From an uncultured Rikenellaceae bacterium (GTDB lineage Bacteria; Bacteroidota; Bacteroidia; Bacteroidales; Rikenellaceae), in NCBI GenBank assembly GCA_946486375.1, contig CAMLTW010000003.1, forward strand, positions 120,668 to 184,667: 64,000 nucleotides of DNA, in the 5' to 3' direction. A program made the position numbers and the translations under genes. Below are positions 1-64,000 of the stretch, in pieces. Below the pieces are notes generated by a model, which worked only from the letters and a program-made list of their open reading frames with translations, ran no database searches and was not told the origin of the DNA. The stretch's first letter is position 1, and the number at the start of each line of letters is the position of its first letter.

Positions 1-101
1 TTCAGAGCGGGCAGCCGTCCGTCGTCGTTTGCCGTTTTGGCCGTCTGCGATGAGCAGGCGACGGCAAGCGCGAGAGCGAGGATGATACAAAGTTTTTTCA
101 T
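1..101 (-). CDS. Partial CDS (N-terminus only, runs off the window): putative lipoprotein
   Basis: The reverse complement from 101 reads MKKLCIILALALAVACSSQTAKTANDDGRLPAL. This is a signal peptide with a LAVAC lipobox. It is not in the ORF track because it is truncated by the window edge. Confidence 0.4.
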   Translation of the reverse strand, partial: MKKLCIILALALAVACSSQTAKTANDDGRLPAL

Positions 102-144
102 AAACAGTTTTATTGGTTTTTCGGTTGGTTGCGTATGTATCTGC

Positions 145-175
145 AAAAAGGCGGAAACCTCTCCGTCCTTCCGCC
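145..175 (-). terminator. Intrinsic terminator after the GH140-like gene
   Basis: Stem GGCGGAA (150-156) pairs with TTCCGCC (169-175). The plus-strand A-run at 145-149 gives a U-run on the minus transcript, 43 nt downstream of the stop at 218. Confidence 0.5.
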
Positions 176-217
176 GGGGTTCGTTCCGGTGCGGGGGCGA
201 AGAGGTTTTAAAGATAG

Positions 218-1636
218 TTATTTTTTATCGAAATAGGAAGTCGCTGCATCCGTGACGATCAGTACCCAGTCATTGCCCACGCGATACCGGCCGGCCGGGA
301 CGAAACGCTGCGTGCCGTTATCGAAAGTTCCGATGAAGGTTTTTTCTCCGGTAGCCGGATTCATCCACCACGCATCCTTTTTGGCTCCGGATATCTTGGT
401 CATGTCCACGATGATATCCTGTCCATTATAGGTGTAGGCCAGAATATAGTCTTTCCCACGAGTAGCGATGATCCGGTCGTACTTTTCTCCGTTGTTGCCC
501 ACCAACACGCTCTGATCGGGTACCCGATCCGTGTAGGGAAGAGCCAGCATCAAATCCTTCAAATGGTGAAGCTGCGTCGCTCCCGGAGCATAGATGGCGT
601 CGTACCAGTTGACCGTGTTGCCGTATCCGCCTCCGACTCCCGGCTTGTGCATCTGCATGATGGCGCTATGACCATACGTGTGTCCGAAAGCTCCCGCAAA
701 CACCGACCAGTAGGCGTATCTTCTCACATCTCCCGGGCCCCACTGCGGTTCGTCCACATCGTGCAGTCCCTGCGGAATTCCTTCGTAGGAAGGTTCGCCG
801 TCGATGATCGGCTTTATAGGCTTCATGGCCAGTCCCGCTTCCACGTAACGCCAGTTGTCCTCTTCCTGATTGGCTCCTTCGTACTTGTTGTCCTTGTCGC
901 GCCGCAGCATCTGGCCGTAACGGCGATGCCCCGACTGGAACATGTTGAAATCGAGCCACGGGGCATCGTGATACCACTGGATAGAGCTCGTCCGTCCGAT
1001 GGGGTGGAAGGTCATGAGGTGGTTGGGATCGTATTTTTTAATGGTGTTTCCGATGGCATGCCACACGTCCTGCTTCAGCCCGCCATTGATGTCGCCGCCG
1101 TTGAGCCAGATGATATTCGGTTTGTCCTTGTAGCGTTCCGCCAGGAATTTCGCGTATTTGGTCGCCCGTTCCACATCGAAATCGCCCCGTTTTACCGGGC
1201 CTCCCCAGGTCGGTACCATGGCGATGTAAATTCCTTTGGAGGCGGCCGTGTTGACGATATAGTCGATGTGATCCCAGTAGCCGTACTCGCCCGGTTTGTC
1301 GATCTTGTCGAAACTGTCGAAGTCGGTAAAGGAATATTTGCCGTAAGTATTCAGCACCGGAAAACCGTTGACGACCATCATCTGAACGACGTTGTAGCCC
1401 TGACTCTGCCGCACGCCGAGATAATGCCCTACCTCGTCCCGGTTGAGGCGCATGCCGAGCAGCCAGCCCGTGTCTCCGAGCCAGAAAAATGGGGTTCCGT
1501 TTTCATAGACCAGGTAGCGACCGTTGTCGCTGACCTTCAGTTTCCCGTTGCTCCACGGTGACTGCTGCCGCTGGGCGAACAGCCCTCCCGTCACAAGCAG
1601 GAGCGCCGCGAAGGCGATCGTTTTGAAGAATTTCAT
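218..1636 (-). CDS. Secreted glycoside hydrolase-like protein (DUF4038 / GH140-like, apiosidase family fold)
   Basis: 472 aa ORF with a signal peptide (MKFFKTIAFAALLLVTGGLFAQ). The segments FFWLGDTGW, IIWLNGGD and PIIDGEPSYEG recall the DUF4038/GH140 family. The family assignment is from memory only. Confidence 0.7.
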   Translation of the reverse strand: MKFFKTIAFAALLLVTGGLFAQRQQSPWSNGKLKVSDNGRYLVYENGTPFFWLGDTGWLLGMRLNRDEVGHYLGVRQSQGYNVVQMMVVNGFPVLNTYGKYSFTDFDSFDKIDKPGEYGYWDHIDYIVNTAASKGIYIAMVPTWGGPVKRGDFDVERATKYAKFLAERYKDKPNIIWLNGGDINGGLKQDVWHAIGNTIKKYDPNHLMTFHPIGRTSSIQWYHDAPWLDFNMFQSGHRRYGQMLRRDKDNKYEGANQEEDNWRYVEAGLAMKPIKPIIDGEPSYEGIPQGLHDVDEPQWGPGDVRRYAYWSVFAGAFGHTYGHSAIMQMHKPGVGGGYGNTVNWYDAIYAPGATQLHHLKDLMLALPYTDRVPDQSVLVGNNGEKYDRIIATRGKDYILAYTYNGQDIIVDMTKISGAKKDAWWMNPATGEKTFIGTFDNGTQRFVPAGRYRVGNDWVLIVTDAATSYFDKK

Positions 1637-1649
1637 AGCGGTGGTTGGT

Positions 1650-3143
1650 TTATTTTTGGTGTTCTAATCTCTTGCGGAAGGTAGCGAACAGGGTCAGGAT
1701 GTAACCCACGAGGAAAATGGCCGTCGTTCCGAACACGATGGTCAGGTTCATGTGCAGCGGGCTGCGGAATTTCACCCAGTGGCTTCCGTCCGGAATCAGC
1801 GGACTGAGGCTCATCCAGGCGATCACCAGCACACCTACAACGACGCCTGCGATGGCTTCCGGATTTTTGGCTTTCCGACTGATGAAGCCGAGCAGGAACA
1901 GCCCCAGCATGCCGCCGCTGAAAATGGAGGAGAGTTTCCACCATGCATCCAATACCCCGTTGACGCTCATCATCAGCAGTCCGACGATGACGCCGACGGC
2001 ACCGAGCATGGCGGAAGTGCTGTATAGGATAATCATGTTCCTTTTTTCGCTGATTTTGCGGGAAGAAAGCCGGTTTACGAAGTCGGTCAGCACGACCGTG
2101 GCCGCACTGTTGATACTGGTCGAAACGGTGCTCATTCCCGCTGCGAAAATCGAGGCGATCAACAGCCCCGTAACCCCCGTGGGCAATCCGTGGATGATGA
2201 AATACGGGAATACCCGGTCGCCCGTGATCCCTTCCGGCAGCAAGCCCGGCTGTGCATGGTAGTAGGAGAAAAGCGCCGTTCCGATGTATACGAACAACAG
2301 GGAAACCGGCACGTACAACAACCCCCCGAACAGGGTGGAGCGGCTGGCGCTTTTGTCCGATTTGGTCGTCATGTACCGCTGTACATAATTTTGGTCGATT
2401 CCGTAATTCTGGAGGTTGATGAACAGGCCGTAAATCAGAATCACCCAGAAGGTGGGTTCGCTCAACGAATCTCCGAAACTGCCCAGACTGAACTTGTCGT
2501 AGGCATTGGCGATGTCGAATAACTGCTTAGGCCCTTCCGGCATGGAAAAGGTCAGCACCAAAGCGCAGGCGAGCGCTCCGGCGATCAGGATGATGCCCTG
2601 AATGGCGTCCGTCCAGATCACGGCCTTTATTCCTCCCATCATGGAGTAAAGCAACACGCACACGCCCGTCACCACGATGATGGTCGGGATGTCCCATCCC
2701 AGCATGTAGTTCATCGGCAGGGCCATCAGAAACAGGATGGAGCCCGTCCGCGCGACCTGAGTCAGCAGGTAACAGATGGCTGCATAGGCCCGTGCCCAGT
2801 ATCCGAACCGGACTTCCAGGTAATTGTAGGCAGAAACACTGTTCATGCTGCGGTAGAGCGGCACGAACAGTTTGGCGGCGATCCATGCCGCCACCGGTAT
2901 GGAAATACTGAAAACGAACGGATTCCAGTTCTTCATGTAAGCGTCCCCCGGCAACCCCAGAAAACTGATGCTGCTGACGAAGGTGGCGAAGATGGACATC
3001 CCCACCACCCAGGAGGGAAGGGAACCGTTGGCCGCGGTGAAGGCCGAACTGGTCCGGCTGCGGAAATAGAACGAGCAGCCGAAAAGCACCACTCCGGCGA
3101 TGAAGGCGAAGAAGACGATGTAATCGAGCGTGGTTAAATCCAT
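1650..3143 (-). CDS. Sodium:solute symporter (SSS family)
   Basis: 497 aa polytopic membrane protein. Its composition and layout are typical of SSF transporters, with multiple TM segments and GGIKAVIWTDAIQ. Confidence 0.85.
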   Translation of the reverse strand: MDLTTLDYIVFFAFIAGVVLFGCSFYFRSRTSSAFTAANGSLPSWVVGMSIFATFVSSISFLGLPGDAYMKNWNPFVFSISIPVAAWIAAKLFVPLYRSMNSVSAYNYLEVRFGYWARAYAAICYLLTQVARTGSILFLMALPMNYMLGWDIPTIIVVTGVCVLLYSMMGGIKAVIWTDAIQGIILIAGALACALVLTFSMPEGPKQLFDIANAYDKFSLGSFGDSLSEPTFWVILIYGLFINLQNYGIDQNYVQRYMTTKSDKSASRSTLFGGLLYVPVSLLFVYIGTALFSYYHAQPGLLPEGITGDRVFPYFIIHGLPTGVTGLLIASIFAAGMSTVSTSINSAATVVLTDFVNRLSSRKISEKRNMIILYSTSAMLGAVGVIVGLLMMSVNGVLDAWWKLSSIFSGGMLGLFLLGFISRKAKNPEAIAGVVVGVLVIAWMSLSPLIPDGSHWVKFRSPLHMNLTIVFGTTAIFLVGYILTLFATFRKRLEHQK

Positions 3144-3237
3144 GAATCGGAAGTTTTAGGCGTTCGGTTAAACGTTCCGGATGCGCCGGCCCTGCATCCG
3201 TACGGAAAAGGGGGCCTGCGTCCGATTATCGAAAAAA

Positions 3238-4164
3238 TCAGGGATTGACGATTTTGACGTTCAGTTTCTCCAGAATTTCGCGTGCCTTGTTGCGTTCTTC
3301 CGTCCGGAACTTGTGGAACGGGGCCGCGGCGAAATCGCTGCATATTCCCATCAGGGAAAGAGAACATTTCACGCCCTTCAAAAAGCTCGATCCGTATTTC
3401 CCGATTTTGTACAGCGTGGTGCTGATTTCCATCACCCGGTTCTGCAATTCCCGCACCTTGTCCAGATCGCGGGCCACGGCGGCATCGTAAAGGTCTACGT
3501 AAAGTTTCGGAAACATGTTCGCCCCGCCGTTGACACCTCCGGCCGCTCCCATCATCACGCTTTCCGCTGTGAGTTCCTCCGGCCCCACGAACAGGGCGAA
3601 ATCCGGTTTGTCCCGCATGATGTGAAGCAGGGACTGGAAATAAACCATGTTGGCCGAACTGTCTTTCAGCCCGATGATGTTGGGATGTTCCGAAAGGATG
3701 CGCACTGTCTGAGGATCGAAAATCACCTTGACGTGCGAAGGCATATTATAAAGGTAGAGCGGCAGCGGCAAAGCGTCGGCCAGCTCGGTGTAGTATTCGA
3801 TCAGTTCCTGTTGTGCCGGGGCGAAATAGTAGGGGGGAGCCGATACCAGGGCGGCGGCTCCGCAGGCTGCGGCATGGTTGGCCAGCCGAATGCTTTCGGA
3901 AATGGACGTGTCGGTGATGCCCACCAGCACGGGAACCCGTCCGGCCACTTTTTCACAGACCAGTTTGATCAGTTCGTACCGAACCGCATAACTTAGACTC
4001 GGCGCTTCACCCGTCGTTCCTAAAATGAAAAGGCCGTGAATACCCCCTGCCAGCATGTGTTCGATGAGTTTTTCCGTTCCGGCTTTATCCAGCGTATCGT
4101 TATCGATCAAAGGCGTTACCATGGGGGGAACGATTCCTTTCAATTCAAGTTTCCTGTTCTGCAT
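3238..4164 (-). CDS. Dihydrodipicolinate synthase / N-acetylneuraminate lyase family aldolase
   Basis: Contains the DapA-family motif GIHGLFILGTTGEAPSLS. I chose the start MQNRKLELKG (ATG at 4164), because the longer track ORF adds an implausible N-terminus. Confidence 0.85.
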   Translation of the reverse strand: MQNRKLELKGIVPPMVTPLIDNDTLDKAGTEKLIEHMLAGGIHGLFILGTTGEAPSLSYAVRYELIKLVCEKVAGRVPVLVGITDTSISESIRLANHAAACGAAALVSAPPYYFAPAQQELIEYYTELADALPLPLYLYNMPSHVKVIFDPQTVRILSEHPNIIGLKDSSANMVYFQSLLHIMRDKPDFALFVGPEELTAESVMMGAAGGVNGGANMFPKLYVDLYDAAVARDLDKVRELQNRVMEISTTLYKIGKYGSSFLKGVKCSLSLMGICSDFAAAPFHKFRTEERNKAREILEKLNVKIVNP

Positions 4165-4281
4165 GATTCGAATATTTAAATTTTTCCAAAAATAGTAAAA
4201 AACCGGATAAATTCGAAAAAAAAGACAATAAAACATAAGGTTTTATTGTCCGAAATAGAATGAAAGAATCTGAGGAGAGAG

Positions 4282-4656
4282 TCACTTCATCGCTACGGTT
4301 TCGATTTCTACCTTCGCGCCCATCGGCAGGGCTGCGACCTGATAGCAGACCCTTGCCGGAAGCATGCTCTCGTAATATTCGGCATAAATTCGGTTCATGG
4401 CGGCGAAATCTTTCATGTCCGCCAGCAGGACGGTCGATTTTACCACTTCTTCGAACCGGTAACCGGCCGCCTTCAGGATGGCTCCGACGTTTTCCAGGGC
4501 CTGACGGGTTTGTTCCTCGATGGTTCGGGGCATATCGCCGGTTTGCGGATGGATGGGCAGTTGGCCGGAGATATACAAGGCTCCGTGGATTTCGACCGCC
4601 TGGCTGTAAGGGCCTACCGCTTTGGGGGCTTCGTCCGTGTGTATGACTCTTCTCAT
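4282..4656 (-). CDS. ridA: RidA family reactive-intermediate deaminase (YjgF/L-PSP)
   Basis: 124 aa. APKAVGPYSQAV...ISGQLP and a C-terminal VEIE are hallmarks of RidA. Confidence 0.9.
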   Translation of the reverse strand: MRRVIHTDEAPKAVGPYSQAVEIHGALYISGQLPIHPQTGDMPRTIEEQTRQALENVGAILKAAGYRFEEVVKSTVLLADMKDFAAMNRIYAEYYESMLPARVCYQVAALPMGAKVEIETVAMK

Positions 4657-4668
4657 GATTCGTATGTG

Positions 4669-5625
4669 TTAAATTTGTAGAAATTTTTCGGAAACGACGA
4701 CCCGGACGGCCCGGTCGAGAATTTCGAATTCAAAAGGAGAGTAGCCCAAGGCTTCTCCGTCCACTTCGATTGCGATCTCCGGATCGGATTCCACGCGGAT
4801 TTTCCGACCGCGGTTCAGCGATATTTTCGGATTCCGGTAGATTTTTCCGTTGTATAGGGATTTGAAATTGCGAAGCACGCCGAACCCCGAAATCTTCCGG
4901 ATGATCGTCACGTCGAACAATCCGTCGTCCGCAACCGCATCCGGGGTTTGAAGCATCCCGCCGCCGTTGAATTTTCCGATGCCGATGGTGGCGCTGTAAA
5001 CGGGCTGGTCGGCCACCGTCCTGTCGTCCACCGCGACCCGGACGTGAGTGGACTTGTATCGAAGCACCGCTTTTACGGTACTCCAGAGGTAAAGCCACTT
5101 TCCCCGCTTTCCCTCGTCGCGGAGCCGATTGTACCGCTTGTTGACGCAGGCGTCGAATCCGATGCCCGCGACGTTGGCCATGTACCGTTTCTGTGGATAG
5201 TTGCTTTTGTAGTAGGAAACGATGCCGATGTCCTGCAAAAAGGAGTGCCCCTCCACGATCGCCCTGATCGCTTCCGTGTATTTGCGCGGAATACCGAACA
5301 TCCGAATCCAGTCATTGCCCGTTCCCACGGCGATTACGGCCAAGAGAATTTCCGTAGAAGGAACCTGTTGCTGGATGAATATTCCGTTCACCACCTCATG
5401 TATGGTGCCGTCTCCTCCGATGACGATGATTTTCCGGTAGCCGTTGTTGATGGCTTCCACCGCCAGTTCGATGGCGTGGAATTTTTTTTCCGAAAAAGCA
5501 AAGTCAAAGGCGATCTGGTGATCCCGCAGCAGCTTGCTGATCGTGGGCCAGTCCGTCAGCCCCTTTCCTTCACCCGCCACCGGATTGACGATGGCGAACC
5601 ACCTGTTCTCGGTTTCGATGATCAT
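4669..5625 (-). CDS. Diacylglycerol/lipid kinase family protein (YegS-like)
   Basis: 318 aa with the GGDGT motif (VIGGDGTIHEVVNG) and the AVIAVGTGND segment typical of DAGK_cat. Confidence 0.85.
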   Translation of the reverse strand: MIIETENRWFAIVNPVAGEGKGLTDWPTISKLLRDHQIAFDFAFSEKKFHAIELAVEAINNGYRKIIVIGGDGTIHEVVNGIFIQQQVPSTEILLAVIAVGTGNDWIRMFGIPRKYTEAIRAIVEGHSFLQDIGIVSYYKSNYPQKRYMANVAGIGFDACVNKRYNRLRDEGKRGKWLYLWSTVKAVLRYKSTHVRVAVDDRTVADQPVYSATIGIGKFNGGGMLQTPDAVADDGLFDVTIIRKISGFGVLRNFKSLYNGKIYRNPKISLNRGRKIRVESDPEIAIEVDGEALGYSPFEFEILDRAVRVVVSEKFLQI

Positions 5626-5634
5626 GACCCGATG

Positions 5635-7095
5635 CTATTTTCGGGGAGCGTTTTCCAGAACGGCCGTCAGAAAGTTCCAGAATTTTTCCACCGACGGAAT
5701 CGATACTTTTTCATCCGGTGAGTGAGGGTAACAGATGGTGGGGCCGAAAGATATCATATCCATTTTCGGATACCGCCCTCCGATGATCCCGCATTCCAGA
5801 CCCGCATGAATGGCCCGGATTTCCGGAGCACGGCCGTACAGTTTCCGGTAGCTTTCGGTCATGACGTTCAGGATGGGGGAGTCCATGTTCGGTTTCCAGC
5901 CTTCGTAACCGCCCGTCATTTCGATTTCGGCTCCGGCCAGTTCGAAGACGGACGCGATCATCTCCGCCAGGTCTTCCTTGGCCGAGTCGACCGAGCTGCG
6001 CAGCAGACAGGAAACGGTGACCGTTCCGTTTTCGGAGATCACGCGGGCCAGATTGCTGGAGGTTTCCACCAGTCCCTTCATCGAGTCGCTCATCCGGATC
6101 ACTCCGTTCGGGCAACCGTATACCGCGTTGATCAGTTTTCGCTGAGCCTCCGTGTCCATGACGATGGCCGGTTCCTTTTCGGGAATGGCGGTCAGCGTAA
6201 TATCGGGGTCTGCGGCTGCATATTCGCTCCGGAAAATCCGTTCGAATACTCCGACGGCAGCTTGGAATTCCTGCTCGTGAACGGAAGGCACCAAAATCAC
6301 GGCTGCCGATTCCCGCGGGATGGCGTTTCTCAGACCTCCGCCGTCGATGGAAGCGAGTCGCACGGCGTACCGACGGGCGGCGAATTTCAGGAACCGCACG
6401 AGCAGTTTATTGGAATTCGCCCGTTGCAGGATGATTTCCATCCCGGAGTGACCGCCTCTCAGTCCTTTGATTTCCAAACGATAACCGATATAACCGGCTC
6501 CGACCGGTTCTTCCTTGTAAGGAAGTGCAGCCGTAACGTCGAGTCCGCCGGCACACCCCACATACAGTTCTCCTTCCGTTTCGGAATCGAGGTTCAGCAG
6601 GATTTCTCCTTGCAGCACTTCCGGTTCCAAGCCGAATGCTCCCGTCATTCCTGTTTCTTCATCGATCGTCAGCAGGGCTTCCAGCGGCCCGTGTTTCAGT
6701 TCCCCGGATTCCATTACGGCCAGAATCGCGGCTACTCCCATGCCGTTGTCGGCTCCGAGCGTCGTTCCGTTTGCCGTGACCCATTCCCCATCGATGTATG
6801 CTTCAATGGGATCGACGGTAAAATCGAATACCTTATCACCGTTCTTCTGGGGCACCATATCCAGATGTGCCTGCAAAACGATCCCTTTCCGGTTTTCCAT
6901 CCCCGGAGAGGCAGGTTTGCGCAGGATAACGTTTCCGGTATTGTCCACCACATACTCGATTCCATGCGTTTTCGCGAAATCGACGATGTATTCCCGTACC
7001 CGGCTTTCCTGCTTGGAAGGGCGCGGGATTCGGGTCAAGGCATGAAAATGCTTCCAGAGCGCCTGCGGCCGAAGCGAAGTTATTTCGTGATTCAT
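5635..7095 (-). CDS. pepD: Aminoacyl-histidine dipeptidase (M20 family)
   Basis: PRPSKQE, HLDMVPQK, GADNGMG and TIDEETGMTGA are PepD signatures. The start is trimmed to MNHEITS. Confidence 0.9.
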   Translation of the reverse strand: MNHEITSLRPQALWKHFHALTRIPRPSKQESRVREYIVDFAKTHGIEYVVDNTGNVILRKPASPGMENRKGIVLQAHLDMVPQKNGDKVFDFTVDPIEAYIDGEWVTANGTTLGADNGMGVAAILAVMESGELKHGPLEALLTIDEETGMTGAFGLEPEVLQGEILLNLDSETEGELYVGCAGGLDVTAALPYKEEPVGAGYIGYRLEIKGLRGGHSGMEIILQRANSNKLLVRFLKFAARRYAVRLASIDGGGLRNAIPRESAAVILVPSVHEQEFQAAVGVFERIFRSEYAAADPDITLTAIPEKEPAIVMDTEAQRKLINAVYGCPNGVIRMSDSMKGLVETSSNLARVISENGTVTVSCLLRSSVDSAKEDLAEMIASVFELAGAEIEMTGGYEGWKPNMDSPILNVMTESYRKLYGRAPEIRAIHAGLECGIIGGRYPKMDMISFGPTICYPHSPDEKVSIPSVEKFWNFLTAVLENAPRK

Positions 7096-7170
7096 AACCG
7101 TGCTGAATTTTGGTTCGAGCCGCAATTTATAAATATTTTCTTCAATATCCGACCGAATCGGCCCGATTGC

Positions 7171-7932
7171 TCAAAGCCTGTCGTGTTTTTCGAGCACGGT
7201 GTGCGGAATATCTCCGTGATACATCAACTGGATGGGGCAGTCGTAGGCCAGCAGTTCTTCCGGGGTAATGAGGTTCGAGTCGTGATAGTGTACCGTACCG
7301 TTTACGCAAACCACGCTCTTGATGTAACAGGTAATGGTGCCCAGATCGTGAGAAACGATCAGGATGGCCATCCTGTCGTTGAATTTTTTCAGCAAATGGT
7401 AAAGCTCGTTCTCGAATTTATTGTCCACGAAATTATTCGGTTCGTCGAGGATGAGCAGTTTCGGATCCGAAATCAATGCACGGCACAATACCACCCGTTG
7501 GAATTCGCCTCCGGATAATTCGCCTATCGGTCTGTCGGACAAATGGCTGATGTTGGTTATTTCAAGCAGATGTTGCGCTTTCTCACGATCATCGGCGGAA
7601 TAACGTCCCCAAAGTCCTTTCCGGGCCTGGAGACCGGAAAGAACGACTTCCCGTACCGAAATGGGGAAAGCCCGGTCGATGCTGTTGATCTGGGGCAGGT
7701 AGCCGATTCTGCGGTATCCGCCTTCTTCGAGAAGGGGATGATATTCCACCGTTCCGCGGTACGGAATGCTTTTCAGGATAGCTTTGACCAATGTAGTCTT
7801 ACCGCCGCCGTTGGGGCCGACCACTCCGATGAAGTCATGCAGGCGGATATCCAAATTTACATCGTGAAGAATCTCTTTTCCGTCGTAGGATACGGAAAGG
7901 TTACGGACGGAAACCAGTTTTGTGTCGCTCAT
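7171..7932 (-). CDS. Metal (Zn/Mn-type) ABC transporter ATP-binding protein
   Basis: Walker A GPNGGGKTT, signature LSGGEFQR and Walker B LLILDEP. It has an ATGA overlap with the upstream binding-protein gene. Confidence 0.85.
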   Translation of the reverse strand: MSDTKLVSVRNLSVSYDGKEILHDVNLDIRLHDFIGVVGPNGGGKTTLVKAILKSIPYRGTVEYHPLLEEGGYRRIGYLPQINSIDRAFPISVREVVLSGLQARKGLWGRYSADDREKAQHLLEITNISHLSDRPIGELSGGEFQRVVLCRALISDPKLLILDEPNNFVDNKFENELYHLLKKFNDRMAILIVSHDLGTITCYIKSVVCVNGTVHYHDSNLITPEELLAYDCPIQLMYHGDIPHTVLEKHDRL

Positions 7933-8810
7933 CGTTGCATGGATTGTCTCAACAAATCGGTGATGTGTTTTAGATTCCGCGGCCAGTCGTATGCCAGCGG
8001 ATCGACCCCTTCCGGTTTCAGTCCCGCTTCCCGGGCCAACGCGTCCACCGTTGCCCGGCTGAACTGTTCCTGGTAGAAAATTACCGTAAGTCCTTCTTGC
8101 CTGGCTGATTCCGTCAGCGATTTCAAGTGATCGGCCGAAGGTTCCTTGCCTTCCTGTTCAACCGATAACTGGGTAAGTTCGTAATCCCGTGCATAGTAGG
8201 AGAGGAAGGGATGATATGTGATAAAAACTTTTCTTTTTATGTCTCTGAATGATTGATCGATGTATGAATCAAGTGAATCGATACTTCTGATAAAGTTATC
8301 GGTGTTACGGATGTATTTTTCCGCAGAATCGGGCCGGATTCGGGAAAGTTCCCGACAAATGGTTTGCGTCATGATTTTAACGGCGGGAGGGGAGAGCCAA
8401 AGATGGGGGTCGGCTCCCGCCAAAGCCCCCGAAGCGTGATTATGTCCGTGTCCTTCCAAAATGTCCGCCCCGACGGATAGGTCGACGACGTGCAGATCCG
8501 GAATGCCATGGAGAAGTCCGGAGGAAAGAGACTGTTCGAAGTCGATCAAACCGAGCTGGAAATAAACGGTCGATCGGGCCAACTCCTTCATTTGGGACGG
8601 TGTAGGTTCATAGGTTTCGGGGCCGGCTCCCGGCGGAACAAGCACGTTGACCTGAAAATCGTTGTCTGCTACCCGGTTTACGAAGTACTTGAGGGGAAGA
8701 ATACTGACGGATATTTCCGGCTTATCTTTCGGCGAAGAAGATCCCGAACACGATGATAATACAGGTAACAGGATAATTAATAATAGTATATGCGTTTTTA
8801 TCCGAATCAT
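7929..8810 (-). CDS. Metal ABC transporter substrate-binding lipoprotein (ZnuA/TroA-like)
   Basis: Signal peptide with lipobox (LSSCSG), a His-rich loop HGHNHASGALAGADPH, and DPHLWLSP, which is typical of cluster A-I binding proteins. Confidence 0.85.
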   Translation of the reverse strand: MIRIKTHILLLIILLPVLSSCSGSSSPKDKPEISVSILPLKYFVNRVADNDFQVNVLVPPGAGPETYEPTPSQMKELARSTVYFQLGLIDFEQSLSSGLLHGIPDLHVVDLSVGADILEGHGHNHASGALAGADPHLWLSPPAVKIMTQTICRELSRIRPDSAEKYIRNTDNFIRSIDSLDSYIDQSFRDIKRKVFITYHPFLSYYARDYELTQLSVEQEGKEPSADHLKSLTESARQEGLTVIFYQEQFSRATVDALAREAGLKPEGVDPLAYDWPRNLKHITDLLRQSMQR

Positions 8811-9526
8811 AAATTGAGCTTATGGTTTTCTATTTTTATTTCTATAGACCTCCTTGTTTCCGGGGATGCTCACATTCCTCCGAATGGCTTTTGGGCAAGA
8901 ATCCTACCGAACAGAAGGGATTCTTCTCAAAGAAACGTTATTCCTTTCGACAAAGGTAGAATATAAATCCGGATTATAAACCGGAAGAAGGGAATCTGCT
9001 TTTAACATAATCAATGCAATAATTCGGGCTCGTTTAAAAAAGGAAGGAGGGGGGAGAATAAAAAACAGTATGAATGTTGCGTATGATTGGTTTTTTGGCA
9101 AAAGAGGGAGAAGCCGATGGTTGAAAGAGGCGCTATGTACTTTTGTAAATACTATTTTTAATTAACCGAATTGAAATGTTTATATTTGTATTGATTACAT
9201 GGTTGCAAATGTAGTTAAATATGTAAATCACCCCCGCTACAAAATAACAAAATACCAACCATAAAGCATAAGTTAATCATTATGATCATACATGTACTAT
9301 CAATCAGTTCGATATAAGGATTATATAAAGTTATAAATTAAAAAATGATTTAAAAAAGAAGTTGAGTATCCGGATTCGATAGTGGTATTTGTATTTAATT
9401 TTCAAAACAATATGTAATTCAAGTAGATATATAGATTATATAAAGTCACTGTTGATTTGATGTGCTTGATGAATCTATGAGGATGAATTTTATCTGCTTT
9501 ATGTTTATGCATAGCAGGCCAGCTTG

Positions 9527-9546
9527 TTGTTTACATGTGTAAACAA
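9527..9546. promoter_or_regulatory. Perfect inverted repeat TTGTTTACA-TG-TGTAAACAA (candidate operator)
   Basis: 9 bp arms with a 2 bp spacer, about 90 bp upstream of the HTH gene start. Read directly from the sequence. Confidence 0.35.
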
Positions 9547-9609
9547 TGTATTTGAAAAGCATAATTACAAGTGTAATGTGACCTATTTGCCGGATTCGAA
9601 ATAAACATA

Positions 9610-9617
9610 TACATTTG
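9610..9617 (+). promoter_or_regulatory. Bacteroidota -7 box TACATTTG upstream of the HTH gene
   Basis: Matches TAnnTTTG, 19 nt before the ATG at 9636. It lies in AT-rich DNA, so a chance match is possible. Confidence 0.3.
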
Positions 9618-9635
9618 TAATAATTACGAAAGGAT

Positions 9636-10136
9636 ATGAATGATCGGATCTTGCATTTTCTGAAACAAAAAAATCTCTCGGCTCTCAAGCTTGCGGAAAT
9701 CATGGAAGTTCAGGCTTCCAGCATATCCCATATCACTTCCGGAAGGAACAAGCCGAGTTTCGATTTCATTGCCAAATTTCTGATGCGTTTTCCCGATGTG
9801 AATCCGGATTGGCTAATCCTGGGGAAAGGTAATATGTTTCGTAATCCATCCGCCCCGCAGAGAATCGAAAACGTAGGAAATTCCGTTTTACATAATGAAC
9901 CGGAATTGGCCGGGCTGTCTGCAGCCGATCCGGGCGACGAACGGTACGGACGGGTTGAATCGCCGCCGCCTCTCGTCCGGCAAAAAGAAATGATCCTGTC
10001 AGAAAGCCCTTCGACGGATACGGATAATGAAATCCGGAAACGGATGGAGAGCCTGCCGGTTTCTGAACCCTCTATCGAGCGAATCGTAATTTTTTATTCC
10101 GATCGTACTTTTACCGAATATTCGATGCGAAAATAA
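9636..10136 (+). CDS. Helix-turn-helix (XRE-like) transcriptional regulator
   Basis: The N-terminal LSALKLAEIMEVQASSISHITSGRNKPSFDF is an HTH_3-type motif. The C-terminal half is low-complexity. Confidence 0.75.
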   Translation: MNDRILHFLKQKNLSALKLAEIMEVQASSISHITSGRNKPSFDFIAKFLMRFPDVNPDWLILGKGNMFRNPSAPQRIENVGNSVLHNEPELAGLSAADPGDERYGRVESPPPLVRQKEMILSESPSTDTDNEIRKRMESLPVSEPSIERIVIFYSDRTFTEYSMRK

Positions 10137-10341
10137 AATGAGGGCCGTATTCGATAGTTGGAAGGACACTCCTAAGCTAAGAATAGGCTTTTCGCTGCGT
10201 CAAAGACGATATCTGGTCGCTCCAAAAGAGGTTGGTTATTCTTCTTTTATAATCAATACGAATAATATTTGTCAGTGTGAATTATAATATATATTATGTT
10301 AAGTTAATGGAATGAAAGGGCAATAGCTTTCTGAGTAATTA

Positions 10342-10371
10342 AAAACCCCGAAGGTCAGTCTCCGGGGTTTT
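10342..10371. terminator. Bidirectional hairpin terminator between convergent genes
   Basis: AAAACCCCG pairs with CGGGGTTTT across a 12 nt loop. A/T runs on both sides. It sits between the 10136 (+) and 10392 (-) stops. Confidence 0.6.
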
Positions 10372-10391
10372 GTCCTTTGCAAAAGCTATTG

Positions 10392-11129
10392 TTATTCCCT
10401 GCTATACACCGTGACATCCCGGATGACGCAGGCAGCCGGATGGCCGGCCAGTCCCCGCGCCCGAATAGCGACATGTCCGCCGGAAAGCGGGCTTTCATCC
10501 GTCGTTTCCACGATCAGCCGATCGTCCACTTTCAACCATAAACGATTGCCTTGACGTCCGGTTTCGATATCGTAATAAACGCCCGGCAACATGCAGTCTT
10601 CATCGGCGGCAACCAGCGTCGCGTTGTCCGGGTGTTTCCGGATAAAAGGCGTCGTGGCATGCGGAGAATTCCGGTAAGCGATGAAGTAATTTTCCGCTAC
10701 TTCTTCCAGATACCCCATATTGCCATCGTAGCCTTCCGGAAGCGTCAAATCGGCGGAGGTTCCCCTGTCCGACAAGGAAAGGAGCGTAATCATAACGGTT
10801 GCCGGATTCAGGGTCATCACCTTGTAACGAACCACCACGTCTCCTGTATAGGACTTGGGGCTGACGATGAGCGTGCCGGAAGTGTTTTCTCCCTCTTCCA
10901 GGCAGGCCTGCCGTCCCGATTCATCATAGAATGCCCCTACTCCATAGAATTTCCATGCCTTCAGAAATTCGTCCAACGGATACGATTCCGCCTTCATTCC
11001 GCTCAAGTCGGTGGAAACGGTAGCGGTGTCCTTGTCATTCGTCATGGCGTTCGGCTGTGAAGGCTTGCATCCCGTTCCCAGCAAAACCAGGCAGGATAAA
11101 GATACGGTAAGTACGGTTGCGGTTTTCAT
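10392..11129 (-). CDS. Lipoprotein of unknown function (possibly a concanavalin-like fold)
   Basis: 245 aa with a signal peptide and lipobox (LLGTGCKPS). I recognise no catalytic motif. Confidence 0.6.
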   Translation of the reverse strand: MKTATVLTVSLSCLVLLGTGCKPSQPNAMTNDKDTATVSTDLSGMKAESYPLDEFLKAWKFYGVGAFYDESGRQACLEEGENTSGTLIVSPKSYTGDVVVRYKVMTLNPATVMITLLSLSDRGTSADLTLPEGYDGNMGYLEEVAENYFIAYRNSPHATTPFIRKHPDNATLVAADEDCMLPGVYYDIETGRQGNRLWLKVDDRLIVETTDESPLSGGHVAIRARGLAGHPAACVIRDVTVYSRE

Positions 11130-11175
11130 AAATTCAATGGGTCAATAGTATTTATGGGTAAAGAAAAAGTTTCCG

Positions 11176-11646
11176 TTAACGGATCCGATCCATGGACCGA
11201 ACCAGTGCTTCGTCCCTGGCGATCGCCCGAAAAGCCAGATAAACCAGCACGAGAGAAATCAAAGGGAAAAGGTCGACCACCGAAAACACAAGCTGGTGCG
11301 AGGCTTGCACCGAAATGGTTTTCCAAACCTTGTAAAGATAGAAAACGACATACAGCTCCATTCCCACCAGCAGCACCATTTCGACGATGCATAAGCGGAT
11401 TTGGATCAACCTTCTTTTGTACAGGAAAATCGTGACCAGCGGAACCAGGATGCTCAAACCGAGCAGAATCCCCATATAGACGGACGGTACCACCACCGTA
11501 GGATGCGGACCCGTGGCCCGAATTCCCCAGGCGAACAGTTTGTATACTTCTCCCCCGCTCAGAAAGGATGCCAGCGGAATGAAACAGAGGATGCCCATCA
11601 GGATTACGGTCAGCAGGAGGTAAAGCGATTGAATGCGTTGTATCAT
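11176..11646 (-). CDS. DUF4293 family membrane protein
   Basis: The MIQRIQSLYLLL N-terminus and four TM segments are characteristic of Bacteroidota DUF4293. Confidence 0.75.
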   Translation of the reverse strand: MIQRIQSLYLLLTVILMGILCFIPLASFLSGGEVYKLFAWGIRATGPHPTVVVPSVYMGILLGLSILVPLVTIFLYKRRLIQIRLCIVEMVLLVGMELYVVFYLYKVWKTISVQASHQLVFSVVDLFPLISLVLVYLAFRAIARDEALVRSMDRIR

Positions 11647-11663
11647 TTTTTCGTGGTTTTTGA

Positions 11664-12638
11664 TTATTCCGATATTTTGATGTTGTCGACGTCGATTTTG
11701 TCATCTACCAGATAGCTGTTCCGGTCGGAAGTCCTGCGTCCGATCAGTTCCCCGAGGAAACCTGCCAGGAACATCTGTACTCCTACGATCGCCATCGTAA
11801 GCGCCAGGAAGAACAGCGGCTGGTCGGTCACCGGACGGGCGGCCAGTCCGTGAGACTGGATCGAAAGCTTTTGAACGATCAGGTAAATCGCGATGATTCC
11901 TCCGATCAGGAACATCAATGTTCCCCCTCCTCCGAACAGGTACATCGGACTTTTTCCGAACCGGGTGATGAACACGACGGTAATCAGGTCGAGATATCCT
12001 TTGATCATGCGTTCCCAGCCGTATTTGGAGCGTCCGTATTTCCGGGGATGATGGCGTACCACTTTTTCCCCGATTTTCCGGAAACCGGCCTGCTTCGCGA
12101 GGAACGGAATGTAACGGTGCATCTCCCCGTAAACCTCGATGCTTTTCACGACTTTTTTCCGGTAAGCTTTCAGCCCGCAGTTGAAATCGTGGAGTTCGAT
12201 GCCGGAAACGCGTCTGGCGGTGGCATTGAAGAATTTGCTCGGCAGCGTTTTGCCCATCGGGTCGAAACGCTGCTTCTTCCATCCGGATACCAGATCGTAT
12301 CCTTCCTCCCGGATCATCCGGTAAAGCTCGGGGATTTCATCCGGAGAGTCCTGCAGGTCGGCGTCCATGGTGATGACCACGTCTCCCTGCGCGGCATAAA
12401 ACCCGCTGTACAAGGCTGCCGACTTCCCGTAATTTCGTCGGAAACGTATCCCCTTGACGTTCGGGTTTTTCGCGTGCAGGGCGGTAACGGTTTCCCAAGT
12501 GCCGTCCGTGCTTCCGTCGTCTATGAAAATCACTTCGTAACCGAAACGGTTTTCATGCATTACCCGTTCGATCCAGGCGACCAGTTCGGGAATGGATTCG
12601 GATTCGTTGAAAGATGGAATGACTACGGATATCTCCAT
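11664..12638 (-). CDS. Family 2 glycosyltransferase (polyprenol-phosphate glycosyltransferase-like)
   Basis: VVIPSFNE, IFIDDGSTDGT and TMDADLQD motifs, plus two C-terminal TM helices. Confidence 0.9.
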   Translation of the reverse strand: MEISVVIPSFNESESIPELVAWIERVMHENRFGYEVIFIDDGSTDGTWETVTALHAKNPNVKGIRFRRNYGKSAALYSGFYAAQGDVVITMDADLQDSPDEIPELYRMIREEGYDLVSGWKKQRFDPMGKTLPSKFFNATARRVSGIELHDFNCGLKAYRKKVVKSIEVYGEMHRYIPFLAKQAGFRKIGEKVVRHHPRKYGRSKYGWERMIKGYLDLITVVFITRFGKSPMYLFGGGGTLMFLIGGIIAIYLIVQKLSIQSHGLAARPVTDQPLFFLALTMAIVGVQMFLAGFLGELIGRRTSDRNSYLVDDKIDVDNIKISE

Positions 12639-12656
12639 GTGTTCGGGTTTCTTCGG

Positions 12657-13220
12657 TTATTCCGGTTGAGCGGTAGAATCGTTCTGAGTTTGCCCGTTTT
12701 CGGGCTGCCGTTTGGTGAAAATGGAGACGATCAGCCCTACGATGCCTCCGTAAATGAGCATGCTGAATATGCCGCTCAGCACCATCACTCCCGGATTCTG
12801 GATGAAGCGGTTCATTTGCTGCCGCATTTTGAGAGCCTGCTCCGCCTGCGTTTCGTCAAGCGTATTGTACAGCGTAGCTTCGTACAGATTCCGATAATAT
12901 TCCGGATCGATCACCACCTGCATCAGGTAGCTTCCCAATCCGTAGATGATGCCCGTGAAAACCATCATGGCGAGGATAAAACCCATGGACTGACCGTAGG
13001 TGAAACCTTCCGCTCCGCGGAGCCGGCCCATCCGTCGGGCCATGATATAGGAAACGACCGCAATCAGCAGGGTTTCCGTAACGGAGGCCAGGGTCGGATG
13101 ATGGATCGACCATTCCCAGCGATACGACAGGTACAGGAATCCGAACAATAGCAAACCGAGTATCAATCCGCCGAGAGACGCTTCGCTCCAGAAGATTTTT
13201 TTCAGGTTTTTTTCTTTCAT
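12657..13220 (-). CDS. DUF4199 family membrane protein
   Basis: 187 aa multi-TM protein directly upstream of the GT2 gene. That arrangement is typical of Bacteroidota. Confidence 0.7.
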   Translation of the reverse strand: MKEKNLKKIFWSEASLGGLILGLLLFGFLYLSYRWEWSIHHPTLASVTETLLIAVVSYIMARRMGRLRGAEGFTYGQSMGFILAMMVFTGIIYGLGSYLMQVVIDPEYYRNLYEATLYNTLDETQAEQALKMRQQMNRFIQNPGVMVLSGIFSMLIYGGIVGLIVSIFTKRQPENGQTQNDSTAQPE

Positions 13221-13239
13221 AGATTCAGGTATAAATATT

Positions 13240-13845
13240 TCAGAAAATCAATTCTCCCAATCCTTGCCGGACGATTTCGAATTCTTCACCCGTGCAGTCC
13301 ACCACCGTGGAGGCTTCGTTGTTTCCATATCCCCCGTTCACCACCAGATCGACGAGATTGCGGTATTTTTCATGAATCAGTTCCGGATCGGTGGTGTACT
13401 CGATCACTTCGTCCTCGTCCTTCACCGAAGCGGTCACCAATGGGTGCCCCAGAGTGTCGACGATGGCGTGGGCGATCGGATGCTCCGGTATTCGGACGCC
13501 TATGTTTTTGCGATGTTCCAGAAATTTGTCCGGTACTTTTCCGGACGCTTTCAGGATAAACGTGAAAGGGCCGGGAAGGTTTCGCTTCAACAGTTTGAAA
13601 ACCGGCGTGTCCACCCTGGCATAAAGGGAAATATTGCTCAAATCCGGGCAAACGATAGCCATGTCGTTTTCTTTCCTGCCCCGGAGGGCTTTCAGCCGCT
13701 CGATGGCTTTGGGGCTTCGCAGGGAGCAGCCGAATGCATAAACGGTATCGGTCGGATAGACGATCACCCCGTCGTTGCGGAGCACGTCCGCTACCTGTTC
13801 CAGAGCCTTCCGGTTCGGATTTTCCGGATAGATTTTTACGATCAT
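13240..13845 (-). CDS. tsaC: L-threonylcarbamoyladenylate synthase (YrdC/Sua5 family)
   Basis: YPTDTVYAFGC and LLKRNLPGPFTFIL are YrdC-domain motifs. Confidence 0.85.
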   Translation of the reverse strand: MIVKIYPENPNRKALEQVADVLRNDGVIVYPTDTVYAFGCSLRSPKAIERLKALRGRKENDMAIVCPDLSNISLYARVDTPVFKLLKRNLPGPFTFILKASGKVPDKFLEHRKNIGVRIPEHPIAHAIVDTLGHPLVTASVKDEDEVIEYTTDPELIHEKYRNLVDLVVNGGYGNNEASTVVDCTGEEFEIVRQGLGELIF

Positions 13846-13908
13846 ACCTTTTCTCCCCTTTCTGCGTTTTTAACAAGTAAAGATAAAAAAGGATTCCAAA
13901 TAAAAAAA

Positions 13909-14004
13909 GGGTAAGCTACTTACATCGCACCGCTCAACCGCACTACCCTTGCTACCTTCCGGTCCTGGGGGATTCAGCAGGAGCTGGTCGTGTAAGACTT
14001 ACCC
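13909..14004 (-). ncRNA. ffs: Signal recognition particle RNA (small bacterial 4.5S type)
   Basis: The minus-strand transcript GGGUAAGUCUUACA...CCCCCAGGACCGGAAGGUAGCAAGGGUAG...UGUAAGUAGCUUACCC contains the conserved domain IV core CAGGxCCGGAAGGxAGCA. The 5' and 3' ends pair, and a U-run (TTTTTTTATTT) follows. Confidence 0.85.
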
Positions 14005-14181
14005 GATGCAAAAGTAGCTGTTTTTTGAGAAAAAGCAAATTTTATACTCATTTTGCTGTCTCCGAAAAGAAAACCCTATTTTTGCAAAATCCCGAGCGGC
14101 AGCGGATCTGGAAAACAAGGAGACGGCCTGGAACCGGTAAGGCCGCGACCGGACAGGATAACGATACGAATCGAGAGGATT

Positions 14182-15219
14182 ATGAATCGGAAGAGTAAGC
14201 GGAAACGGATTTTATGGTATGTTGCGGGGGCGGCTCTGTGTATGGCGCTCGGAATCGGTATTTTAATTTATGGCGATTACAGCGCGGGAACCGCCGTTGT
14301 CCGGGACGGGTATCTGCATGTACCTACCGGCGCCCGGTACGAACAACAGCTGGATTCGCTGCGAGAAGGAAAGTTTTTGCGGAACGAGGGCCGTTTCGAC
14401 CGATATGCCCGTTACCGGAAGCTGAATGAAAAGGTCCGCCCCGGACGCTATAAATTGCAGAAGGGGATGTCTTATAAAAGGCTGATCGGTACGCTGGCGG
14501 GCGGCCTGCAAAGCCCCGTAAATCTGACGTTCAACCATATACGGACGAAAGAAAAACTGGCAGGGACGGTTTCCCGTTATATCGAGGTCGACTCGCTGAC
14601 CCTGTTGCGGGCGCTCGAAAACGATTCCGTGGCGGCTTCGTACGGATTTACGCATGCCTCTTTCATCGGCATGTTCGTTCCGAACACCTATCAGTTCTAC
14701 TGGAACACGAATGCGACGGGGTTTTTGAACCGGATGAAAAAGGAATACGACAAATTTTGGAACGATGCCCGCGAAGCGAAGCGAAAAGCGGCAGGGCTTT
14801 CGCGTAACGAAGCGATTACCCTGGCTTCCATTGTGGACGAAGAAACCCGGATGGGAGACGAAATGCCCCGGATTGCGGGAGTGTACCTGAACCGTTTGCG
14901 TACCGGCATGCTGTTGCAGGCCGATCCTACGGTCAAGTTCGCTATGGGGGATTTCGGACTGAGACGGATTTTGTTCCGTCATTTGGAAACCGATTCGCCT
15001 TACAACACCTACAAATATCCGGGACTTCCGCCGGGACCTATCTGCGCTCCTTCCGTCCGGGCGATCGATGCGGTGTTGAATGCGGAAAGGCATGATTATT
15101 ATTATTTCTGTGCCAAGGAGGATTTTTCCGGTTACCACAATTTCGCCCGTAACCTTGCCGAACACAACCGGAATGCGCGGCGCTATTCGGAAGCATTGAA
15201 CAGACGCGGTATCCGATAA
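14182..15219 (+). CDS. mltG: Endolytic murein transglycosylase MltG (YceG-like)
   Basis: An N-terminal TM anchor followed by the YceG domain (ASIVDEET, LQADPTV, YNTYKYPGLPPGPI). The start is trimmed to MNRKSKRK at 14182. Confidence 0.9.
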   Translation: MNRKSKRKRILWYVAGAALCMALGIGILIYGDYSAGTAVVRDGYLHVPTGARYEQQLDSLREGKFLRNEGRFDRYARYRKLNEKVRPGRYKLQKGMSYKRLIGTLAGGLQSPVNLTFNHIRTKEKLAGTVSRYIEVDSLTLLRALENDSVAASYGFTHASFIGMFVPNTYQFYWNTNATGFLNRMKKEYDKFWNDAREAKRKAAGLSRNEAITLASIVDEETRMGDEMPRIAGVYLNRLRTGMLLQADPTVKFAMGDFGLRRILFRHLETDSPYNTYKYPGLPPGPICAPSVRAIDAVLNAERHDYYYFCAKEDFSGYHNFARNLAEHNRNARRYSEALNRRGIR

Positions 15220-15288
15220 GATCAGGCGTGAAACCGCGGGCCGAAAATGATCCTTCAAGCCTCACGTCAACCTTCGGGAAGGTACGAT

Positions 15289-15319
15289 AAAAGGGCCGGA
15301 ATGCTGATTCCGGCCCTTT
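15289..15319. terminator. Bidirectional hairpin terminator
   Basis: AAGGGCCGGAAT-gctg-ATTCCGGCCCTT, a 12 bp perfect stem between the convergent mltG and OMP genes. Confidence 0.6.
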
Positions 15320-15337
15320 GTTGCGGTTGTTTTTCGT

Positions 15338-15994
15338 TTAGAAAATCTTCCAGCCTACCGAAAACTGGAAGACCTTGTTCTTCGCGCTGTTGTCGCCCGT
15401 CACCTTGGTCAGCCCCATGTTGTACCGGGCGCTGATGGTGAACCGGTCGATGTCGTAGCCTAACCCGAAAACGATTCCGAAGTCTGCGTCATGATACCCG
15501 TGGAGTTTCGTGGTGTTGTTATCCCCGTGATGTTTCAGCTTGGAATTCAGGCGCAACCCCAGCTGCGGCCCGATTTCGACGTTCAAACCGCTCCGCAGGA
15601 AATAGATTTTCGCCAGTACGGGAATGTTCAGATAGTTGAGACGGACGGTGTATTTTTCCCCGCCGTTCTTGAATTCGCCTCCCTGCATGGAGAAAAGCAC
15701 TTCCGGCTGGATGGCGATCAGGTCGTTGAACCGGTACTGGATGAACCCTCCGGCGTTCAGCCCGTAGCGGCTGCTGGAATTGTCCAGGTTGGTCAGTCCC
15801 GTGATGTTCAGCCCGACCTTCGGCCCGAGGTGCAGACGGCGTTCCTGATACTCGCGGGCGGCGACCGTACGGGTACGGGGAGCGTAAGCATCCGTCGTAC
15901 GGGCGGGCGCATAGTAAGTGTCCTCATAGACCTGGGCATTCGCCAGGGATGTCAAGGCCACCAATGCGACAAGAGACAGTAAGATTTTTTTCAT
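15338..15994 (-). CDS. Outer membrane beta-barrel (porin family) protein
   Basis: Signal peptide, alternating beta-strand pattern and a C-terminal ...FSVGWKIF aromatic terminus. Confidence 0.8.
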   Translation of the reverse strand: MKKILLSLVALVALTSLANAQVYEDTYYAPARTTDAYAPRTRTVAAREYQERRLHLGPKVGLNITGLTNLDNSSSRYGLNAGGFIQYRFNDLIAIQPEVLFSMQGGEFKNGGEKYTVRLNYLNIPVLAKIYFLRSGLNVEIGPQLGLRLNSKLKHHGDNNTTKLHGYHDADFGIVFGLGYDIDRFTISARYNMGLTKVTGDNSAKNKVFQFSVGWKIF

Positions 15995-16107
15995 GATATA
16001 CGCTTTTAAAAAATGTCGGTGTTTATTCCGACTTATTTTTTACAACAACTGTACCTAAATTATTCCGAAAAGTCCGTAGATGGAGTGAGCCGGAATGATA
16101 AGGTTGT

Positions 16108-16153
16108 AAAAACAGCCTGCAAGAGCGCTTCCACAAAGCACTCTTGCAGGCTG
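16108..16153 (-). terminator. Intrinsic terminator after the S46 peptidase gene
   Basis: Long stem CAGCCTGCAAGAG...CTCTTGCAGGCTG, followed by UUUUU on the minus strand. It lies about 30 nt downstream of the stop at 16185. Confidence 0.65.
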
Positions 16154-16184
16154 TCGATAATTCCGGTCCGGATAGGTAAGTCTG

Positions 16185-18317
16185 TCAGCGGATATCCATT
16201 TCGTCGAGCAGGTAACCGGCTTCGGCCACTTTCTCGATCACGAAAAGCACGTACCGGATGTCTACGGCGATGTTCCGGCAGACGGTCGGATCGTATTGCA
16301 CGTCGCTCATGGTGCTTTCCCAGGTACGGTCGAAGTTGAGTCCCAGCAGTTCTCCGTCTCCGTTCAGCACCGGGCTTCCCGAATTGCCGCCTGTCGTGTG
16401 GTTGGTGGCGATGAATCCGACGGGCACCGTTCCGCCCGTTTCCCAGCGACCGTAGTTTTTTGTCCGGTATAGCTCACGGAGTTTTTCCGGTACGTCGTAA
16501 TCGTAGATTTCGGGATTGTCTTTTTCCATGATCCCTTCCAGCGTGGAGAACGGTTCGTAGTAAACCGCATCGGCCGGTTCATATCCGGCCACTTTTCCGT
16601 AGGCTACCCTCAACGTCAGGTTGGCGTCGGGATAGAATGCCCTGCCCCGCTCCATCTCCATCAGGCCGCGCACGTAAGTCCGGTATTGTACGTTTATTTC
16701 GGCCGTAAGCCGGGCATATTCTTTTCCTATAGCGTTCTTGTAGAGGTCGGTGAATGCCTCGTAGAATTTTACGGCCGGGTCGTTGGCGAGGGCTGCGGCC
16801 ATCCGTCCCGGAGCATCCTGCAACAGGTTGTCGAAACGGGCCCGCGTCGTAAGGGCGGATTCGTCGAACATGCGCTTGATGCCGGCCTCGATGCTTCCGT
16901 ACCGGGATTCGTATTCCCGGAACAGTTGCGGATGGAATCGCACGGGAACGTTCCGGACATATTCCCGGATCATGGCGACGGCGGTTTTCCGGTCGATCGC
17001 GTCGGAGTAGTTTTTATAAAATGTTTCCCCTCCCCTTCTTATCCTTTGCAGGCGGGCCGAATCGCTTTCCCCGTCCAGCGGTTTCGAGATGTTTCCGGCG
17101 AATCGGGCCAGTTCCACGGCTCCGAACGCTTCGACGTAATAATCCCGCGCAAAGGCATAATCCGCAAGTTCCGCATACAGCTTTCTCAGGGTCGGAAGCA
17201 CTTCCCGGTAACGGGAACGACGGGAGGCCCATGCTTCGAACCGCCTTTCCTGTTCGAGTTTGCGGTCGAGGGTTTTCATCCGGTGGATACCCTTGCTTTC
17301 ACCCTGCCACTTTTTCCAGGCGTTGGCCACGGAGGCATGTTTGGAGGCGTATTTGATGCGGGTGGCGGCATCCCTGGCCTGCTCTTCGGCCATGATGTTC
17401 AGCCGCAGGGTGCGCAGGGCGATTTTATGAGGGTTCCCCCGGTTCAGCAGGTAATCCACCGCATCCGAGGTCACGTATTCCGTGGTGCGTCCCGGAAAGC
17501 CGTAGACCAAGGTGAAATCGCCTTCTTCGGCTCCGCGGGTGGAAACGGACAAAAAGCGCTTCGGCCGGTAGGGAACGTTGTCTTTGGAGTAAGGGGCCGG
17601 TTTGTTGTCCTTGTCCGCATAGATCCGAAATACGGAAAAATCCCCCGTATGGCGGGGCCACATCCAGTTGTCGGTGTCGCCTCCGAATTTGCCGATGGAA
17701 GAAGGGGGCGCTCCCACCAGCCGGACGTCTTCGAAAACTTCGGTGACGAACAGAAAATACCGGTTGCCATAATAAAACGGTTCCACAGTCGCCTTGTAAT
17801 GGGTTCCTGCGACCGCTTTTTCGGTAATCCGGGCATTGTTCGTCCGAATCCGTTCCTGCCGCTGCGCTTCGTCCATACCGGGCGTTACGCCTTTCAGGCT
17901 CTTTTTCGTCACGTCTTCCATCCGGACCAGCAGGGTGACGGTCAGGCCCGGATTGGGGAGTTCTTCTTCCCGGTTCATCGCCCAGAATCCGTAGGTCAGA
18001 AGGTCGTTTTTTACGCTGCTGTGGGACTGGATGTAGTCGTATCCGCAATGGTGGTTGGTCAGCACCAGCCCTTCCGGGGAAACGATTTCCCCCGTGCACC
18101 CACCCCCGAACCGGACGACGGCGTCCTTCAGGCTGGGGCTGCCGGGATCGTACAGGTCGGAGGCATTCAGCCTGAAGCCTTTGGCCTGCATGTCTTTCAG
18201 TCGCATTTTACCTACCCGATTCGGCAGCCACATTCCCTCGTCGGCACGAACCTGTACCGCCGCCGTTACCAGAACCAACCCTATAATTCCGAAGAAGCAC
18301 TTCATAAATTTTCTCAT
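16185..18317 (-). CDS. S46 family dipeptidyl-peptidase (DPP7/DPP11-like)
   Basis: The ADEGMWLP motif follows the signal peptide. TNHHCGYD carries the catalytic His and GGNSGSPV the catalytic Ser. The start is trimmed to MRKFMKCFF. Confidence 0.9.
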   Translation of the reverse strand: MRKFMKCFFGIIGLVLVTAAVQVRADEGMWLPNRVGKMRLKDMQAKGFRLNASDLYDPGSPSLKDAVVRFGGGCTGEIVSPEGLVLTNHHCGYDYIQSHSSVKNDLLTYGFWAMNREEELPNPGLTVTLLVRMEDVTKKSLKGVTPGMDEAQRQERIRTNNARITEKAVAGTHYKATVEPFYYGNRYFLFVTEVFEDVRLVGAPPSSIGKFGGDTDNWMWPRHTGDFSVFRIYADKDNKPAPYSKDNVPYRPKRFLSVSTRGAEEGDFTLVYGFPGRTTEYVTSDAVDYLLNRGNPHKIALRTLRLNIMAEEQARDAATRIKYASKHASVANAWKKWQGESKGIHRMKTLDRKLEQERRFEAWASRRSRYREVLPTLRKLYAELADYAFARDYYVEAFGAVELARFAGNISKPLDGESDSARLQRIRRGGETFYKNYSDAIDRKTAVAMIREYVRNVPVRFHPQLFREYESRYGSIEAGIKRMFDESALTTRARFDNLLQDAPGRMAAALANDPAVKFYEAFTDLYKNAIGKEYARLTAEINVQYRTYVRGLMEMERGRAFYPDANLTLRVAYGKVAGYEPADAVYYEPFSTLEGIMEKDNPEIYDYDVPEKLRELYRTKNYGRWETGGTVPVGFIATNHTTGGNSGSPVLNGDGELLGLNFDRTWESTMSDVQYDPTVCRNIAVDIRYVLFVIEKVAEAGYLLDEMDIR

Positions 18318-18357
18318 TAACAAATATGACACTAAAAATCCCTGAAAATTTCTCGCC

Positions 18358-18957
18358 TCAACCGGCATCGACGAACCGATCCAGTTCCGCATACAGCTGC
18401 TGTACGGGCAATCCCATCACGTTGTAAAACGATCCTTCGATCCGTTCGATCCCCACATATCCGATCCATTCCTGAATTCCGTAGGCCCCCGCTTTGTCGA
18501 AAGGCTCGTACCGATTCACGTAGTAACGGATTTCCTCTCCGGTCAGCGGGCGGAAATAAACATCGGTCGATACGGAGAACGTATGTTTTTTTCCCGGTTT
18601 CCGGAGCGTCGCTCCCGTTACCACGCGGTGCCTTTTTCCCGACAGGGCATTCAGTATCCGGACGGCGTCTTCCCGGTCTTTCGGCTTTCCCAACACCTTT
18701 CCCTCCAGGCACACCACGGTATCGGCGGTGATCAGAATGTCGTTTTCCCGCAGCGGTTCGGGATAGGCTTCCGATTTTCGTTCGGAAAGAAAGGCGGGTA
18801 TCTGTTCGGGTGAAAGCGACGGAGGATACGTCTCTTCCGCTTCGCAGGGCGTCCCCAGCATGTACGGAATGCCCGCATCCCGCAGAAGCTGACGCCGCCG
18901 GGGCGAATGGCTGGCCAGGATAAGCCGGTAGTCTTTCAATTTTTCATGCAACAGCAT
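18358..18957 (-). CDS. maf: Maf-like nucleoside triphosphate pyrophosphatase
   Basis: LILASHSPRRRQLL and KAGAYGIQE are Maf family motifs. Confidence 0.9.
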   Translation of the reverse strand: MLLHEKLKDYRLILASHSPRRRQLLRDAGIPYMLGTPCEAEETYPPSLSPEQIPAFLSERKSEAYPEPLRENDILITADTVVCLEGKVLGKPKDREDAVRILNALSGKRHRVVTGATLRKPGKKHTFSVSTDVYFRPLTGEEIRYYVNRYEPFDKAGAYGIQEWIGYVGIERIEGSFYNVMGLPVQQLYAELDRFVDAG

Positions 18958-18999
18958 AGGATGTCTTTCTGGAATTTACGTTGTTTCGGAAACTTTTAC

Positions 19000-19007
19000 A
19001 AAGATAG
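19000..19007 (-). promoter_or_regulatory. -7 box TATCTTTG upstream of maf
   Basis: The reverse complement of CAAAGATA matches TAnnTTTG, about 43 nt upstream of the ATG at 18957. Confidence 0.35.
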
Positions 19008-19097
19008 GCGGTTTAGTGCAGGATCGAAAAAGGTCGGATGATTTTTACCTGCTTCGGCCTACGGAAAGGCGGCCGAAGCGGACGGTTAGTCCGGAAG

Positions 19098-19131
19098 AAA
19101 AAACGAAACCGGACAAATCCGTCCGGTTTCG
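19098..19131 (-). terminator. Intrinsic terminator after sufS
   Basis: 11 bp perfect stem CGAAACCGGAC/GTCCGGTTTCG, followed on the minus strand by UUUUUU. It lies 27 nt after the stop at 19158. Confidence 0.7.
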
Positions 19132-19157
19132 ATGAGCGTTATCGGAGATAAATTTCC

Positions 19158-20378
19158 TTACCCCCGCAGCATGGTTACCGCTTTGGCAACCCCTTCGGCC
19201 AGCCTGTCCGCTTCTTCCAGCGTATTGTACAGGGCCAGCGAAGCCCGTACCATGCCCGTCAACCCATAGTGGGTCATCACCGGTTCGGCGCAATGCGTCC
19301 CCGTCCGGACGGCGATCCCCATCTTGTCGAGGATCATGCCGATGTCGTAAGGGTGAGTTCCTTCCGCCGTGAACGAAACGATGCTGCATTTGTCCGGCGT
19401 CTGGCCGTAAATCCGAAGCCCCGGAATCTGCAGCAGTTTTTCGGTCGTATAGTCCAGCAGGGCATGTTCGTGTTGCCCCAACGCCACCAAATCCAGCGTT
19501 TCCAGATAGCGAACGGCTTCGCCCAGACCGATGGCGCCGATGAAATTGGTCGTTCCCGCTTCGAATTTCAGCGGCAGTTCGGCATAGATCGTTTTGGCGA
19601 ACGTGACGGTTTTCACCATATCCCCGCCGCCCAGAAAAGGCGGCATCGCTTCGAGCCATTTTTCTTTGGCCCAGAGCACTCCGATTCCCGTAGGGCCATA
19701 GAGCTTGTGTCCGGAAAAGACATAAAAGTCGCAGTCCAATTCCCGCACATCGACGCCTCCATGCACGATGCCCTGACAGCCGTCCACCAGCACCGGCACA
19801 CCGGCATCATGGGCCATGTGAATCACGTATTTCAGATCGGGACGCGTACCCAGCACGTTCGACGCCTGGGTGATCGCCACCATTTTGGTGCGCTTGTCCA
19901 ACAGTTCAGGCAACCTGTCGGTTCTCAAAGACCCGTCGTCCGAAAAGGGAAGCACCCGCAGTTCCGCTCCTTTCCGCTCGCAAAGCAACTGCCACGGAAC
20001 GATATTGGCATGGTGCTCCATTTCGGTCACCACGATGTTGTCCCCTTCGTGCACGAATTTCTCCCCGTAACTGTAAGCCACGGTGTTGATGGATTGGGTC
20101 GCTCCGGAAGTGAAAACGATTTCCCGTGTGCTTCCCGCGCCGATAAAACGGCGTACGGCTTCCCGCGCCGCTTCATACTCGGAGGTGCATTCCTCGCTCA
20201 GGTAATGGGCGCCCCGGTGAATGTTCCCGTTCAGTTCGGAATGCAGGTAATTCACCTTATCGATGACCTGCCTGGGCTTCTGGGCCGTGGCCCCGTTGTC
20301 CAGATAGACCAGCGGTTTTCCGTAAACCTTCCTGCCCAGCAGGGGAAAATCGGCCCGTATCTCTTGAAGGTCGAACAT
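19158..20378 (-). CDS. sufS: Cysteine desulfurase SufS (class V aminotransferase)
   Basis: 406 aa with SGHKLYGPTGIGVL (PLP lysine) and a RTGTHCA active-site Cys loop. It is the last gene of the suf cluster. Confidence 0.9.
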   Translation of the reverse strand: MFDLQEIRADFPLLGRKVYGKPLVYLDNGATAQKPRQVIDKVNYLHSELNGNIHRGAHYLSEECTSEYEAAREAVRRFIGAGSTREIVFTSGATQSINTVAYSYGEKFVHEGDNIVVTEMEHHANIVPWQLLCERKGAELRVLPFSDDGSLRTDRLPELLDKRTKMVAITQASNVLGTRPDLKYVIHMAHDAGVPVLVDGCQGIVHGGVDVRELDCDFYVFSGHKLYGPTGIGVLWAKEKWLEAMPPFLGGGDMVKTVTFAKTIYAELPLKFEAGTTNFIGAIGLGEAVRYLETLDLVALGQHEHALLDYTTEKLLQIPGLRIYGQTPDKCSIVSFTAEGTHPYDIGMILDKMGIAVRTGTHCAEPVMTHYGLTGMVRASLALYNTLEEADRLAEGVAKAVTMLRG

Positions 20379-20455
20379 GACTCCTCTCCTTTCCTATCGT
20401 TGAATTGAATACGCTGTCTTGCCTGCGCCGGATTCCTGCGAACCGTACAGGGACA

Positions 20456-21763
20456 TCAGATGCGTCCGATTTTGTCCGTAGCGACCCGGCTCATCAACTC
20501 GGCCAGCGGCTGGATGTTCACTTTGCCGATGATGTCGTTGACGAATCCGTACATTTGCAGTTTTTGCGCTTCTTCCTCGCTCAGGCCGCGCTGACGCATG
20601 TAAAAGACGGCTTCCCGGTCGAGCTGTCCCACGGTAGCTCCGTGGCTGCATTTCACGTCGTCCGCATAGATTTCGAGCTGGGGTTTGGTATAAATCGTCG
20701 CTTCGTCGCTCAGGAGCAGGTTGTGGTTCTCCTGAAAGGCCCGCGTCCGCTGGGCATCCTGTGCGACCAGAATCCGCCCGTTGAAAGCCGCTGTGCCGTT
20801 CCCGGAAGCGATGCCCTTGTAATTTTCGTAACTGGTGCAATCCGGAACGCGGTGTTCCAGGTTGGTATAGTTGTCGATGTGCTGTCCGTTTCCGGCCAGG
20901 TACAACCCGTAGATATGGTTTTCTCCCCCCTTACCGGTAAAGATCACCGTGCTGTTGTTCCGTACCGTACCTCCGTCCGTGGTAATCACCGTGGCCTGAA
21001 AACGGCTGTCGGCTTCCTGCCGGGTGTAGTTGTTGGACAGGTGCACGCTCCGATCGTTTTCCCGCTGGATTTCTGCGATTTCCGCATCGGCGTTCCGGGC
21101 CGCGAAAGACTCCGTGACCTGATTGACGAGAAACGAATGCTCTCCCACCGTATGGGAATTGAAGATCACCTTCGCTTCCGAATTTTCCCCGAATACGAAC
21201 AGGTTCCGGTGATAGACATAGATATTTTCGCCCGCATCGTAACAACAGGCCACGACAAACGGCTTGTCCGCTCTGACGCCGCGCGGCACGTACACGAATG
21301 CACCGTCCTGCATGAAGGCGGTGTTGAGCGCGGCCAGACTGTCCGTATCTTCGCTGGCCAGTCGATTGTAGTATTTTTCCACGATTTCCGGACAGGCGCT
21401 CGCTGCCGCCCGGAGCGATCCGTACACGATGCCGTTCTCCAACTTGGTCAATGGTTTCTCACTTATCCCGTAACCGTTCAGCAGGGGAATTTCATAGGCG
21501 TCCAGCGGCAGTCGTTCCAGGCCTCTGCATCCCGCGGTATCCGGCAGCGGAGCGAAATATTTTTCGTATTCCCGCCCTTCATACAGGGTTCGGATATCCG
21601 TATATTTGTATTTTTCGACTTTCCGATCCGGCAGTCCGTTCAGCCGGAAGGCCTCGATCGCTCCGCTCCGCATCCGGTTTACGTAGGAAGGAAGCCCCTC
21701 TTCCAGCAATTCGAGATTGGCCAGATAAAGATCGACCAGCTGTTTTTCGATGTTGGTGCTCAT
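20456..21763 (-). CDS. sufD: Fe-S cluster assembly protein SufD
   Basis: 435 aa. The C-terminal segment (KCSHGATVGQLD, FYMRQRGL) is typical of SufD, and the gene sits between sufC and sufS. Confidence 0.9.
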   Translation of the reverse strand: MSTNIEKQLVDLYLANLELLEEGLPSYVNRMRSGAIEAFRLNGLPDRKVEKYKYTDIRTLYEGREYEKYFAPLPDTAGCRGLERLPLDAYEIPLLNGYGISEKPLTKLENGIVYGSLRAAASACPEIVEKYYNRLASEDTDSLAALNTAFMQDGAFVYVPRGVRADKPFVVACCYDAGENIYVYHRNLFVFGENSEAKVIFNSHTVGEHSFLVNQVTESFAARNADAEIAEIQRENDRSVHLSNNYTRQEADSRFQATVITTDGGTVRNNSTVIFTGKGGENHIYGLYLAGNGQHIDNYTNLEHRVPDCTSYENYKGIASGNGTAAFNGRILVAQDAQRTRAFQENHNLLLSDEATIYTKPQLEIYADDVKCSHGATVGQLDREAVFYMRQRGLSEEEAQKLQMYGFVNDIIGKVNIQPLAELMSRVATDKIGRI

Positions 21764-21774
21764 GGCTTCGTCCT

Positions 21775-22524
21775 TTACTGATAATCCTTGATGAGCCAGT
21801 CGTATCCTTTTTCTTCGAGTTCGAGCGCCAGTTCCTTTCCCGCCGAATGGATGATCCGGCCGTTGTAAAGCACGTGCACCACGTCCGGAACGATGTATTC
21901 CAACAACCGTTGATAGTGGGTGATGACGATGGTCGCGTTGTCCGGCCGCCGGAGCTTGTTCACTCCGGTGGCCACGATCCGCAGTGCATCGATATCGAGG
22001 CCGCTGTCCGTTTCGTCCAGCACGGCCAATTTCGGTTCCAGCATCGCCATCTGGAAGATTTCGTTCTTTTTCTTTTCCCCGCCCGAAAATCCTTCGTTCA
22101 CGGCCCGGTTCGTCAGTTTCTCCTTGAGCTCCACGATAGCGGCCTTTTCCCGCATCCGTTTGAGAAACTCACCCGCCGTGAGCGGTTCCTCGCCCCGGTA
22201 TTTCCGCTGTTCGTTGAGCGCCAGCCTCAGAAAATTCGCCATGCTGACTCCCGGAATTTCCACCGGATACTGGAATCCGATGAACAGTCCCTCCCGCGCC
22301 CGGTCTTCCACGCTCATGTCGAGGAGGTTCTTTCCCGCAAAGCATACTTCTCCGTCCGTGACCTCGTATTTTTCGTTTCCTGCCAGCACTGAAGCGAAAG
22401 TGCTCTTTCCCGAACCGTTGGGCCCCATGATGGCGTGCACCTCTCCCGCCCGTACTTCCAGGTCGATTCCCCGCAGGATTTCCTTGTCCCCTACCGAGGC
22501 ATGCAGATTCTTGACTGTAAGCAT
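21775..22524 (-). CDS. sufC: Fe-S cluster assembly ATPase SufC
   Basis: Walker A GPNGSGKST, signature FSGGEKKK and Walker B AVLDETDSGLD. Confidence 0.95.
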   Translation of the reverse strand: MLTVKNLHASVGDKEILRGIDLEVRAGEVHAIMGPNGSGKSTFASVLAGNEKYEVTDGEVCFAGKNLLDMSVEDRAREGLFIGFQYPVEIPGVSMANFLRLALNEQRKYRGEEPLTAGEFLKRMREKAAIVELKEKLTNRAVNEGFSGGEKKKNEIFQMAMLEPKLAVLDETDSGLDIDALRIVATGVNKLRRPDNATIVITHYQRLLEYIVPDVVHVLYNGRIIHSAGKELALELEEKGYDWLIKDYQ

Positions 22525-22561
22525 ATGTTTCTTTTTTTACATTTCATACTTGGCACTTACC

Positions 22562-24007
22562 CTATCCCACGCTCCCTTCCAGACTGATGGACAAGAGTTT
22601 CTGGGCCTCTACCGCGAATTCCATCGGGAGTTTGTTCAGTACTTCGCGGGCATAGCCGTTCACGATCAGCCCTACGGCGTCTTCCGTGGAAATGCCCCGC
22701 TGGTTGCAGTAGAAAAGCTGGTCTTCCCCGATTTTGGACGTGGTGGCTTCGTGTTCCACCACGCCGGTTTTGTTGTCCACTTCGATATAGGGAAACGTGT
22801 GGGCACCGCACCTGTCCCCGATCAGCAGCGAATCGCACTGCGAAAAGTTGCGGGCGTTTTCAGCTTTTTTGGCTACCTTGACCAGCCCCCGGTAACTGTT
22901 CTGACTCTTTCCGGCAGAGATGCCTTTGGAGACGATCCGGCTGCGCGTGTTCTTTCCGATGTGAATCATCTTGGTGCCCGTGTCCGCCTGCTGGTAATTG
23001 TTGGTCAGCGCCACCGAATAGAATTCGCCGATGCTGTTGTCCCCCCGCAGGATGCAGCTGGGATACTTCCAGGTGATCGCCGAACCGGTTTCCACCTGCG
23101 TCCAGGAAATTTTGGAATCGTCTCCCTTGCACAGTCCCCGCTTGGTGACGAAATTGTAGATTCCGCCTTTTCCTTCCTTGTCTCCCGGATACCAGTTCTG
23201 CACGGTCGAATATTTGATTTCGGCGTCTTTCAGCGCAATCAGTTCCACCACGGCCGCATGGAGCTGGTTTTCATCCCGCTGCGGTGCGGTGCAACCTTCC
23301 AGATAGCTGACGTACGCTCCTTCGTCGGCCACCAGCAGCGTCCGCTCGAACTGTCCCGTGTTGGCCGCGTTGATCCGGAAATAGGTGGAGAGTTCCATCG
23401 GACAGCGCACTCCTTTCGGGATGTAACAGAAAGACCCGTCGGAAAAGACGGCCGAATTGAGCGCGGCGAAATAGTTGTCCGTATAGGGTACCACCGATCC
23501 CATGTATTTCCGTACCAGTTCCGGATAGTCCCGCACGGCTTCGGAGAAGGAACAGAAGATGATCCCTTTCTCCGCCAGCGTTTCCTTGAAGGTGGTTTTG
23601 ACCGAAACCGAGTCCATCACGGCGTCCACCGCCACCCCGGCCAGCATCATCTGTTCTTCGAGCGGGATGCCCAGTTTGTTGAACGTTTCGATCAACTCCG
23701 GATCCACCTCATCCATGCTGGCGTATTTGGCCCGCTGTTTCGGAGCCGCATAGTAGATGATGTCCTGATAGTCGATTTCGGGAATCGACAGGTGCGCCCA
23801 GCGGGGCATCGTCATTCCCTGCCAATAGCGGAACGCTTTCAGTCTGAAATCGGTCAGCCATTGGGGTTCCCCTTTTTTCCGGGAAATCAGCCGGACGACC
23901 TCTTCGTTCAGCCCTTTTGGGATCGTTTCCGTTTCGATGTCCGTTACGAACCCGAACTTGTAGTCCCCTTCGGTGGCTTCCGACAATATTTTATCCTGTT
24001 CTTCCAT
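22562..24007 (-). CDS. sufB: Fe-S cluster assembly scaffold SufB
   Basis: Highly conserved SufB segments ([29 protein letters not shown]). The start is trimmed to MEEQDKIL. Confidence 0.95.
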
Positions 24008-24033
24008 GTAGATTCCGACCCTTTTTACACTTC

Positions 24034-24050
24034 GCAAAGATAGTCTTTGC
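24034..24050. promoter_or_regulatory. Palindrome GCAAAGA-TAG-TCTTTGC overlapping the suf -7 box (TATCTTTG on the minus strand, 24035-24042)
   Basis: 7 bp perfect inverted repeat, about 28 nt upstream of the sufB ATG. It overlaps a TAnnTTTG match on the coding strand. Confidence 0.3.
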
Positions 24051-24101
24051 GGTGGTTCCTGCAAAAATAAAACCACGGCGGAGCGGCAGGGGCGCGGAAC
24101 G

Positions 24102-24686
24102 CTACTCTCCCATCACGATTTTGTGCAGATCGGCGTCGAAGCGGTCGTAAAATGCCTGATCCACCCGCTCCGGCCAGCTCAGGATTTCCAGCACGGCTTC
24201 CGGGGCCTCCTCCTGATAAACCGGACACACGTGCCGGTAAGGATTTTCCTCGAATCCCAGATTCCGATAGAACCGGAGCCTGCGCCGGGAAACGTCGTCC
24301 TCCGGCAGGTCGATTTCCAGGATGACCGTCCTGCCTTCCGCTTTTTCCAGGAAATCTTTCAGGATGGCCGTTCCGTAGCCTCCCCCGCGGGCTTCGCGGG
24401 CCATGGCGTAATGTTCGATATAAAGGTAATCGTCTATTTCCCAGTATCCGATGAATCCGACGAGCTTTCCCCCATCGGTATAGTATTCCAGGTGGTAGCG
24501 CTCGTCTTTCAGTATTTCCGCCTGCCGTTCGAGCGTCCTTTTTTCGTGCCGGGGAAAGCTGTATTCATAGATTTCCCATACGGCTGCGAAAGCCGCGTCT
24601 TCGGTGTTTTTGATTCGATCGGTTTTCATTTCGTTCGTTACCATAAGTAAGTTTCGGATGCAACGGTCCGACAACTCCGGCCGCAA
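24102..24686 (-). CDS. GNAT family N-acetyltransferase
   Basis: The acetyl-CoA binding segment is [13 protein letters not shown], followed by YRNLGF. The start is ambiguous, with alternative Met codons at 24644 and 24629. Confidence 0.8.
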
Positions 24687-24695
24687 ATATTCACA

Positions 24696-25598
24696 TCAGT
24701 TCGTCTGCGACCGGTATTCGTTCGGCGTATATCCCGCCACTTTTTTAAACATGCGCGTAAAGTGCTGCGGATACTGGAATCCCAGTTCGAAAGCGATCTG
24801 GCTGATCGTTTTGTCCGGAGCGAGAACACGGTCTTTGGCGATGTCGATCAGTTTGATCCGGATGTATTCCTGCGCCGTTTTTCCGGTTTCCTTCTTCACC
24901 ATGTCGCCGAAATAGTTGGGCGACAGGCACAGTTCGCCTGCGCAATATCTGACGGAAGGAAGGCCTTTCCGTTGTGCCCTGTCCCCTTCGAAATATTCGT
25001 CGAGCAAGCGTTCGAAACGGGTCAGGATGTCCCGGTTGACCTGCTGTCGCGTGATGAACTGTCTTTCGTAGAAACGCAGGCAATAATCGAGCAGCATTTC
25101 GATCTGGATCGTAATGAGCCGCTTGCTGTGCCGGTCGATGGGATGTTCCAGTTCGTGCCGGATTTTTTGCAGGCAGTCTGTGACCATCCTGCGTTCCCTC
25201 TCGGAAAGGTGGAGCGCCTCGTTCACCGCGTAGGAAAAGAACGAATATTCTTTCATGTTGCGGCCCAGCGAAGTGCCCCGGATCAGGTCGGGATGGAAAA
25301 TCAGCGCCCGGCCTTTGGGCTGAAAGGTTTCGCCATTGTCTTCTAAGCCGATCACCTGTCCGGGAGCCAGACAAACCAGCGTGCCCTCCTGATAGTCGTA
25401 ATATTGCCGGCCGTAAATCAGATTGCCGCACTTCACTTCTTTCAGAAAAACAGCGTAGAAACCGAAAACCTGCCGAAAGTGTTTCATCGGATTCGCTTCC
25501 GACAGGTCGATCACGCTGACCAGGGGATGAAGCGTTTCCACGCCTATCAGATCGTTGTAGGCGGAAACCGTTTCGATGTTCGCGATTTTCTTGTCCAT
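24696..25598 (-). CDS. AraC family transcriptional regulator
   Basis: C-terminal double HTH (GDMVKKETGKTAQEYI...IAFELGFQYPQHFTRMFKK) with an N-terminal ligand-binding-type domain. Confidence 0.9.
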   Translation of the reverse strand: MDKKIANIETVSAYNDLIGVETLHPLVSVIDLSEANPMKHFRQVFGFYAVFLKEVKCGNLIYGRQYYDYQEGTLVCLAPGQVIGLEDNGETFQPKGRALIFHPDLIRGTSLGRNMKEYSFFSYAVNEALHLSERERRMVTDCLQKIRHELEHPIDRHSKRLITIQIEMLLDYCLRFYERQFITRQQVNRDILTRFERLLDEYFEGDRAQRKGLPSVRYCAGELCLSPNYFGDMVKKETGKTAQEYIRIKLIDIAKDRVLAPDKTISQIAFELGFQYPQHFTRMFKKVAGYTPNEYRSQTN

Positions 25599-25623
25599 AA
25601 GCCGTTGGTTTTACCGGTACGTA

Positions 25624-25631
25624 CAAAGATA
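25624..25631 (-). promoter_or_regulatory. -7 box TATCTTTG upstream of the AraC gene
   Basis: The reverse complement of CAAAGATA, 26 nt upstream of the ATG at 25598. Confidence 0.35.
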
Positions 25632-25729
25632 AGCGTTTTCCCGGATTCTGCACGGGTGCGGAACCCGGAACCCGGAATTCGGGTAGGACAATCCGTAATT
25701 CGTCTATCGCGCAGGTGAAATGCGGTTCA

Positions 25730-25737
25730 TAATTTTG
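25730..25737 (+). promoter_or_regulatory. -7 box TAATTTTG upstream of the MBL-fold gene
   Basis: TAnnTTTG match 44 nt upstream of the ATG at 25781. It is divergent from the AraC promoter. Confidence 0.35.
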
Positions 25738-25780
25738 TACCGAAAAAAGGAGATGTCGTGTTTAGGAAAGCGGGGATGGC

Positions 25781-26920
25781 ATGAATTTTAAAAGGGTGAA
25801 AACGAAAAAAACGGTTCGACGGCGTGCGATGATGGCAATGGTGATTTTCGCTTCGGTGATTGCAGTAACAGCTTTATTCGGATGGTACTTCGTGAACCGT
25901 CCGGAGTTCGGACGTCTGCCCGGGGGCGAGCGGTTGGAAAGAATCCGACGCTCTCCGCAATACGGAAACGGGCGGTTTCACAACCGCCGTCCGACGAGAC
26001 TGATGACCTCCGACAGGGGACGTTTGCGGATTTTGTGGGATTTCCTGTTTTCAAAACCGGAAGGGCTTTATCCCGACCGACCGATCCGGCCGATCAAAAC
26101 CGATCTGCACTCCCTGCCGGAAAATTCCGATCTGATGGTCTGGTTCGGTCATTCGTCCTATTTGTTGCAACTGTCCGGCAGACGCGTGCTGGTAGACCCC
26201 GTTTTTTGCGCGGCCGCACCCGTCGCGTTCGTAAACAAACCTTTTGCCGGGACGGATATCTACCGGCCGGAGGATATGCCCGATATCGACTATCTGGTCA
26301 TCACCCACGATCACTGGGATCACCTGGATTACCGTACGGCGATCCGTCTGAAAGACCGCATCCGGAAAGTGATCTGTCCGTTGGGGATGGGCGAACATTT
26401 CGAGTATTGGGGATTCGAGACGGAACGCCTGATCGAACTGGACTGGGACGAAACGTCCGAACCGGACGACGGCTTTACCGTTCATTGTCTGCCCGCACGG
26501 CACTTTTCGGGACGGGGACTGGCTTCCGACAGAACCCTGTGGGCTTCCTTTTTGTTGGAGACGCCTTCGCGGAAAGTTTATATCGGAGGCGACAGCGGCT
26601 ACGATACGCACTTTGCGGAAATCGGGCGGCAGCATCCCGATATCGACCTGGCTGTATTGGAAAACGGGCAATACGACGAGCGCTGGCGGTATATCCACAC
26701 GCTGCCCGAATACCTGGGCAAAGCCGCACGGGACTTGCAGGCCGACCGGATTATAACCGTTCATCATTCCAAATATGCGCTTGCACGGCATCGTTGGGAT
26801 GAGCCGTTGGAAAACGAACGCGAAGCGGCCGAAAGGGATTCCCTGAAACTGATCGTTCCGGCTATCGGACAAATCGTATATCTGGGAGCGGATGCAACAA
26901 ATACGCTCCCGACCCCATAG
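25781..26920 (+). CDS. Membrane-anchored MBL-fold metallo-hydrolase
   Basis: N-terminal TM helix, the metal-binding motif ITHDHWDHLD and a later GGDSGY segment. Confidence 0.8.
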   Translation: MNFKRVKTKKTVRRRAMMAMVIFASVIAVTALFGWYFVNRPEFGRLPGGERLERIRRSPQYGNGRFHNRRPTRLMTSDRGRLRILWDFLFSKPEGLYPDRPIRPIKTDLHSLPENSDLMVWFGHSSYLLQLSGRRVLVDPVFCAAAPVAFVNKPFAGTDIYRPEDMPDIDYLVITHDHWDHLDYRTAIRLKDRIRKVICPLGMGEHFEYWGFETERLIELDWDETSEPDDGFTVHCLPARHFSGRGLASDRTLWASFLLETPSRKVYIGGDSGYDTHFAEIGRQHPDIDLAVLENGQYDERWRYIHTLPEYLGKAARDLQADRIITVHHSKYALARHRWDEPLENEREAAERDSLKLIVPAIGQIVYLGADATNTLPTP

Positions 26921-27057
26921 GATTTTTTCTCCTCTTAAATGTCCCGGTCATGTCTGACGGATCGGAACCGGGAACACAATTCGGCTTGAGGCGACGAAAA
27001 TCTTTTAAAAAATCCTCAAAAATCGCTCGCCGGTCGCGGGCAAGTGAATTTTATTTA

Positions 27058-27065
27058 TATATTTG
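27058..27065 (+). promoter_or_regulatory. -7 box TATATTTG upstream of the redox/uptake operon
   Basis: TAnnTTTG match 98 nt upstream of the ATG at 27163. I saw no clear -33 TTTG. Confidence 0.3.
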
Positions 27066-27162
27066 AAACGACCGTACCGTAATACGGGTATGATTATCCG
27101 TAATTTGTCTACCGTTAGATTCCCGCGTTTCAAGGTAACTTTGCAGGCGGAGGAACGAGGAA

Positions 27163-28734
27163 ATGACGACAGGGAGGATGCGGTTGCGGGGAGAGCTTTT
27201 GTTTCGGAAAAACGATCGTGTATATATACCTGATATTAATACATTGAAACCTATGTTGCGAAGAATCAGAATAGCGCTGGCCGTCGTCTGTTTTTCGTCG
27301 ATCACCCTGCTGTTTCTCGATTTTACGGGAACCCTGCATGCCTGGTTTGGGTGGCTGGCGAAAATACAGTTGCTTCCGGCCGTACTTGCCGTCAATTTGG
27401 GGATAGTGGCGGCGCTCGTCGTGCTCACCCTGCTTTTCGGCCGTGTCTATTGTTCCGTAATCTGTCCGTTGGGCGTGATGCAGGACGGTTTCGGGTGGCT
27501 GGGAAAACGACGGAAGAAGTATCGTTACTCTTATTCTCCGGCTGTTTCGTGGCTGCGATACGGGATGTTGGGTGTGTTGGTGATTGCGATCATCGTCGGA
27601 AGCGGCTGGCTCGTGGCCCTGCTTGCCCCTTACAGCGCCTACGGGCGCATCGCGCAGAACCTTTTTGCTCCTCTCTGGCAGTGGGGAAACAACGGGATAG
27701 CGTATCTGGCCGAGCGGATGGACAGTTATGCTTTTTATTCGGTTGATGTCTGGATGAAAAGCGCCGCGGTTTTCGGCGTGGCTGCGCTGACGTTCGTGAT
27801 ATTGGGAGTGTTGGCATGGCGTAACGGTCGCACGTACTGCAATACCGTTTGTCCCGTCGGAACGGTGCTGGGGATGATGTCCCGGTTTTCCTTTCTCAAA
27901 CCCATGATCGACGAATCGAAATGCAACGGTTGCGGTTTGTGTGCCCGTAGCTGCAAGGCTTCGTGCATCGATCCGAAGGCGCACCGGATCGATTACAGCC
28001 GTTGCGTGGCCTGCATGGACTGCATCGGCGCTTGCCGTCAGGAAGCCATCCGGTACGGGCGGCAAAAAAAACGACCGACCGTCGATGTTTCCGAAGGAAA
28101 AGCGGACGTCTCGCGCCGCCGTTTTCTGTCCGGAGTCGGGCTGGTCGCCTTGACGGCGGCTGCCAAAGCGCAGGAAAAGAAGGTGGACGGCGGTCTGGCG
28201 GTCATCGTGGATAAGAAGATACCCGACCGGCGCACTCCGCTTGTTCCGCCGGGGGCGCAGGGATTGAAAAACATGACCGCGCATTGTACCGGCTGTCAGC
28301 TGTGCGTTTCGGTTTGTCCGAACGGGGTGTTGCGTCCTTCGTCCAAACTGGCGACCCTTATGCAGCCGGAGGTGTCTTACGAACGGGGTTACTGCCGTCC
28401 CGAGTGTGTGAAATGTTCGGAGGTGTGTCCTGCCGGCGCTATTTTGCCCGTTACGGTTGCCGACAAATCGGCCGTTCAGATCGGCCATGCCGTTTGGATT
28501 CGGGAGAACTGCGTCCCGCTGACCGACGGCGTCGAATGCGGCAACTGTGCCCGGCATTGTCCGACGGGAGCCATTACGATGGTGGGATCGGATCCCGAAG
28601 CGGAGGATTCTCCGAAGGTACCCGTGGTGAACATCGAGCGGTGCATCGGGTGCGGTGCCTGCGAAAACCTCTGTCCGGCACGGCCGTTCAGCGCCATCTA
28701 TGTGGAGGGACATGAACGGCATCGAATCGTTTAA
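27163..28734 (+). CDS. Fused NapH-like membrane / NapG-like periplasmic polyferredoxin
   Basis: The N-terminal TM region carries two CxxCP motifs (YCSVICPLG, YCNTVCPVG), as in NapH/MauN. Two CxxCxxCxxxC(P) motifs follow. Next comes an internal Tat-like SRRRFLSGVGLVALTAAAKA, and then four more ferredoxin Cys clusters. Confidence 0.85.
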   Translation: MTTGRMRLRGELLFRKNDRVYIPDINTLKPMLRRIRIALAVVCFSSITLLFLDFTGTLHAWFGWLAKIQLLPAVLAVNLGIVAALVVLTLLFGRVYCSVICPLGVMQDGFGWLGKRRKKYRYSYSPAVSWLRYGMLGVLVIAIIVGSGWLVALLAPYSAYGRIAQNLFAPLWQWGNNGIAYLAERMDSYAFYSVDVWMKSAAVFGVAALTFVILGVLAWRNGRTYCNTVCPVGTVLGMMSRFSFLKPMIDESKCNGCGLCARSCKASCIDPKAHRIDYSRCVACMDCIGACRQEAIRYGRQKKRPTVDVSEGKADVSRRRFLSGVGLVALTAAAKAQEKKVDGGLAVIVDKKIPDRRTPLVPPGAQGLKNMTAHCTGCQLCVSVCPNGVLRPSSKLATLMQPEVSYERGYCRPECVKCSEVCPAGAILPVTVADKSAVQIGHAVWIRENCVPLTDGVECGNCARHCPTGAITMVGSDPEAEDSPKVPVVNIERCIGCGACENLCPARPFSAIYVEGHERHRIV

Positions 28735-28745
28735 ACGAATGACCT

Positions 28746-30146
28746 ATGGAAACGAAAGATAAAAAGGGAATGGATCGCCGCGAATTTCTGAAACGGCTCG
28801 GAGCGGGAGCCGCGGTGTCGGTCGCCGCGCTGGCCGGGTGTGATCCGAAGAACAATCCCGTTACGGGCGACCGGTCGGTAGAGGGAGAAGTGCCGACCGA
28901 TAAAATGACCTACCGCATGAATCCGACCACGGGCGATCGCGTGTCGCTGCTCGGCTACGGGTGCATGCGCTGGCCGCAACTGTCCGCTCCCGCCGCCGAC
29001 GGCAACGTAGCGGATCAGGAAGCGGTTAACCGGCTGGTGGATTATGCCATCGCTCACGGAGTCAATTATTTCGATACGGCGCCCGTGTATGTACAGGGCT
29101 TTTCCGAAAAGACCACGGGGATCGCTCTGAAACGGTATCCGCGCGACCGGTTTTTCATCGCTACGAAGATGTCGAATTTCTCGAATCCCACGCGTGAAAA
29201 TTCGCTGGCCATGTACCGAAAATCGTTCGCCGATTTGCAGGTAGACTACATAGACTATTATTTGTTGCACTCGGTGGGCGGCGGGGGCATGGAGAATTTC
29301 AGCAGGCGCTACCTCGACAACGGCGTCCTCGATTTTCTGCTCCGCGAACGGGAGGCGGGGCGCATCCGCAACCTCGGTTTTTCGTATCACGGCGATGTGA
29401 AAGTGTTCGACTATCTGCTTTCGCGGCAGGATGAATACAAATGGGATTTCGTCCAGATCCAGTTGAACTACGTGGACTGGAAGCACGCGAAAGAGGTCAA
29501 TACCAAGAATACCGATGCGGAATACCTGTACGGCGAACTGCAAAAGCGGGGGATTCCGGCCGTCATCATGGAACCGCTTCTGGGCGGACGCCTTTCCAAA
29601 GTGCCCGACCACATCGGTACCCGGCTCAAACAGCGCCGGCCTGCTTCCAGCGTCGCATCGTGGGCCTTCCGTTTCGCCGGATCGTTTCCCGGCGTACTGA
29701 CCGTCCTGAGCGGCATGACCTATATGGAGCATCTGCAGGACAATTTGCGCACTTATTCCCCGCTCGAACCCCTGACCGAGGACGACAAGGGATTTTTGGA
29801 GGAGACGGCGCAACTGATGTTGCGCTATCCGACCATTCCCTGCAACGATTGCCAGTACTGTATGCCCTGCCCCTACGGGCTGGACATTCCGGGCATCCTG
29901 CTCCATTTCAACAAGTGCGTCAATGAAGGCAATGTGCCTGCTTCGTCGCAGGATGCGAACTACCGGCAGGCGCGGCGGGCTTTTCTCGTCGGTTACGACC
30001 GCAGCGTACCGCGCCTGAGGCAGGCCGCCCGCTGCATCGGCTGTAGCCAGTGTGTGCCTCACTGCCCCCAGAATATCGACATTCCCGCGCAGATGCAGCG
30101 CATCGACGGGTTCGTTGAAGATTTGAAACAGGGACGCGAATTTTAA
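28746..30146 (+). CDS. Tat-exported lipoprotein aldo/keto reductase with C-terminal Fe-S Cys motifs
   Basis: The twin-arginine motif DRREFLKRLG is followed by the lipobox LAGC. The AKR core includes GVNYFDTAPVY and YIDYYLLH. The C-terminus carries CNDCQYCMPCP and CIGCSQCVPHCP. Confidence 0.85.
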   Translation: METKDKKGMDRREFLKRLGAGAAVSVAALAGCDPKNNPVTGDRSVEGEVPTDKMTYRMNPTTGDRVSLLGYGCMRWPQLSAPAADGNVADQEAVNRLVDYAIAHGVNYFDTAPVYVQGFSEKTTGIALKRYPRDRFFIATKMSNFSNPTRENSLAMYRKSFADLQVDYIDYYLLHSVGGGGMENFSRRYLDNGVLDFLLREREAGRIRNLGFSYHGDVKVFDYLLSRQDEYKWDFVQIQLNYVDWKHAKEVNTKNTDAEYLYGELQKRGIPAVIMEPLLGGRLSKVPDHIGTRLKQRRPASSVASWAFRFAGSFPGVLTVLSGMTYMEHLQDNLRTYSPLEPLTEDDKGFLEETAQLMLRYPTIPCNDCQYCMPCPYGLDIPGILLHFNKCVNEGNVPASSQDANYRQARRAFLVGYDRSVPRLRQAARCIGCSQCVPHCPQNIDIPAQMQRIDGFVEDLKQGREF

Positions 30147-30151
30147 GGAAG

Positions 30152-31300
30152 ATGGAATATCGGGTATTGGGAAGAACGGGATTGCGTGTGAGCGCCGTGG
30201 CGCTCGGCTGCGAAGGCTTCATGCACCGAACGGCCGGGGAAGTGAAAGACAGTTTCGACTTCGCCGCTTCGAACGGGATCAATTTCGTGGACATTTATTC
30301 GTCGAATCCGGAATTGCGTTCGAATATCGGAGCGGCGCTCGAAGGACGACGGGAAGATTTTATCATTCAGGGACATCTTTGCACGGTCTGGGAGGACGGT
30401 CAGTACCTGCGCACGCGCGATCCGGAAAAAACCGCCGCTTCATTCGCTGCGCAGTTGAAGCAGTTGCGGACGGATCACCTCGATATAGGAATGATTCATT
30501 ACGTCGATGCGGAGGACGATTTCCATGCGGTGTTCGACGGGGAAATCATCCGTTTCGCCCGGCGGTTGAAAGCCGAAGGGAAAATCCGGCACATCGGCCT
30601 GAGCAGCCATAATCCCGTGGTGGCGCGTATGGCCGTGGAAACGGGGCTGGTGGACGTGCTGATGTTTTCGATCAACCCCTGCTATGATCTGCAGCCCGCC
30701 GGAGACGATGTGGAGGCGCTCTGGGCTCCCGAAAGCTATGCGGAGGCGAAACACAACATCGACCCGGATCGGGAGCGGCTTTATGAATTGTGCGAACGCA
30801 CGGGAGTGGGTATCGACGTGATGAAGGTCTACGGCGGAGGCGACCTGTTGAGCGGGGAAAACTCCCCTTTCGGTCGACCCCTGACGCCGGTGCGGTGTAT
30901 CGAATATGCGTTGACGCGTCCCGGCGTGGCGGCCGTGATGGTAGGTTGTAAGGATCGGGCCGAAATCCGGGCTGCGCTCGACTGGTGCGACGCTTCGGCC
31001 GCCCAGCGGGATTATGCCTCGGTGATGGCGGGAATGGAAAAGTTCACCTGGAAGGGACACTGCATGTATTGCGGGCATTGCGCGCCCTGCTCGGCGGGTA
31101 TAGACATCGCCTCCGTCAACAAGTTTTACAACCTGGCTGCGGCAAAGGACGAAATTCCGGAAACGGTGCGCGAACATTACCGGGTGCTCGCTCACCATGC
31201 TTCGGAGTGCGTCGGTTGCGGGAATTGTGAAACGCGGTGCCCGTTCGGGGTGGAAATCGTAAGTGCGATGCAGCGGGCCGCCGAGCGGTTCGGGTATTGA
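30152..31300 (+). CDS. Cytoplasmic aldo/keto reductase with C-terminal Fe-S Cys motifs
   Basis: No signal peptide. The N-terminus MEYRVLGRTGLRVSAVALG is AKR-like. The C-terminus carries CMYCGHCAPC and CVGCGNCETRCP. Confidence 0.85.
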   Translation: MEYRVLGRTGLRVSAVALGCEGFMHRTAGEVKDSFDFAASNGINFVDIYSSNPELRSNIGAALEGRREDFIIQGHLCTVWEDGQYLRTRDPEKTAASFAAQLKQLRTDHLDIGMIHYVDAEDDFHAVFDGEIIRFARRLKAEGKIRHIGLSSHNPVVARMAVETGLVDVLMFSINPCYDLQPAGDDVEALWAPESYAEAKHNIDPDRERLYELCERTGVGIDVMKVYGGGDLLSGENSPFGRPLTPVRCIEYALTRPGVAAVMVGCKDRAEIRAALDWCDASAAQRDYASVMAGMEKFTWKGHCMYCGHCAPCSAGIDIASVNKFYNLAAAKDEIPETVREHYRVLAHHASECVGCGNCETRCPFGVEIVSAMQRAAERFGY

Positions 31301-31307
31301 ATGTCGA

Positions 31308-31775
31308 ATGTGCAACAGAAAAGAAATGACGGATACGATATCTCCCGAAGAACGGCGGCAAGCCATCGATCTGCTTTTTGCGGAAAGGTGTTCGTGTGTG
31401 ATCCGCAACGGGGACGAACTTCGCCTTTTTCGGGAGCGGGGCGTGAAAGACCTGTACTGCCTGTTGAAGGAAATGCCGGAACTGTTGAAAGGCGCTTTCG
31501 TGGCCGACAAGGTCGTAGGCAAAGCGGCCGCGGCCCTGATGGTTGTGGGAGGGGTGACGGACGTGTTCGCCGGGGTGATGAGCACGCCGGCCCGCGATCT
31601 TTTACAGGCTGGCGGTGTCGAAACGGACTGCCTTCGGGAAGTGCCTCACATCGTCAACCGCACGCAGACGGGATGGTGTCCGTTGGAAACCCTTTGCTTT
31701 GGGTTACGGACGCCGGAAGAGTGTCTGATACGGATCGAAACGTTTTTGAACGGGATGAATGCTAAAACCGAATAG
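31308..31775 (+). CDS. DUF1893 (TM1506-like) domain protein
   Basis: The ADKVVGKAAAAL and WCPLE segments match my recollection of DUF1893. The start is either 31308 or 31326, and the stop abuts the next ATG. Confidence 0.65.
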   Translation: MCNRKEMTDTISPEERRQAIDLLFAERCSCVIRNGDELRLFRERGVKDLYCLLKEMPELLKGAFVADKVVGKAAAALMVVGGVTDVFAGVMSTPARDLLQAGGVETDCLREVPHIVNRTQTGWCPLETLCFGLRTPEECLIRIETFLNGMNAKTE

Positions 31776-33668
31776 ATGAAGAAAATATCGTTTTTATGCT
31801 TGCTGATCGGCGGTTTTGTTACGGCACGAGCCGGGGAGGCGCCCGACAGTCTGCAGGGCGGAAGCTATGACATCGGGGAGGTCGTGATAACCGGTACGCG
31901 CAACGAAACGGACATCCGCCACCTGCCGATGACCGTTTCGGTCGTGGGGCGCGAGCGGATCGAGCGCGGTTTTCAACCTTCGCTGCTGCCGGTGTTGACC
32001 GAGCAGGTTCCGGGGCTGTTCGTGACGGGCCGGGGCATGATGGGATACGGCGTTTCCGGAGGCGCGGCCGGGCAGATGTCGTTGCGGGGGATCGGCGGCC
32101 CCGCGCAGGCGGGCGTCCCGACGACGGGACTGTTGGTGCTGATCGACGGGCATCCGCAATACATGGGGTTGTTCGGGCATCCGATTTCCGACGCCTATCA
32201 ATCGATGCTGGCCGAGCGGGTTGAGGTGCTGCGCGGCCCGGCGTCGGTGCTTTACGGTTCGAACGCCATGGGCGGCGTCGTCAATATCGTCACGCGCCGG
32301 CAGCGGGAAGACGGTGTGCGGACGAACGTGCATGCGGGCTACGGCTCTTACAATACGCTGGAAACCGAGTTCACGAATCGGGTGAAGGCCGGGCGTTTCA
32401 CGAGCGTGGTCAGCGGTTCCTACAACCGCACCGACGGTCATCGTGCCGACATGGGGTTCGAGCAGTACGGCGGTTATGCCAAACTGGGGTATGAAATTTC
32501 AGAAGCGTGGAATGTCCGGGCCGATGTGAACCTCACGCATTTCAATGCCTCGAATCCGGGCGAAACGTTCGATCCGCTGATCGATAACGATCAGGAAATC
32601 ACCCGCGGGATGACCTCTTTCGCGTTGCAGAACCGGTACGAAAAGACTTCGGGGGCGTTGAGCTTTTTTTACAACTGGGGAAAGCATCGGATCGACGACG
32701 GTTATCATGCGGACGAGGAACCCCTCGATTACCGCTTTCATTCCCGTGACCGGATGCTGGGCGTATCGTGGTATCAATCCGTGCAGCTTTTCCGCGGCAA
32801 CCGGCTGACGGTCGGCGTGGATTATTTTCGTTTCGGCGGAAAGTCGTGGAATCAGCCTCTGGACGGCGGCGAGCGGACGCCGCAGGTCGATAAGGTGCAG
32901 AACGAAGTGGCCGGATACGTGGATTTCCGGCAGAATGTCGGGTCGCGGTTCACCTTCGATGCAGGCATTCGTGTCGACCGCCATTCGCATGTAGGCACGG
33001 AGTGGGTACCGCAGGCGGGCGTGTCGTTCCGTCTGCCGGCCGGCGCCGCTATCAAATTGACGGCAGGCAAGGGCTTTCGTTATCCTACGATCCGGGAACT
33101 CTATATGTTCCGACCGGCCAATCCCGACCTGCGGCCCGAACGGTTGTGGAGTTACGAACTGGCATTTTCACAGCAATCGCCGGGAGGACGCTTGTCCTAT
33201 GGCGTGAACGTCTTTTACATCGATGGGGAGAATCTGATCGTACGTATGCCGGTGAGTGGGCGTCCGCTGAACATCAATACGGGGAAGATCGAAAACGCAG
33301 GCATCGAGGCGCAGATCGCTTACCGCGTTTCGGAAGCCTGGTCGGCGGACGCCAATTACAGCTACCTGCATATGGAAAACCCCGTGCTGGCTGCGCCGGA
33401 ACACAAGCTGTATGCCGGAGCTTCTTTTCACAAAAAGCGCTGGTTCGTTTCGACCGGAGTGCAGTATGTCTCCGGACTTTACAAATCGCTCGATCCGGCG
33501 CAGACGGAAGATTTCGTACTTTGGAACCTGCGCGGTTCCTTCCGTGCCGCCCGCTGGCTCGACTTTTGGATCAGGGGTGAAAACCTCCTGGCGCAGCGTT
33601 ATGAGATCAATGCCGGTTTCCCGATGCCGAAGGCGACTGCGGTGGCGGGAGTGAATGTGAGGTTCTGA
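31776..33668 (+). CDS. TonB-dependent receptor (small, BtuB/vitamin-type size class)
   Basis: 630 aa with a signal peptide, a plug domain (EVVITGTR, VEVLRGPASVLYGSNAMGGVVNIVTR), a beta-barrel and a terminal ...VNVRF. Confidence 0.9.
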   Translation: MKKISFLCLLIGGFVTARAGEAPDSLQGGSYDIGEVVITGTRNETDIRHLPMTVSVVGRERIERGFQPSLLPVLTEQVPGLFVTGRGMMGYGVSGGAAGQMSLRGIGGPAQAGVPTTGLLVLIDGHPQYMGLFGHPISDAYQSMLAERVEVLRGPASVLYGSNAMGGVVNIVTRRQREDGVRTNVHAGYGSYNTLETEFTNRVKAGRFTSVVSGSYNRTDGHRADMGFEQYGGYAKLGYEISEAWNVRADVNLTHFNASNPGETFDPLIDNDQEITRGMTSFALQNRYEKTSGALSFFYNWGKHRIDDGYHADEEPLDYRFHSRDRMLGVSWYQSVQLFRGNRLTVGVDYFRFGGKSWNQPLDGGERTPQVDKVQNEVAGYVDFRQNVGSRFTFDAGIRVDRHSHVGTEWVPQAGVSFRLPAGAAIKLTAGKGFRYPTIRELYMFRPANPDLRPERLWSYELAFSQQSPGGRLSYGVNVFYIDGENLIVRMPVSGRPLNINTGKIENAGIEAQIAYRVSEAWSADANYSYLHMENPVLAAPEHKLYAGASFHKKRWFVSTGVQYVSGLYKSLDPAQTEDFVLWNLRGSFRAARWLDFWIRGENLLAQRYEINAGFPMPKATAVAGVNVRF

Positions 33669-33763
33669 GCGATTGCGGATGGAAGGATACTTTCGGTTTT
33701 TCCGGGCATGCCGGAGAAACCGGAGACGGAATAAAAAATGGAAAAACATAAACGTTAACCCTT

Positions 33764-34747
33764 ATGAAACGAAGTATTTTTATGCTCTTATGTCCACTGC
33801 TGTTTCCGGTGGCCGGAACGGGTTCCGCGCAGGCCGGTAGTCCGGAAGAAGTGTCCGGCAAAAAGGCGGACACGCCGAAAGTTTATCTGTTCACGGAGAT
33901 CACTCCGGAAAATCTCGTGAAGATTTACGAAGCGTTGGGCCGCAAGGCGGAAGGCAAAGTGGCCGTCAAACTTTCGACCGGCGAACCGGGCGGCCATAAT
34001 TTCCTGCAACCGGCCCTGATCCGCGATCTGGTGCGGAAAGTGAACGGCACCATCGTGGAATGCAACACCGCTTACGGCGGAGGGCGGGCCGCTACGGAGA
34101 ATCACCTGAAAGCGGCCCGGGATCATGGATTTACGGCCATCGCCCCGGTCGATATCATGGATGCCGACGGAGAGGTCGCTTTGCCGGTGAAGGGAGGTAA
34201 GCACCTTAAGGAAGATTTCGTCGGCTCGCATTATCCGGATTACGATTTCACCGTTATTCTTTCGCATTTCAAGGGGCATGCGATGGGCGGTTTCGGAGGG
34301 GCGGTCAAAAACATGTCTATCGGTATCGCCTCGTCTGCCGGGAAAGCGTGGATACATTCGGCCGGGAAGACCAAAAGTCAGGCGGAAGTCTGGAACAATC
34401 TTCCGCCCCAGGACGATTTTCTGGAATCGATGGCCGAAGCGGCCAAGGCCGTAGCCGACCATTGCGGCGACCGGATTCTCTACATCAGCGTGGCGAACAA
34501 GCTATCGGTCGACTGCGACTGCGATGCGCATCCCGCAGATCCGAAGATGGGCGATATTGGAATTCTGGCGTCGCTCGACCCTGTGGCTCTGGACAAGGCT
34601 TGTACCGATCTGGTACGGGCGTCGGAAGACCACGGCAAGATTCACCTCATCGAACGCATCGATTCGCGGAACGGAATGCACACCCTGGAACATGCCGAGG
34701 CGATCGGCTTGGGAAGTCAAACCTATGAACTCATAAAACTCGACTGA
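33764..34747 (+). CDS. Secreted DUF362 domain protein
   Basis: A signal peptide, then SHFKGHAMGGFGGAVKNMSIG and DCDCDAHP segments typical of DUF362. Confidence 0.7.
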   Translation: MKRSIFMLLCPLLFPVAGTGSAQAGSPEEVSGKKADTPKVYLFTEITPENLVKIYEALGRKAEGKVAVKLSTGEPGGHNFLQPALIRDLVRKVNGTIVECNTAYGGGRAATENHLKAARDHGFTAIAPVDIMDADGEVALPVKGGKHLKEDFVGSHYPDYDFTVILSHFKGHAMGGFGGAVKNMSIGIASSAGKAWIHSAGKTKSQAEVWNNLPPQDDFLESMAEAAKAVADHCGDRILYISVANKLSVDCDCDAHPADPKMGDIGILASLDPVALDKACTDLVRASEDHGKIHLIERIDSRNGMHTLEHAEAIGLGSQTYELIKLD

Positions 34748-34748
34748 C

Positions 34749-35261
34749 ATGCAAACGACAGCCCTGAAACTTTATTCGCTGGAATACAGACAGGCGAAGA
34801 CCTATCTGATCGCCGCCCTTTTCATAGCAGGCAACATCCTTTTGCCGCAGTTGTGCCACCTCGTGCCGCAGGGCGGCGTCCGCTGGCTGCCGATCTATTT
34901 CTTCACCCTGGTCGGAGCCTACAAATACGGATGGCGGGTAGGATTGCTGACGGCCATCGTTTCTCCGCTGATAAACTCGGCTTTGTTCGGCATGCCTCCC
35001 GTGGCGGGGCTTCCGGCCATTCTGCTCAAATCGGCTTTGTTGGCCGTCGCTGCTGGATTCGCCGCTTCGCACTTCCACCGGGCGTCGTTGCCGTTGCTGG
35101 CGGCCGTGATCTTGTTTTATCAGGGGATCGGTACGCTGGGCGAATGGGCCATGAAAGGGGATTTCTTTGCAGCCGTGCAGGATTTCCGCATCGGCCTGCC
35201 GGGTATGCTGTTTCAGCTTTTCGGAGGCTGGCTGGTCATTAACCGGCTGATCCGCAGGTAG
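34749..35261 (+). CDS. Small polytopic membrane protein, ECF-transporter S-component-like
   Basis: 170 aa with about 5-6 TM helices. It starts 1 nt after the DUF362 stop. The family assignment is tentative. Confidence 0.5.
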   Translation: MQTTALKLYSLEYRQAKTYLIAALFIAGNILLPQLCHLVPQGGVRWLPIYFFTLVGAYKYGWRVGLLTAIVSPLINSALFGMPPVAGLPAILLKSALLAVAAGFAASHFHRASLPLLAAVILFYQGIGTLGEWAMKGDFFAAVQDFRIGLPGMLFQLFGGWLVINRLIRR

Positions 35262-35351
35262 CGCGGGAGGAAGTTGAGGAACTTCTCTTTCCTTTTATAA
35301 TAGAGACGGATAAGAGAGGTTTGAACCCGCTCGTGAAGCGTTTTTCAACAC

Positions 35352-35388
35352 AAAGGCGGCAATCCATACGATTGCCGCCTTTTCATTT
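35352..35388 (+). terminator. Hairpin terminator downstream of the operon
   Basis: 13 bp stem AAAGGCGGCAATC/GATTGCCGCCTTT followed by TTTCATTT, about 90 nt after the stop at 35261. Confidence 0.55.
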
Positions 35389-35832
35389 GAGTCCGATGAC
35401 CTTCAATGCCTGTTTGCGGGAAGTTCCGCCTGCGGTCGCTTTTGGCCGAATTTTGCATCCGGCCGGAACCTTTACCGGATGCCGGTTACTCCCCTCTCCT
35501 TCCGCGTTCCGGTTCGGGCGTTTTCGAGTTTCCGGTATCGCATGAATCTGAAACCCCAGGCAGCTATGACATGAAGTCCGATGCGACGACGGGCATGGGC
35601 GGACGATTTCTTCAATGCCCGTTTTCCGGGGGGCATTTTTTATCGAATAGTGCGCTTCGGCATTTTTCATCCTGCTTTTTCCGGGAAAATATATGGCTTC
35701 GAATCCCGTTATTTTCATATCCCGAAGGCATCTTCGAGAAATACTATCGTGTTATATTAATATTGCTAATGTGATTTTTTATACACTAACATTTATTTTT
35801 TAACTTCCCTTTCGTATCTCATTTTAAACCCT

Positions 35833-35840
35833 TATATTTG
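35833..35840 (+). promoter_or_regulatory. -7 box TATATTTG (with TTTC 19 nt upstream) for the giant gene
   Basis: TAnnTTTG match in the AT-rich stretch 35740-35880. It predicts a leader of about 125 nt before the ATG at 35974. Confidence 0.4.
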
Positions 35841-35917
35841 CATGATATGAAGACGTGTCCGCAGGGCCGGTACATGTCTTAAGATGCGAAGTTATAACAC
35901 GTTAGTGTTTCGTAAAT

Positions 35918-35945
35918 AAAAAAAGAAGGCACCTCCGGTGCCCTC
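35918..35945 (-). terminator. Minus-oriented intrinsic-terminator-like hairpin in the giant-gene leader
   Basis: The minus strand reads GAGGGCACC-GGA-GGTGCCTTC followed by TTTTTTTATTT. On the plus strand the stem has a mismatch and no U-run follows. The nearest minus-strand gene upstream of it is 11.7 kb away, at 47611. Confidence 0.4.
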
Positions 35946-35973
35946 TCGGACAACATACTATTTTGAGTGAAAG

Positions 35974-38900
35974 ATGAAAATTGCAGGTGAACCCAAGGCA
36001 TTTCTGAGCAATGAAGCCCGTCAGCTTCTGAATCTTTACGAATCGCTCGGCGAGCGGGCGGAAATTTTCCTTCCGCGCCACATTTTCGACAACCTGACCA
36101 GTTTCGCGGCGCTCTGCATGGAAGAGCCGGACGATCCCGCCAAGCAGCAGGCGGAGATCAACAAATACCTGCTGAAGTTCCGGGAAGACATTCCGGGATA
36201 CACGCACGTGTCCCTGATGCTGATTCCCCATAACAATTCCAAGGCGTTCGAACTGAGCAGCCGCCGGGGACAGTTCGTGCGGAAGATCGATTCGCTGATC
36301 GATACGGACGGAACGACGCCGGAAACGAAAAAAATCCTCCGCAACATTCGGGACAGCCACGACGTTTCGGTCGGGACGCCGCCGGTGAACACTTACCATA
36401 TCGATTTCATGTCGCAGCTCCAGCTGGGCGGGCATGTGCGGGATTTGCGGAAATACCGCGACGTGATCGGCGTGACGGGCGATATCAACGAAGCCCATTG
36501 GAACTACCTGATGGACACGTTGGAACAGATGATCAGCCAGAGCACCCATTACACGACCCGGGCGGAAATCAACGATTTCCTGAACCGGAGCGAGTGGACG
36601 GTGAATTTCAAGGGGATGAACGGTATGATCCGTACCGTGGTGTCGGGCAATGCGGACAAGGCGGTGGCGCTGCTGAAGGGAGACGTTTTCAGCCCGTCTG
36701 CGGTCGTGGTGATGGAAAGTCCCGCACCGGAAGAGCTGTATGAAAAAATGACGGCGGACACCACTTCCGTCTTCGTGGTGAAGGTGAAGCATGCCCGGAT
36801 CAACCATTATTCGGGAGAACGGTGGTTTCCGCTGCTGACCCGGCTGGTGATCGTGGACGACTCGAAGGAATCCCGCAGTTCCAACACGTCGCTGGTATTC
36901 AGCTTCCACAACGGCATCATCAATACCCTGAACAAGGTACATACGAAGAAACTGGGATCGCCCGCCAACACGCAGCTGAACCTGCGGCTGATCCTGGAAA
37001 ACGTGAACCTCACCTACCTGAAGGAATTCCGTGAAAAGATCGAAATGCAGATCGACACCTATGCGCAGGAACTGAACCGGCTGCTGACCGAGCAGACCGG
37101 CGATCCGGCGGATGCGAAGAAGCGGATCACGCTTTTCAAGCTGGACGCGTTTTCGCGGCAGGTGGTGCAGGACAAATATTCGCTGGAAAAACTGCGCGAC
37201 TTCATTTTCTTCCTGGAAAACTGCCACAAGCAGGATACCAAACAGATCCAGACGCAGGAACTGATCGACGAATTCGAAACCCGGATCAAGAATTACTTTT
37301 ATTCGGGAAATAAATACATCGACATCGTCACGATTCTGGAAGGGGGCGGACGGCACCAGATCAAAACGTTCGGGGATTACCTGCGGCAGAAGCCGTACAA
37401 CAACCTGAGCAGTCAGATCCGGTATGCCTGCAAGCTAATTCTCGACATCATTCCGAGCAATTACGAGCGGACGCTGAAGAACCATTTTCACAAGAATTTC
37501 GGAATCAACCTGTTTCTGGAAAAATACCAGGAATACCTGAGCAAGGTCGGCAAGGATGCCGACAACAAGGGGCGGTTCGAGAAGTTCCTGATCGATCTGG
37601 GCATCCGCGACCGTTATTTCGCACTGAACGACGAAGACCGGGACATCGTACGGAATTTCCTCTCTGCATTGGGAAATCTGGATCAGACTTCGGTATCGGA
37701 TTCGGTGCAGATGATCATCCGGGATTTGCTGTTCAACCCGAACGGAAGGCCGAAGCCCTATATCGTTTACAACGGCGTGCAGGCCTGGGAATACAAGGAC
37801 TTGCTGCCGGACGACGTGTTCGACGTGAATCCGTTCGACATCGAGATCGAAAACCTGCCGAACGGACGGCTGGCTTATGACCGGCTGATCGACAAGTTGC
37901 AGCGGATCAAATCCACGCTGGCGCTGTTCGACGACAGCGGCAACCTGTGGGATTTGTTCTGCGAAAATACGACGATCGTCATCAACGACCCGAACAATCC
38001 GACCGGGTACACCGATTTCAACAGCGAGCCGGAACACAATTTCCTCCGGTTCATGAACACCTGTAAAATCACCCTGTTCCTCGACGAGGCCTATGCGGAA
38101 AGCGTGAAAATCGAGGATAAGACCATGCCCAAATGGCGGACGATTTCGCGGTATATCATCAACAATATCAATGCTCAGTCGAAGATCAGGGCGGTTTCTT
38201 CGCTTTCCACGACCAAGAACCTGGCCGCGACCGGGGAACGGCTGGGTGCGGTGGCCGTGACGCCGGCTGCGGCGGAATTCGCGGCCTTCGCCCGCAAGTG
38301 CAACGGAGCCGAGCACGGGAACAACAATTCCCTGCTGATGCTGAACAACACGCTCGAGACGGCGCAGGTGGCCAAAAGCATCAAAGACCGGATCGAAGCG
38401 GAGTTGCCGAAAAACGCTTCCCGATCGAAGATCAAGAAGGCGCTCGAAAAGTTCATCGTGGATCAGATCGGCCAGACGGCCCAGAACAACGAAATCAGCC
38501 GCAAAGACCGTCAGTTGCACAAGACGGCGGGATTCGAAGGCTCTCCGCTTTACCTGTTCCTGCTGGACGAGCTGGTGGCGTTGGATAAGCTGGATGTGCT
38601 GGGGTTGCCGGACGATTTCAAGTACCGCGACGAACCGTTCTTTTTGTACTACCAGACCAAGCTGGTGGAAAATCTGAACCGGTTCCGGGTGAACAAGAAT
38701 TTCCGGAGCGAGTCCCTCAAGCGGTTGAAGATGGCCAAAAGCGTAGCGGCGCGGCTGTTGGAAACCCGGAATCCGGAAGGCGGGCTGGAATACATCGACT
38801 CGGACGGCTCCTACCTGTTCAACTTCCGGATCAAGGGCGGGTTCCCGTATGCGGACATTCTCGCTTTCTGCCGGGCGCTGGCGCAAAGCCGCGGGGTGGC

Positions 38901-41900
38901 TACGGTGCCCTACCCGACCGGCGTGGTGCGGTTTTCGCTGGGGGGATACATTTCCGCTTCCAAGGAAGGAATGAAGGTATTCACGGCGGAAATCGAGGAT
39001 GCCTTTTCCATCTTCATCAACTACTGGACGAAATTCGCGGCGGCCCGCCGGGCTCCCGAAAATAAGGGAAAAGAGACGGACGAAATTTTGGGAGAAATCT
39101 TCGGAAGCGTCAGGGATCAGGAATTCATCGACCGGGTGATCGGGGACTATGCCTGCTCGGCCGGATACAGGAAGGATAAAGCCCCGTCGTTGCAGATCCG
39201 GGACGTGCGTTCCCTGTACCATACTTCGCCGGAACGAAGCGGCGTGACGATCACCACCATCGGCCGTTCGGCCAATTCGGTGATCGAGCTGCACGGGGAT
39301 ATCGTAGGATCGTGCCGGGACGTGTTCGAGTTCATCCGAAGCTCCGCCTTCACGAAAATCTACGAAAACCTGCTGGCGCAGGTTTACAAGAAGGTGCCCG
39401 CTTTGGCCGACCTGGATTTCAATACGGTCAGTTCCCGGTACAGCAAGGCGGTGATTCTGAAATACATCACCAACAAAAAGACGTTCCAGCCGAATCATTA
39501 CGTGCTGGACAATCCGGAAGAGAAGAACGTGATGATGGAAATCCTCATCGAGATGGAACACCTGCTGTTCTCCGACAGCAAGATGAAGATTCTCGCCATC
39601 AACGCCACGGGCAATCCGGAACTGGACAAGGCGAAACTGGAGGGGATCAATTCCATCCTGAAAAAATACATCCGGGAAATCCTGCTCCACTTCAACCTGC
39701 CTTTCGAAAAGGAAAGCCTCGAGCCGAGCCGCCGGGAGATCATCCGGACGGCCGGGGAAACCTTCGAAAACATCACGGGCATCCGGTTGAGCGAGTTGAA
39801 CCTCAATATCTGGATCGACGAATTCATCCGCAACCTGCGGGATTTGCCGCAGTTCCGGGATGTGGCCCTGTCGCAGAAGAGTATCGGGTACATCATGGAC
39901 GTGATCGCTTCCGGGTTGGAAAATGCCGAAACCGTCACGGACAAGATCCTGTACCTCTATCTGCTGAACAACGACAATTCGTTCTACAAGCTGGTTTGCA
40001 ACAAGTTGAAATATTTCAACGACCGGCTGGCGCAGTGCGAGGACGGGGAAGTGCGGATGTTCACCGAGGAATTCGTGGCGAGCACGATGCCGATGCAGTT
40101 GCAGGAGCTCAGCGACTACATCATGCGCAAGCGGGACATCAAGATCGCCGAAAGCGAAATCTATTCGGTGACGCGGAAAGTGGTGCGTTTCTACCTGAGC
40201 ATGATCAAGCGAACGCGGGGTACGGATTATTATAACCGGTACGCCCATACCCTGATCCGGATCGTGGAGACCGCTTTCCGGAAACAGAATTCGAGCGTCA
40301 ACGAAATGGTGCAGCACGGAATCTCGCTCTACAAAGGGTTCGAAATGGAAAACAAGGCGCTGGAAACCTTCGAGGATGGCCGGATTTCCTGGATCAACGA
40401 ACTGATGTCCAAGTGCGGAGTGATCTCTTCCGAGCAACCGGTACAGGAACATACCCGCATCGTGACCGATGCCAAGAAGCGGGAATATCCCTTCCACAAG
40501 ATCGACCGGATCGTCAGCCGGAAGAAGGAAATCGACGCGGCCGATCCGTTCGGAGTGGAATACATCCGGCATATCGAGAGCCGTCCCGATTCCGCGTTCT
40601 TCGCCGAACGGCTGGCGCGGTTCGTGGCGAACATGGACTCGGACGACTACCGGTGCAAGGTGGTGAAACACGGAATCGTGAAGGAGCTGGTGATTTTCCA
40701 GAAGGGGTACCTCAAGTACCTGACCGACAATTACCGGCTGAATTATACCGAATACATCAGCCTGAAGGATATCCGGAACTTCATTCCGGACGTCATCAGC
40801 CTGCTGGGGGCTCCGGAAAAGCTCATCTCCTTCCCCCAGATCGGTTACTTCGACATCAAGGGACCGGCCGGGAACATCAAGACCATCGTGACCCCCCTGA
40901 AGTCGGAAGCGGACTATTTCGGAGACGTCAAGAAACCGCGTCTGACGGTCATCAACGAAAAGGTGAAAGAGTTGGGCGGGATTCCGCGGCACGGCTCCCT
41001 GTTCCTGGTGGAAGAAAACGACGGGAGCGTCTTCGTGGTGGAAATCAACGGGGACAGCGGCGTGGGCAAGTCGGAAATGATCGCCGCCTTCATTCTGAAA
41101 TGGCTGCGGAACAACCTCGAAGGCATCCGCTCCATCAAGATGATCGCGGGAGACATGTTCCACGAGTTCCAGGATGCCGAAGGGAATCTTTACGGGATCG
41201 GGACGGAAGTGGGCGATTTCTCGCGGACGACGGACTTCGACCCGGACTATATCAAATACTACAAGTACCTGTTCGAAAGCAGCGCGGACAGCAACGTGGA
41301 CGACCTCAACTCGCGGAGCACGGTCAGCGGCATGTGCGACATCACGATGCCGTACAAGATCGACATCATGCTGAGCGCCAGTAATTATGCGAAAGAGGAA
41401 GGAGGGATCACGCGGGTGGACAATCCGGAAAACTTCCTGCTTTATATCGACGCGCACGGGGAACGGAAGGAAAAGGCGACCAGCCAGGACGGCCCGAATT
41501 TCCAGCGGACGCTCAAGCGTTACACTGCGGACAGGAACATCGTGGACGTGATCGCACGGCACGGAAATTATTTGGACGACGTGTTGGACTGGGACTATAA
41601 TCCCACGGACAAGCAATATTATCTGGCATCGTCGTTCAAACTGCTGGACAAGATCGATGTGACCGAAGCGGTGAAAATGATCTTCGTGGGCAAGCAGTTT
41701 GCCCGGGACGGATTCGACTATACGATCGAGGACGTTTCGTTCGACATGATCCAGAACCGGTTCATCGCCGATCTCTCCTACCGCAGCGGCGAAGACGGCG
41801 GGGACGGGGAAACCGTATCGCGCGATATGGTGATCGACCGGAAGATGTTCAGCGCCATTTTCGACTCGCTGGCCAGCACGCCGGGCGGTCAGCCGTTCAT

Positions 41901-42750
41901 CGCGGAAGAGGGTCAGGTAGAGTGCGTGCAGTCGCTCATCACCTGCCTGCGCGGCGGTAAGGACGGCAAGGGAAAGGCGCGGTTCATCCAGTGCGGGGTG
42001 CTTTCGACCGAAATCGGGAAAAAAGGCCGGGAAATCACCGGGCCGCAGAAAGCCGCCGCCGCTCTCAAGCAACTGATCCAGGAAGTGCGGGTCAGCAAAC
42101 CGGAAATCAACGAGGGCAAGATCAAGGTCAGGAGGCTGCTCAACGAAAAATACCGGGCTATTTTCGGCGGAAACATGAACAGTTCGGAACTGTGGCGCTA
42201 CAATTTCTACCTGTACCAGCTGGAAAACATGCGCAAGGCCGACCTGCGGCGGATGGACAACCGCAACAAGAAGGTGGATATCAGCAACCTGGTGGACTTC
42301 CATCCTTCCGACCGGAACCAGGAATTCAGCCCGCTGCTCGTCACCCCGAACCTGAACATCGAGCTGAGCAGTTTCAGCGAAACGTTCGAGGAACTGATGA
42401 GCCTGCCCAACTATCCGGATTTCGCCGAAGAGTTTGCGGCGCGGGTGGATACGCTTTATGTGGCCGAAGGGTACAGTGAGGAAACGAACATCAACAACAT
42501 GATCGTGCAGCTCCTGATGCTCGAAGGATACATCAATAGCGATGATCTGGCGCGCGGCAGCGTGATCGAGAAGGTGAACCGGGAAACGATCGCTGCGGCC
42601 AAATACGCCGTGGTGCAGTTCCTGAACGGAAAGCGGGACGCGACGGAAGAAGCGGAAGATAATGACGGGGAGACGAAACCGCAGGCCGGAAAGGACAAAA
42701 AGCCCGGCGGTTCGGTGAGCGGCAAGGGAAAGAAGGAAAGCGACAGGTAG
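35974..42750 (+). CDS. Giant (2,258 aa) cytoplasmic multidomain protein of unknown family: aminotransferase class I/II-like PLP module plus PEPCK/HPr-kinase-like P-loop module
   Basis: Uninterrupted 6,777 nt ORF with a normal globular composition.
- PLP motifs: NDPNNPTG (aa 671-678), DEAY (704-707), SLSTTK748...GER756LG and VVR986FSLGG.
- P-loop: GDSGVGKSE (1693-1701), followed by IAGDMFHEF and GIGTEVGDFSRT.
- There is no signal peptide and no TM segment.
- The C-terminal tail is K/E/G-rich. Confidence 0.9.
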   Translation: MKIAGEPKAFLSNEARQLLNLYESLGERAEIFLPRHIFDNLTSFAALCMEEPDDPAKQQAEINKYLLKFREDIPGYTHVSLMLIPHNNSKAFELSSRRGQFVRKIDSLIDTDGTTPETKKILRNIRDSHDVSVGTPPVNTYHIDFMSQLQLGGHVRDLRKYRDVIGVTGDINEAHWNYLMDTLEQMISQSTHYTTRAEINDFLNRSEWTVNFKGMNGMIRTVVSGNADKAVALLKGDVFSPSAVVVMESPAPEELYEKMTADTTSVFVVKVKHARINHYSGERWFPLLTRLVIVDDSKESRSSNTSLVFSFHNGIINTLNKVHTKKLGSPANTQLNLRLILENVNLTYLKEFREKIEMQIDTYAQELNRLLTEQTGDPADAKKRITLFKLDAFSRQVVQDKYSLEKLRDFIFFLENCHKQDTKQIQTQELIDEFETRIKNYFYSGNKYIDIVTILEGGGRHQIKTFGDYLRQKPYNNLSSQIRYACKLILDIIPSNYERTLKNHFHKNFGINLFLEKYQEYLSKVGKDADNKGRFEKFLIDLGIRDRYFALNDEDRDIVRNFLSALGNLDQTSVSDSVQMIIRDLLFNPNGRPKPYIVYNGVQAWEYKDLLPDDVFDVNPFDIEIENLPNGRLAYDRLIDKLQRIKSTLALFDDSGNLWDLFCENTTIVINDPNNPTGYTDFNSEPEHNFLRFMNTCKITLFLDEAYAESVKIEDKTMPKWRTISRYIINNINAQSKIRAVSSLSTTKNLAATGERLGAVAVTPAAAEFAAFARKCNGAEHGNNNSLLMLNNTLETAQVAKSIKDRIEAELPKNASRSKIKKALEKFIVDQIGQTAQNNEISRKDRQLHKTAGFEGSPLYLFLLDELVALDKLDVLGLPDDFKYRDEPFFLYYQTKLVENLNRFRVNKNFRSESLKRLKMAKSVAARLLETRNPEGGLEYIDSDGSYLFNFRIKGGFPYADILAFCRALAQSRGVATVPYPTGVVRFSLGGYISASKEGMKVFTAEIEDAFSIFINYWTKFAAARRAPENKGKETDEILGEIFGSVRDQEFIDRVIGDYACSAGYRKDKAPSLQIRDVRSLYHTSPERSGVTITTIGRSANSVIELHGDIVGSCRDVFEFIRSSAFTKIYENLLAQVYKKVPALADLDFNTVSSRYSKAVILKYITNKKTFQPNHYVLDNPEEKNVMMEILIEMEHLLFSDSKMKILAINATGNPELDKAKLEGINSILKKYIREILLHFNLPFEKESLEPSRREIIRTAGETFENITGIRLSELNLNIWIDEFIRNLRDLPQFRDVALSQKSIGYIMDVIASGLENAETVTDKILYLYLLNNDNSFYKLVCNKLKYFNDRLAQCEDGEVRMFTEEFVASTMPMQLQELSDYIMRKRDIKIAESEIYSVTRKVVRFYLSMIKRTRGTDYYNRYAHTLIRIVETAFRKQNSSVNEMVQHGISLYKGFEMENKALETFEDGRISWINELMSKCGVISSEQPVQEHTRIVTDAKKREYPFHKIDRIVSRKKEIDAADPFGVEYIRHIESRPDSAFFAERLARFVANMDSDDYRCKVVKHGIVKELVIFQKGYLKYLTDNYRLNYTEYISLKDIRNFIPDVISLLGAPEKLISFPQIGYFDIKGPAGNIKTIVTPLKSEADYFGDVKKPRLTVINEKVKELGGIPRHGSLFLVEENDGSVFVVEINGDSGVGKSEMIAAFILKWLRNNLEGIRSIKMIAGDMFHEFQDAEGNLYGIGTEVGDFSRTTDFDPDYIKYYKYLFESSADSNVDDLNSRSTVSGMCDITMPYKIDIMLSASNYAKEEGGITRVDNPENFLLYIDAHGERKEKATSQDGPNFQRTLKRYTADRNIVDVIARHGNYLDDVLDWDYNPTDKQYYLASSFKLLDKIDVTEAVKMIFVGKQFARDGFDYTIEDVSFDMIQNRFIADLSYRSGEDGGDGETVSRDMVIDRKMFSAIFDSLASTPGGQPFIAEEGQVECVQSLITCLRGGKDGKGKARFIQCGVLSTEIGKKGREITGPQKAAAALKQLIQEVRVSKPEINEGKIKVRRLLNEKYRAIFGGNMNSSELWRYNFYLYQLENMRKADLRRMDNRNKKVDISNLVDFHPSDRNQEFSPLLVTPNLNIELSSFSETFEELMSLPNYPDFAEEFAARVDTLYVAEGYSEETNINNMIVQLLMLEGYINSDDLARGSVIEKVNRETIAAAKYAVVQFLNGKRDATEEAEDNDGETKPQAGKDKKPGGSVSGKGKKESDR

Positions 42751-42780
42751 TTTTTCTGTCCGATACGAGTATCGGAAAAA

Positions 42781-42809
42781 AGAGGGCCGGGGGATTCGGC
42801 CCTCTTTTT
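42781..42809 (+). terminator. Intrinsic terminator of the giant gene
   Basis: AGAGGGCCG-ggggatt-CGGCCCTCT followed by TTTT, 31 nt after the stop. A smaller hairpin CCGATAC-gag-GTATCGG precedes it. Confidence 0.7.
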
Positions 42810-42866
42810 GTCGGAAGGAGGAACGAACGCCTCGGTGAGTCGGGAATGCCGTGTCGTTTCTTTTGT

Positions 42867-42874
42867 TAACTTTG
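42867..42874 (+). promoter_or_regulatory. -7 box TAACTTTG for the permease-lptFG-ribBA unit
   Basis: TAnnTTTG match 21 nt upstream of the ATG at 42895, downstream of the giant-gene terminator. Confidence 0.4.
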
Positions 42875-42894
42875 CACACCGTTAAAGCATTCGC

Positions 42895-43716
42895 ATGATT
42901 ACGTTTTTTCAGGAGATTTTCCAGTACGGGTTCCTTTCCAACGCGGCGATCGCCTGCGTGCTGTCGGGGCTTGCCTGCGGGATCATCGGAACCTATATCG
43001 TTTGCCGTCGTCTGGTGTTCCTGAGCGGGGGCATCACCCATTCGTCCTTCGGCGGTATCGGAATCGCTTATTACCTGGGGTGGAATCCGGTTTGGGGCGC
43101 ATTGGCATTCGCCGTCCTCTCGGCTATGGGGATCGAAGGGCTGAGCCGGCGCGGACGCATCCGGGAAGATTCCGCCATCGGAATTCTCTGGTCGCTGGGT
43201 ATGGCCGTCGGGATCGTTTTCGTGGCCATGACGCCCGGATACGCTCCGAACCTGATGAGCTTCCTGTTCGGAAACATCCTGACCATCAGCCGGGCCGACC
43301 TGATCGCCATGCTCGTGCTGGACGTGATTTTGTTGGGCGTCATGCTGCTGTTCTACCGCCCCGTCCTTTACATTTCCTTCGACCGGGAGTATGCCGAAAC
43401 CCAGCACTCTCCGGTTCGGTTCATCAGTTACCTGATGCTCGTGCTGGTGGCGGTGACCATCGTGCTGTCCATCCGGATGGTGGGAATCGTGCTGCTGATT
43501 TCCCTGCTGACCGTTCCGCCCGTCATCGTGAACAGCCTGACCCGATCTTATAAAAAAATCACCGTTTATTCCTGCCTCGTGACCGCTCTGGCCGCTTTTA
43601 CCGGCCTTTATGTCAGCTACCGAACCGACATTCCGTCGGGAGCCTCCACAATAATCGTGTTGACTTTTGCGCTTATTCTGGTAAAAGCCGGGGTTTATTT
43701 GTTCAAAAAACACTAA
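42895..43716 (+). CDS. Metal ABC transporter permease (ZnuB/TroC-like)
   Basis: 273 aa with about 8 TM helices and a composition typical of ABC-3 family permeases (FGGIGIAYYLG, LLISLLTVPP). Confidence 0.85.
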   Translation: MITFFQEIFQYGFLSNAAIACVLSGLACGIIGTYIVCRRLVFLSGGITHSSFGGIGIAYYLGWNPVWGALAFAVLSAMGIEGLSRRGRIREDSAIGILWSLGMAVGIVFVAMTPGYAPNLMSFLFGNILTISRADLIAMLVLDVILLGVMLLFYRPVLYISFDREYAETQHSPVRFISYLMLVLVAVTIVLSIRMVGIVLLISLLTVPPVIVNSLTRSYKKITVYSCLVTALAAFTGLYVSYRTDIPSGASTIIVLTFALILVKAGVYLFKKH

Positions 43717-43743
43717 ATTCGCACTTTCATCAGCAGGGCCGGA

Positions 43744-45198
43744 ATGAAGACCGTACACAAACTCATCCTGAAATCGTATCTGGGACCGATGTTCCTGACT
43801 TTTTTCATCGTGATGTTCGTGCTGTTGATGCAGTTCATGTGGCGTTACATCGACGAGCTGGTGGGAAAGGGATTGGACGTCCATGTCATTCTGGAGCTGA
43901 TGTTTTACGCTTCGGCCACCCTGATCCCCATGGGGCTGCCGCTGGCCACCCTCCTGGCCGCCATCATGACGATGGGGAATCTGGGAGAAAACAATGAATT
44001 GCTGGCCCTCAAGTCGGCGGGGATTTCCCTGCCCCGGATCATCCGGCCGCTGGCCATCGTGATCTTTTTCATATCCATCGCCAGCTTCTTCGTCGCCAAC
44101 AACCTGGTGCCCTATTCCACCAAAAAGATATTCGCGCTGATTTACGATATCCGGCAGCAGCGCCAGACCATCGAATTCAAGGACGGGATCTTTTTCAACG
44201 GGATCGACAACATGAGCATCCGGGTGGCGAATCAGGATCCGCGGACGCACAAACTGGAAGAAGTGCTGATTTACGATACCCGCAAGACCAACGGCGACAT
44301 GACCACCACGGTGGCCGATTCGGGATACATTTCCCTTTCCGACGACAAAAAGTTCCTGCTGGTCACCCTTTACAACGGGGAAACCTACGAGGAAACCCGC
44401 AGCGGGGACTGGTATGAAAAGAGCGGGTTGCGGCATCACATTTTCGACTTGCAGGATTGGGTGATTCCGCTGGAAGGATTCGACATGACCCGGACGGACG
44501 AGTCTATGTTCAACTCCAACAAAACCAAAAACATCGGCGAGCTGACTCAGGACATCGATTCGTTGCAGAACCTCGTGGACGACGCCGTACGCGAGTTGAA
44601 CAACCAGTTTCTGTCCAATTCCCTCTTTGTCAACAACAAGGAAATGGCGGTCGACACTCTGCCGAAAACCGACCGAAAACCGCTGGATATGAGCGATTCC
44701 ATTGCGGGACTGAACGAAGCGCGACGGGCCGAGGTGGTGAAAAATGCGCTCAACATGGCGACCGGCGCCAAATCTTATCTCAATTTCGATGAAGAGACCA
44801 CCAAACAGAACGTGAACAACCTCTATAAATACCAGATCGAATGGCACCGGATGCTTTCGCTTCCCGTCTCCATCATGATCTTTTTCCTGATCGGAGCCCC
44901 CTTGGGCGCCATCATCCGGAAAGGAGGGCTCGGAACGCCGATCGTGGTTTCGGTGGCTTTCTTCATCGTGTATTATATTATTACTATCTTTGGACAGAAA
45001 ATGGCGGGAGAAGGCACCTGGTCGGCTTTCGCGGGAATGTGGCTTTCGACCTTCATCCTCTTTCCGATAGCCGCTTTCCTGACCTACAAGGCGACCAACG
45101 ATTCGAGCCTGCTCAACGGAGACTGGTACCGTCATTTGTTCCGAAGCGTGAAAGAAAAAGTGCAGAAATTTGTTCGCGTCCATAAAAAACGTGCATAA
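43744..45198 (+). CDS. LptF/LptG family (YjgP/YjgQ) permease
   Basis: The N-terminal [23 protein letters not shown] is followed by TM helices, a large periplasmic insert and more TM helices. Confidence 0.85.
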
Positions 45199-45199
45199 A

Positions 45200-46441
45200 A
45201 TGGCAGAAAAAACGACAGCAGGAAAGCTCAATACGGTAGAAGAAGCCGTGGAAGCGTTCCGCAAAGGGGAGGTGATCATCGTCGTGGACGATGAGGACCG
45301 GGAAAATGAAGGGGATTTTATCGTAGCCGCTGAAAAAATAACGCCGGAGATCGTAAACTTCATGGTGACTCACGGACGGGGGGTGATGTGCGCTCCCCTT
45401 ACAGAAGACCGTTGCCGGGAACTGGAGCTCGACATGATGGTCGGGAACAACACTTCTCTCTTGGGAACGCCGTTTACCGTATCGGTGGATCTGCTGGGGA
45501 ACGGTTGTACGACGGGGGTGTCGGCTTCCGACCGGGCGAAGACCATCCGTTCGCTGGTGGATGAAAATACCAAGCCCGCCGATCTGGGTCGTCCGGGACA
45601 CATTTTTCCCCTGCGGGCCCGGAATCGGGGCGTGCTGCGGCGTCCGGGACATACGGAGGCGGTCATCGACTTCGCCCGGCTGGCCGGGTTGAAGGAAGGC
45701 GGGGCATTGGTGGAAATACTGAACGAAGACGGGACGATGGCCCGACTGCCCCAGCTGCTGGAAATCGCGAAGAAATTCGGCCTCAAAATCGCTTCCATCG
45801 CCGATCTGATCGCCTACCGGCTGAAACACGAATCCATCGTCGAAAAGGTGGAAACGGTGAATATGCCCACCGAGTGGGGAGACTTCAAACTCGTCCTTTT
45901 CGTTCAGAAGAGCAACGGCTTCGAACATGTCGCGTTAGTGAAGGGCGAATGGGAGGAAAACGAGCCGGTGTTGGTGCGGATGCATTCCTCTTGCATCACG
46001 GGAGATATTTTCGGTTCCTGCCGGTGCGATTGCGGAAAGCAGCTGCACGAGTCGATGAGGATGATCGAGGAGGCGGGAAAGGGCGTCATCGTCTATCTGA
46101 ATCAGGAAGGCCGTGGCATCGGATTTACCAACAAGATCAAAGCCTATAAGTTGCAGGAGGAAGGCTACGACACGGCGGAAGCGAACCTGAAGCTCGGCTT
46201 CGAGGTGGACGAGCGGGATTACGGCGTGGGGGCCAGTATCCTGCGGGAAGCGGGCGTGAAGAACATCCGGCTGCTTACCAACAATCCGCAGAAGCGGGCC
46301 GCGCTGGAAGGATACGGCCTGCATATCGTGGAAAACGTGCCTATCGTCATTCCGCCGAATCCGCATAACCTGAAGTATCTGGAAACCAAGGAAACCCTGA
46401 TGGGGCACCGGCTGGGGCTGTTTTCCAAGGAAAATCGCTGA
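45200..46441 (+). CDS. ribBA: Bifunctional 3,4-dihydroxy-2-butanone-4-phosphate synthase / GTP cyclohydrolase II
   Basis: RibB motifs are [13 protein letters not shown] and RPGHTEA. RibA motifs are [18 protein letters not shown] and QEGRGIG. The start is trimmed to MAEKTT at 45200, directly after the lptF/G stop. Confidence 0.95.
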
Positions 46442-46518
46442 CAGGGCGGTGTGAAGCGATCGTTTCAGGGAGGAAGGCGTGGAACCTTCCTCTTTTCAAA
46501 AAGCCAAAGGTCGAGGAA

Positions 46519-47484
46519 ATGGAAGGAAAAAACTTGCGGATCGTTTATCTGGGAACGCCCGATTTCGCCGTGCTGCCGCTTCAAAAGCTCGTGGAGGCGG
46601 GATACGACGTGGCGGCCGTGGTGACCATGCCGGACAAACCGGCGGGCCGGGGGTTGAAATTGCAGGAAAGCGCCGTGAAGCGATATGCCGTACAAGCAGG
46701 GCTTCCGGTGCTCCAGCCGGTCAAACTCCGGGATCCGGAATTCATCGCTGCGCTGGAAGCGTTGAAACCCGACCTGGGCATTGTCATCGCTTTCCGGATG
46801 TTGCCGGAAATGGTCTGGCGTCTGCCCCGGCTGGGGACGTTCAACCTGCACGCTTCCCTCCTGCCCCAATACAGGGGAGCGGCCCCGATCAACTGGGCGT
46901 TGATGAACGGCGACCGGGTTACGGGCGTTACCACCTTCCTGCTGAACGAAGAGATCGACAAAGGGGCGGTGATCGGTCAGAAGAAGGTGGAAATTTCGGA
47001 GGAAGATACGGCCGGAACGTTGCATGACAAGCTGATGGAAGCCGGGGCGGAACTGGTGCTGCAGAGTGTGGAGCAGGTAGCGGCAGGCGGATTCGTGCCC
47101 GTCGAACAGCGGGAAATGATTACGGGCGAATTGCGTCCGGCGCCCAAGATTTTCAAGGATACGTGTCGGATCGATTGGACATCGCCGTGCGAAGTTGTCC
47201 GGAACAAGGTACGGGGGCTTTCTCCCTATCCGGCAGCGTGGAGCGAGATGGTGTCCGGGGCGGAGCGTATTCCGGTTAAAATCTATGCCGTGAATTCCAG
47301 CGTGCAGGGTATTTCGGGAGAGGTGCCCGGAACGATCCGTACGGACGGGAAGACAGCGTTGGATGTGGCCTGCGGGGACGGTACGGTGTCCGTACGGGAA
47401 CTGCAACTGGCCGGAAAAAAGCGGATGACGGTCGAGGAGTTTCTGCGGGGATTCAAACGGATCGGCGATTACCGGATGGAGTAA
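46519..47484 (+). CDS. fmt: Methionyl-tRNA formyltransferase
   Basis: LRIVYLGTPDFAV, NLHASLLPQYRGAAPI and GVTTF are Fmt motifs. Confidence 0.95.
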   Translation: MEGKNLRIVYLGTPDFAVLPLQKLVEAGYDVAAVVTMPDKPAGRGLKLQESAVKRYAVQAGLPVLQPVKLRDPEFIAALEALKPDLGIVIAFRMLPEMVWRLPRLGTFNLHASLLPQYRGAAPINWALMNGDRVTGVTTFLLNEEIDKGAVIGQKKVEISEEDTAGTLHDKLMEAGAELVLQSVEQVAAGGFVPVEQREMITGELRPAPKIFKDTCRIDWTSPCEVVRNKVRGLSPYPAAWSEMVSGAERIPVKIYAVNSSVQGISGEVPGTIRTDGKTALDVACGDGTVSVRELQLAGKKRMTVEEFLRGFKRIGDYRME

Positions 47485-47507
47485 CGCGGCCTGCCGTTAA
47501 AAGAAGG

Positions 47508-47541
47508 AAACGCTTTTTCCTGTATGGAAGAAGCGTTTTTT
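47508..47541 (+). terminator. Putative hairpin terminator after fmt
   Basis: AAACGCTT pairs with AAGCGTTT across a 15 nt loop and TTT follows. It lies between convergent genes. Confidence 0.45.
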
Positions 47542-47610
47542 ATCGGGCCGCTGTTCCGTGAGTTTTCATCCGGAAAATCCATCCCGTATTTTTCCGTTTT
47601 CCGGATAAAT

Positions 47611-48723
47611 TCAGTCTTCGTAATAGGTGAAAGTGCGTTCGGTCATCGGGGCCGTTATAATGCCTACGCCCGAAGAACCGATGTAGGTTCCGTCGTAGTC
47701 CCTGCACCATGTCCAGTTTTCGCACCGGTCGTATTCGTATTTCGCGGAATCCCCGACAGTAAGGATTTCCATCCCCGGAAACCAGGGACGATCTATGCGA
47801 CGACCGGATGCATCGCGCCTTTCCACGAGCGACCATACGCCATCCTCGCTGCTTCGTGTAAGGGTTTCCGTTATTCCGTCCCCCTTCTTTTCGTATCTGT
47901 ATTCCAAAGTGTAATCGAATTCTCCGTTCTCCTGATAACGGCGCTCTTTGAGCGGTTTGCCCTGAGCATCGTAGAGATATTCCGTCCGTTCTGAAATCCT
48001 GTCGTCGCCGTATATGAACGTCCGGGTGGTTTTCTCCGCAAGCAACCCCGCTTCGTCGTATGCGAACAGCGTCCGGTAACAAAGGTTGCCGTTCTCTCCA
48101 TAAGTGAGCGATTCCTTTAAGAGCCCGTCTTTTCCGTAAATGAAATCGGTGCGTGCTCGGTAAGTATAGGCTGGGGTTTCCCGCCTGACGATCCTTCCGT
48201 TTTCGTCGTACGTATTCCTTTCTTCCAGATGCGTTTTGCCGCCTTTCCGGTCGATCCGTTGCTCGGTCAGTCGCCCGGCAGGATCGTATTCGTAAACGGT
48301 GACGGCTTCGCTTCCGGGATGGAAGATGCGCTTTTCAAAACCTGCGCTGTCATACGTGTAACCGATTTCCTCGACCAGCACGCTGTCCAGGCTGAAACGC
48401 CTGATGCTCTCGAAACGCCCGTCTTGCGAGAAGGAAACGACAGTCTTGTGCACTCCTTCATACTCGTATTCGCCGCCTTTTTTCCATTGGGGCTGTTTTT
48501 GGTTCATCAACTCCCTCCGACTTAATTTTCCCTTCGGTTCGGGCCTGTAAAAACGGATGTCCATCGACTTGACTCTGCCTTTCAATGCCAGCACGGTTCG
48601 GTCGTTGGATAATGTATCCGCAGAGCGGTCGCATCCGCAATCCTCTGCTCGGACATTCCTTTCCGAACAGGCGGAAAGAGCGAATACGGTCAGCGCCAGA
48701 ACGGTGTGAAGGATTCCTTTCAT
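47611..48723 (-). CDS. Lipoprotein with degenerate YD (RHS-type) repeats
   Basis: Lipobox LSAC. At least six YxYDxxG(R/L)L-like repeats are present (YTYDSAG, YEYDPAGRL, NTYDENGRI, FAYDEAGLL, YLYDAQGKP, YRYEKKGDG). Confidence 0.7.
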   Translation of the reverse strand: MKGILHTVLALTVFALSACSERNVRAEDCGCDRSADTLSNDRTVLALKGRVKSMDIRFYRPEPKGKLSRRELMNQKQPQWKKGGEYEYEGVHKTVVSFSQDGRFESIRRFSLDSVLVEEIGYTYDSAGFEKRIFHPGSEAVTVYEYDPAGRLTEQRIDRKGGKTHLEERNTYDENGRIVRRETPAYTYRARTDFIYGKDGLLKESLTYGENGNLCYRTLFAYDEAGLLAEKTTRTFIYGDDRISERTEYLYDAQGKPLKERRYQENGEFDYTLEYRYEKKGDGITETLTRSSEDGVWSLVERRDASGRRIDRPWFPGMEILTVGDSAKYEYDRCENWTWCRDYDGTYIGSSGVGIITAPMTERTFTYYED

Positions 48724-48769
48724 TTTTATCTTCTATGAGTTTGGACGGTTTTGCATCGGCGGATGCCGG

Positions 48770-49438
48770 TCAGAAAAGGCGCATGCATATGTACATGGAC
48801 AGGAATCCGGTCAGGAATCCGGCGATTACCTGCCACAGGTCATGTCGTCCCAAGTACAACCTGACGGTGCCGAGCAGGCCCGCCAGCAGGATGAAAACCA
48901 TCAGCGCCACGGGCATCCTGCCGTATCCGAGCAGGTTGACCGATAACAGCAGTCCCACGATGCCGCCCATGGCCGTCATGTGCAGACTGATCTTCCAGCG
49001 AAAATTTACGATGAAACAAACGAGCAGGGCAATGAGCGCTCCGTACAAAACCCCGTGCATGATCCCGATCATCATGTAGCGGGACAGCATGACCGCACAC
49101 AACACATAACCGACCGCCACCGCCAGCATCGACAGGGTGCGGTCCCGCCGGGAAGCCAGGGAAAAATCGGACACCAGACCCGTCCGGCGCAGGATGAGGA
49201 TGACGGCGGCCGGAACCGCCATCGTATCGGTCATGACTACCCCGATCAGGTAATATTTCAGAGACCGGGGCAAGAGGCTCACGAACGTATTTCCGAACAG
49301 CAGGAGCGTCACTCCTATCGTCGGCAAGAAAAAGGGATGGCACACGATCGAATAAATCCGCGCGAACAAATCCATTCCTTTGCGCCGTTCCGCCGTTCCG
49401 TAATCCAACGCCCCCGCCCCTTCCGTTTCTTCATTCAT
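48770..49438 (-). CDS. PAP2-like integral membrane phosphatase family protein (tentative)
   Basis: Multi-TM protein. SLHMTAMGG resembles PSGH, and VRLYLGRHDLWQVIAG resembles SRxxxxxHxxxD with Asp replaced by Gln. The start is uncertain. Confidence 0.5.
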   Translation of the reverse strand: MNEETEGAGALDYGTAERRKGMDLFARIYSIVCHPFFLPTIGVTLLLFGNTFVSLLPRSLKYYLIGVVMTDTMAVPAAVILILRRTGLVSDFSLASRRDRTLSMLAVAVGYVLCAVMLSRYMMIGIMHGVLYGALIALLVCFIVNFRWKISLHMTAMGGIVGLLLSVNLLGYGRMPVALMVFILLAGLLGTVRLYLGRHDLWQVIAGFLTGFLSMYICMRLF

Positions 49439-49458
49439 TTCGTTTGGTTCTGTGCTCT

Positions 49459-50898
49459 TTATATCTGTTTGCGCAACCGTGCTACCGGAATGCCGAGCAT
49501 TTCCCGGTATTTGGCCACCGTACGCCGGGCGATCTGGTATCCCTTGTTATTGAGGATTTCCATCAGGGTTTCGTCCGTCAGCGGCTTTTGCTTGTTTTCA
49601 TTGTCGATGCATTCGCTGAGTATCTTCTTGATCTCGTACGAAGATACCTCTTCGCCCGATTCCGTCTGCATCGCTTCGGAGAAAAGCGTTTTCAGCGAGA
49701 AAATGCCGAAATGGGTCTGGATGTACTTGCTGTTCACCACCCGCGAGATCGTGGAAACATCCAGCCCCGTCCGATCCGCTATGTCTTTCAGAATCATGGG
49801 TTTCAGTTTGGTCTGATCCCCGTCCACGAAGTAATCCTTCTGGTAGTCCAGGATCGCCTTCATGGTTTGCATCAGCGTGTTGTGCCGCTGCTTGATGGCG
49901 GAAATGAACCACTTGGCCGAATCGATCTTGTGCTTGACGAACTGCACCGCCTCCTTGTCGCTTTCGCTCTGCCGCTCCCCTTTGGCCGTCATGTCCTTGA
50001 TCAGATTCACGTATTTGCTGTTGATCTTCACGTCGGGCACGTTGGAGTAGTTCAGCGACAGGTCGAACTCCCCGTTCTGGTAATCCAGCAGGAAGTCGGG
50101 CGTGATGTGCGGCGTCGCTCCGGATGCCCCCCCGTTGTAGAGGTTCCCCGGCCGCGGCGAAAGCCGGATGATTTCCTCGATGGCGTTGCGGAATTCGTCC
50201 ACCGGGACTCCCAGCCGGCTGATCAGCTTCTCGTAGTGCTTTTTGGTGAATTCGTCGAAATAGCTCGTCAGGATTTCCTTCGCCAGACGGGCCGACTTGG
50301 TCTTGATCCCCTTGGATGCGAGCTGCAGCATCAGGCATTCCTGCAGGGAACGGGCTCCGATTCCGGGCGGTTCGAGTTCCTGGATGGCTTTCAGCACTTT
50401 TTCCAGCTCTTCCCGTGTCGTTTCGATTCCTGTGCTGAAAGCGATGTCGTCCACCAAGGAGTCCAGCTCGCGCCGCAGGTATCCGTCGTCGTCCAGACTT
50501 CCGATCAGAAAGTCGGCGATGGTTCGTTCCCGCTCGTCCAGCGTTTTGTAGCCCAACTGTCCCTTGATGTATTCGTGGAACGAAAGCCCGTCCGACAGGT
50601 AGACCGGACGCCGCTCGTCGTCCTTCGAGTAATTGTTTACGTAGTACTTGTAATTGGGTACGTCTTCCTCCCGCACGTATTCGTCCACCGAAATATTTTT
50701 CTGTTCTTCCTGCCCCTCTTCCTCCTTCGCTTCGGTATCTTCGTCCAATACGGGGTTTTCTTCGATCTCCTGTTTAATACGTTGCTCTAATTGTAAGGCC
50801 GGCAGCTCAAGCAGTTTAATCATCTGGATCTGCTGAGGAGACAGTTTTTGCATCAATTTCTGGATGCTGCGCTGATTGAGAGTTGACATATCAAACAA
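49459..50898 (-). CDS. rpoN: RNA polymerase sigma-54 factor
   Basis: The C-terminal RpoN box is ARRTVAKYREMLGIP, with an N-terminal Gln/Leu-rich region I. Confidence 0.95.
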   Translation of the reverse strand: MFDMSTLNQRSIQKLMQKLSPQQIQMIKLLELPALQLEQRIKQEIEENPVLDEDTEAKEEEGQEEQKNISVDEYVREEDVPNYKYYVNNYSKDDERRPVYLSDGLSFHEYIKGQLGYKTLDERERTIADFLIGSLDDDGYLRRELDSLVDDIAFSTGIETTREELEKVLKAIQELEPPGIGARSLQECLMLQLASKGIKTKSARLAKEILTSYFDEFTKKHYEKLISRLGVPVDEFRNAIEEIIRLSPRPGNLYNGGASGATPHITPDFLLDYQNGEFDLSLNYSNVPDVKINSKYVNLIKDMTAKGERQSESDKEAVQFVKHKIDSAKWFISAIKQRHNTLMQTMKAILDYQKDYFVDGDQTKLKPMILKDIADRTGLDVSTISRVVNSKYIQTHFGIFSLKTLFSEAMQTESGEEVSSYEIKKILSECIDNENKQKPLTDETLMEILNNKGYQIARRTVAKYREMLGIPVARLRKQI

Positions 50899-50945
50899 TA
50901 CGATTTTGGTTTTCTCTTAGGGCCGTCCCCTCCGTGCCCGGAGTA

Positions 50946-52343
50946 TCAGAATTCCGCGCTCTTCGGGGTACGGGGGAACGGTATCACATCCCGAATGTTC
51001 GCCATTCCGGTTACAAAGAGGAGCAACCTTTCAAAACCCAGGCCAAAGCCGCTGTGCGGAGCCGACCCGAAACGGCGGGTGTCCATGTACCACCAGACGT
51101 CCTTTTCGGGGATGCCCAGCTCGGCGATCCGGGCGGCCAGCTTTTCATAGCTTTCCTCCCGCTGGGAGCCGCCGATGATTTCCCCGATCTTCGGGAAAAG
51201 CACGTCCATGGCCCGAACCGTCTTGCCGTCGTCGTTCTGCTTCATGTAAAATGCTTTTATCTCCTTGGGATAATTTGTCAGAATAACGGGCTTTTTGAAG
51301 TGCTTTTCGACCAGATAGCGTTCGTGTTCGCTCTGCAGGTCGAGCCCCCAGCTGACGGGAAACTCGAACCGGTGTCCCGACTTCATCAGGATGTCGATGC
51401 CCTCGGTGTAATCCAGCCGCACGAAATCGTTTTCCACCACGAATTTCAGCCGGTCGATCAGTTCCGGATCGTACATCTTGGCCAGGAACTGCAGGTCGCT
51501 CATGCAGTTTTCGAGGGCGTATCGTACCAGACTTTTGATGAAGTCTTCCGCCAGGTCCATGTTGTCCTCGATTTCGTAAAAGGCCATTTCGGGTTCCACC
51601 ATCCAGAACTCGGCCAGGTGGCGCGGGGTGTTGGAATTCTCCGCCCGGAACGTAGGGCCGAAGGTATAGATTTCGGAAAGCGCCATGGCTCCGAGTTCCC
51701 CTTCCAGCTGTCCGGATACGGTCAGGTTGCAGTGCTTGCCGAAAAAGTCCTGCGCATAGTCCACTTTTCCCGCTTCCGTTTTCGGCAGGTTGTCCAGGTT
51801 GAACGTGGTGACGGTGAACATCTCTCCCGCCCCTTCGCAGTCCGATGCCGTGACGATCGGCGTATGCAGGTAAACGAATCCCTTGTCGTTGAAATATTTG
51901 TGAATGGCATACGCCATGGCATGCCGAATGCGCAGCACCGCTCCGAACGTGTTGGTTCGGGGGCGCAGATGGGCGATTTCCCGCAGAAACTCCAGGGAGT
52001 GGCCCTTTTTCTGCAGCGGATAACTTTCCGGGTCGGCCGTACCGTACACTTCCAGTTCCGCAGCCTGGATTTCCACCCGTTGTCCGGAAGCGGGGGATTC
52101 CACCAGCCTGCCGGTGGCCCGGATGCAGGCTCCCGTCGTGATTTGCCGCAGCAACGCTTCGTCGAAAGCCGCCACGTCGGCCACGATCTGAATGTTGTCG
52201 ATGGTGGAACCGTCGTTCAGGGCGATGAACGCCACGTTCTTGTTGCCCCGTTTGGTACGTACCCAGCCCTTTACGGTCACTTCGCTGCCCGCTTCTCCGT
52301 CCTGCAGCAGCCGGACGATCTTGGTTCTTCCTCCGCTTGACAT
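50946..52343 (-). CDS. asnS: Asparagine--tRNA ligase
   Basis: Class II aaRS motifs ([30 protein letters not shown]). The start is trimmed to MSSGGRTK (465 aa). The longer track ORF adds 72 implausible residues. Confidence 0.95.
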
Positions 52344-52372
52344 AAATCGTTCGATTTTATCCGTTATGTTTC

Positions 52373-53293
52373 TTAAATTTTTTCCTGATAGTACCGGGTG
52401 GTCGTCTGACCGTCCAGTTTGGCCGTGACCGAATAGGGCGGATTGCACATCCATTGGTTCCCCCGGTCGTAGGTGACCGAATCGATGCCCACGCTTCCCG
52501 TATTGGCGTCCAGCAGGATGATCCGTTCCTCGCCGCCCGATTTCTGCAGGTAGGTGCACTGAGCCTGATACAGCAGAGGCGATAGAATCTGGTACCGGAA
52601 ATAGGAGCTGTAAAGGTTCTTGCCTCCGTTTTCGTTTCCCGGCAGGATTTCCACCTGGAAACGGGCGTCGGTCAACGCATCGGGGGTCTGATTTCCCTGA
52701 ACCTGAGTGATTTTGACGCCCACATACCAGTTGGAATACAGGCCCATGGCAGTCATCCGCATGTACACCCCGTCATTCGGCGTGACGACTTCCCACTGAT
52801 CGGCAGCCGTAGTCCGGATCATGTAGGAACCGGTACTCAGCCGCTGTTCGATGATTCCGTAGTTCGTCAGGTTGACCTGATAAGGGCGCGCCTGCGTGGT
52901 GGTTACCGTCCATGTCGTTCCGGGCGTGGAAAGATCGGCGCCTTCGGTATGCACGATGACATCTCCCTGACGGTTCAAGTCCCGCCGAACTTCGCCGGTT
53001 CGGAACGTATAGCTTATCGTGTAGGTTTTATTATCCTTCGTGAGAATCTGAGCTCCTTCAAAAAAACGGTTCCGCAGCGTTTCGGCCTGCCGGGGATCGG
53101 CAGCCACCGCCTTCAGGTAAACGTTCAGCCGGTAAGCTACGTTGAACGGATCCAGCGCCAGGTCGTTTTGCGCGGAAGTGAGCTTGTACCATTCGAGGTA
53201 GATTGCGAACGGATCGTAGTCCTCCCCTTTCGAGTTGTTGCAGGAACTGAGCAGCGCTAAGGCGGCTATGATCGGCAGAACGAGTCGTTTCAT
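52373..53293 (-). CDS. Lipoprotein of unknown function
   Basis: The start [20 protein letters not shown] carries a lipobox. I recognise no domain. Confidence 0.65.
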
Positions 53294-53504
53294 AAGTCTT
53301 GTCGGTTTAAGGCGATTTTCCGAGGCAGCCGTTCCGCCCTGCCCCGCAGCAAAGCAGCGGGGCGATGCGAATCGGTTCTTCTGCATCGTCGTGTCAAGGT
53401 TGCAAATTTAACGGTTCCGAAAGGAATAAACAAGCCGCTTCCCCGGGCGGACGGGGTTTTTCAAAATATATTTGCAAAAAACGGGAGAGGCACCCTGCCG
53501 AAAG

Positions 53505-54422
53505 TCAGCCTAAGGTTTCCCCCTGTTCTCCCTGACCGGTTCGCAGGTTGCTGTGAAGCTCGTGGATGATGCCGTCGGCCAGCCCCAGTTTCGGAACGGC
53601 GATCTGATCGATTTTCGCCGCCTTGCACACGGCGAGGAAAATCCTCATGGCGGGTACGATGACATCGGCCCGGTAGGTATTGAGTTTCAGCACATGAATG
53701 CGATCTTCGTAACTATAGGAACGGACATAGTCGTAGAGCACTTTCAGCTCGGTATAGGAGATATTCTCCTTTTCCTTCTTGTTCAGCAGTTTTTGCACCC
53801 GGTTGATGTTGCCCCCCGAACCGATGATGACCGACGGGGTGTGGCGGACGGCTACGCCCTTGAGCCACTTTTTCATGCGTTTCACCTCCTCTTCGTCCAT
53901 TCCCCGGTTCAGCGTACGGACGGTTCCCAATGTGAAAGACCTTGCCTCGACGATCCTCGAGTCGGCATAGACGATGATTTCGGTGCTCCCTCCGCCCACG
54001 TCCACATACAGGTAAGTCTTGTCGGGGCCGAACAGGTCGGCCGCTCCGCAGGCGAAGGCGGTTTCCGCTTCCCGGAGGCCGTGAACGATTTTGATCCGGA
54101 CTCCGGTGCGGCGGAAAATTTCATCCGTCACTTCCTGTCCGTTCCGTGCTTCCCGCATGGCGCTCGTGGCATAGGCCAGATAGCGTTGTACGCCGAAGGC
54201 TTTCATCAGGTGTCCGAAACCGGCGATCGCTTCCTCCAGTCGGAGGGCTTTTTTCTCTCCCACCCGGCCGTGTACGAAAACATCTTCTCCCAGCCGGATG
54301 GGAACCCGGATGAAAGCCGCTTTTTTGAAAACGGGTTCGTGCGGAAAATTTTCCACGTTCATGATCAGGAGCCGGATCGCGTTGGAACCGATGTCGATCG
54401 CTCCGAGTGTCTGCATATTCAT
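53505..54422 (-). CDS. ppx: Exopolyphosphatase (Ppx/GppA family)
   Basis: AIDIGSNAIRLLI and DVGGGSTE are ASKHA-fold phosphate motifs. The gene is directly downstream of ppk1. Confidence 0.9.
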   Translation of the reverse strand: MNMQTLGAIDIGSNAIRLLIMNVENFPHEPVFKKAAFIRVPIRLGEDVFVHGRVGEKKALRLEEAIAGFGHLMKAFGVQRYLAYATSAMREARNGQEVTDEIFRRTGVRIKIVHGLREAETAFACGAADLFGPDKTYLYVDVGGGSTEIIVYADSRIVEARSFTLGTVRTLNRGMDEEEVKRMKKWLKGVAVRHTPSVIIGSGGNINRVQKLLNKKEKENISYTELKVLYDYVRSYSYEDRIHVLKLNTYRADVIVPAMRIFLAVCKAAKIDQIAVPKLGLADGIIHELHSNLRTGQGEQGETLG

Positions 54423-54447
54423 CTTTCCCGATTTCGTTAAACATGAT

Positions 54448-56529
54448 TCATTCGCCGGAGGCCCAGAAGTCGTAAAGCTCCGTCTGCGAACGACGGCGCT
54501 CGTTTTCCGGAATGTTTTCCTCGTCCCCTATGTATACGTTTTCCCGGAAAAGGCTCAGATCGCGCGCCTTGTCGGTATCGTTCCACTGGATGTCGAAAAA
54601 TCGTTTCAGGGTCCGGCGGATATCCTCGTCGAGGACGGGAGCGGCCACTTCCACCCGTCGGTCGAGGTTCCGTTTCATCCAGTCGGCGCTTCCGATGTAC
54701 GCCTTTTCGTTTCCTCCGTTGCAGAAAATCGCCAGCCGGGCGTGCTCCAGATATTTGTCCACGATGCTGATGGCCCGGATGTTTTCGCTGAGGCCCGGCA
54801 CGCCGGGTTTCAGGCAGCAGGCTCCCCGTACGATCAGGCGGATTTCCACCCCGGCAGCGCTGGCTCGGTAAAGCATGCGGATGATTCCTTCGTCCGTCAG
54901 GCTGTTGAATTTGGCATGAATGTACGCTTTTTTTTCGTTGCGTGCATTCCGGATTTCCCGTTCGATCAGGTCGTAGAATCCGCTCCGCATGAAATCGGGA
55001 GAAACCAGCAGTTTCCGGTATCCGGCATGCCGGTTCCGGTTCACCAGAAAATCGAACATCTGCCCCACTTCCTCCGCAATTTCCGGACGGCAGGTGAACA
55101 GGCTGAAATCGCTGTAAACCTTTGCCGTGTCCTCGTTGAAATTACCGGTGCCGATGTGGGCGTAACTTCGCACGGAACCGTTCTCCCGGCGGGTGACCAG
55201 AATCAGTTTGGCGTGGACTTTCAGCCCTTCTTCCCCGTGCACCACCTGCACGCCCGCCGCACGGAGCCGTCCGGAATTCTCGATGTTCCGTTCCTCGTCG
55301 AAACGGGCCATCAATTCCATGCATACGATCACCTGTTTTCCGTTTTTGGCCGCATTGATCAGGGCGTTGATGACCTTCGACTTCCGGGCGGTGCGGTAAA
55401 GGGTGATGCAGATCGAATCCACCCGCGGGTCCACCGCCGCTTCCCGCAGAAAGTCGATCAGGTGGTTGAACGTATGGTAGGGATAATTCAGCAGAATGTC
55501 TTTTTGGCGGATGGCTCCGAAAAAGCCCGTGAACGGCGGAGCGTCCGGATGCCTGAGCGGAGGAGGATTCCGGTTTTCCAGTTCGGGAGCCACCTTCGGA
55601 AAGTACATCAGATCCCGGAGCAGGTGGTACCTCCCGCCGGGACTCAGGTTTTCCCGGTTGTGAAGTCCCAGTTTCCGGGCCAGGGTTTCCAGCATGTCGG
55701 CAGGAATCTCCTTGTCGTATACCAGCCGGACGGGGCGCCCGTGCCTTCGTTTGGCGAGACCCTGCTCCATCTTTTGGATCAGGCTTTTCCAGACGTCGTC
55801 GTCCAGCGTCAGTTCCGCGTCCCGCATGAACTTGAAAGTGTAGGCCGCTATCCGGTCGTAATCGAACATGAAAAAGATTTCGTCCAGACACAACCGGATG
55901 ATGTCGTCCACAAAAACGATCGAGACGGTGGCGTCGGCGGAAGGCAGCACCACGAAACGCGGCAACGTATCGTGGGGCGGGATTTCGATGATGGCGTACC
56001 GCACGTTTCGGGCGGAGGACATCTGAACGGCCAGATAAATCCGGCCGTCCCGAAGAAACGGGAGCGGGGTCGATTTGCGCAGCATCAGCGGTACCAGCAA
56101 AGGGCTGACTTCGTCCGCGAAATAAGCGCGGCAGAAACGTTCCTGCGCCTCGTCCAGCTGTTTTTCGTTCCGGACGAAGATGCCGTGCTTTTCCATCCCG
56201 GACAGGACGGCGGCATAGGTCTCCTCGAAAAGGAGCTGCGATCGGAGGCTTTGCCGGTGGATTTCTTCCAGCAGTGCTTCCGGAACGTATCCCCCGGACA
56301 GTTTCTTGTTTTGCGTCGCCTTTACCTGCGTGCAGCGTTCCAGGTTGGCCACGCGGACTTTCACGAATTCGTCCTGATTGTTGGAATAGATACCCAGAAA
56401 ACGAAGGCGTTGCAGCAGCGGCACTTTTTCGTCCCGCGCCTCCTGAAGCACCCGTTCGTTGAAGGAGAGCCAGCTCAGTTCCCGGTTGTACAGCATGTCC
56501 CTGTCCGATTTTTCCGATGACTTTTTCAT
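54448..56529 (-). CDS. ppk1: Polyphosphate kinase 1
   Basis: YNRELSWLSFNERVLQEA at the N-terminus, two PLD-like HKD-type regions and the VHAKL motif. Confidence 0.95.
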   Translation of the reverse strand: MKKSSEKSDRDMLYNRELSWLSFNERVLQEARDEKVPLLQRLRFLGIYSNNQDEFVKVRVANLERCTQVKATQNKKLSGGYVPEALLEEIHRQSLRSQLLFEETYAAVLSGMEKHGIFVRNEKQLDEAQERFCRAYFADEVSPLLVPLMLRKSTPLPFLRDGRIYLAVQMSSARNVRYAIIEIPPHDTLPRFVVLPSADATVSIVFVDDIIRLCLDEIFFMFDYDRIAAYTFKFMRDAELTLDDDVWKSLIQKMEQGLAKRRHGRPVRLVYDKEIPADMLETLARKLGLHNRENLSPGGRYHLLRDLMYFPKVAPELENRNPPPLRHPDAPPFTGFFGAIRQKDILLNYPYHTFNHLIDFLREAAVDPRVDSICITLYRTARKSKVINALINAAKNGKQVIVCMELMARFDEERNIENSGRLRAAGVQVVHGEEGLKVHAKLILVTRRENGSVRSYAHIGTGNFNEDTAKVYSDFSLFTCRPEIAEEVGQMFDFLVNRNRHAGYRKLLVSPDFMRSGFYDLIEREIRNARNEKKAYIHAKFNSLTDEGIIRMLYRASAAGVEIRLIVRGACCLKPGVPGLSENIRAISIVDKYLEHARLAIFCNGGNEKAYIGSADWMKRNLDRRVEVAAPVLDEDIRRTLKRFFDIQWNDTDKARDLSLFRENVYIGDEENIPENERRRSQTELYDFWASGE

Positions 56530-56646
56530 GGCCTAAATTACGTATCCGGTATGGAATTGCCGTTAAGGGAACGTTAAATATTGCGCCGGCGAAGGCGGCA
56601 CACGGGGAAGATTCAAAAACAGTGCCGGTAAGGAATTACGGTTCAG

Positions 56647-56925
56647 TCATTTCACGATATAGATCACCTCGCCCTCCCGCTTCATGTAATAGTTTTCCCG
56701 TGCCACCCGTTCCAGAAATTCGTCGTCCTTCAGATTTTCCAGCACGGTGCTGTCTTCCACGATTTTTTGAAGGTAGTAATTCCGCTGTTCTTCCAATCCC
56801 CGGATTTTGTTCCGCAACGCCCAACTGTCCATCAGGTTGTTCTTGTCGACGAATACGATCAGCACCGCGAATACGAGAGCGGTGAGCGCGAAAAGCCGTT
56901 TTCTGGGAAAGTGGAAACGTGGCAT
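56647..56925 (-). CDS. Septum formation initiator family protein (FtsB/DivIC-like)
   Basis: 92 aa with a single N-terminal TM helix, a coiled coil and a conserved ERVARENYYMKREGEVIY tail. Confidence 0.75.
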   Translation of the reverse strand: MPRFHFPRKRLFALTALVFAVLIVFVDKNNLMDSWALRNKIRGLEEQRNYYLQKIVEDSTVLENLKDDEFLERVARENYYMKREGEVIYIVK

Positions 56926-56971
56926 CCGGGTAAGTCCTTTGAGACAAAGGTACGAAATTGTCCCTTAAAAA

Positions 56972-57790
56972 TCAGTCCCAGTATTTGAAAAAATGGTGAA
57001 CGCCTCCGTGACCGTGACCTATTTTGTAGTCGGCTCCCGCCCGGATTGCGTCGTGGATATACTCTTCCGCTTTTCCGACCGCTTCGGGCAATGCGAAACC
57101 GAGCGCCAGAAAAGAAGCGATGGCTGAAGAAAGCGTGCAGCCCGTTCCGTGCGTATTGGGGGTGAGCGTTTTTCGATACGGATAATCGTATTGCTTTTCC
57201 GGCCGACCGTCGAAAAGCAGATCGCATACCTCTGCCCCTTCCAGATGTCCGGCCTTGAGCAACACCCCGTCTGCACCTTTGTCGAACAATCGTGCAGCCA
57301 TTTCCCTGAACGAATCCTTCGGATTTTCAGGCAGCAGGCGGATCCCCGTCATGAATTCCGCTTCCGGGAGATTCGGCGTCACCACCCGTGCCAGCGGCAG
57401 GAGCCGGTTCAGAATGGCTTCCGCCGCTTCCTTCGAGATCAGGCGATCGCCGGAGGTGGCGATCATCACCGGATCCAGCACGACGTTCCGTACGGCGTGT
57501 TTTTCCAGCACTTCCGCCACCGTTTCCACGATTTCCGCCGTGGGCAGCATCCCCAGCTTGACCGCATCGGCGCCGATGTCGCTCAGAACGGCCTCCGCCT
57601 GCATTCGAACGAAGGACGCCGGTACGGTATGGATGCCGTCGACTCCCTGTGTATTCTGTGCCGTCAGCGCCGTGATGACCGATGCCACGTAGCATCCGCA
57701 GGCCGATGCCGTTTTGATGTCGGCCTGAATTCCCGCTCCGCCTCCGCTGTCGGAACCGGCGATCGTCAGTACCGTGTGGTATCGTTTCAT
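56972..57790 (-). CDS. thiD: Hydroxymethylpyrimidine/phosphomethylpyrimidine kinase
   Basis: TIAGSDSGGGAGIQADIKT and TPNTHGTGCTLSSAIA motifs. The start is trimmed to MKRYHTV. It has an ATGA overlap with the upstream gene. Confidence 0.9.
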   Translation of the reverse strand: MKRYHTVLTIAGSDSGGGAGIQADIKTASACGCYVASVITALTAQNTQGVDGIHTVPASFVRMQAEAVLSDIGADAVKLGMLPTAEIVETVAEVLEKHAVRNVVLDPVMIATSGDRLISKEAAEAILNRLLPLARVVTPNLPEAEFMTGIRLLPENPKDSFREMAARLFDKGADGVLLKAGHLEGAEVCDLLFDGRPEKQYDYPYRKTLTPNTHGTGCTLSSAIASFLALGFALPEAVGKAEEYIHDAIRAGADYKIGHGHGGVHHFFKYWD

Positions 57791-58974
57791 GGCTTTCGCT
57801 TTAAGGTGATGAGCGTGATTTCGGGCGTGGCTCCGAGCCGGAACGGGAAAAGTACGGTTCCGATCCCTTCGTTTACGTAAATGTATTGTTCCCCTTCGCG
57901 GTAAAGACCGCCCCACAATTCGTATTTCCACGCGGCGGGGGAATATCTTTTGTCGCCGATGCGGACGGCCAGCTGCATCCCGTGGGTGTGTCCCGACAAA
58001 GTCAGGCCGATGTCCTCTTTCCCCTTTACCTGTTGCGACCAGTGATCGGGATCGTGAGAAATCAGGATTTTATAATCCACTGTTTCGGTTCCTTTCAGGG
58101 CCGTTTCCAGATCGGCATACTGCGGGAACGGCGGATTCCCCCAGTTTTCCACACCGATCACAGCGATGGAATCTCCCCCGTGACGAATGATCGCGGAAGC
58201 GTTGTTCAACAAGTGCCAGCCGATTTCGCGGTAGAAATTTTCCAGGGCCTGCCGGTTCGCCCGGTAGGCTTCACGATTGGGCCAGCGGGTGTAGTCCCCG
58301 TAGTCGTGGTTCCCCAGTACCGCATAAATGCCGTCCCGGGCATGGAAGCGGCTCAGTACGTCTTTGTACCGGGGCAGTTCGTTGCTGCGGCTGTGCACCA
58401 GGTCGCCGCTGAAAACGATCAGGTCGGGATCGAGCGCTTCCGTTTTTTTCAGCACTTTTTCCAGCAGGCGGGGATTGCGCATGTTTCCCACATGCGTGTC
58501 GGAGAGCTGGACGATCCGGTAACCTTCGAAAGCGGGCGGCAGGTCGGACGCATAAACCGTCGCTTCCGAAACCCGTACGCTGTTGCGGCCTATCAGGTTG
58601 CCGTAAAGCAGTCCCAGGAAAACGGTCAGTCCCACGATGCCGCCGAACCAGTAAAATACGTTCTTGAACGTCCGGTTCCGGCTGAGAAAGGCGGGAAGCG
58701 AACAGACCATGTAGACCAGCTTGGGCAGATACACCAGCAGGTAAACGTACATGAAGGTCTGGTAAACCTCGTGGGAAATCATCCGCTCGCGGCTGTCCAC
58801 CGTGAACAGCACCACCATCGTTACCGCGAACAGCAGGTCTGCGATCCAGTGCAGACGCCTGATCCAACGGCTCGTCGTCACCCGGCAGATGAAGTAACGG
58901 TAAAAGTAAAAATCCGCAATTACGTTGAATAAAAGCAGGTATATCAGTGTAAACGTCAACATGCGTCCGATCAT
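57787..58974 (-). CDS. Membrane-anchored metallophosphoesterase (calcineurin-like)
   Basis: N-terminal TM helices, then the LSDTHVG, GDLVH, GNHDY and SGHTHG motifs. Confidence 0.85.
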   Translation of the reverse strand: MIGRMLTFTLIYLLLFNVIADFYFYRYFICRVTTSRWIRRLHWIADLLFAVTMVVLFTVDSRERMISHEVYQTFMYVYLLVYLPKLVYMVCSLPAFLSRNRTFKNVFYWFGGIVGLTVFLGLLYGNLIGRNSVRVSEATVYASDLPPAFEGYRIVQLSDTHVGNMRNPRLLEKVLKKTEALDPDLIVFSGDLVHSRSNELPRYKDVLSRFHARDGIYAVLGNHDYGDYTRWPNREAYRANRQALENFYREIGWHLLNNASAIIRHGGDSIAVIGVENWGNPPFPQYADLETALKGTETVDYKILISHDPDHWSQQVKGKEDIGLTLSGHTHGMQLAVRIGDKRYSPAAWKYELWGGLYREGEQYIYVNEGIGTVLFPFRLGATPEITLITLKRKP

Positions 58975-58987
58975 GGCTCTTTACTTT

Positions 58988-59986
58988 TTAAAAATGCTCG
59001 TACCCCCGGAAGTCTTCCGGCACCCGGATGCCGTTGCGGTACCATTCGATTCCGGGTTTGCCTGCGGCGATTTCCCCGATCACGGTGAATCCGGCGCCGA
59101 AACGGGCCTGAAAATCCTTTTGCAATCCGTTGCATTCTTCTGCATCCGCCGTGAACAGCAAAACATAATCCTCTCCTCCTTCCGCGGCCGCCCGTTCGGG
59201 ATTCCATCCCCTTTCCCGGCACACTTTCGTCATTTCCGGCGAAAGGGGCAGCCGGGACAGTTCGATCCGGGCGCCGACGCCGGAAGCGTTCAGGATATGC
59301 CGCAGGTCGGAAGCGATGCCGTCCGAAACGTCCATCATGGCGTGCACGGCTTCCTGCGTACCCAGCCACGCTCCTTCCTTTACCCACGGCTTCGGGGTAT
59401 GGTGCATCCGTATCAATTTATGTTCCTCTTTTGCGTACTCCGTCGCTTCGGTCAGCAATTTCAGCCCGACGGCGGAATCTCCCAGCACGCCCGTCACGCA
59501 GACCGCATCTCCCGCACGGGCTGCGTTTCGCCGTTTGATCTCCCTTGCGGATACCTTTCCCAGAACGGTTACATTAACGGTCAGACCGGTCTGTGAAGAA
59601 GTCGTATCCCCTCCCAGCAGCGGAACCCCGAATTCTTCGGAAAGGCTTTTGTAACCGTGCAGAAACCCTTCCGCCCATGCCGGGGCGATATCCGCGGGCA
59701 GAGCGATCGACAGAAACGATGCCGCAGGCGTCGCCCCCATGGCGGCCGCATCGCTCAGGTTCACCGCCAAAGACTTGAAACCCAGCTCGAAAGCCGTAAT
59801 TCGATGGCGCAGAAAGTGGGTTCCTTCCACCAGCATGTCGGTCGTCACCGTCAGCAGCTCTCCGTTTCCCAGGGGAATTACGGCGCAGTCGTCTCCGATT
59901 CCCTCCGTGCCGGAAGGAACGAGCGGCAGAAACAACCGATTGATATTCCGGATGAATTCGAATTCTCCGGGTAGTTTTTCAGGCAT
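58988..59986 (-). CDS. thiL: Thiamine-monophosphate kinase
   Basis: GEFEFI...IGDDCAV...TTDMLVEGTHF and GGDTT are ThiL/AIR-synthase-fold motifs. Confidence 0.9.
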   Translation of the reverse strand: MPEKLPGEFEFIRNINRLFLPLVPSGTEGIGDDCAVIPLGNGELLTVTTDMLVEGTHFLRHRITAFELGFKSLAVNLSDAAAMGATPAASFLSIALPADIAPAWAEGFLHGYKSLSEEFGVPLLGGDTTSSQTGLTVNVTVLGKVSAREIKRRNAARAGDAVCVTGVLGDSAVGLKLLTEATEYAKEEHKLIRMHHTPKPWVKEGAWLGTQEAVHAMMDVSDGIASDLRHILNASGVGARIELSRLPLSPEMTKVCRERGWNPERAAAEGGEDYVLLFTADAEECNGLQKDFQARFGAGFTVIGEIAAGKPGIEWYRNGIRVPEDFRGYEHF

Positions 59987-60069
59987 GATCGACCCCGGTC
60001 GGTTTTTGAATTAGGATTGAAAAGCGACTTATTTCGGGCAAAAATAGGTTAAAAATCCATTTTGTGGTG

Positions 60070-60077
60070 TAATTTTG
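60070..60077 (+). promoter_or_regulatory. -7 box TAATTTTG upstream of aroQ
   Basis: TAnnTTTG match 20 nt upstream of the ATG at 60097. Confidence 0.35.
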
Positions 60078-60096
60078 CAGCGGAATATTCGGAAAG

Positions 60097-60516
60097 ATGG
60101 CAAAAATATTAATTATCAACGGCCCCAACCTGAACCTGCTGGGACAACGGGAAAGAGGCATTTACGGCGAACGGACATTCGAGGATTACCTGCGGGAACT
60201 GAGGGAACGTTTTCCGGGCATAACTCTTGATTATTACCAGTCCAACGTGGAGGGAGAAATCGTCAACGCCCTGCATGCCGCGCAGGACGTGTACGACGGA
60301 GTGGTGCTGAATGCCGGCGGTTACACGCATACCTCGGTGGCTATCGCGGATGCCGTGGGCGGTATTTCCACGCCGGTGGTGGAAGTTCATATTTCGTGCA
60401 TCCTGGCACGGGAAGAATTCCGGCACGTGTCCCTGCTCGCCCCCAAATGCAAGGGGTCGGTGATGGGATTCGGACTGGACTCCTATCGGCTGGGAATCGA
60501 AGCCATTCTGGGATAA
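60097..60516 (+). CDS. aroQ: Type II 3-dehydroquinate dehydratase
   Basis: ILIINGPNLNLLGQRE, QSNVEGEIV and NAGGYTHTSVA motifs. Confidence 0.95.
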   Translation: MAKILIINGPNLNLLGQRERGIYGERTFEDYLRELRERFPGITLDYYQSNVEGEIVNALHAAQDVYDGVVLNAGGYTHTSVAIADAVGGISTPVVEVHISCILAREEFRHVSLLAPKCKGSVMGFGLDSYRLGIEAILG

Positions 60517-60590
60517 CAATTCGAAATGCCCGTTTTCCGGTGCGGAACCGTATCGCGGTTTCTCCGGCAGGCATTCAAACAAAGACATAT

Positions 60591-62045
60591 ATGTATAAAA
60601 AGACGAAAATCGTGGCGACCGTCTCGGACATGCGGTGCGACGTGGGATTCATCCGGGAACTGTACGAAGCGGGGATGAACGTGGTACGAATCAATTCCGC
60701 CCATGCCTCCACCGAAGGAGCCACCCGGGTCGTAAACAACGTCCGGGCGGTATCGGATCGGATCGCGATCCTGATCGATACCAAGGGGCCGGAATTGCGT
60801 ATTACGGGGATGACGGAGGAATACAAAGACGGTATTCCGGTGGAAGTGGAGGAAATCGTCCGGATCAAGGGAACGGACAGGAACCTGCCTTCTTCCAAAA
60901 ACGTCATCTATGTCAATGACGCCCACGTATACGACGACGTGTTCATCGGCGCCTTCATTCTGATCGACGACGGAGACATCGAGGTGGAAGTGATCGCCAA
61001 GAAGCAGGAAACGCTGATCTGTCGGGTGAACAATGCGGGAGTGATCAAGGGAAAAAAGAGCGTCAACATTCCAAACGTCAAAATGAACCTTCCTTCCCTG
61101 ACGGACAAGGACAAGGCGTTTATCCACTGGGCGATCGAAATGGACATCGATTTCATCGCCCACTCTTTCGTTCGGAAAAAGGAAGACGTACTGGAGGTGA
61201 AAAAGATTCTGGATGAACATAACAGTCACATCAAAATCATTTCCAAGATCGAAAACCAGGAAGGGGTCGACAACATCGACGAAATCCTGGACGTGACCTA
61301 CGGGGTGATGGTGGCGCGCGGCGATTTAGGCGTCGAACTTCCGGCCGAACACATCCCCATCGCCCAGCGCTGTCTGGTCAACAAATGCATCGAAAGCAAG
61401 AAACCGGTCATCATCGCCACCCAGATGCTGCATTCCATGATCCGCAACCCGCGTCCCACCCGAGCCGAAGTGAGCGATATCGCCAATGCGATTTATCAGC
61501 GGGTGGATGCCATCATGCTGAGCGGGGAAACCGCCAACGGGGACTATCCGGTGGAGGCGGTGAAGACCATGGCGCGGATCGCCCGCGAGATCGAACGGGA
61601 CACGGCTCCCATCATCGACATCAACATGGTGCGTATCAACAATGAAATCACGGCGCAGCTTTCGCGCTCGGCGGTCAGGGCCTGCATCAACCTGCCGGTG
61701 AAAGCCGTGGTGATCGATTCCATGACGGGGCGCACGGGGCGGTATCTGGCCGCTTTCCGGGGACAGAAACCGGTTTATGCGGTGTGTTACCGTCCTTACG
61801 TCATGCGGGAACTGGCCCTTTCCTACGGCATCGAATCGGTATACCGGAAGCCGCTGGTCAACCATGACAACTTTCCCCTGAACATTCTGCTCGACCTGAG
61901 GGAACGGAAAGTCCTCACGAACGATGATCTCGTCGTAGTGATCGGAGGCAGTTTCGGTGCGGCCAAAGGAGCTTCCTACATGGAGATCGGGACCGTACAG
62001 AACATCACGGACAAATTGCTCGGCATCGGCCAGACCCATATCTGA
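60591..62045 (+). CDS. pyk: Pyruvate kinase
   Basis: KKTKIVATV, RINSAHA, DTKGPELR, MVARGDLGVE and ATQMLHSM motifs. The start is trimmed to MYKKTK, because the longer track ORF overlaps aroQ. Confidence 0.95.
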   Translation: MYKKTKIVATVSDMRCDVGFIRELYEAGMNVVRINSAHASTEGATRVVNNVRAVSDRIAILIDTKGPELRITGMTEEYKDGIPVEVEEIVRIKGTDRNLPSSKNVIYVNDAHVYDDVFIGAFILIDDGDIEVEVIAKKQETLICRVNNAGVIKGKKSVNIPNVKMNLPSLTDKDKAFIHWAIEMDIDFIAHSFVRKKEDVLEVKKILDEHNSHIKIISKIENQEGVDNIDEILDVTYGVMVARGDLGVELPAEHIPIAQRCLVNKCIESKKPVIIATQMLHSMIRNPRPTRAEVSDIANAIYQRVDAIMLSGETANGDYPVEAVKTMARIAREIERDTAPIIDINMVRINNEITAQLSRSAVRACINLPVKAVVIDSMTGRTGRYLAAFRGQKPVYAVCYRPYVMRELALSYGIESVYRKPLVNHDNFPLNILLDLRERKVLTNDDLVVVIGGSFGAAKGASYMEIGTVQNITDKLLGIGQTHI

Positions 62046-62081
62046 ACAGGCGGCGGGATATCTTGATCCATATGGTTTGAG

Positions 62082-62109
62082 AAAGCGGTGAAAGCCGCTT
62101 TTCTTTTTT
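62082..62109 (+). terminator. Intrinsic terminator after pyk
   Basis: AAAGCGG-tgaaag-CCGCTTT followed by a T-rich run (TTCTTTTTTG), 37 nt after the stop. Confidence 0.65.
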
Positions 62110-62259
62110 GTTTTCAGGCGCGGGTGCTCTGTCCGTAAAAATGCCTTCGGGAAATTTTGCTCAGGAGGTCGAAATACCGTATGCTCCATACTGCCGGGAG
62201 GCCCGGAACCGTTGTTTTTTAAGGAGAATTGGATACTTTTGTAACCGAATGCGGAAGGT

Positions 62260-64000
62260 ATGAACGGAGTGTTGAACAACAGCGTGCAGTTTATCCCCGG
62301 CGTGGGGGCTAAACGGGCTCAGGTGCTTGAAAAGGAGCTGGGCATCCGGACGCTGCGCGACCTGCTGTATTATTTCCCTTACCGTTACATCGACCGGAGC
62401 CGGATTTTCCGGATCGGCGAAATCCGGGATGAATCGGCCGCTTACGTACAGATCCGGGCCCGCGTGGAATCGGTTCAGATAGCGGGGGAAGGCCCACGGA
62501 AACGGCTGAAGGTGACGGTTACCGACGGCAGCGGATGGGCAGAATTGGTCTGGTTCAAGGGAATCAACTGGATTCAGCGGCAGCTGGAAATCAACCGGGA
62601 GTATATCGTTTTCGGGAAACCCTCGATTTTCAACGGCATGCTCAACATGGTGCATCCCGAACTGGAATCCACGCTGGTGGAACGGGACAGGCTCCGGGTC
62701 GGCGTGCAGGGAATGTACAGCACGACCGAAAAGCTGAACAGCAACCACATCTCTTCCAAAGTGCTTTACGGAATCATCTGCAATGCCTGGCAACTGGCGG
62801 ACAAACACATTCCCGAAACGCTTCCGGCGTCCGTTCTGCGGGAATACGGCCTGATGGGGCTTCGGGACGCTCTCTATCACATTCATTTTCCGGGCGGGCA
62901 GGAACAGCTCAAGGCCGCTCAGACCCGGCTGAAATTCGAGGAACTGCTTGCCATTCAGCTCAACATCCTGAAGCTGAAAAATTACCGGACCACCCGAAGC
63001 AAAGGATTCATTTTCGGTGTGGTCGGAGAAAAGTTCAACCGCTTTTACCGGGAAAAACTCCCTTTTCCGCTGACCGGAGCCCAGAAACGGGTGATTAAGG
63101 AAATCCGGGCCGACGTGGCCGGCGGGCGCCAGATGAACCGTCTGCTGCAGGGAGACGTGGGGAGCGGTAAAACGATGGTCGCCCTGATGAGCATGCTGAT
63201 CGCCATCGACAACGGATACCAGGCCTGCATCATGGCTCCGACCGAAATTCTGGCCAACCAGCATTACGAATCTTTTACCGAGTTGCTTTCGGGCCTCGGC
63301 ATCCGGGTGGCCCTGCTGACCGGCTCCGTCCGGAACCGGCCCCGGAAAGAGCTGTTGGCCGATCTGGAAAAAGGGGACATTCATATCCTGATCGGTACCC
63401 ATGCCCTGATCGAAGACCGGGTGAAATTCTTCAACCTCGGATTCGTGGTCATCGACGAGCAGCACCGGTTCGGGGTGCAGCAACGGGCCCGGCTCTGGAC
63501 GAAGAACCATTACCTGCCCCACATCCTCGTCATGACGGCGACCCCGATCCCCCGGACGCTTGCGATGACCCTGTACGGCGATCTCGACGTTTCGATCATC
63601 GACGAGCTTCCGCCGGGCCGCAAGCCGATCAAGACCCTTCACTATTACGAATCGCACCGGCTCCGCATGTTCGGCTTCATCCGGGACGAAATCGCCAAGG
63701 GACGGCAGGTGTATATCGTTTATCCCCTGATCCGGGAATCGGAAAAGATGGACTACCAGAATCTGGAGGAAGGTTACGTGGGAATCACGCAGGCGTTTCC
63801 CCCGCCTCAGTATGTTACGCTGGTGGTGCACGGCAAGATGAAACAGGCGGACAAGGACTACGGAATGCGGATGTTCAAGGAAGGAAAGGCTCACATTTTG
63901 CTGGCGACCTCGGTGATCGAAGTCGGGGTGAACGTGCCCAATGCCACCGTGATGGTGATCGAAAGCGCCGAGCGGTTCGGCCTCTCCCAGCTGCATCAGC
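62260..64000 (+). CDS. recG: ATP-dependent DNA helicase RecG (3'-truncated by the window end)
   Basis: My own translation from the ATG at 62260 reads MNGVLNNSVQFIPGVGAKRAQVLEKELGIRTL. Later come the Walker A motif LLQGDVGSGKT and DEQHRFGV. It is absent from the ORF track because no stop falls in the window. Confidence 0.9.
   Translation, partial: MNGVLNNSVQFIPGVGAKRAQVLEKELGIRTLRDLLYYFPYRYIDRSRIFRIGEIRDESAAYVQIRARVESVQIAGEGPRKRLKVTVTDGSGWAELVWFKGINWIQRQLEINREYIVFGKPSIFNGMLNMVHPELESTLVERDRLRVGVQGMYSTTEKLNSNHISSKVLYGIICNAWQLADKHIPETLPASVLREYGLMGLRDALYHIHFPGGQEQLKAAQTRLKFEELLAIQLNILKLKNYRTTRSKGFIFGVVGEKFNRFYREKLPFPLTGAQKRVIKEIRADVAGGRQMNRLLQGDVGSGKTMVALMSMLIAIDNGYQACIMAPTEILANQHYESFTELLSGLGIRVALLTGSVRNRPRKELLADLEKGDIHILIGTHALIEDRVKFFNLGFVVIDEQHRFGVQQRARLWTKNHYLPHILVMTATPIPRTLAMTLYGDLDVSIIDELPPGRKPIKTLHYYESHRLRMFGFIRDEIAKGRQVYIVYPLIRESEKMDYQNLEEGYVGITQAFPPPQYVTLVVHGKMKQADKDYGMRMFKEGKAHILLATSVIEVGVNVPNATVMVIESAERFGLSQLHQ

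Follow-up and report, generated by a model that had tools for sequence, protein, structure and literature searches.

A giant Rikenellaceae protein combining an aminotransferase-like PLP module with a PEP-carboxykinase-like module

In the window (the whole stretch of 64,000 nucleotides that was analysed), one uninterrupted open reading frame encodes a giant protein in which two recognisable modules are arranged, always in the same order, with three conserved regions whose fold is unknown. One is a fold-type-I PLP module that retains the complete set of aminotransferase catalytic residues, among them the Schiff-base Lys748; the other belongs to the PEPCK superfamily: its P-loop is intact, and the metal ligands of PEPCK, as well as the Tyr and Arg that bind PEP/oxaloacetate, have equivalents in it. 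The ORF is genuine and evolves under strong purifying selection, and its product is probably a soluble cytoplasmic protein of the host, a Rikenellaceae/Alistipes-like member of the Bacteroidales. That the giant is a multidomain enzyme at the aspartate/oxaloacetate/PEP node is the reading we favour over its rivals, but it is inferred, its activity being untested, and we give it slightly less than even odds. The features of the locus are listed below.

35833–35840, plus strand: Bacteroidetes-type −7 promoter box TATATTTG, read from the sequence; promoter function inferred
35923–35947, no strand assigned: G+C-rich hairpin in the 5′ leader, with an 11-pair stem (6 G-C pairs), 27 nt before the ATG
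35974–42750, plus strand: coding sequence of the giant protein, 2,258 aa and stop
36199–37323 (aa 76–450), plus strand: N-terminal conserved domain; AF2 pLDDT mostly 75–93, invariant residues in both branches
37324–39063 (aa 451–1030), plus strand: fold-type-I PLP aminotransferase-like module with large insertions (PF00155, Foldseek, PDB profile matches, invariant residues)
39064–40575 (aa 1031–1534), plus strand: mostly helical linker (AF2 secondary structure)
40576–42093 (aa 1535–2040), plus strand: PEP-carboxykinase-like phosphotransfer module (Foldseek, hhalign, profile matches)
42094–42747 (aa 2041–2258), plus strand: helical C-terminal region and low-complexity Lys/Gly-rich tail (AF2)
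42779–42811, plus strand: intrinsic-terminator-like hairpin followed by a T-run (sequence scan)

An earlier note, made from the sequence alone, had described an uninterrupted ORF with its own −7 box, a terminator and a separate promoter box for the next gene, and this structure, as read in the sequence, held. TAnnTTTG is the Bacteroides promoter consensus known from established work; TATATTTG, located some 127 nt upstream of the ATG, fits it, and a second such box, TAACTTTG, occurs at 42867–42874, ahead of the next gene. The folding of the leader is unexceptional (z = −1.47), and an Rfam search of the leader matched no family. The leader hairpin scores as terminator-like on the minus strand. 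The flanking genes (TonB receptor, DUF362, ECF S-component, ABC-3 permease, LptF/G, RibBA and Fmt) are ordinary, as had been claimed, and no mobility genes were found among them. The picture of a stand-alone, native, monocistronic gene also held: no conserved neighbour of the giant gene was found among 80 related loci.

Of the TTA, CTA and TCA codons, which the note had described as few and absent from the last 1,771 codons, the gene contains a single one (CTA, codon 488), in agreement with that claim; 17 other long window ORFs contain on average 3.45 per 1,000 codons. GC3 is 0.79 in the giant gene vs 0.70 in these 17 ORFs (codon-frequency correlation r = 0.90), which were picked from the window and are not all confirmed as genes. 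A very long ORF of implausible composition runs antisense to the giant gene, because the latter avoids TTA, CTA and TCA codons. The negative features claimed for the protein were likewise borne out: no transmembrane segment (maximum of 1.27 in a Kyte-Doolittle 19-aa window), no signal-peptide-like N-terminus, no internal repeats by self-BLAST and no adhesin, RHS, NRPS or helicase domains in a Pfam search, where PF00155 was the sole domain match.

We found 337 homologues of the giant, with full-length proteins of 56–85% identity among the 120 listed; column identity is 68% on average. Relatives are encoded in at least 282 species genomes, most of them from Bacteroidales (Rikenellaceae, Marinilabiliaceae) and a single one from KSB1. 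The giants also have a second branch, which, with about 23–30% identity, shows the same domain order and is collinear over all regions; one of its members is annotated as Candidatus Peregrinibacteria. The family has been deposited hundreds of times under the name “aminotransferase class I/II-fold PLP-dependent enzyme”, and the kinase module belongs to a large stand-alone family, so that the term “unprecedented” in the earlier note is too strong as regards the databases; no paper describing the aminotransferase–PEPCK-like architecture was found in the literature searched.

The PLP module confirms the aminotransferase class I/II-like core that had been placed at about aa 450–1000. PF00155 scores 37.8 bits on the giant (gathering score 19.7; aa 664–808, E 1.7e-9), in an alignment limited to model positions 146–280 of 361. 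With the model of the N-terminal half, every Foldseek match was a fold-type-I PLP enzyme, at E about 1e-5 and a TM(target) of about 0.5. The closest solved relatives are aspartate aminotransferases: a profile of 26 giants matched TM1255 AspAT (E 3.8e-11) as well as those of Phormidium and Pyrococcus (about 1e-8). All canonical PLP- and carboxylate-binding residues are invariant in this module. The key residues are the G457–R460 loop, N675/P676/G678, D704, Y707, S745, K748 (the Schiff-base Lys, codon 38215–38217), R756 and R986, of which N675, D704, Y707, K748, R756 and R986 are invariant in both giant branches. The module remains far under every NCBIfam aspartate-aminotransferase cutoff (e.g., 17.7 vs 550 bits).

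The P-loop module resembles PEPCK more closely than HPr kinase. All 50 listed Foldseek matches are PEPCK (E about 2e-4, 340–360 aligned columns), the profile of 26 giants reached Thermus ATP-PEPCK (E 0.002; the only non-aminotransferase in the 60 shown of 99 matched), and hhalign aligned E. coli PckA with the domain alignment over PckA residues 148–411 (E 3e-6). By alignment, Y1648, K1653/K1654 and H1673 correspond to PckA Y207, K212/K213 and H232, with an identical Lys-to-His spacing of 19 residues, while K1699/S1700, D1727 and R1781 correspond to K254/T255, D269 and R333. The P-loop itself spans G1693–E1701 (nt 41050–41076), and R1751 and N1779 complete the key residues. PckA D268 is replaced by Gly, and R1503 is merely a guessed equivalent of R65. 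No curated PEPCK or HPrK model was reached by the window protein, and the structure model of the C-terminal half is of modest confidence (pLDDT 64, TM about 0.27). A PEPCK/HPrK-like P-loop module had been claimed at about aa 1600–1850; its nature held, its extent (about aa 1535–2040) had been understated.

The N-terminus, linker and C-terminus, described earlier as unmatched, indeed matched no known families. The N-terminal domain (aa 76–450; no PDB or Pfam match) comprises a helical part and a five-strand alpha/beta unit, and carries the motifs VGTPP (133–137), QSTHYTT (189–195) and ANTQLNLR (331–338). The linker (aa 1031–1534), for which profile searches gave no family or PDB match, has the invariant T1498 and R1503 at its C-terminal end. 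The C-terminal region (aa 2041–2258; no family match) has residues conserved within the Bacteroidales branch.

The proposed role at the node is an inference. The PLP module would interconvert L-aspartate and oxaloacetate with glutamate/2-oxoglutarate as partner, and the PEPCK-like module would interconvert oxaloacetate and PEP + CO2 with a nucleoside triphosphate; a single polypeptide would thus link PEP to Asp (and, through asparaginase, to Asn) and might channel the unstable oxaloacetate, in a catabolic/gluconeogenic or an anaplerotic direction. The approximately 1,200 extra residues may serve oligomerisation, regulation or a further, unidentified activity.

The link through oxaloacetate, speculative in the earlier note, gains independent support from the gene neighbourhoods of relatives. 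At four of five loci of the Peregrinibacteria-type branch, the giant gene is preceded on its own strand by L-asparaginase and an intervening small ORF, the giants being only 44–50% identical to one another; wider synteny is common to these four loci, which are not fully independent. PPDK and glutamate dehydrogenase occur near the giant in this branch, and the fifth locus has argG...argH downstream. According to PMC4736985, no PEPCK was identified in Peribacteria, asparaginase and aspartate aminotransferase are present, and opportunities to use oxaloacetate are scant. The kinase module has a stand-alone family of homologues (about 575 aa, at least 7,494 proteins; Fusobacterium, Clostridium, Ilyobacter, Cetobacterium, KSB1), often named “phosphoenolpyruvate carboxykinase” at NCBI and “Putative P-loop kinase or ATPase distantly related to PEPCK” in UniRef; most members have no precomputed PF01293 match, and no characterisation was found in the literature searched. 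Some of these genes adjoin asd–aspartokinase or aspartate ammonia-lyase (aspartase), an AspC/TyrB-like aminotransferase, or a class-V aminotransferase (gaps of 19–39 nt). Of the 76 genes that neighbour them on the same strand in 51 non-redundant loci, five encode aminotransferases; the neighbourhoods are heterogeneous, and the commonest such neighbour is a PlsC-type acyltransferase.

Several points speak against the node reading. There are no biochemical or genetic data for any family member, and over half of the protein is left unexplained. No curated PEPCK/HPrK model was reached, the PLP module lies far under the AspAT cutoffs, and to the Gly at D268 are added the guessed R65 equivalent and the modest C-half model. 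The Bacteroidales branch lacks a conserved neighbour, and the stand-alone neighbourhoods are heterogeneous. Alistipes probably already carry canonical pckA and aspC; the role of the giant may therefore differ from the plain reaction.

Among other readings, it remains possible that a kinase and a PLP enzyme act as a pair on another small molecule. An amino/keto acid other than oxaloacetate would be phosphorylated by the PEPCK-like module, or modified by it with PEP, and the PLP module would then convert the resulting phosphorylated or keto compound by transamination, decarboxylation, elimination or ACC-synthase-like chemistry. Threonine kinase paired with threonine-phosphate decarboxylase is one precedent, homoserine kinase paired with threonine synthase another. 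Weak NCBIfam matches include CobD threonine-phosphate decarboxylase (E 7e-4) and GntC, structural/sequence neighbours include ACC synthases and L-Arg oxidases, and the class-V aminotransferases beside stand-alone relatives are nearest to AEP transaminase and BhcA, under cutoffs. The extra, invariant or near-invariant R905, R911 and R917 suggest an anionic, possibly phosphorylated ligand, and the unexplained domains allow further chemistry. However, the conserved kinase-module residues are the PEPCK Mn2+ and PEP/oxaloacetate binders, beyond a generic P-loop, among solved structures the PLP module is nearest in sequence to aspartate aminotransferases, and aspartate-making or -consuming genes recur in the neighbourhoods. 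Far less credible is a regulatory HPr-kinase-type protein kinase/phosphorylase with the PLP-fold domain as ligand sensor (cf. MocR/GabR) and not catalyst. It can draw on the P-loop GDSGVGKSE, which we take to be HPrK-type, on a weak match of the domain profile to HPrK chains (1jb1, E 0.087) and on a weak TIGR00679 match in one stand-alone relative (E 0.018). Against it, the 50 listed Foldseek matches include no HPrK chain, PEPCK ranks above HPrK in every sequence comparison, and the invariant Y-x-G-x-x-K-K and N-x-R are PEPCK features; a sensor is not expected to retain the Schiff-base lysine and the whole catalytic set across deep divergence, and no conserved partner (HPr or a regulator) is found nearby.

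That the ORF is an artefact, with several genes fused by faulty assembly or sequencing, or a pseudogene in decay, can be set aside almost entirely. No support for it was found, the antisense ORF being the sole oddity, accounted for as above. Full-length collinear homologues (2,200–2,280 aa) occur on many independent contigs, which excludes an assembly or fusion artefact; homologues of equal length are present in hundreds of independent assemblies and isolates (carriers include Alistipes ihumii, A. hominis, Mucinivorans hirudinis and Marinilabilia rubra), with invariant catalytic residues. The earlier note would have been refuted by such a fusion, which is thus ruled out, by profiles failing to support either module, whereas both are supported, or by full-length similarity to a characterised family; only uncharacterised full-length homologues were found.

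Compared with known systems, the giant shares its fold with the AspB-type AspATs of PF00155 (Thermotoga TM1255 1o4s, Phormidium 1j32, Pyrococcus 1gd9, Thermus 1bjw) and keeps the class I/II catalytic set: the NPxNPTG loop, D-x-x-Y, S-x-[ST]-K with the Schiff-base Lys, and the phosphate-binding and alpha-carboxylate Arg. Unlike class I/II aminotransferases, its PLP module is embedded in a 2,258-aa protein, measures about 580 aa vs about 390 (insertions at about aa 480–600 and 810–930) and lies far under every curated equivalog cutoff. The predicted fold of the other module matches ATP-PEPCK (PckA, PF01293; E. coli PckA, Thermus 1j3b) and GTP-PEPCK (rat 2rk7), with the same order of motifs (Y-x-G-x-x-K-K, His at +19, P-loop, strand-Asp kinase-2 motif, N-x-R) and a common C-terminal G-T-x-x-G...F-x-x-x-F-G. 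Unlike PEPCK, the giant has an HPrK-like P-loop, Gly for D268, a longer helix following the P-loop and about 130 inserted residues, and the PEPCK N-terminal domain is only partly recognisable; PEPCK activity is inferred, none having been shown, and curated PEPCK models are not reached. HPr kinase/phosphorylase (HprK, PF07475) belongs to the same PEPCK-like P-loop superfamily and shares a near-identical P-loop and a His shortly before it; unlike HprK, the giant has the PEPCK-specific K-K and N-x-R motifs, no HprK HMM match and no HPrK among the listed structural matches. The stand-alone family, which has its own N-terminal region of about 230 aa and lacks the PLP module, N-domain, linker and 130-aa insertion of the giant, is clearly homologous to aa ~1545–2040, with 26–30% identity, the same invariant residues and an hhalign probability of 98.5 (E 1.8e-15).

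The gene for the 2,258-aa giant is a single uninterrupted ORF. The earlier note had credited it with a -7 box of its own and a terminator-like hairpin at its 3' side, and the next gene with a separate box; all three claims held on the sequence.

35833-35840: Bacteroidetes-type -7 box TATATTTG, about 127 nt upstream of the giant gene
35974-42750, plus strand: giant gene, uninterrupted, 2,258 codons
about 42779-42811: hairpin with T-run, 3' of the stop of the giant gene
42867-42874: own TAACTTTG box of the ABC-3 permease gene
42895-43716: ABC-3 permease gene, the next after the giant gene

The flanking genes are of an ordinary chromosomal kind (TonB-dependent receptor, DUF362, ECF S-component, ABC-3, LptF/G, RibBA and Fmt). 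The leader RNA of the giant gene matched no Rfam family, and its fold is unremarkable.

The intergenic stretch 5' of the gene is unusually long (35262-35973, about 710 nt). It holds a 122-aa ORF (35406-35774) without a Pfam match, and a hairpin at 35923-35947 that is terminator-like on the minus strand, yet no minus-strand gene ends there. The three co-directional genes that precede it (31776-35261; TonB-dependent receptor, DUF362 and ECF-type S-component) look like a small cluster that takes up a cofactor or metal. Elsewhere in the window, a small SRP RNA of the Bacteroidales type (RF04183, 100 bits; 13905-14011, minus strand) confirms the lineage placement, and the local G+C content dips to 0.42 at 8001-10000 (about 0.55 elsewhere), a patch that may be foreign or non-coding DNA.

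The claim that the giant gene is nearly free of TTA, CTA and TCA codons was also borne out: there is one (codon 488) where about 7.8 would be expected, the comparison ORFs averaging 3.45 per 1,000 codons. The comparison set consists of 17 further long ORFs picked from the window, and confirmation as genes is lacking for some of them. GC3 is 0.79 in the giant gene versus 0.70 in this set, and the overall codon-frequency correlation between the two is 0.90. Codon bias is stronger in the giant gene than in the 17 chosen ORFs, which may indicate high expression, an inference from sequence alone. An antisense ORF of 2,642 aa (37435-45363, minus strand) spans the giant gene and both downstream genes; it exists because the sense frames almost wholly avoid the codons TTA, CTA and TCA. 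Its translation, rich in His, Asp, Val and Arg, is implausible and looks non-coding, and we rejected it as an alternative gene, explaining it as a shadow of codon avoidance. The window holds many further long shadow ORFs.

A protein search with the window protein returned 337 homologues, and among the 120 listed are proteins of full length (2,200-2,280 aa) with 56-85% identity. Their named sources include Alistipes, Rikenellaceae, Mucinivorans, Marinilabiliaceae, Carboxylicivirga, Thermophagus and one "Chlorobi" MAG. The homologues bear a precomputed PF00155 match, and their only meaningful annotation, a few evident misannotations aside, is "aminotransferase class I/II-fold PLP-dependent enzyme". 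In a scan of one genome per species, relatives occurred in 282 species; the best 80 are nearly all from Bacteroidales, the exceptions being one MAG given as "Chlorobiota" and a few others whose label is only "Bacteroidota" or "uncultured bacterium". By identity (45-66% in most regions), a KSB1 protein (P0320) falls with the Bacteroidales branch. With the C-terminal half as query, an exhaustive HMMER search uncovered a second deep branch, the Peregrinibacteria-type branch, with giants of 2,000-2,200 aa and about 30% identity. These are collinear with the window protein in N-domain, PLP module and kinase module alike and also carry PF00155; one of them bears the annotation Candidatus Peregrinibacteria (a CPR phylum). 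A fusion artefact was excluded, since full-length homologues of the same length are abundant and mean column identity is 68% over the 41 sequences of the Bacteroidales-branch alignment (A1). The giant is a real gene under constraint.

The PLP module (about aa 451-1030) is recognised by PF00155 (Aminotran_1_2) at aa 664-808 with 37.8 bits against a gathering cutoff of 19.7 (E 1.7e-9), where the HMM takes in only the central third of the aminotransferase fold. The AF2 model of aa 1-1150 (pLDDT 77, pTM 0.76) matched fold-type-I PLP enzymes exclusively in Foldseek (E about 1e-5, probability 1.00), with 430-620 columns aligned to aminotransferases of 365-480 aa and a TM(target) of 0.41-0.53; the model thus predicts a complete fold of large plus small domain. 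Searching the PDB with the window protein (phmmer) or with a Bacteroidales-only profile gave weak aminotransferase matches only. A profile of 26 giants from both branches matched the solved structures 4my5 (2.9e-11), Thermotoga AspAT TM1255 (3.8e-11) and Phormidium AspAT (1.3e-8), as well as Pyrococcus aromatic and aspartate aminotransferases; of the proteins with solved structures, AspATs are the closest to the family profile. The canonical PLP residues (the G457-R460 loop, N675-P676-x-G678, D704, Y707, S745/T747-K748, R756 and R986) are invariant in these 26 giants; K748 has the role of Schiff-base lysine, R756 that of phosphate ligand and R986 that of alpha-carboxylate ligand, and K748, N675, D704, Y707, R756 and R986 occupy canonical positions in alignments with ACC synthase. 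The module differs from a normal aminotransferase by insertions that make it about 190 residues longer. It is far below every NCBIfam equivalog cutoff, including that of the AspAT equivalog NF041091 (17.7 versus 550 bits); specificity for aspartate is inferred from context only, the substrate specificity being untested.

Within the module, a helix at aa 905-917 (nt 38686-38724) carries a motif without counterpart in ordinary aminotransferases: R905 and R917 are invariant in both branches, R911 in the A1 alignment. The three arginines could form an anion site (dicarboxylate or phosphate) or an interdomain contact.

The kinase module (about aa 1535-2040) escapes direct profile searches. Neither PF01293 nor PRK09344 (NCBIfam) matched the window protein, whole or in segments, and a segment-wise Pfam scan (ten overlapping pieces, E up to 10) returned PF00155 alone, neither PF01293 nor PF07475. 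The AF2 model of aa 1131-2258 has a pLDDT of 64, and all 50 PDB matches listed by Foldseek for this C-terminal half are PEPCKs (E 2e-4 to 1.5e-3; 215-366 aligned columns; TM(target) 0.19-0.30), among them the rat cytosolic, Corynebacterium, Mycobacterium and Polaromonas enzymes; given that pLDDT, support for the predicted PEPCK fold is moderate, and we consider the fold likely. The module is homologous to stand-alone proteins of 530-600 aa (phmmer E 1e-11 to 1e-17 for many proteins; hhalign probability 98.5, E 1.8e-15 over 264 columns), which themselves score below threshold against PF01293 and PRK09344 (15-27 bits versus cutoffs of 26.5 and 369). When the giant's domain is combined with 24 stand-alone relatives, the resulting alignment matches E. 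coli PckA (E 3e-6, residues 148-411) and has Thermus ATP-PEPCK as its best PDB match. The profile of the 26 giants alone reaches Thermus PEPCK at E 0.002, the sole non-aminotransferase in the 60 matches shown of 99. In sequence searches of the PDB, the link to PEPCK emerged only once stand-alone relatives or the second branch were added to the profiles. Four lines of evidence converge on a PEPCK-like module, which is the probable identification in the absence of activity data.

Residues of the window protein and their equivalents in E. coli PckA
Y1648: PckA Y207
K1653/K1654: PckA K212/K213
H1673: PckA H232 (Lys-to-His spacing 19 residues in both)
G1693-DSGVGKS-E1701 (kinase-1a P-loop): PckA P-loop, K254/T255
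D1727: PckA D269
R1751: PckA K288
N1779/R1781: PckA N331/R333

All of these are invariant in the 26 giants, and the aligned PckA residues are those which, by published PckA structures, we take to be the active site. K213, H232 and D269 of PckA are Mn2+ ligands. Of the set that binds oxaloacetate/PEP (PckA R65, Y207 and R333), Y1648 and R1781 align and are invariant, and no alignment was obtained for R65; merely a candidate for its counterpart is R1503, which is invariant and precedes Y1648 by 145 residues (the distance in PckA is 142). The position of PckA D268 is Gly in the window protein.

As to the remaining regions, prediction is good for the N-domain (aa 76-450), which both branches conserve, with the invariant motifs S-x-G-T-P-P, Q-S-T-H-Y-T-T and A-N-T-Q-L-N-L-R. 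Its profile (12 diverse sequences) found nothing credible in the PDB and Pfam, only coiled-coil noise, and no family assignment was reached for the helical linker (1031-1534) or the C-terminal region (2041-2258). That the protein lacks a signal peptide, TM helices and internal repeats, as the earlier note had held, was confirmed: no hydrophobic segment is present (maximum 19-aa Kyte-Doolittle mean 1.27), and neither a signal-peptide-like N-terminus nor internal repeats were found.

The stand-alone family comprises at least 7,494 proteins (about 575 aa) from Fusobacterium, Clostridium, Cetobacterium, human-gut metagenomes and others. Its members (proteins P0329-P0437; loci L096-L175) are widely auto-named "phosphoenolpyruvate carboxykinase" by NCBI, a name that appears untested because most have no PF01293 match. 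They have invariant motifs across the catalytic core in common with the giant, which is a fusion member of this family of P-loop kinases distantly related to PEPCK at the level of the domain, not by architecture. The idea of a split gene, by which a KSB1 stand-alone locus would encode the giant's other domains separately, was rejected, the two downstream ORFs being without similarity.

In four of five loci of the Peregrinibacteria-type branch, an L-asparaginase gene, a conserved ORF of 77-81 aa and the giant gene follow each other on one strand; these four giants are only 44-50% identical to one another, and their loci have broader synteny in common. Glutamate dehydrogenase and pyruvate phosphate dikinase are encoded a few genes away, and in the fifth locus argG...argH lies directly downstream of the giant. 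The small ORF (MTKxDxLLAF...) precedes each of the Peregrinibacteria-type giants examined, at a distance of 5-16 nt:

L093: 8740-8985, small ORF
L085: 9751-9993, small ORF
L094: 8756-8989, small ORF
L095: 9752-9988, small ORF

Its product could be a subunit that partners the giant; upstream of the window gene, nothing comparable was seen.

Stand-alone relatives directly follow asd-aspartokinase at L083 and L096, directly precede aspartate ammonia-lyase at L086 (617 bits versus a cutoff of 510), and follow an AspC/TyrB-like aminotransferase, directly at L107 and as the second gene after one at L088. In three lineages that diverge from each other (L089, L127 and L175), they directly follow a class-V aminotransferase, the gap being 19-39 nt. 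Among the 76 same-strand neighbours in 51 non-redundant metagenomic stand-alone loci, five are aminotransferases; this may be well above their fraction of genes, by a rough estimate without a measured baseline. The commonest same-strand neighbour is a PlsC-type acyltransferase (6 of 51 groups), and the contexts of this family are mostly uninformative. A specific kinship of a neighbouring aminotransferase with the giant's PLP module was considered and rejected, the similarity being generic only.

The Bacteroidales branch has no conserved operon partner: every neighbour family is confined to 9 or fewer of the 80 loci, and a Pfam census of the neighbours revealed lineage-specific families only, e.g., Peptidase_S46 and Band_7. 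Peptidase_S46 (DPP7/DPP11-type dipeptidyl peptidase) lies directly upstream on the same strand in several Marinilabiliaceae-branch loci, 5 of 31 groups in the census (L053, L055, L056, L058 and L076; about 30-2400, plus strand; loci inferred from ORF length). Asparagine synthetase AsnA is encoded two genes upstream in one Rikenellaceae locus (L008: 761-1804, minus strand).

Direct evidence ends at two intact active sites; what follows is inferred from the gene neighbourhoods of relatives, and no experiment exists. The PEPCK-like enzyme would work with an aminotransferase, amid enzymes that make or consume aspartate, a partnership proposed because the two are fused in the giants and adjacent where they are split, which tells one story. 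Aspartate transamination yields oxaloacetate, which PEPCK takes as its substrate. Since it is common to both reactions, the simplest mechanism would be Asp <-> oxaloacetate <-> PEP + CO2 on one polypeptide. Catalysis of OAA + NTP <-> PEP + CO2 + NDP has not been shown, and our confidence in this specific model falls a little short of an even balance.

Against it stands the absence of a conserved neighbour in the window gene's own branch, and over half of the giant is left unexplained by it. A different small-molecule chemistry that combines a kinase with a PLP enzyme is possible; the two intact active sites are what is directly evident. A regulatory role like that of HPr kinase is very unlikely. 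The P-loop sequence differs from that of PckA in being of the HPr-kinase type; neither PF07475 (Pfam) nor TIGR00679 (NCBIfam) matched the window protein, HPrK chains are absent from the 50 listed Foldseek matches, and the domain profile reaches HPrK only at E 0.087, weaker than PEPCK. HPr kinase is a more distant relative of the module. That the giant is an artefact is, in view of its homologues, all but excluded.

Returning to the aspartate/oxaloacetate/PEP model, a bolder reading can be entertained as a joint possibility only: the giant would be a hitherto unrecognised aspartate-to-PEP machine on a single polypeptide, made of an AspAT-type PLP module, a new deep-branching PEPCK class and at least one novel conserved domain, which would add a third activity or an allosteric or channelling device, and Peregrinibacteria would have in it their "missing" PEPCK route for oxaloacetate. 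A paper on Peribacteria (PMC4736985) gives PEPCK as "not identified", reports that asparaginase and aspartate aminotransferase are present, and notes scant uses of oxaloacetate for the cell; the model would fit this gap and could account for an unsettled matter in CPR metabolism, the presence of the giant in those genomes not being established.

If the inference holds, it would provide a new route linking amino-acid nitrogen metabolism and the PEP/oxaloacetate node, and a testable function for a family (at least 7,494 proteins) whose automatic name "PEPCK" has only weak support. The 6.8-kb gene is common in human-gut Alistipes and other Bacteroidales, and one branch of the giant family is kept in small Peregrinibacteria genomes. 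Even with a wrong guess of the substrate, there remains an enzyme under high constraint, about 250 kDa in size, in which both active sites are intact and about 1,200 conserved residues are unclassified. No description of the giant's architecture or of the stand-alone family was found in the full-text literature searched; the giant sequences are already abundant in databases under a generic name, and the stand-alone relatives appear to be no better characterised.

With regard to known systems, the giant may stand for a PEPCK class and a multi-enzyme architecture that are both new. Were the bolder reading true, the stand-alone relatives in Fusobacterium and Clostridium would form a fourth, uncharacterised PEPCK class beside the ATP, GTP and PPi types. 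Both catalytic folds are of known kinds; what the literature searched does not describe is their combination, the size of the protein and its three unassigned conserved regions.
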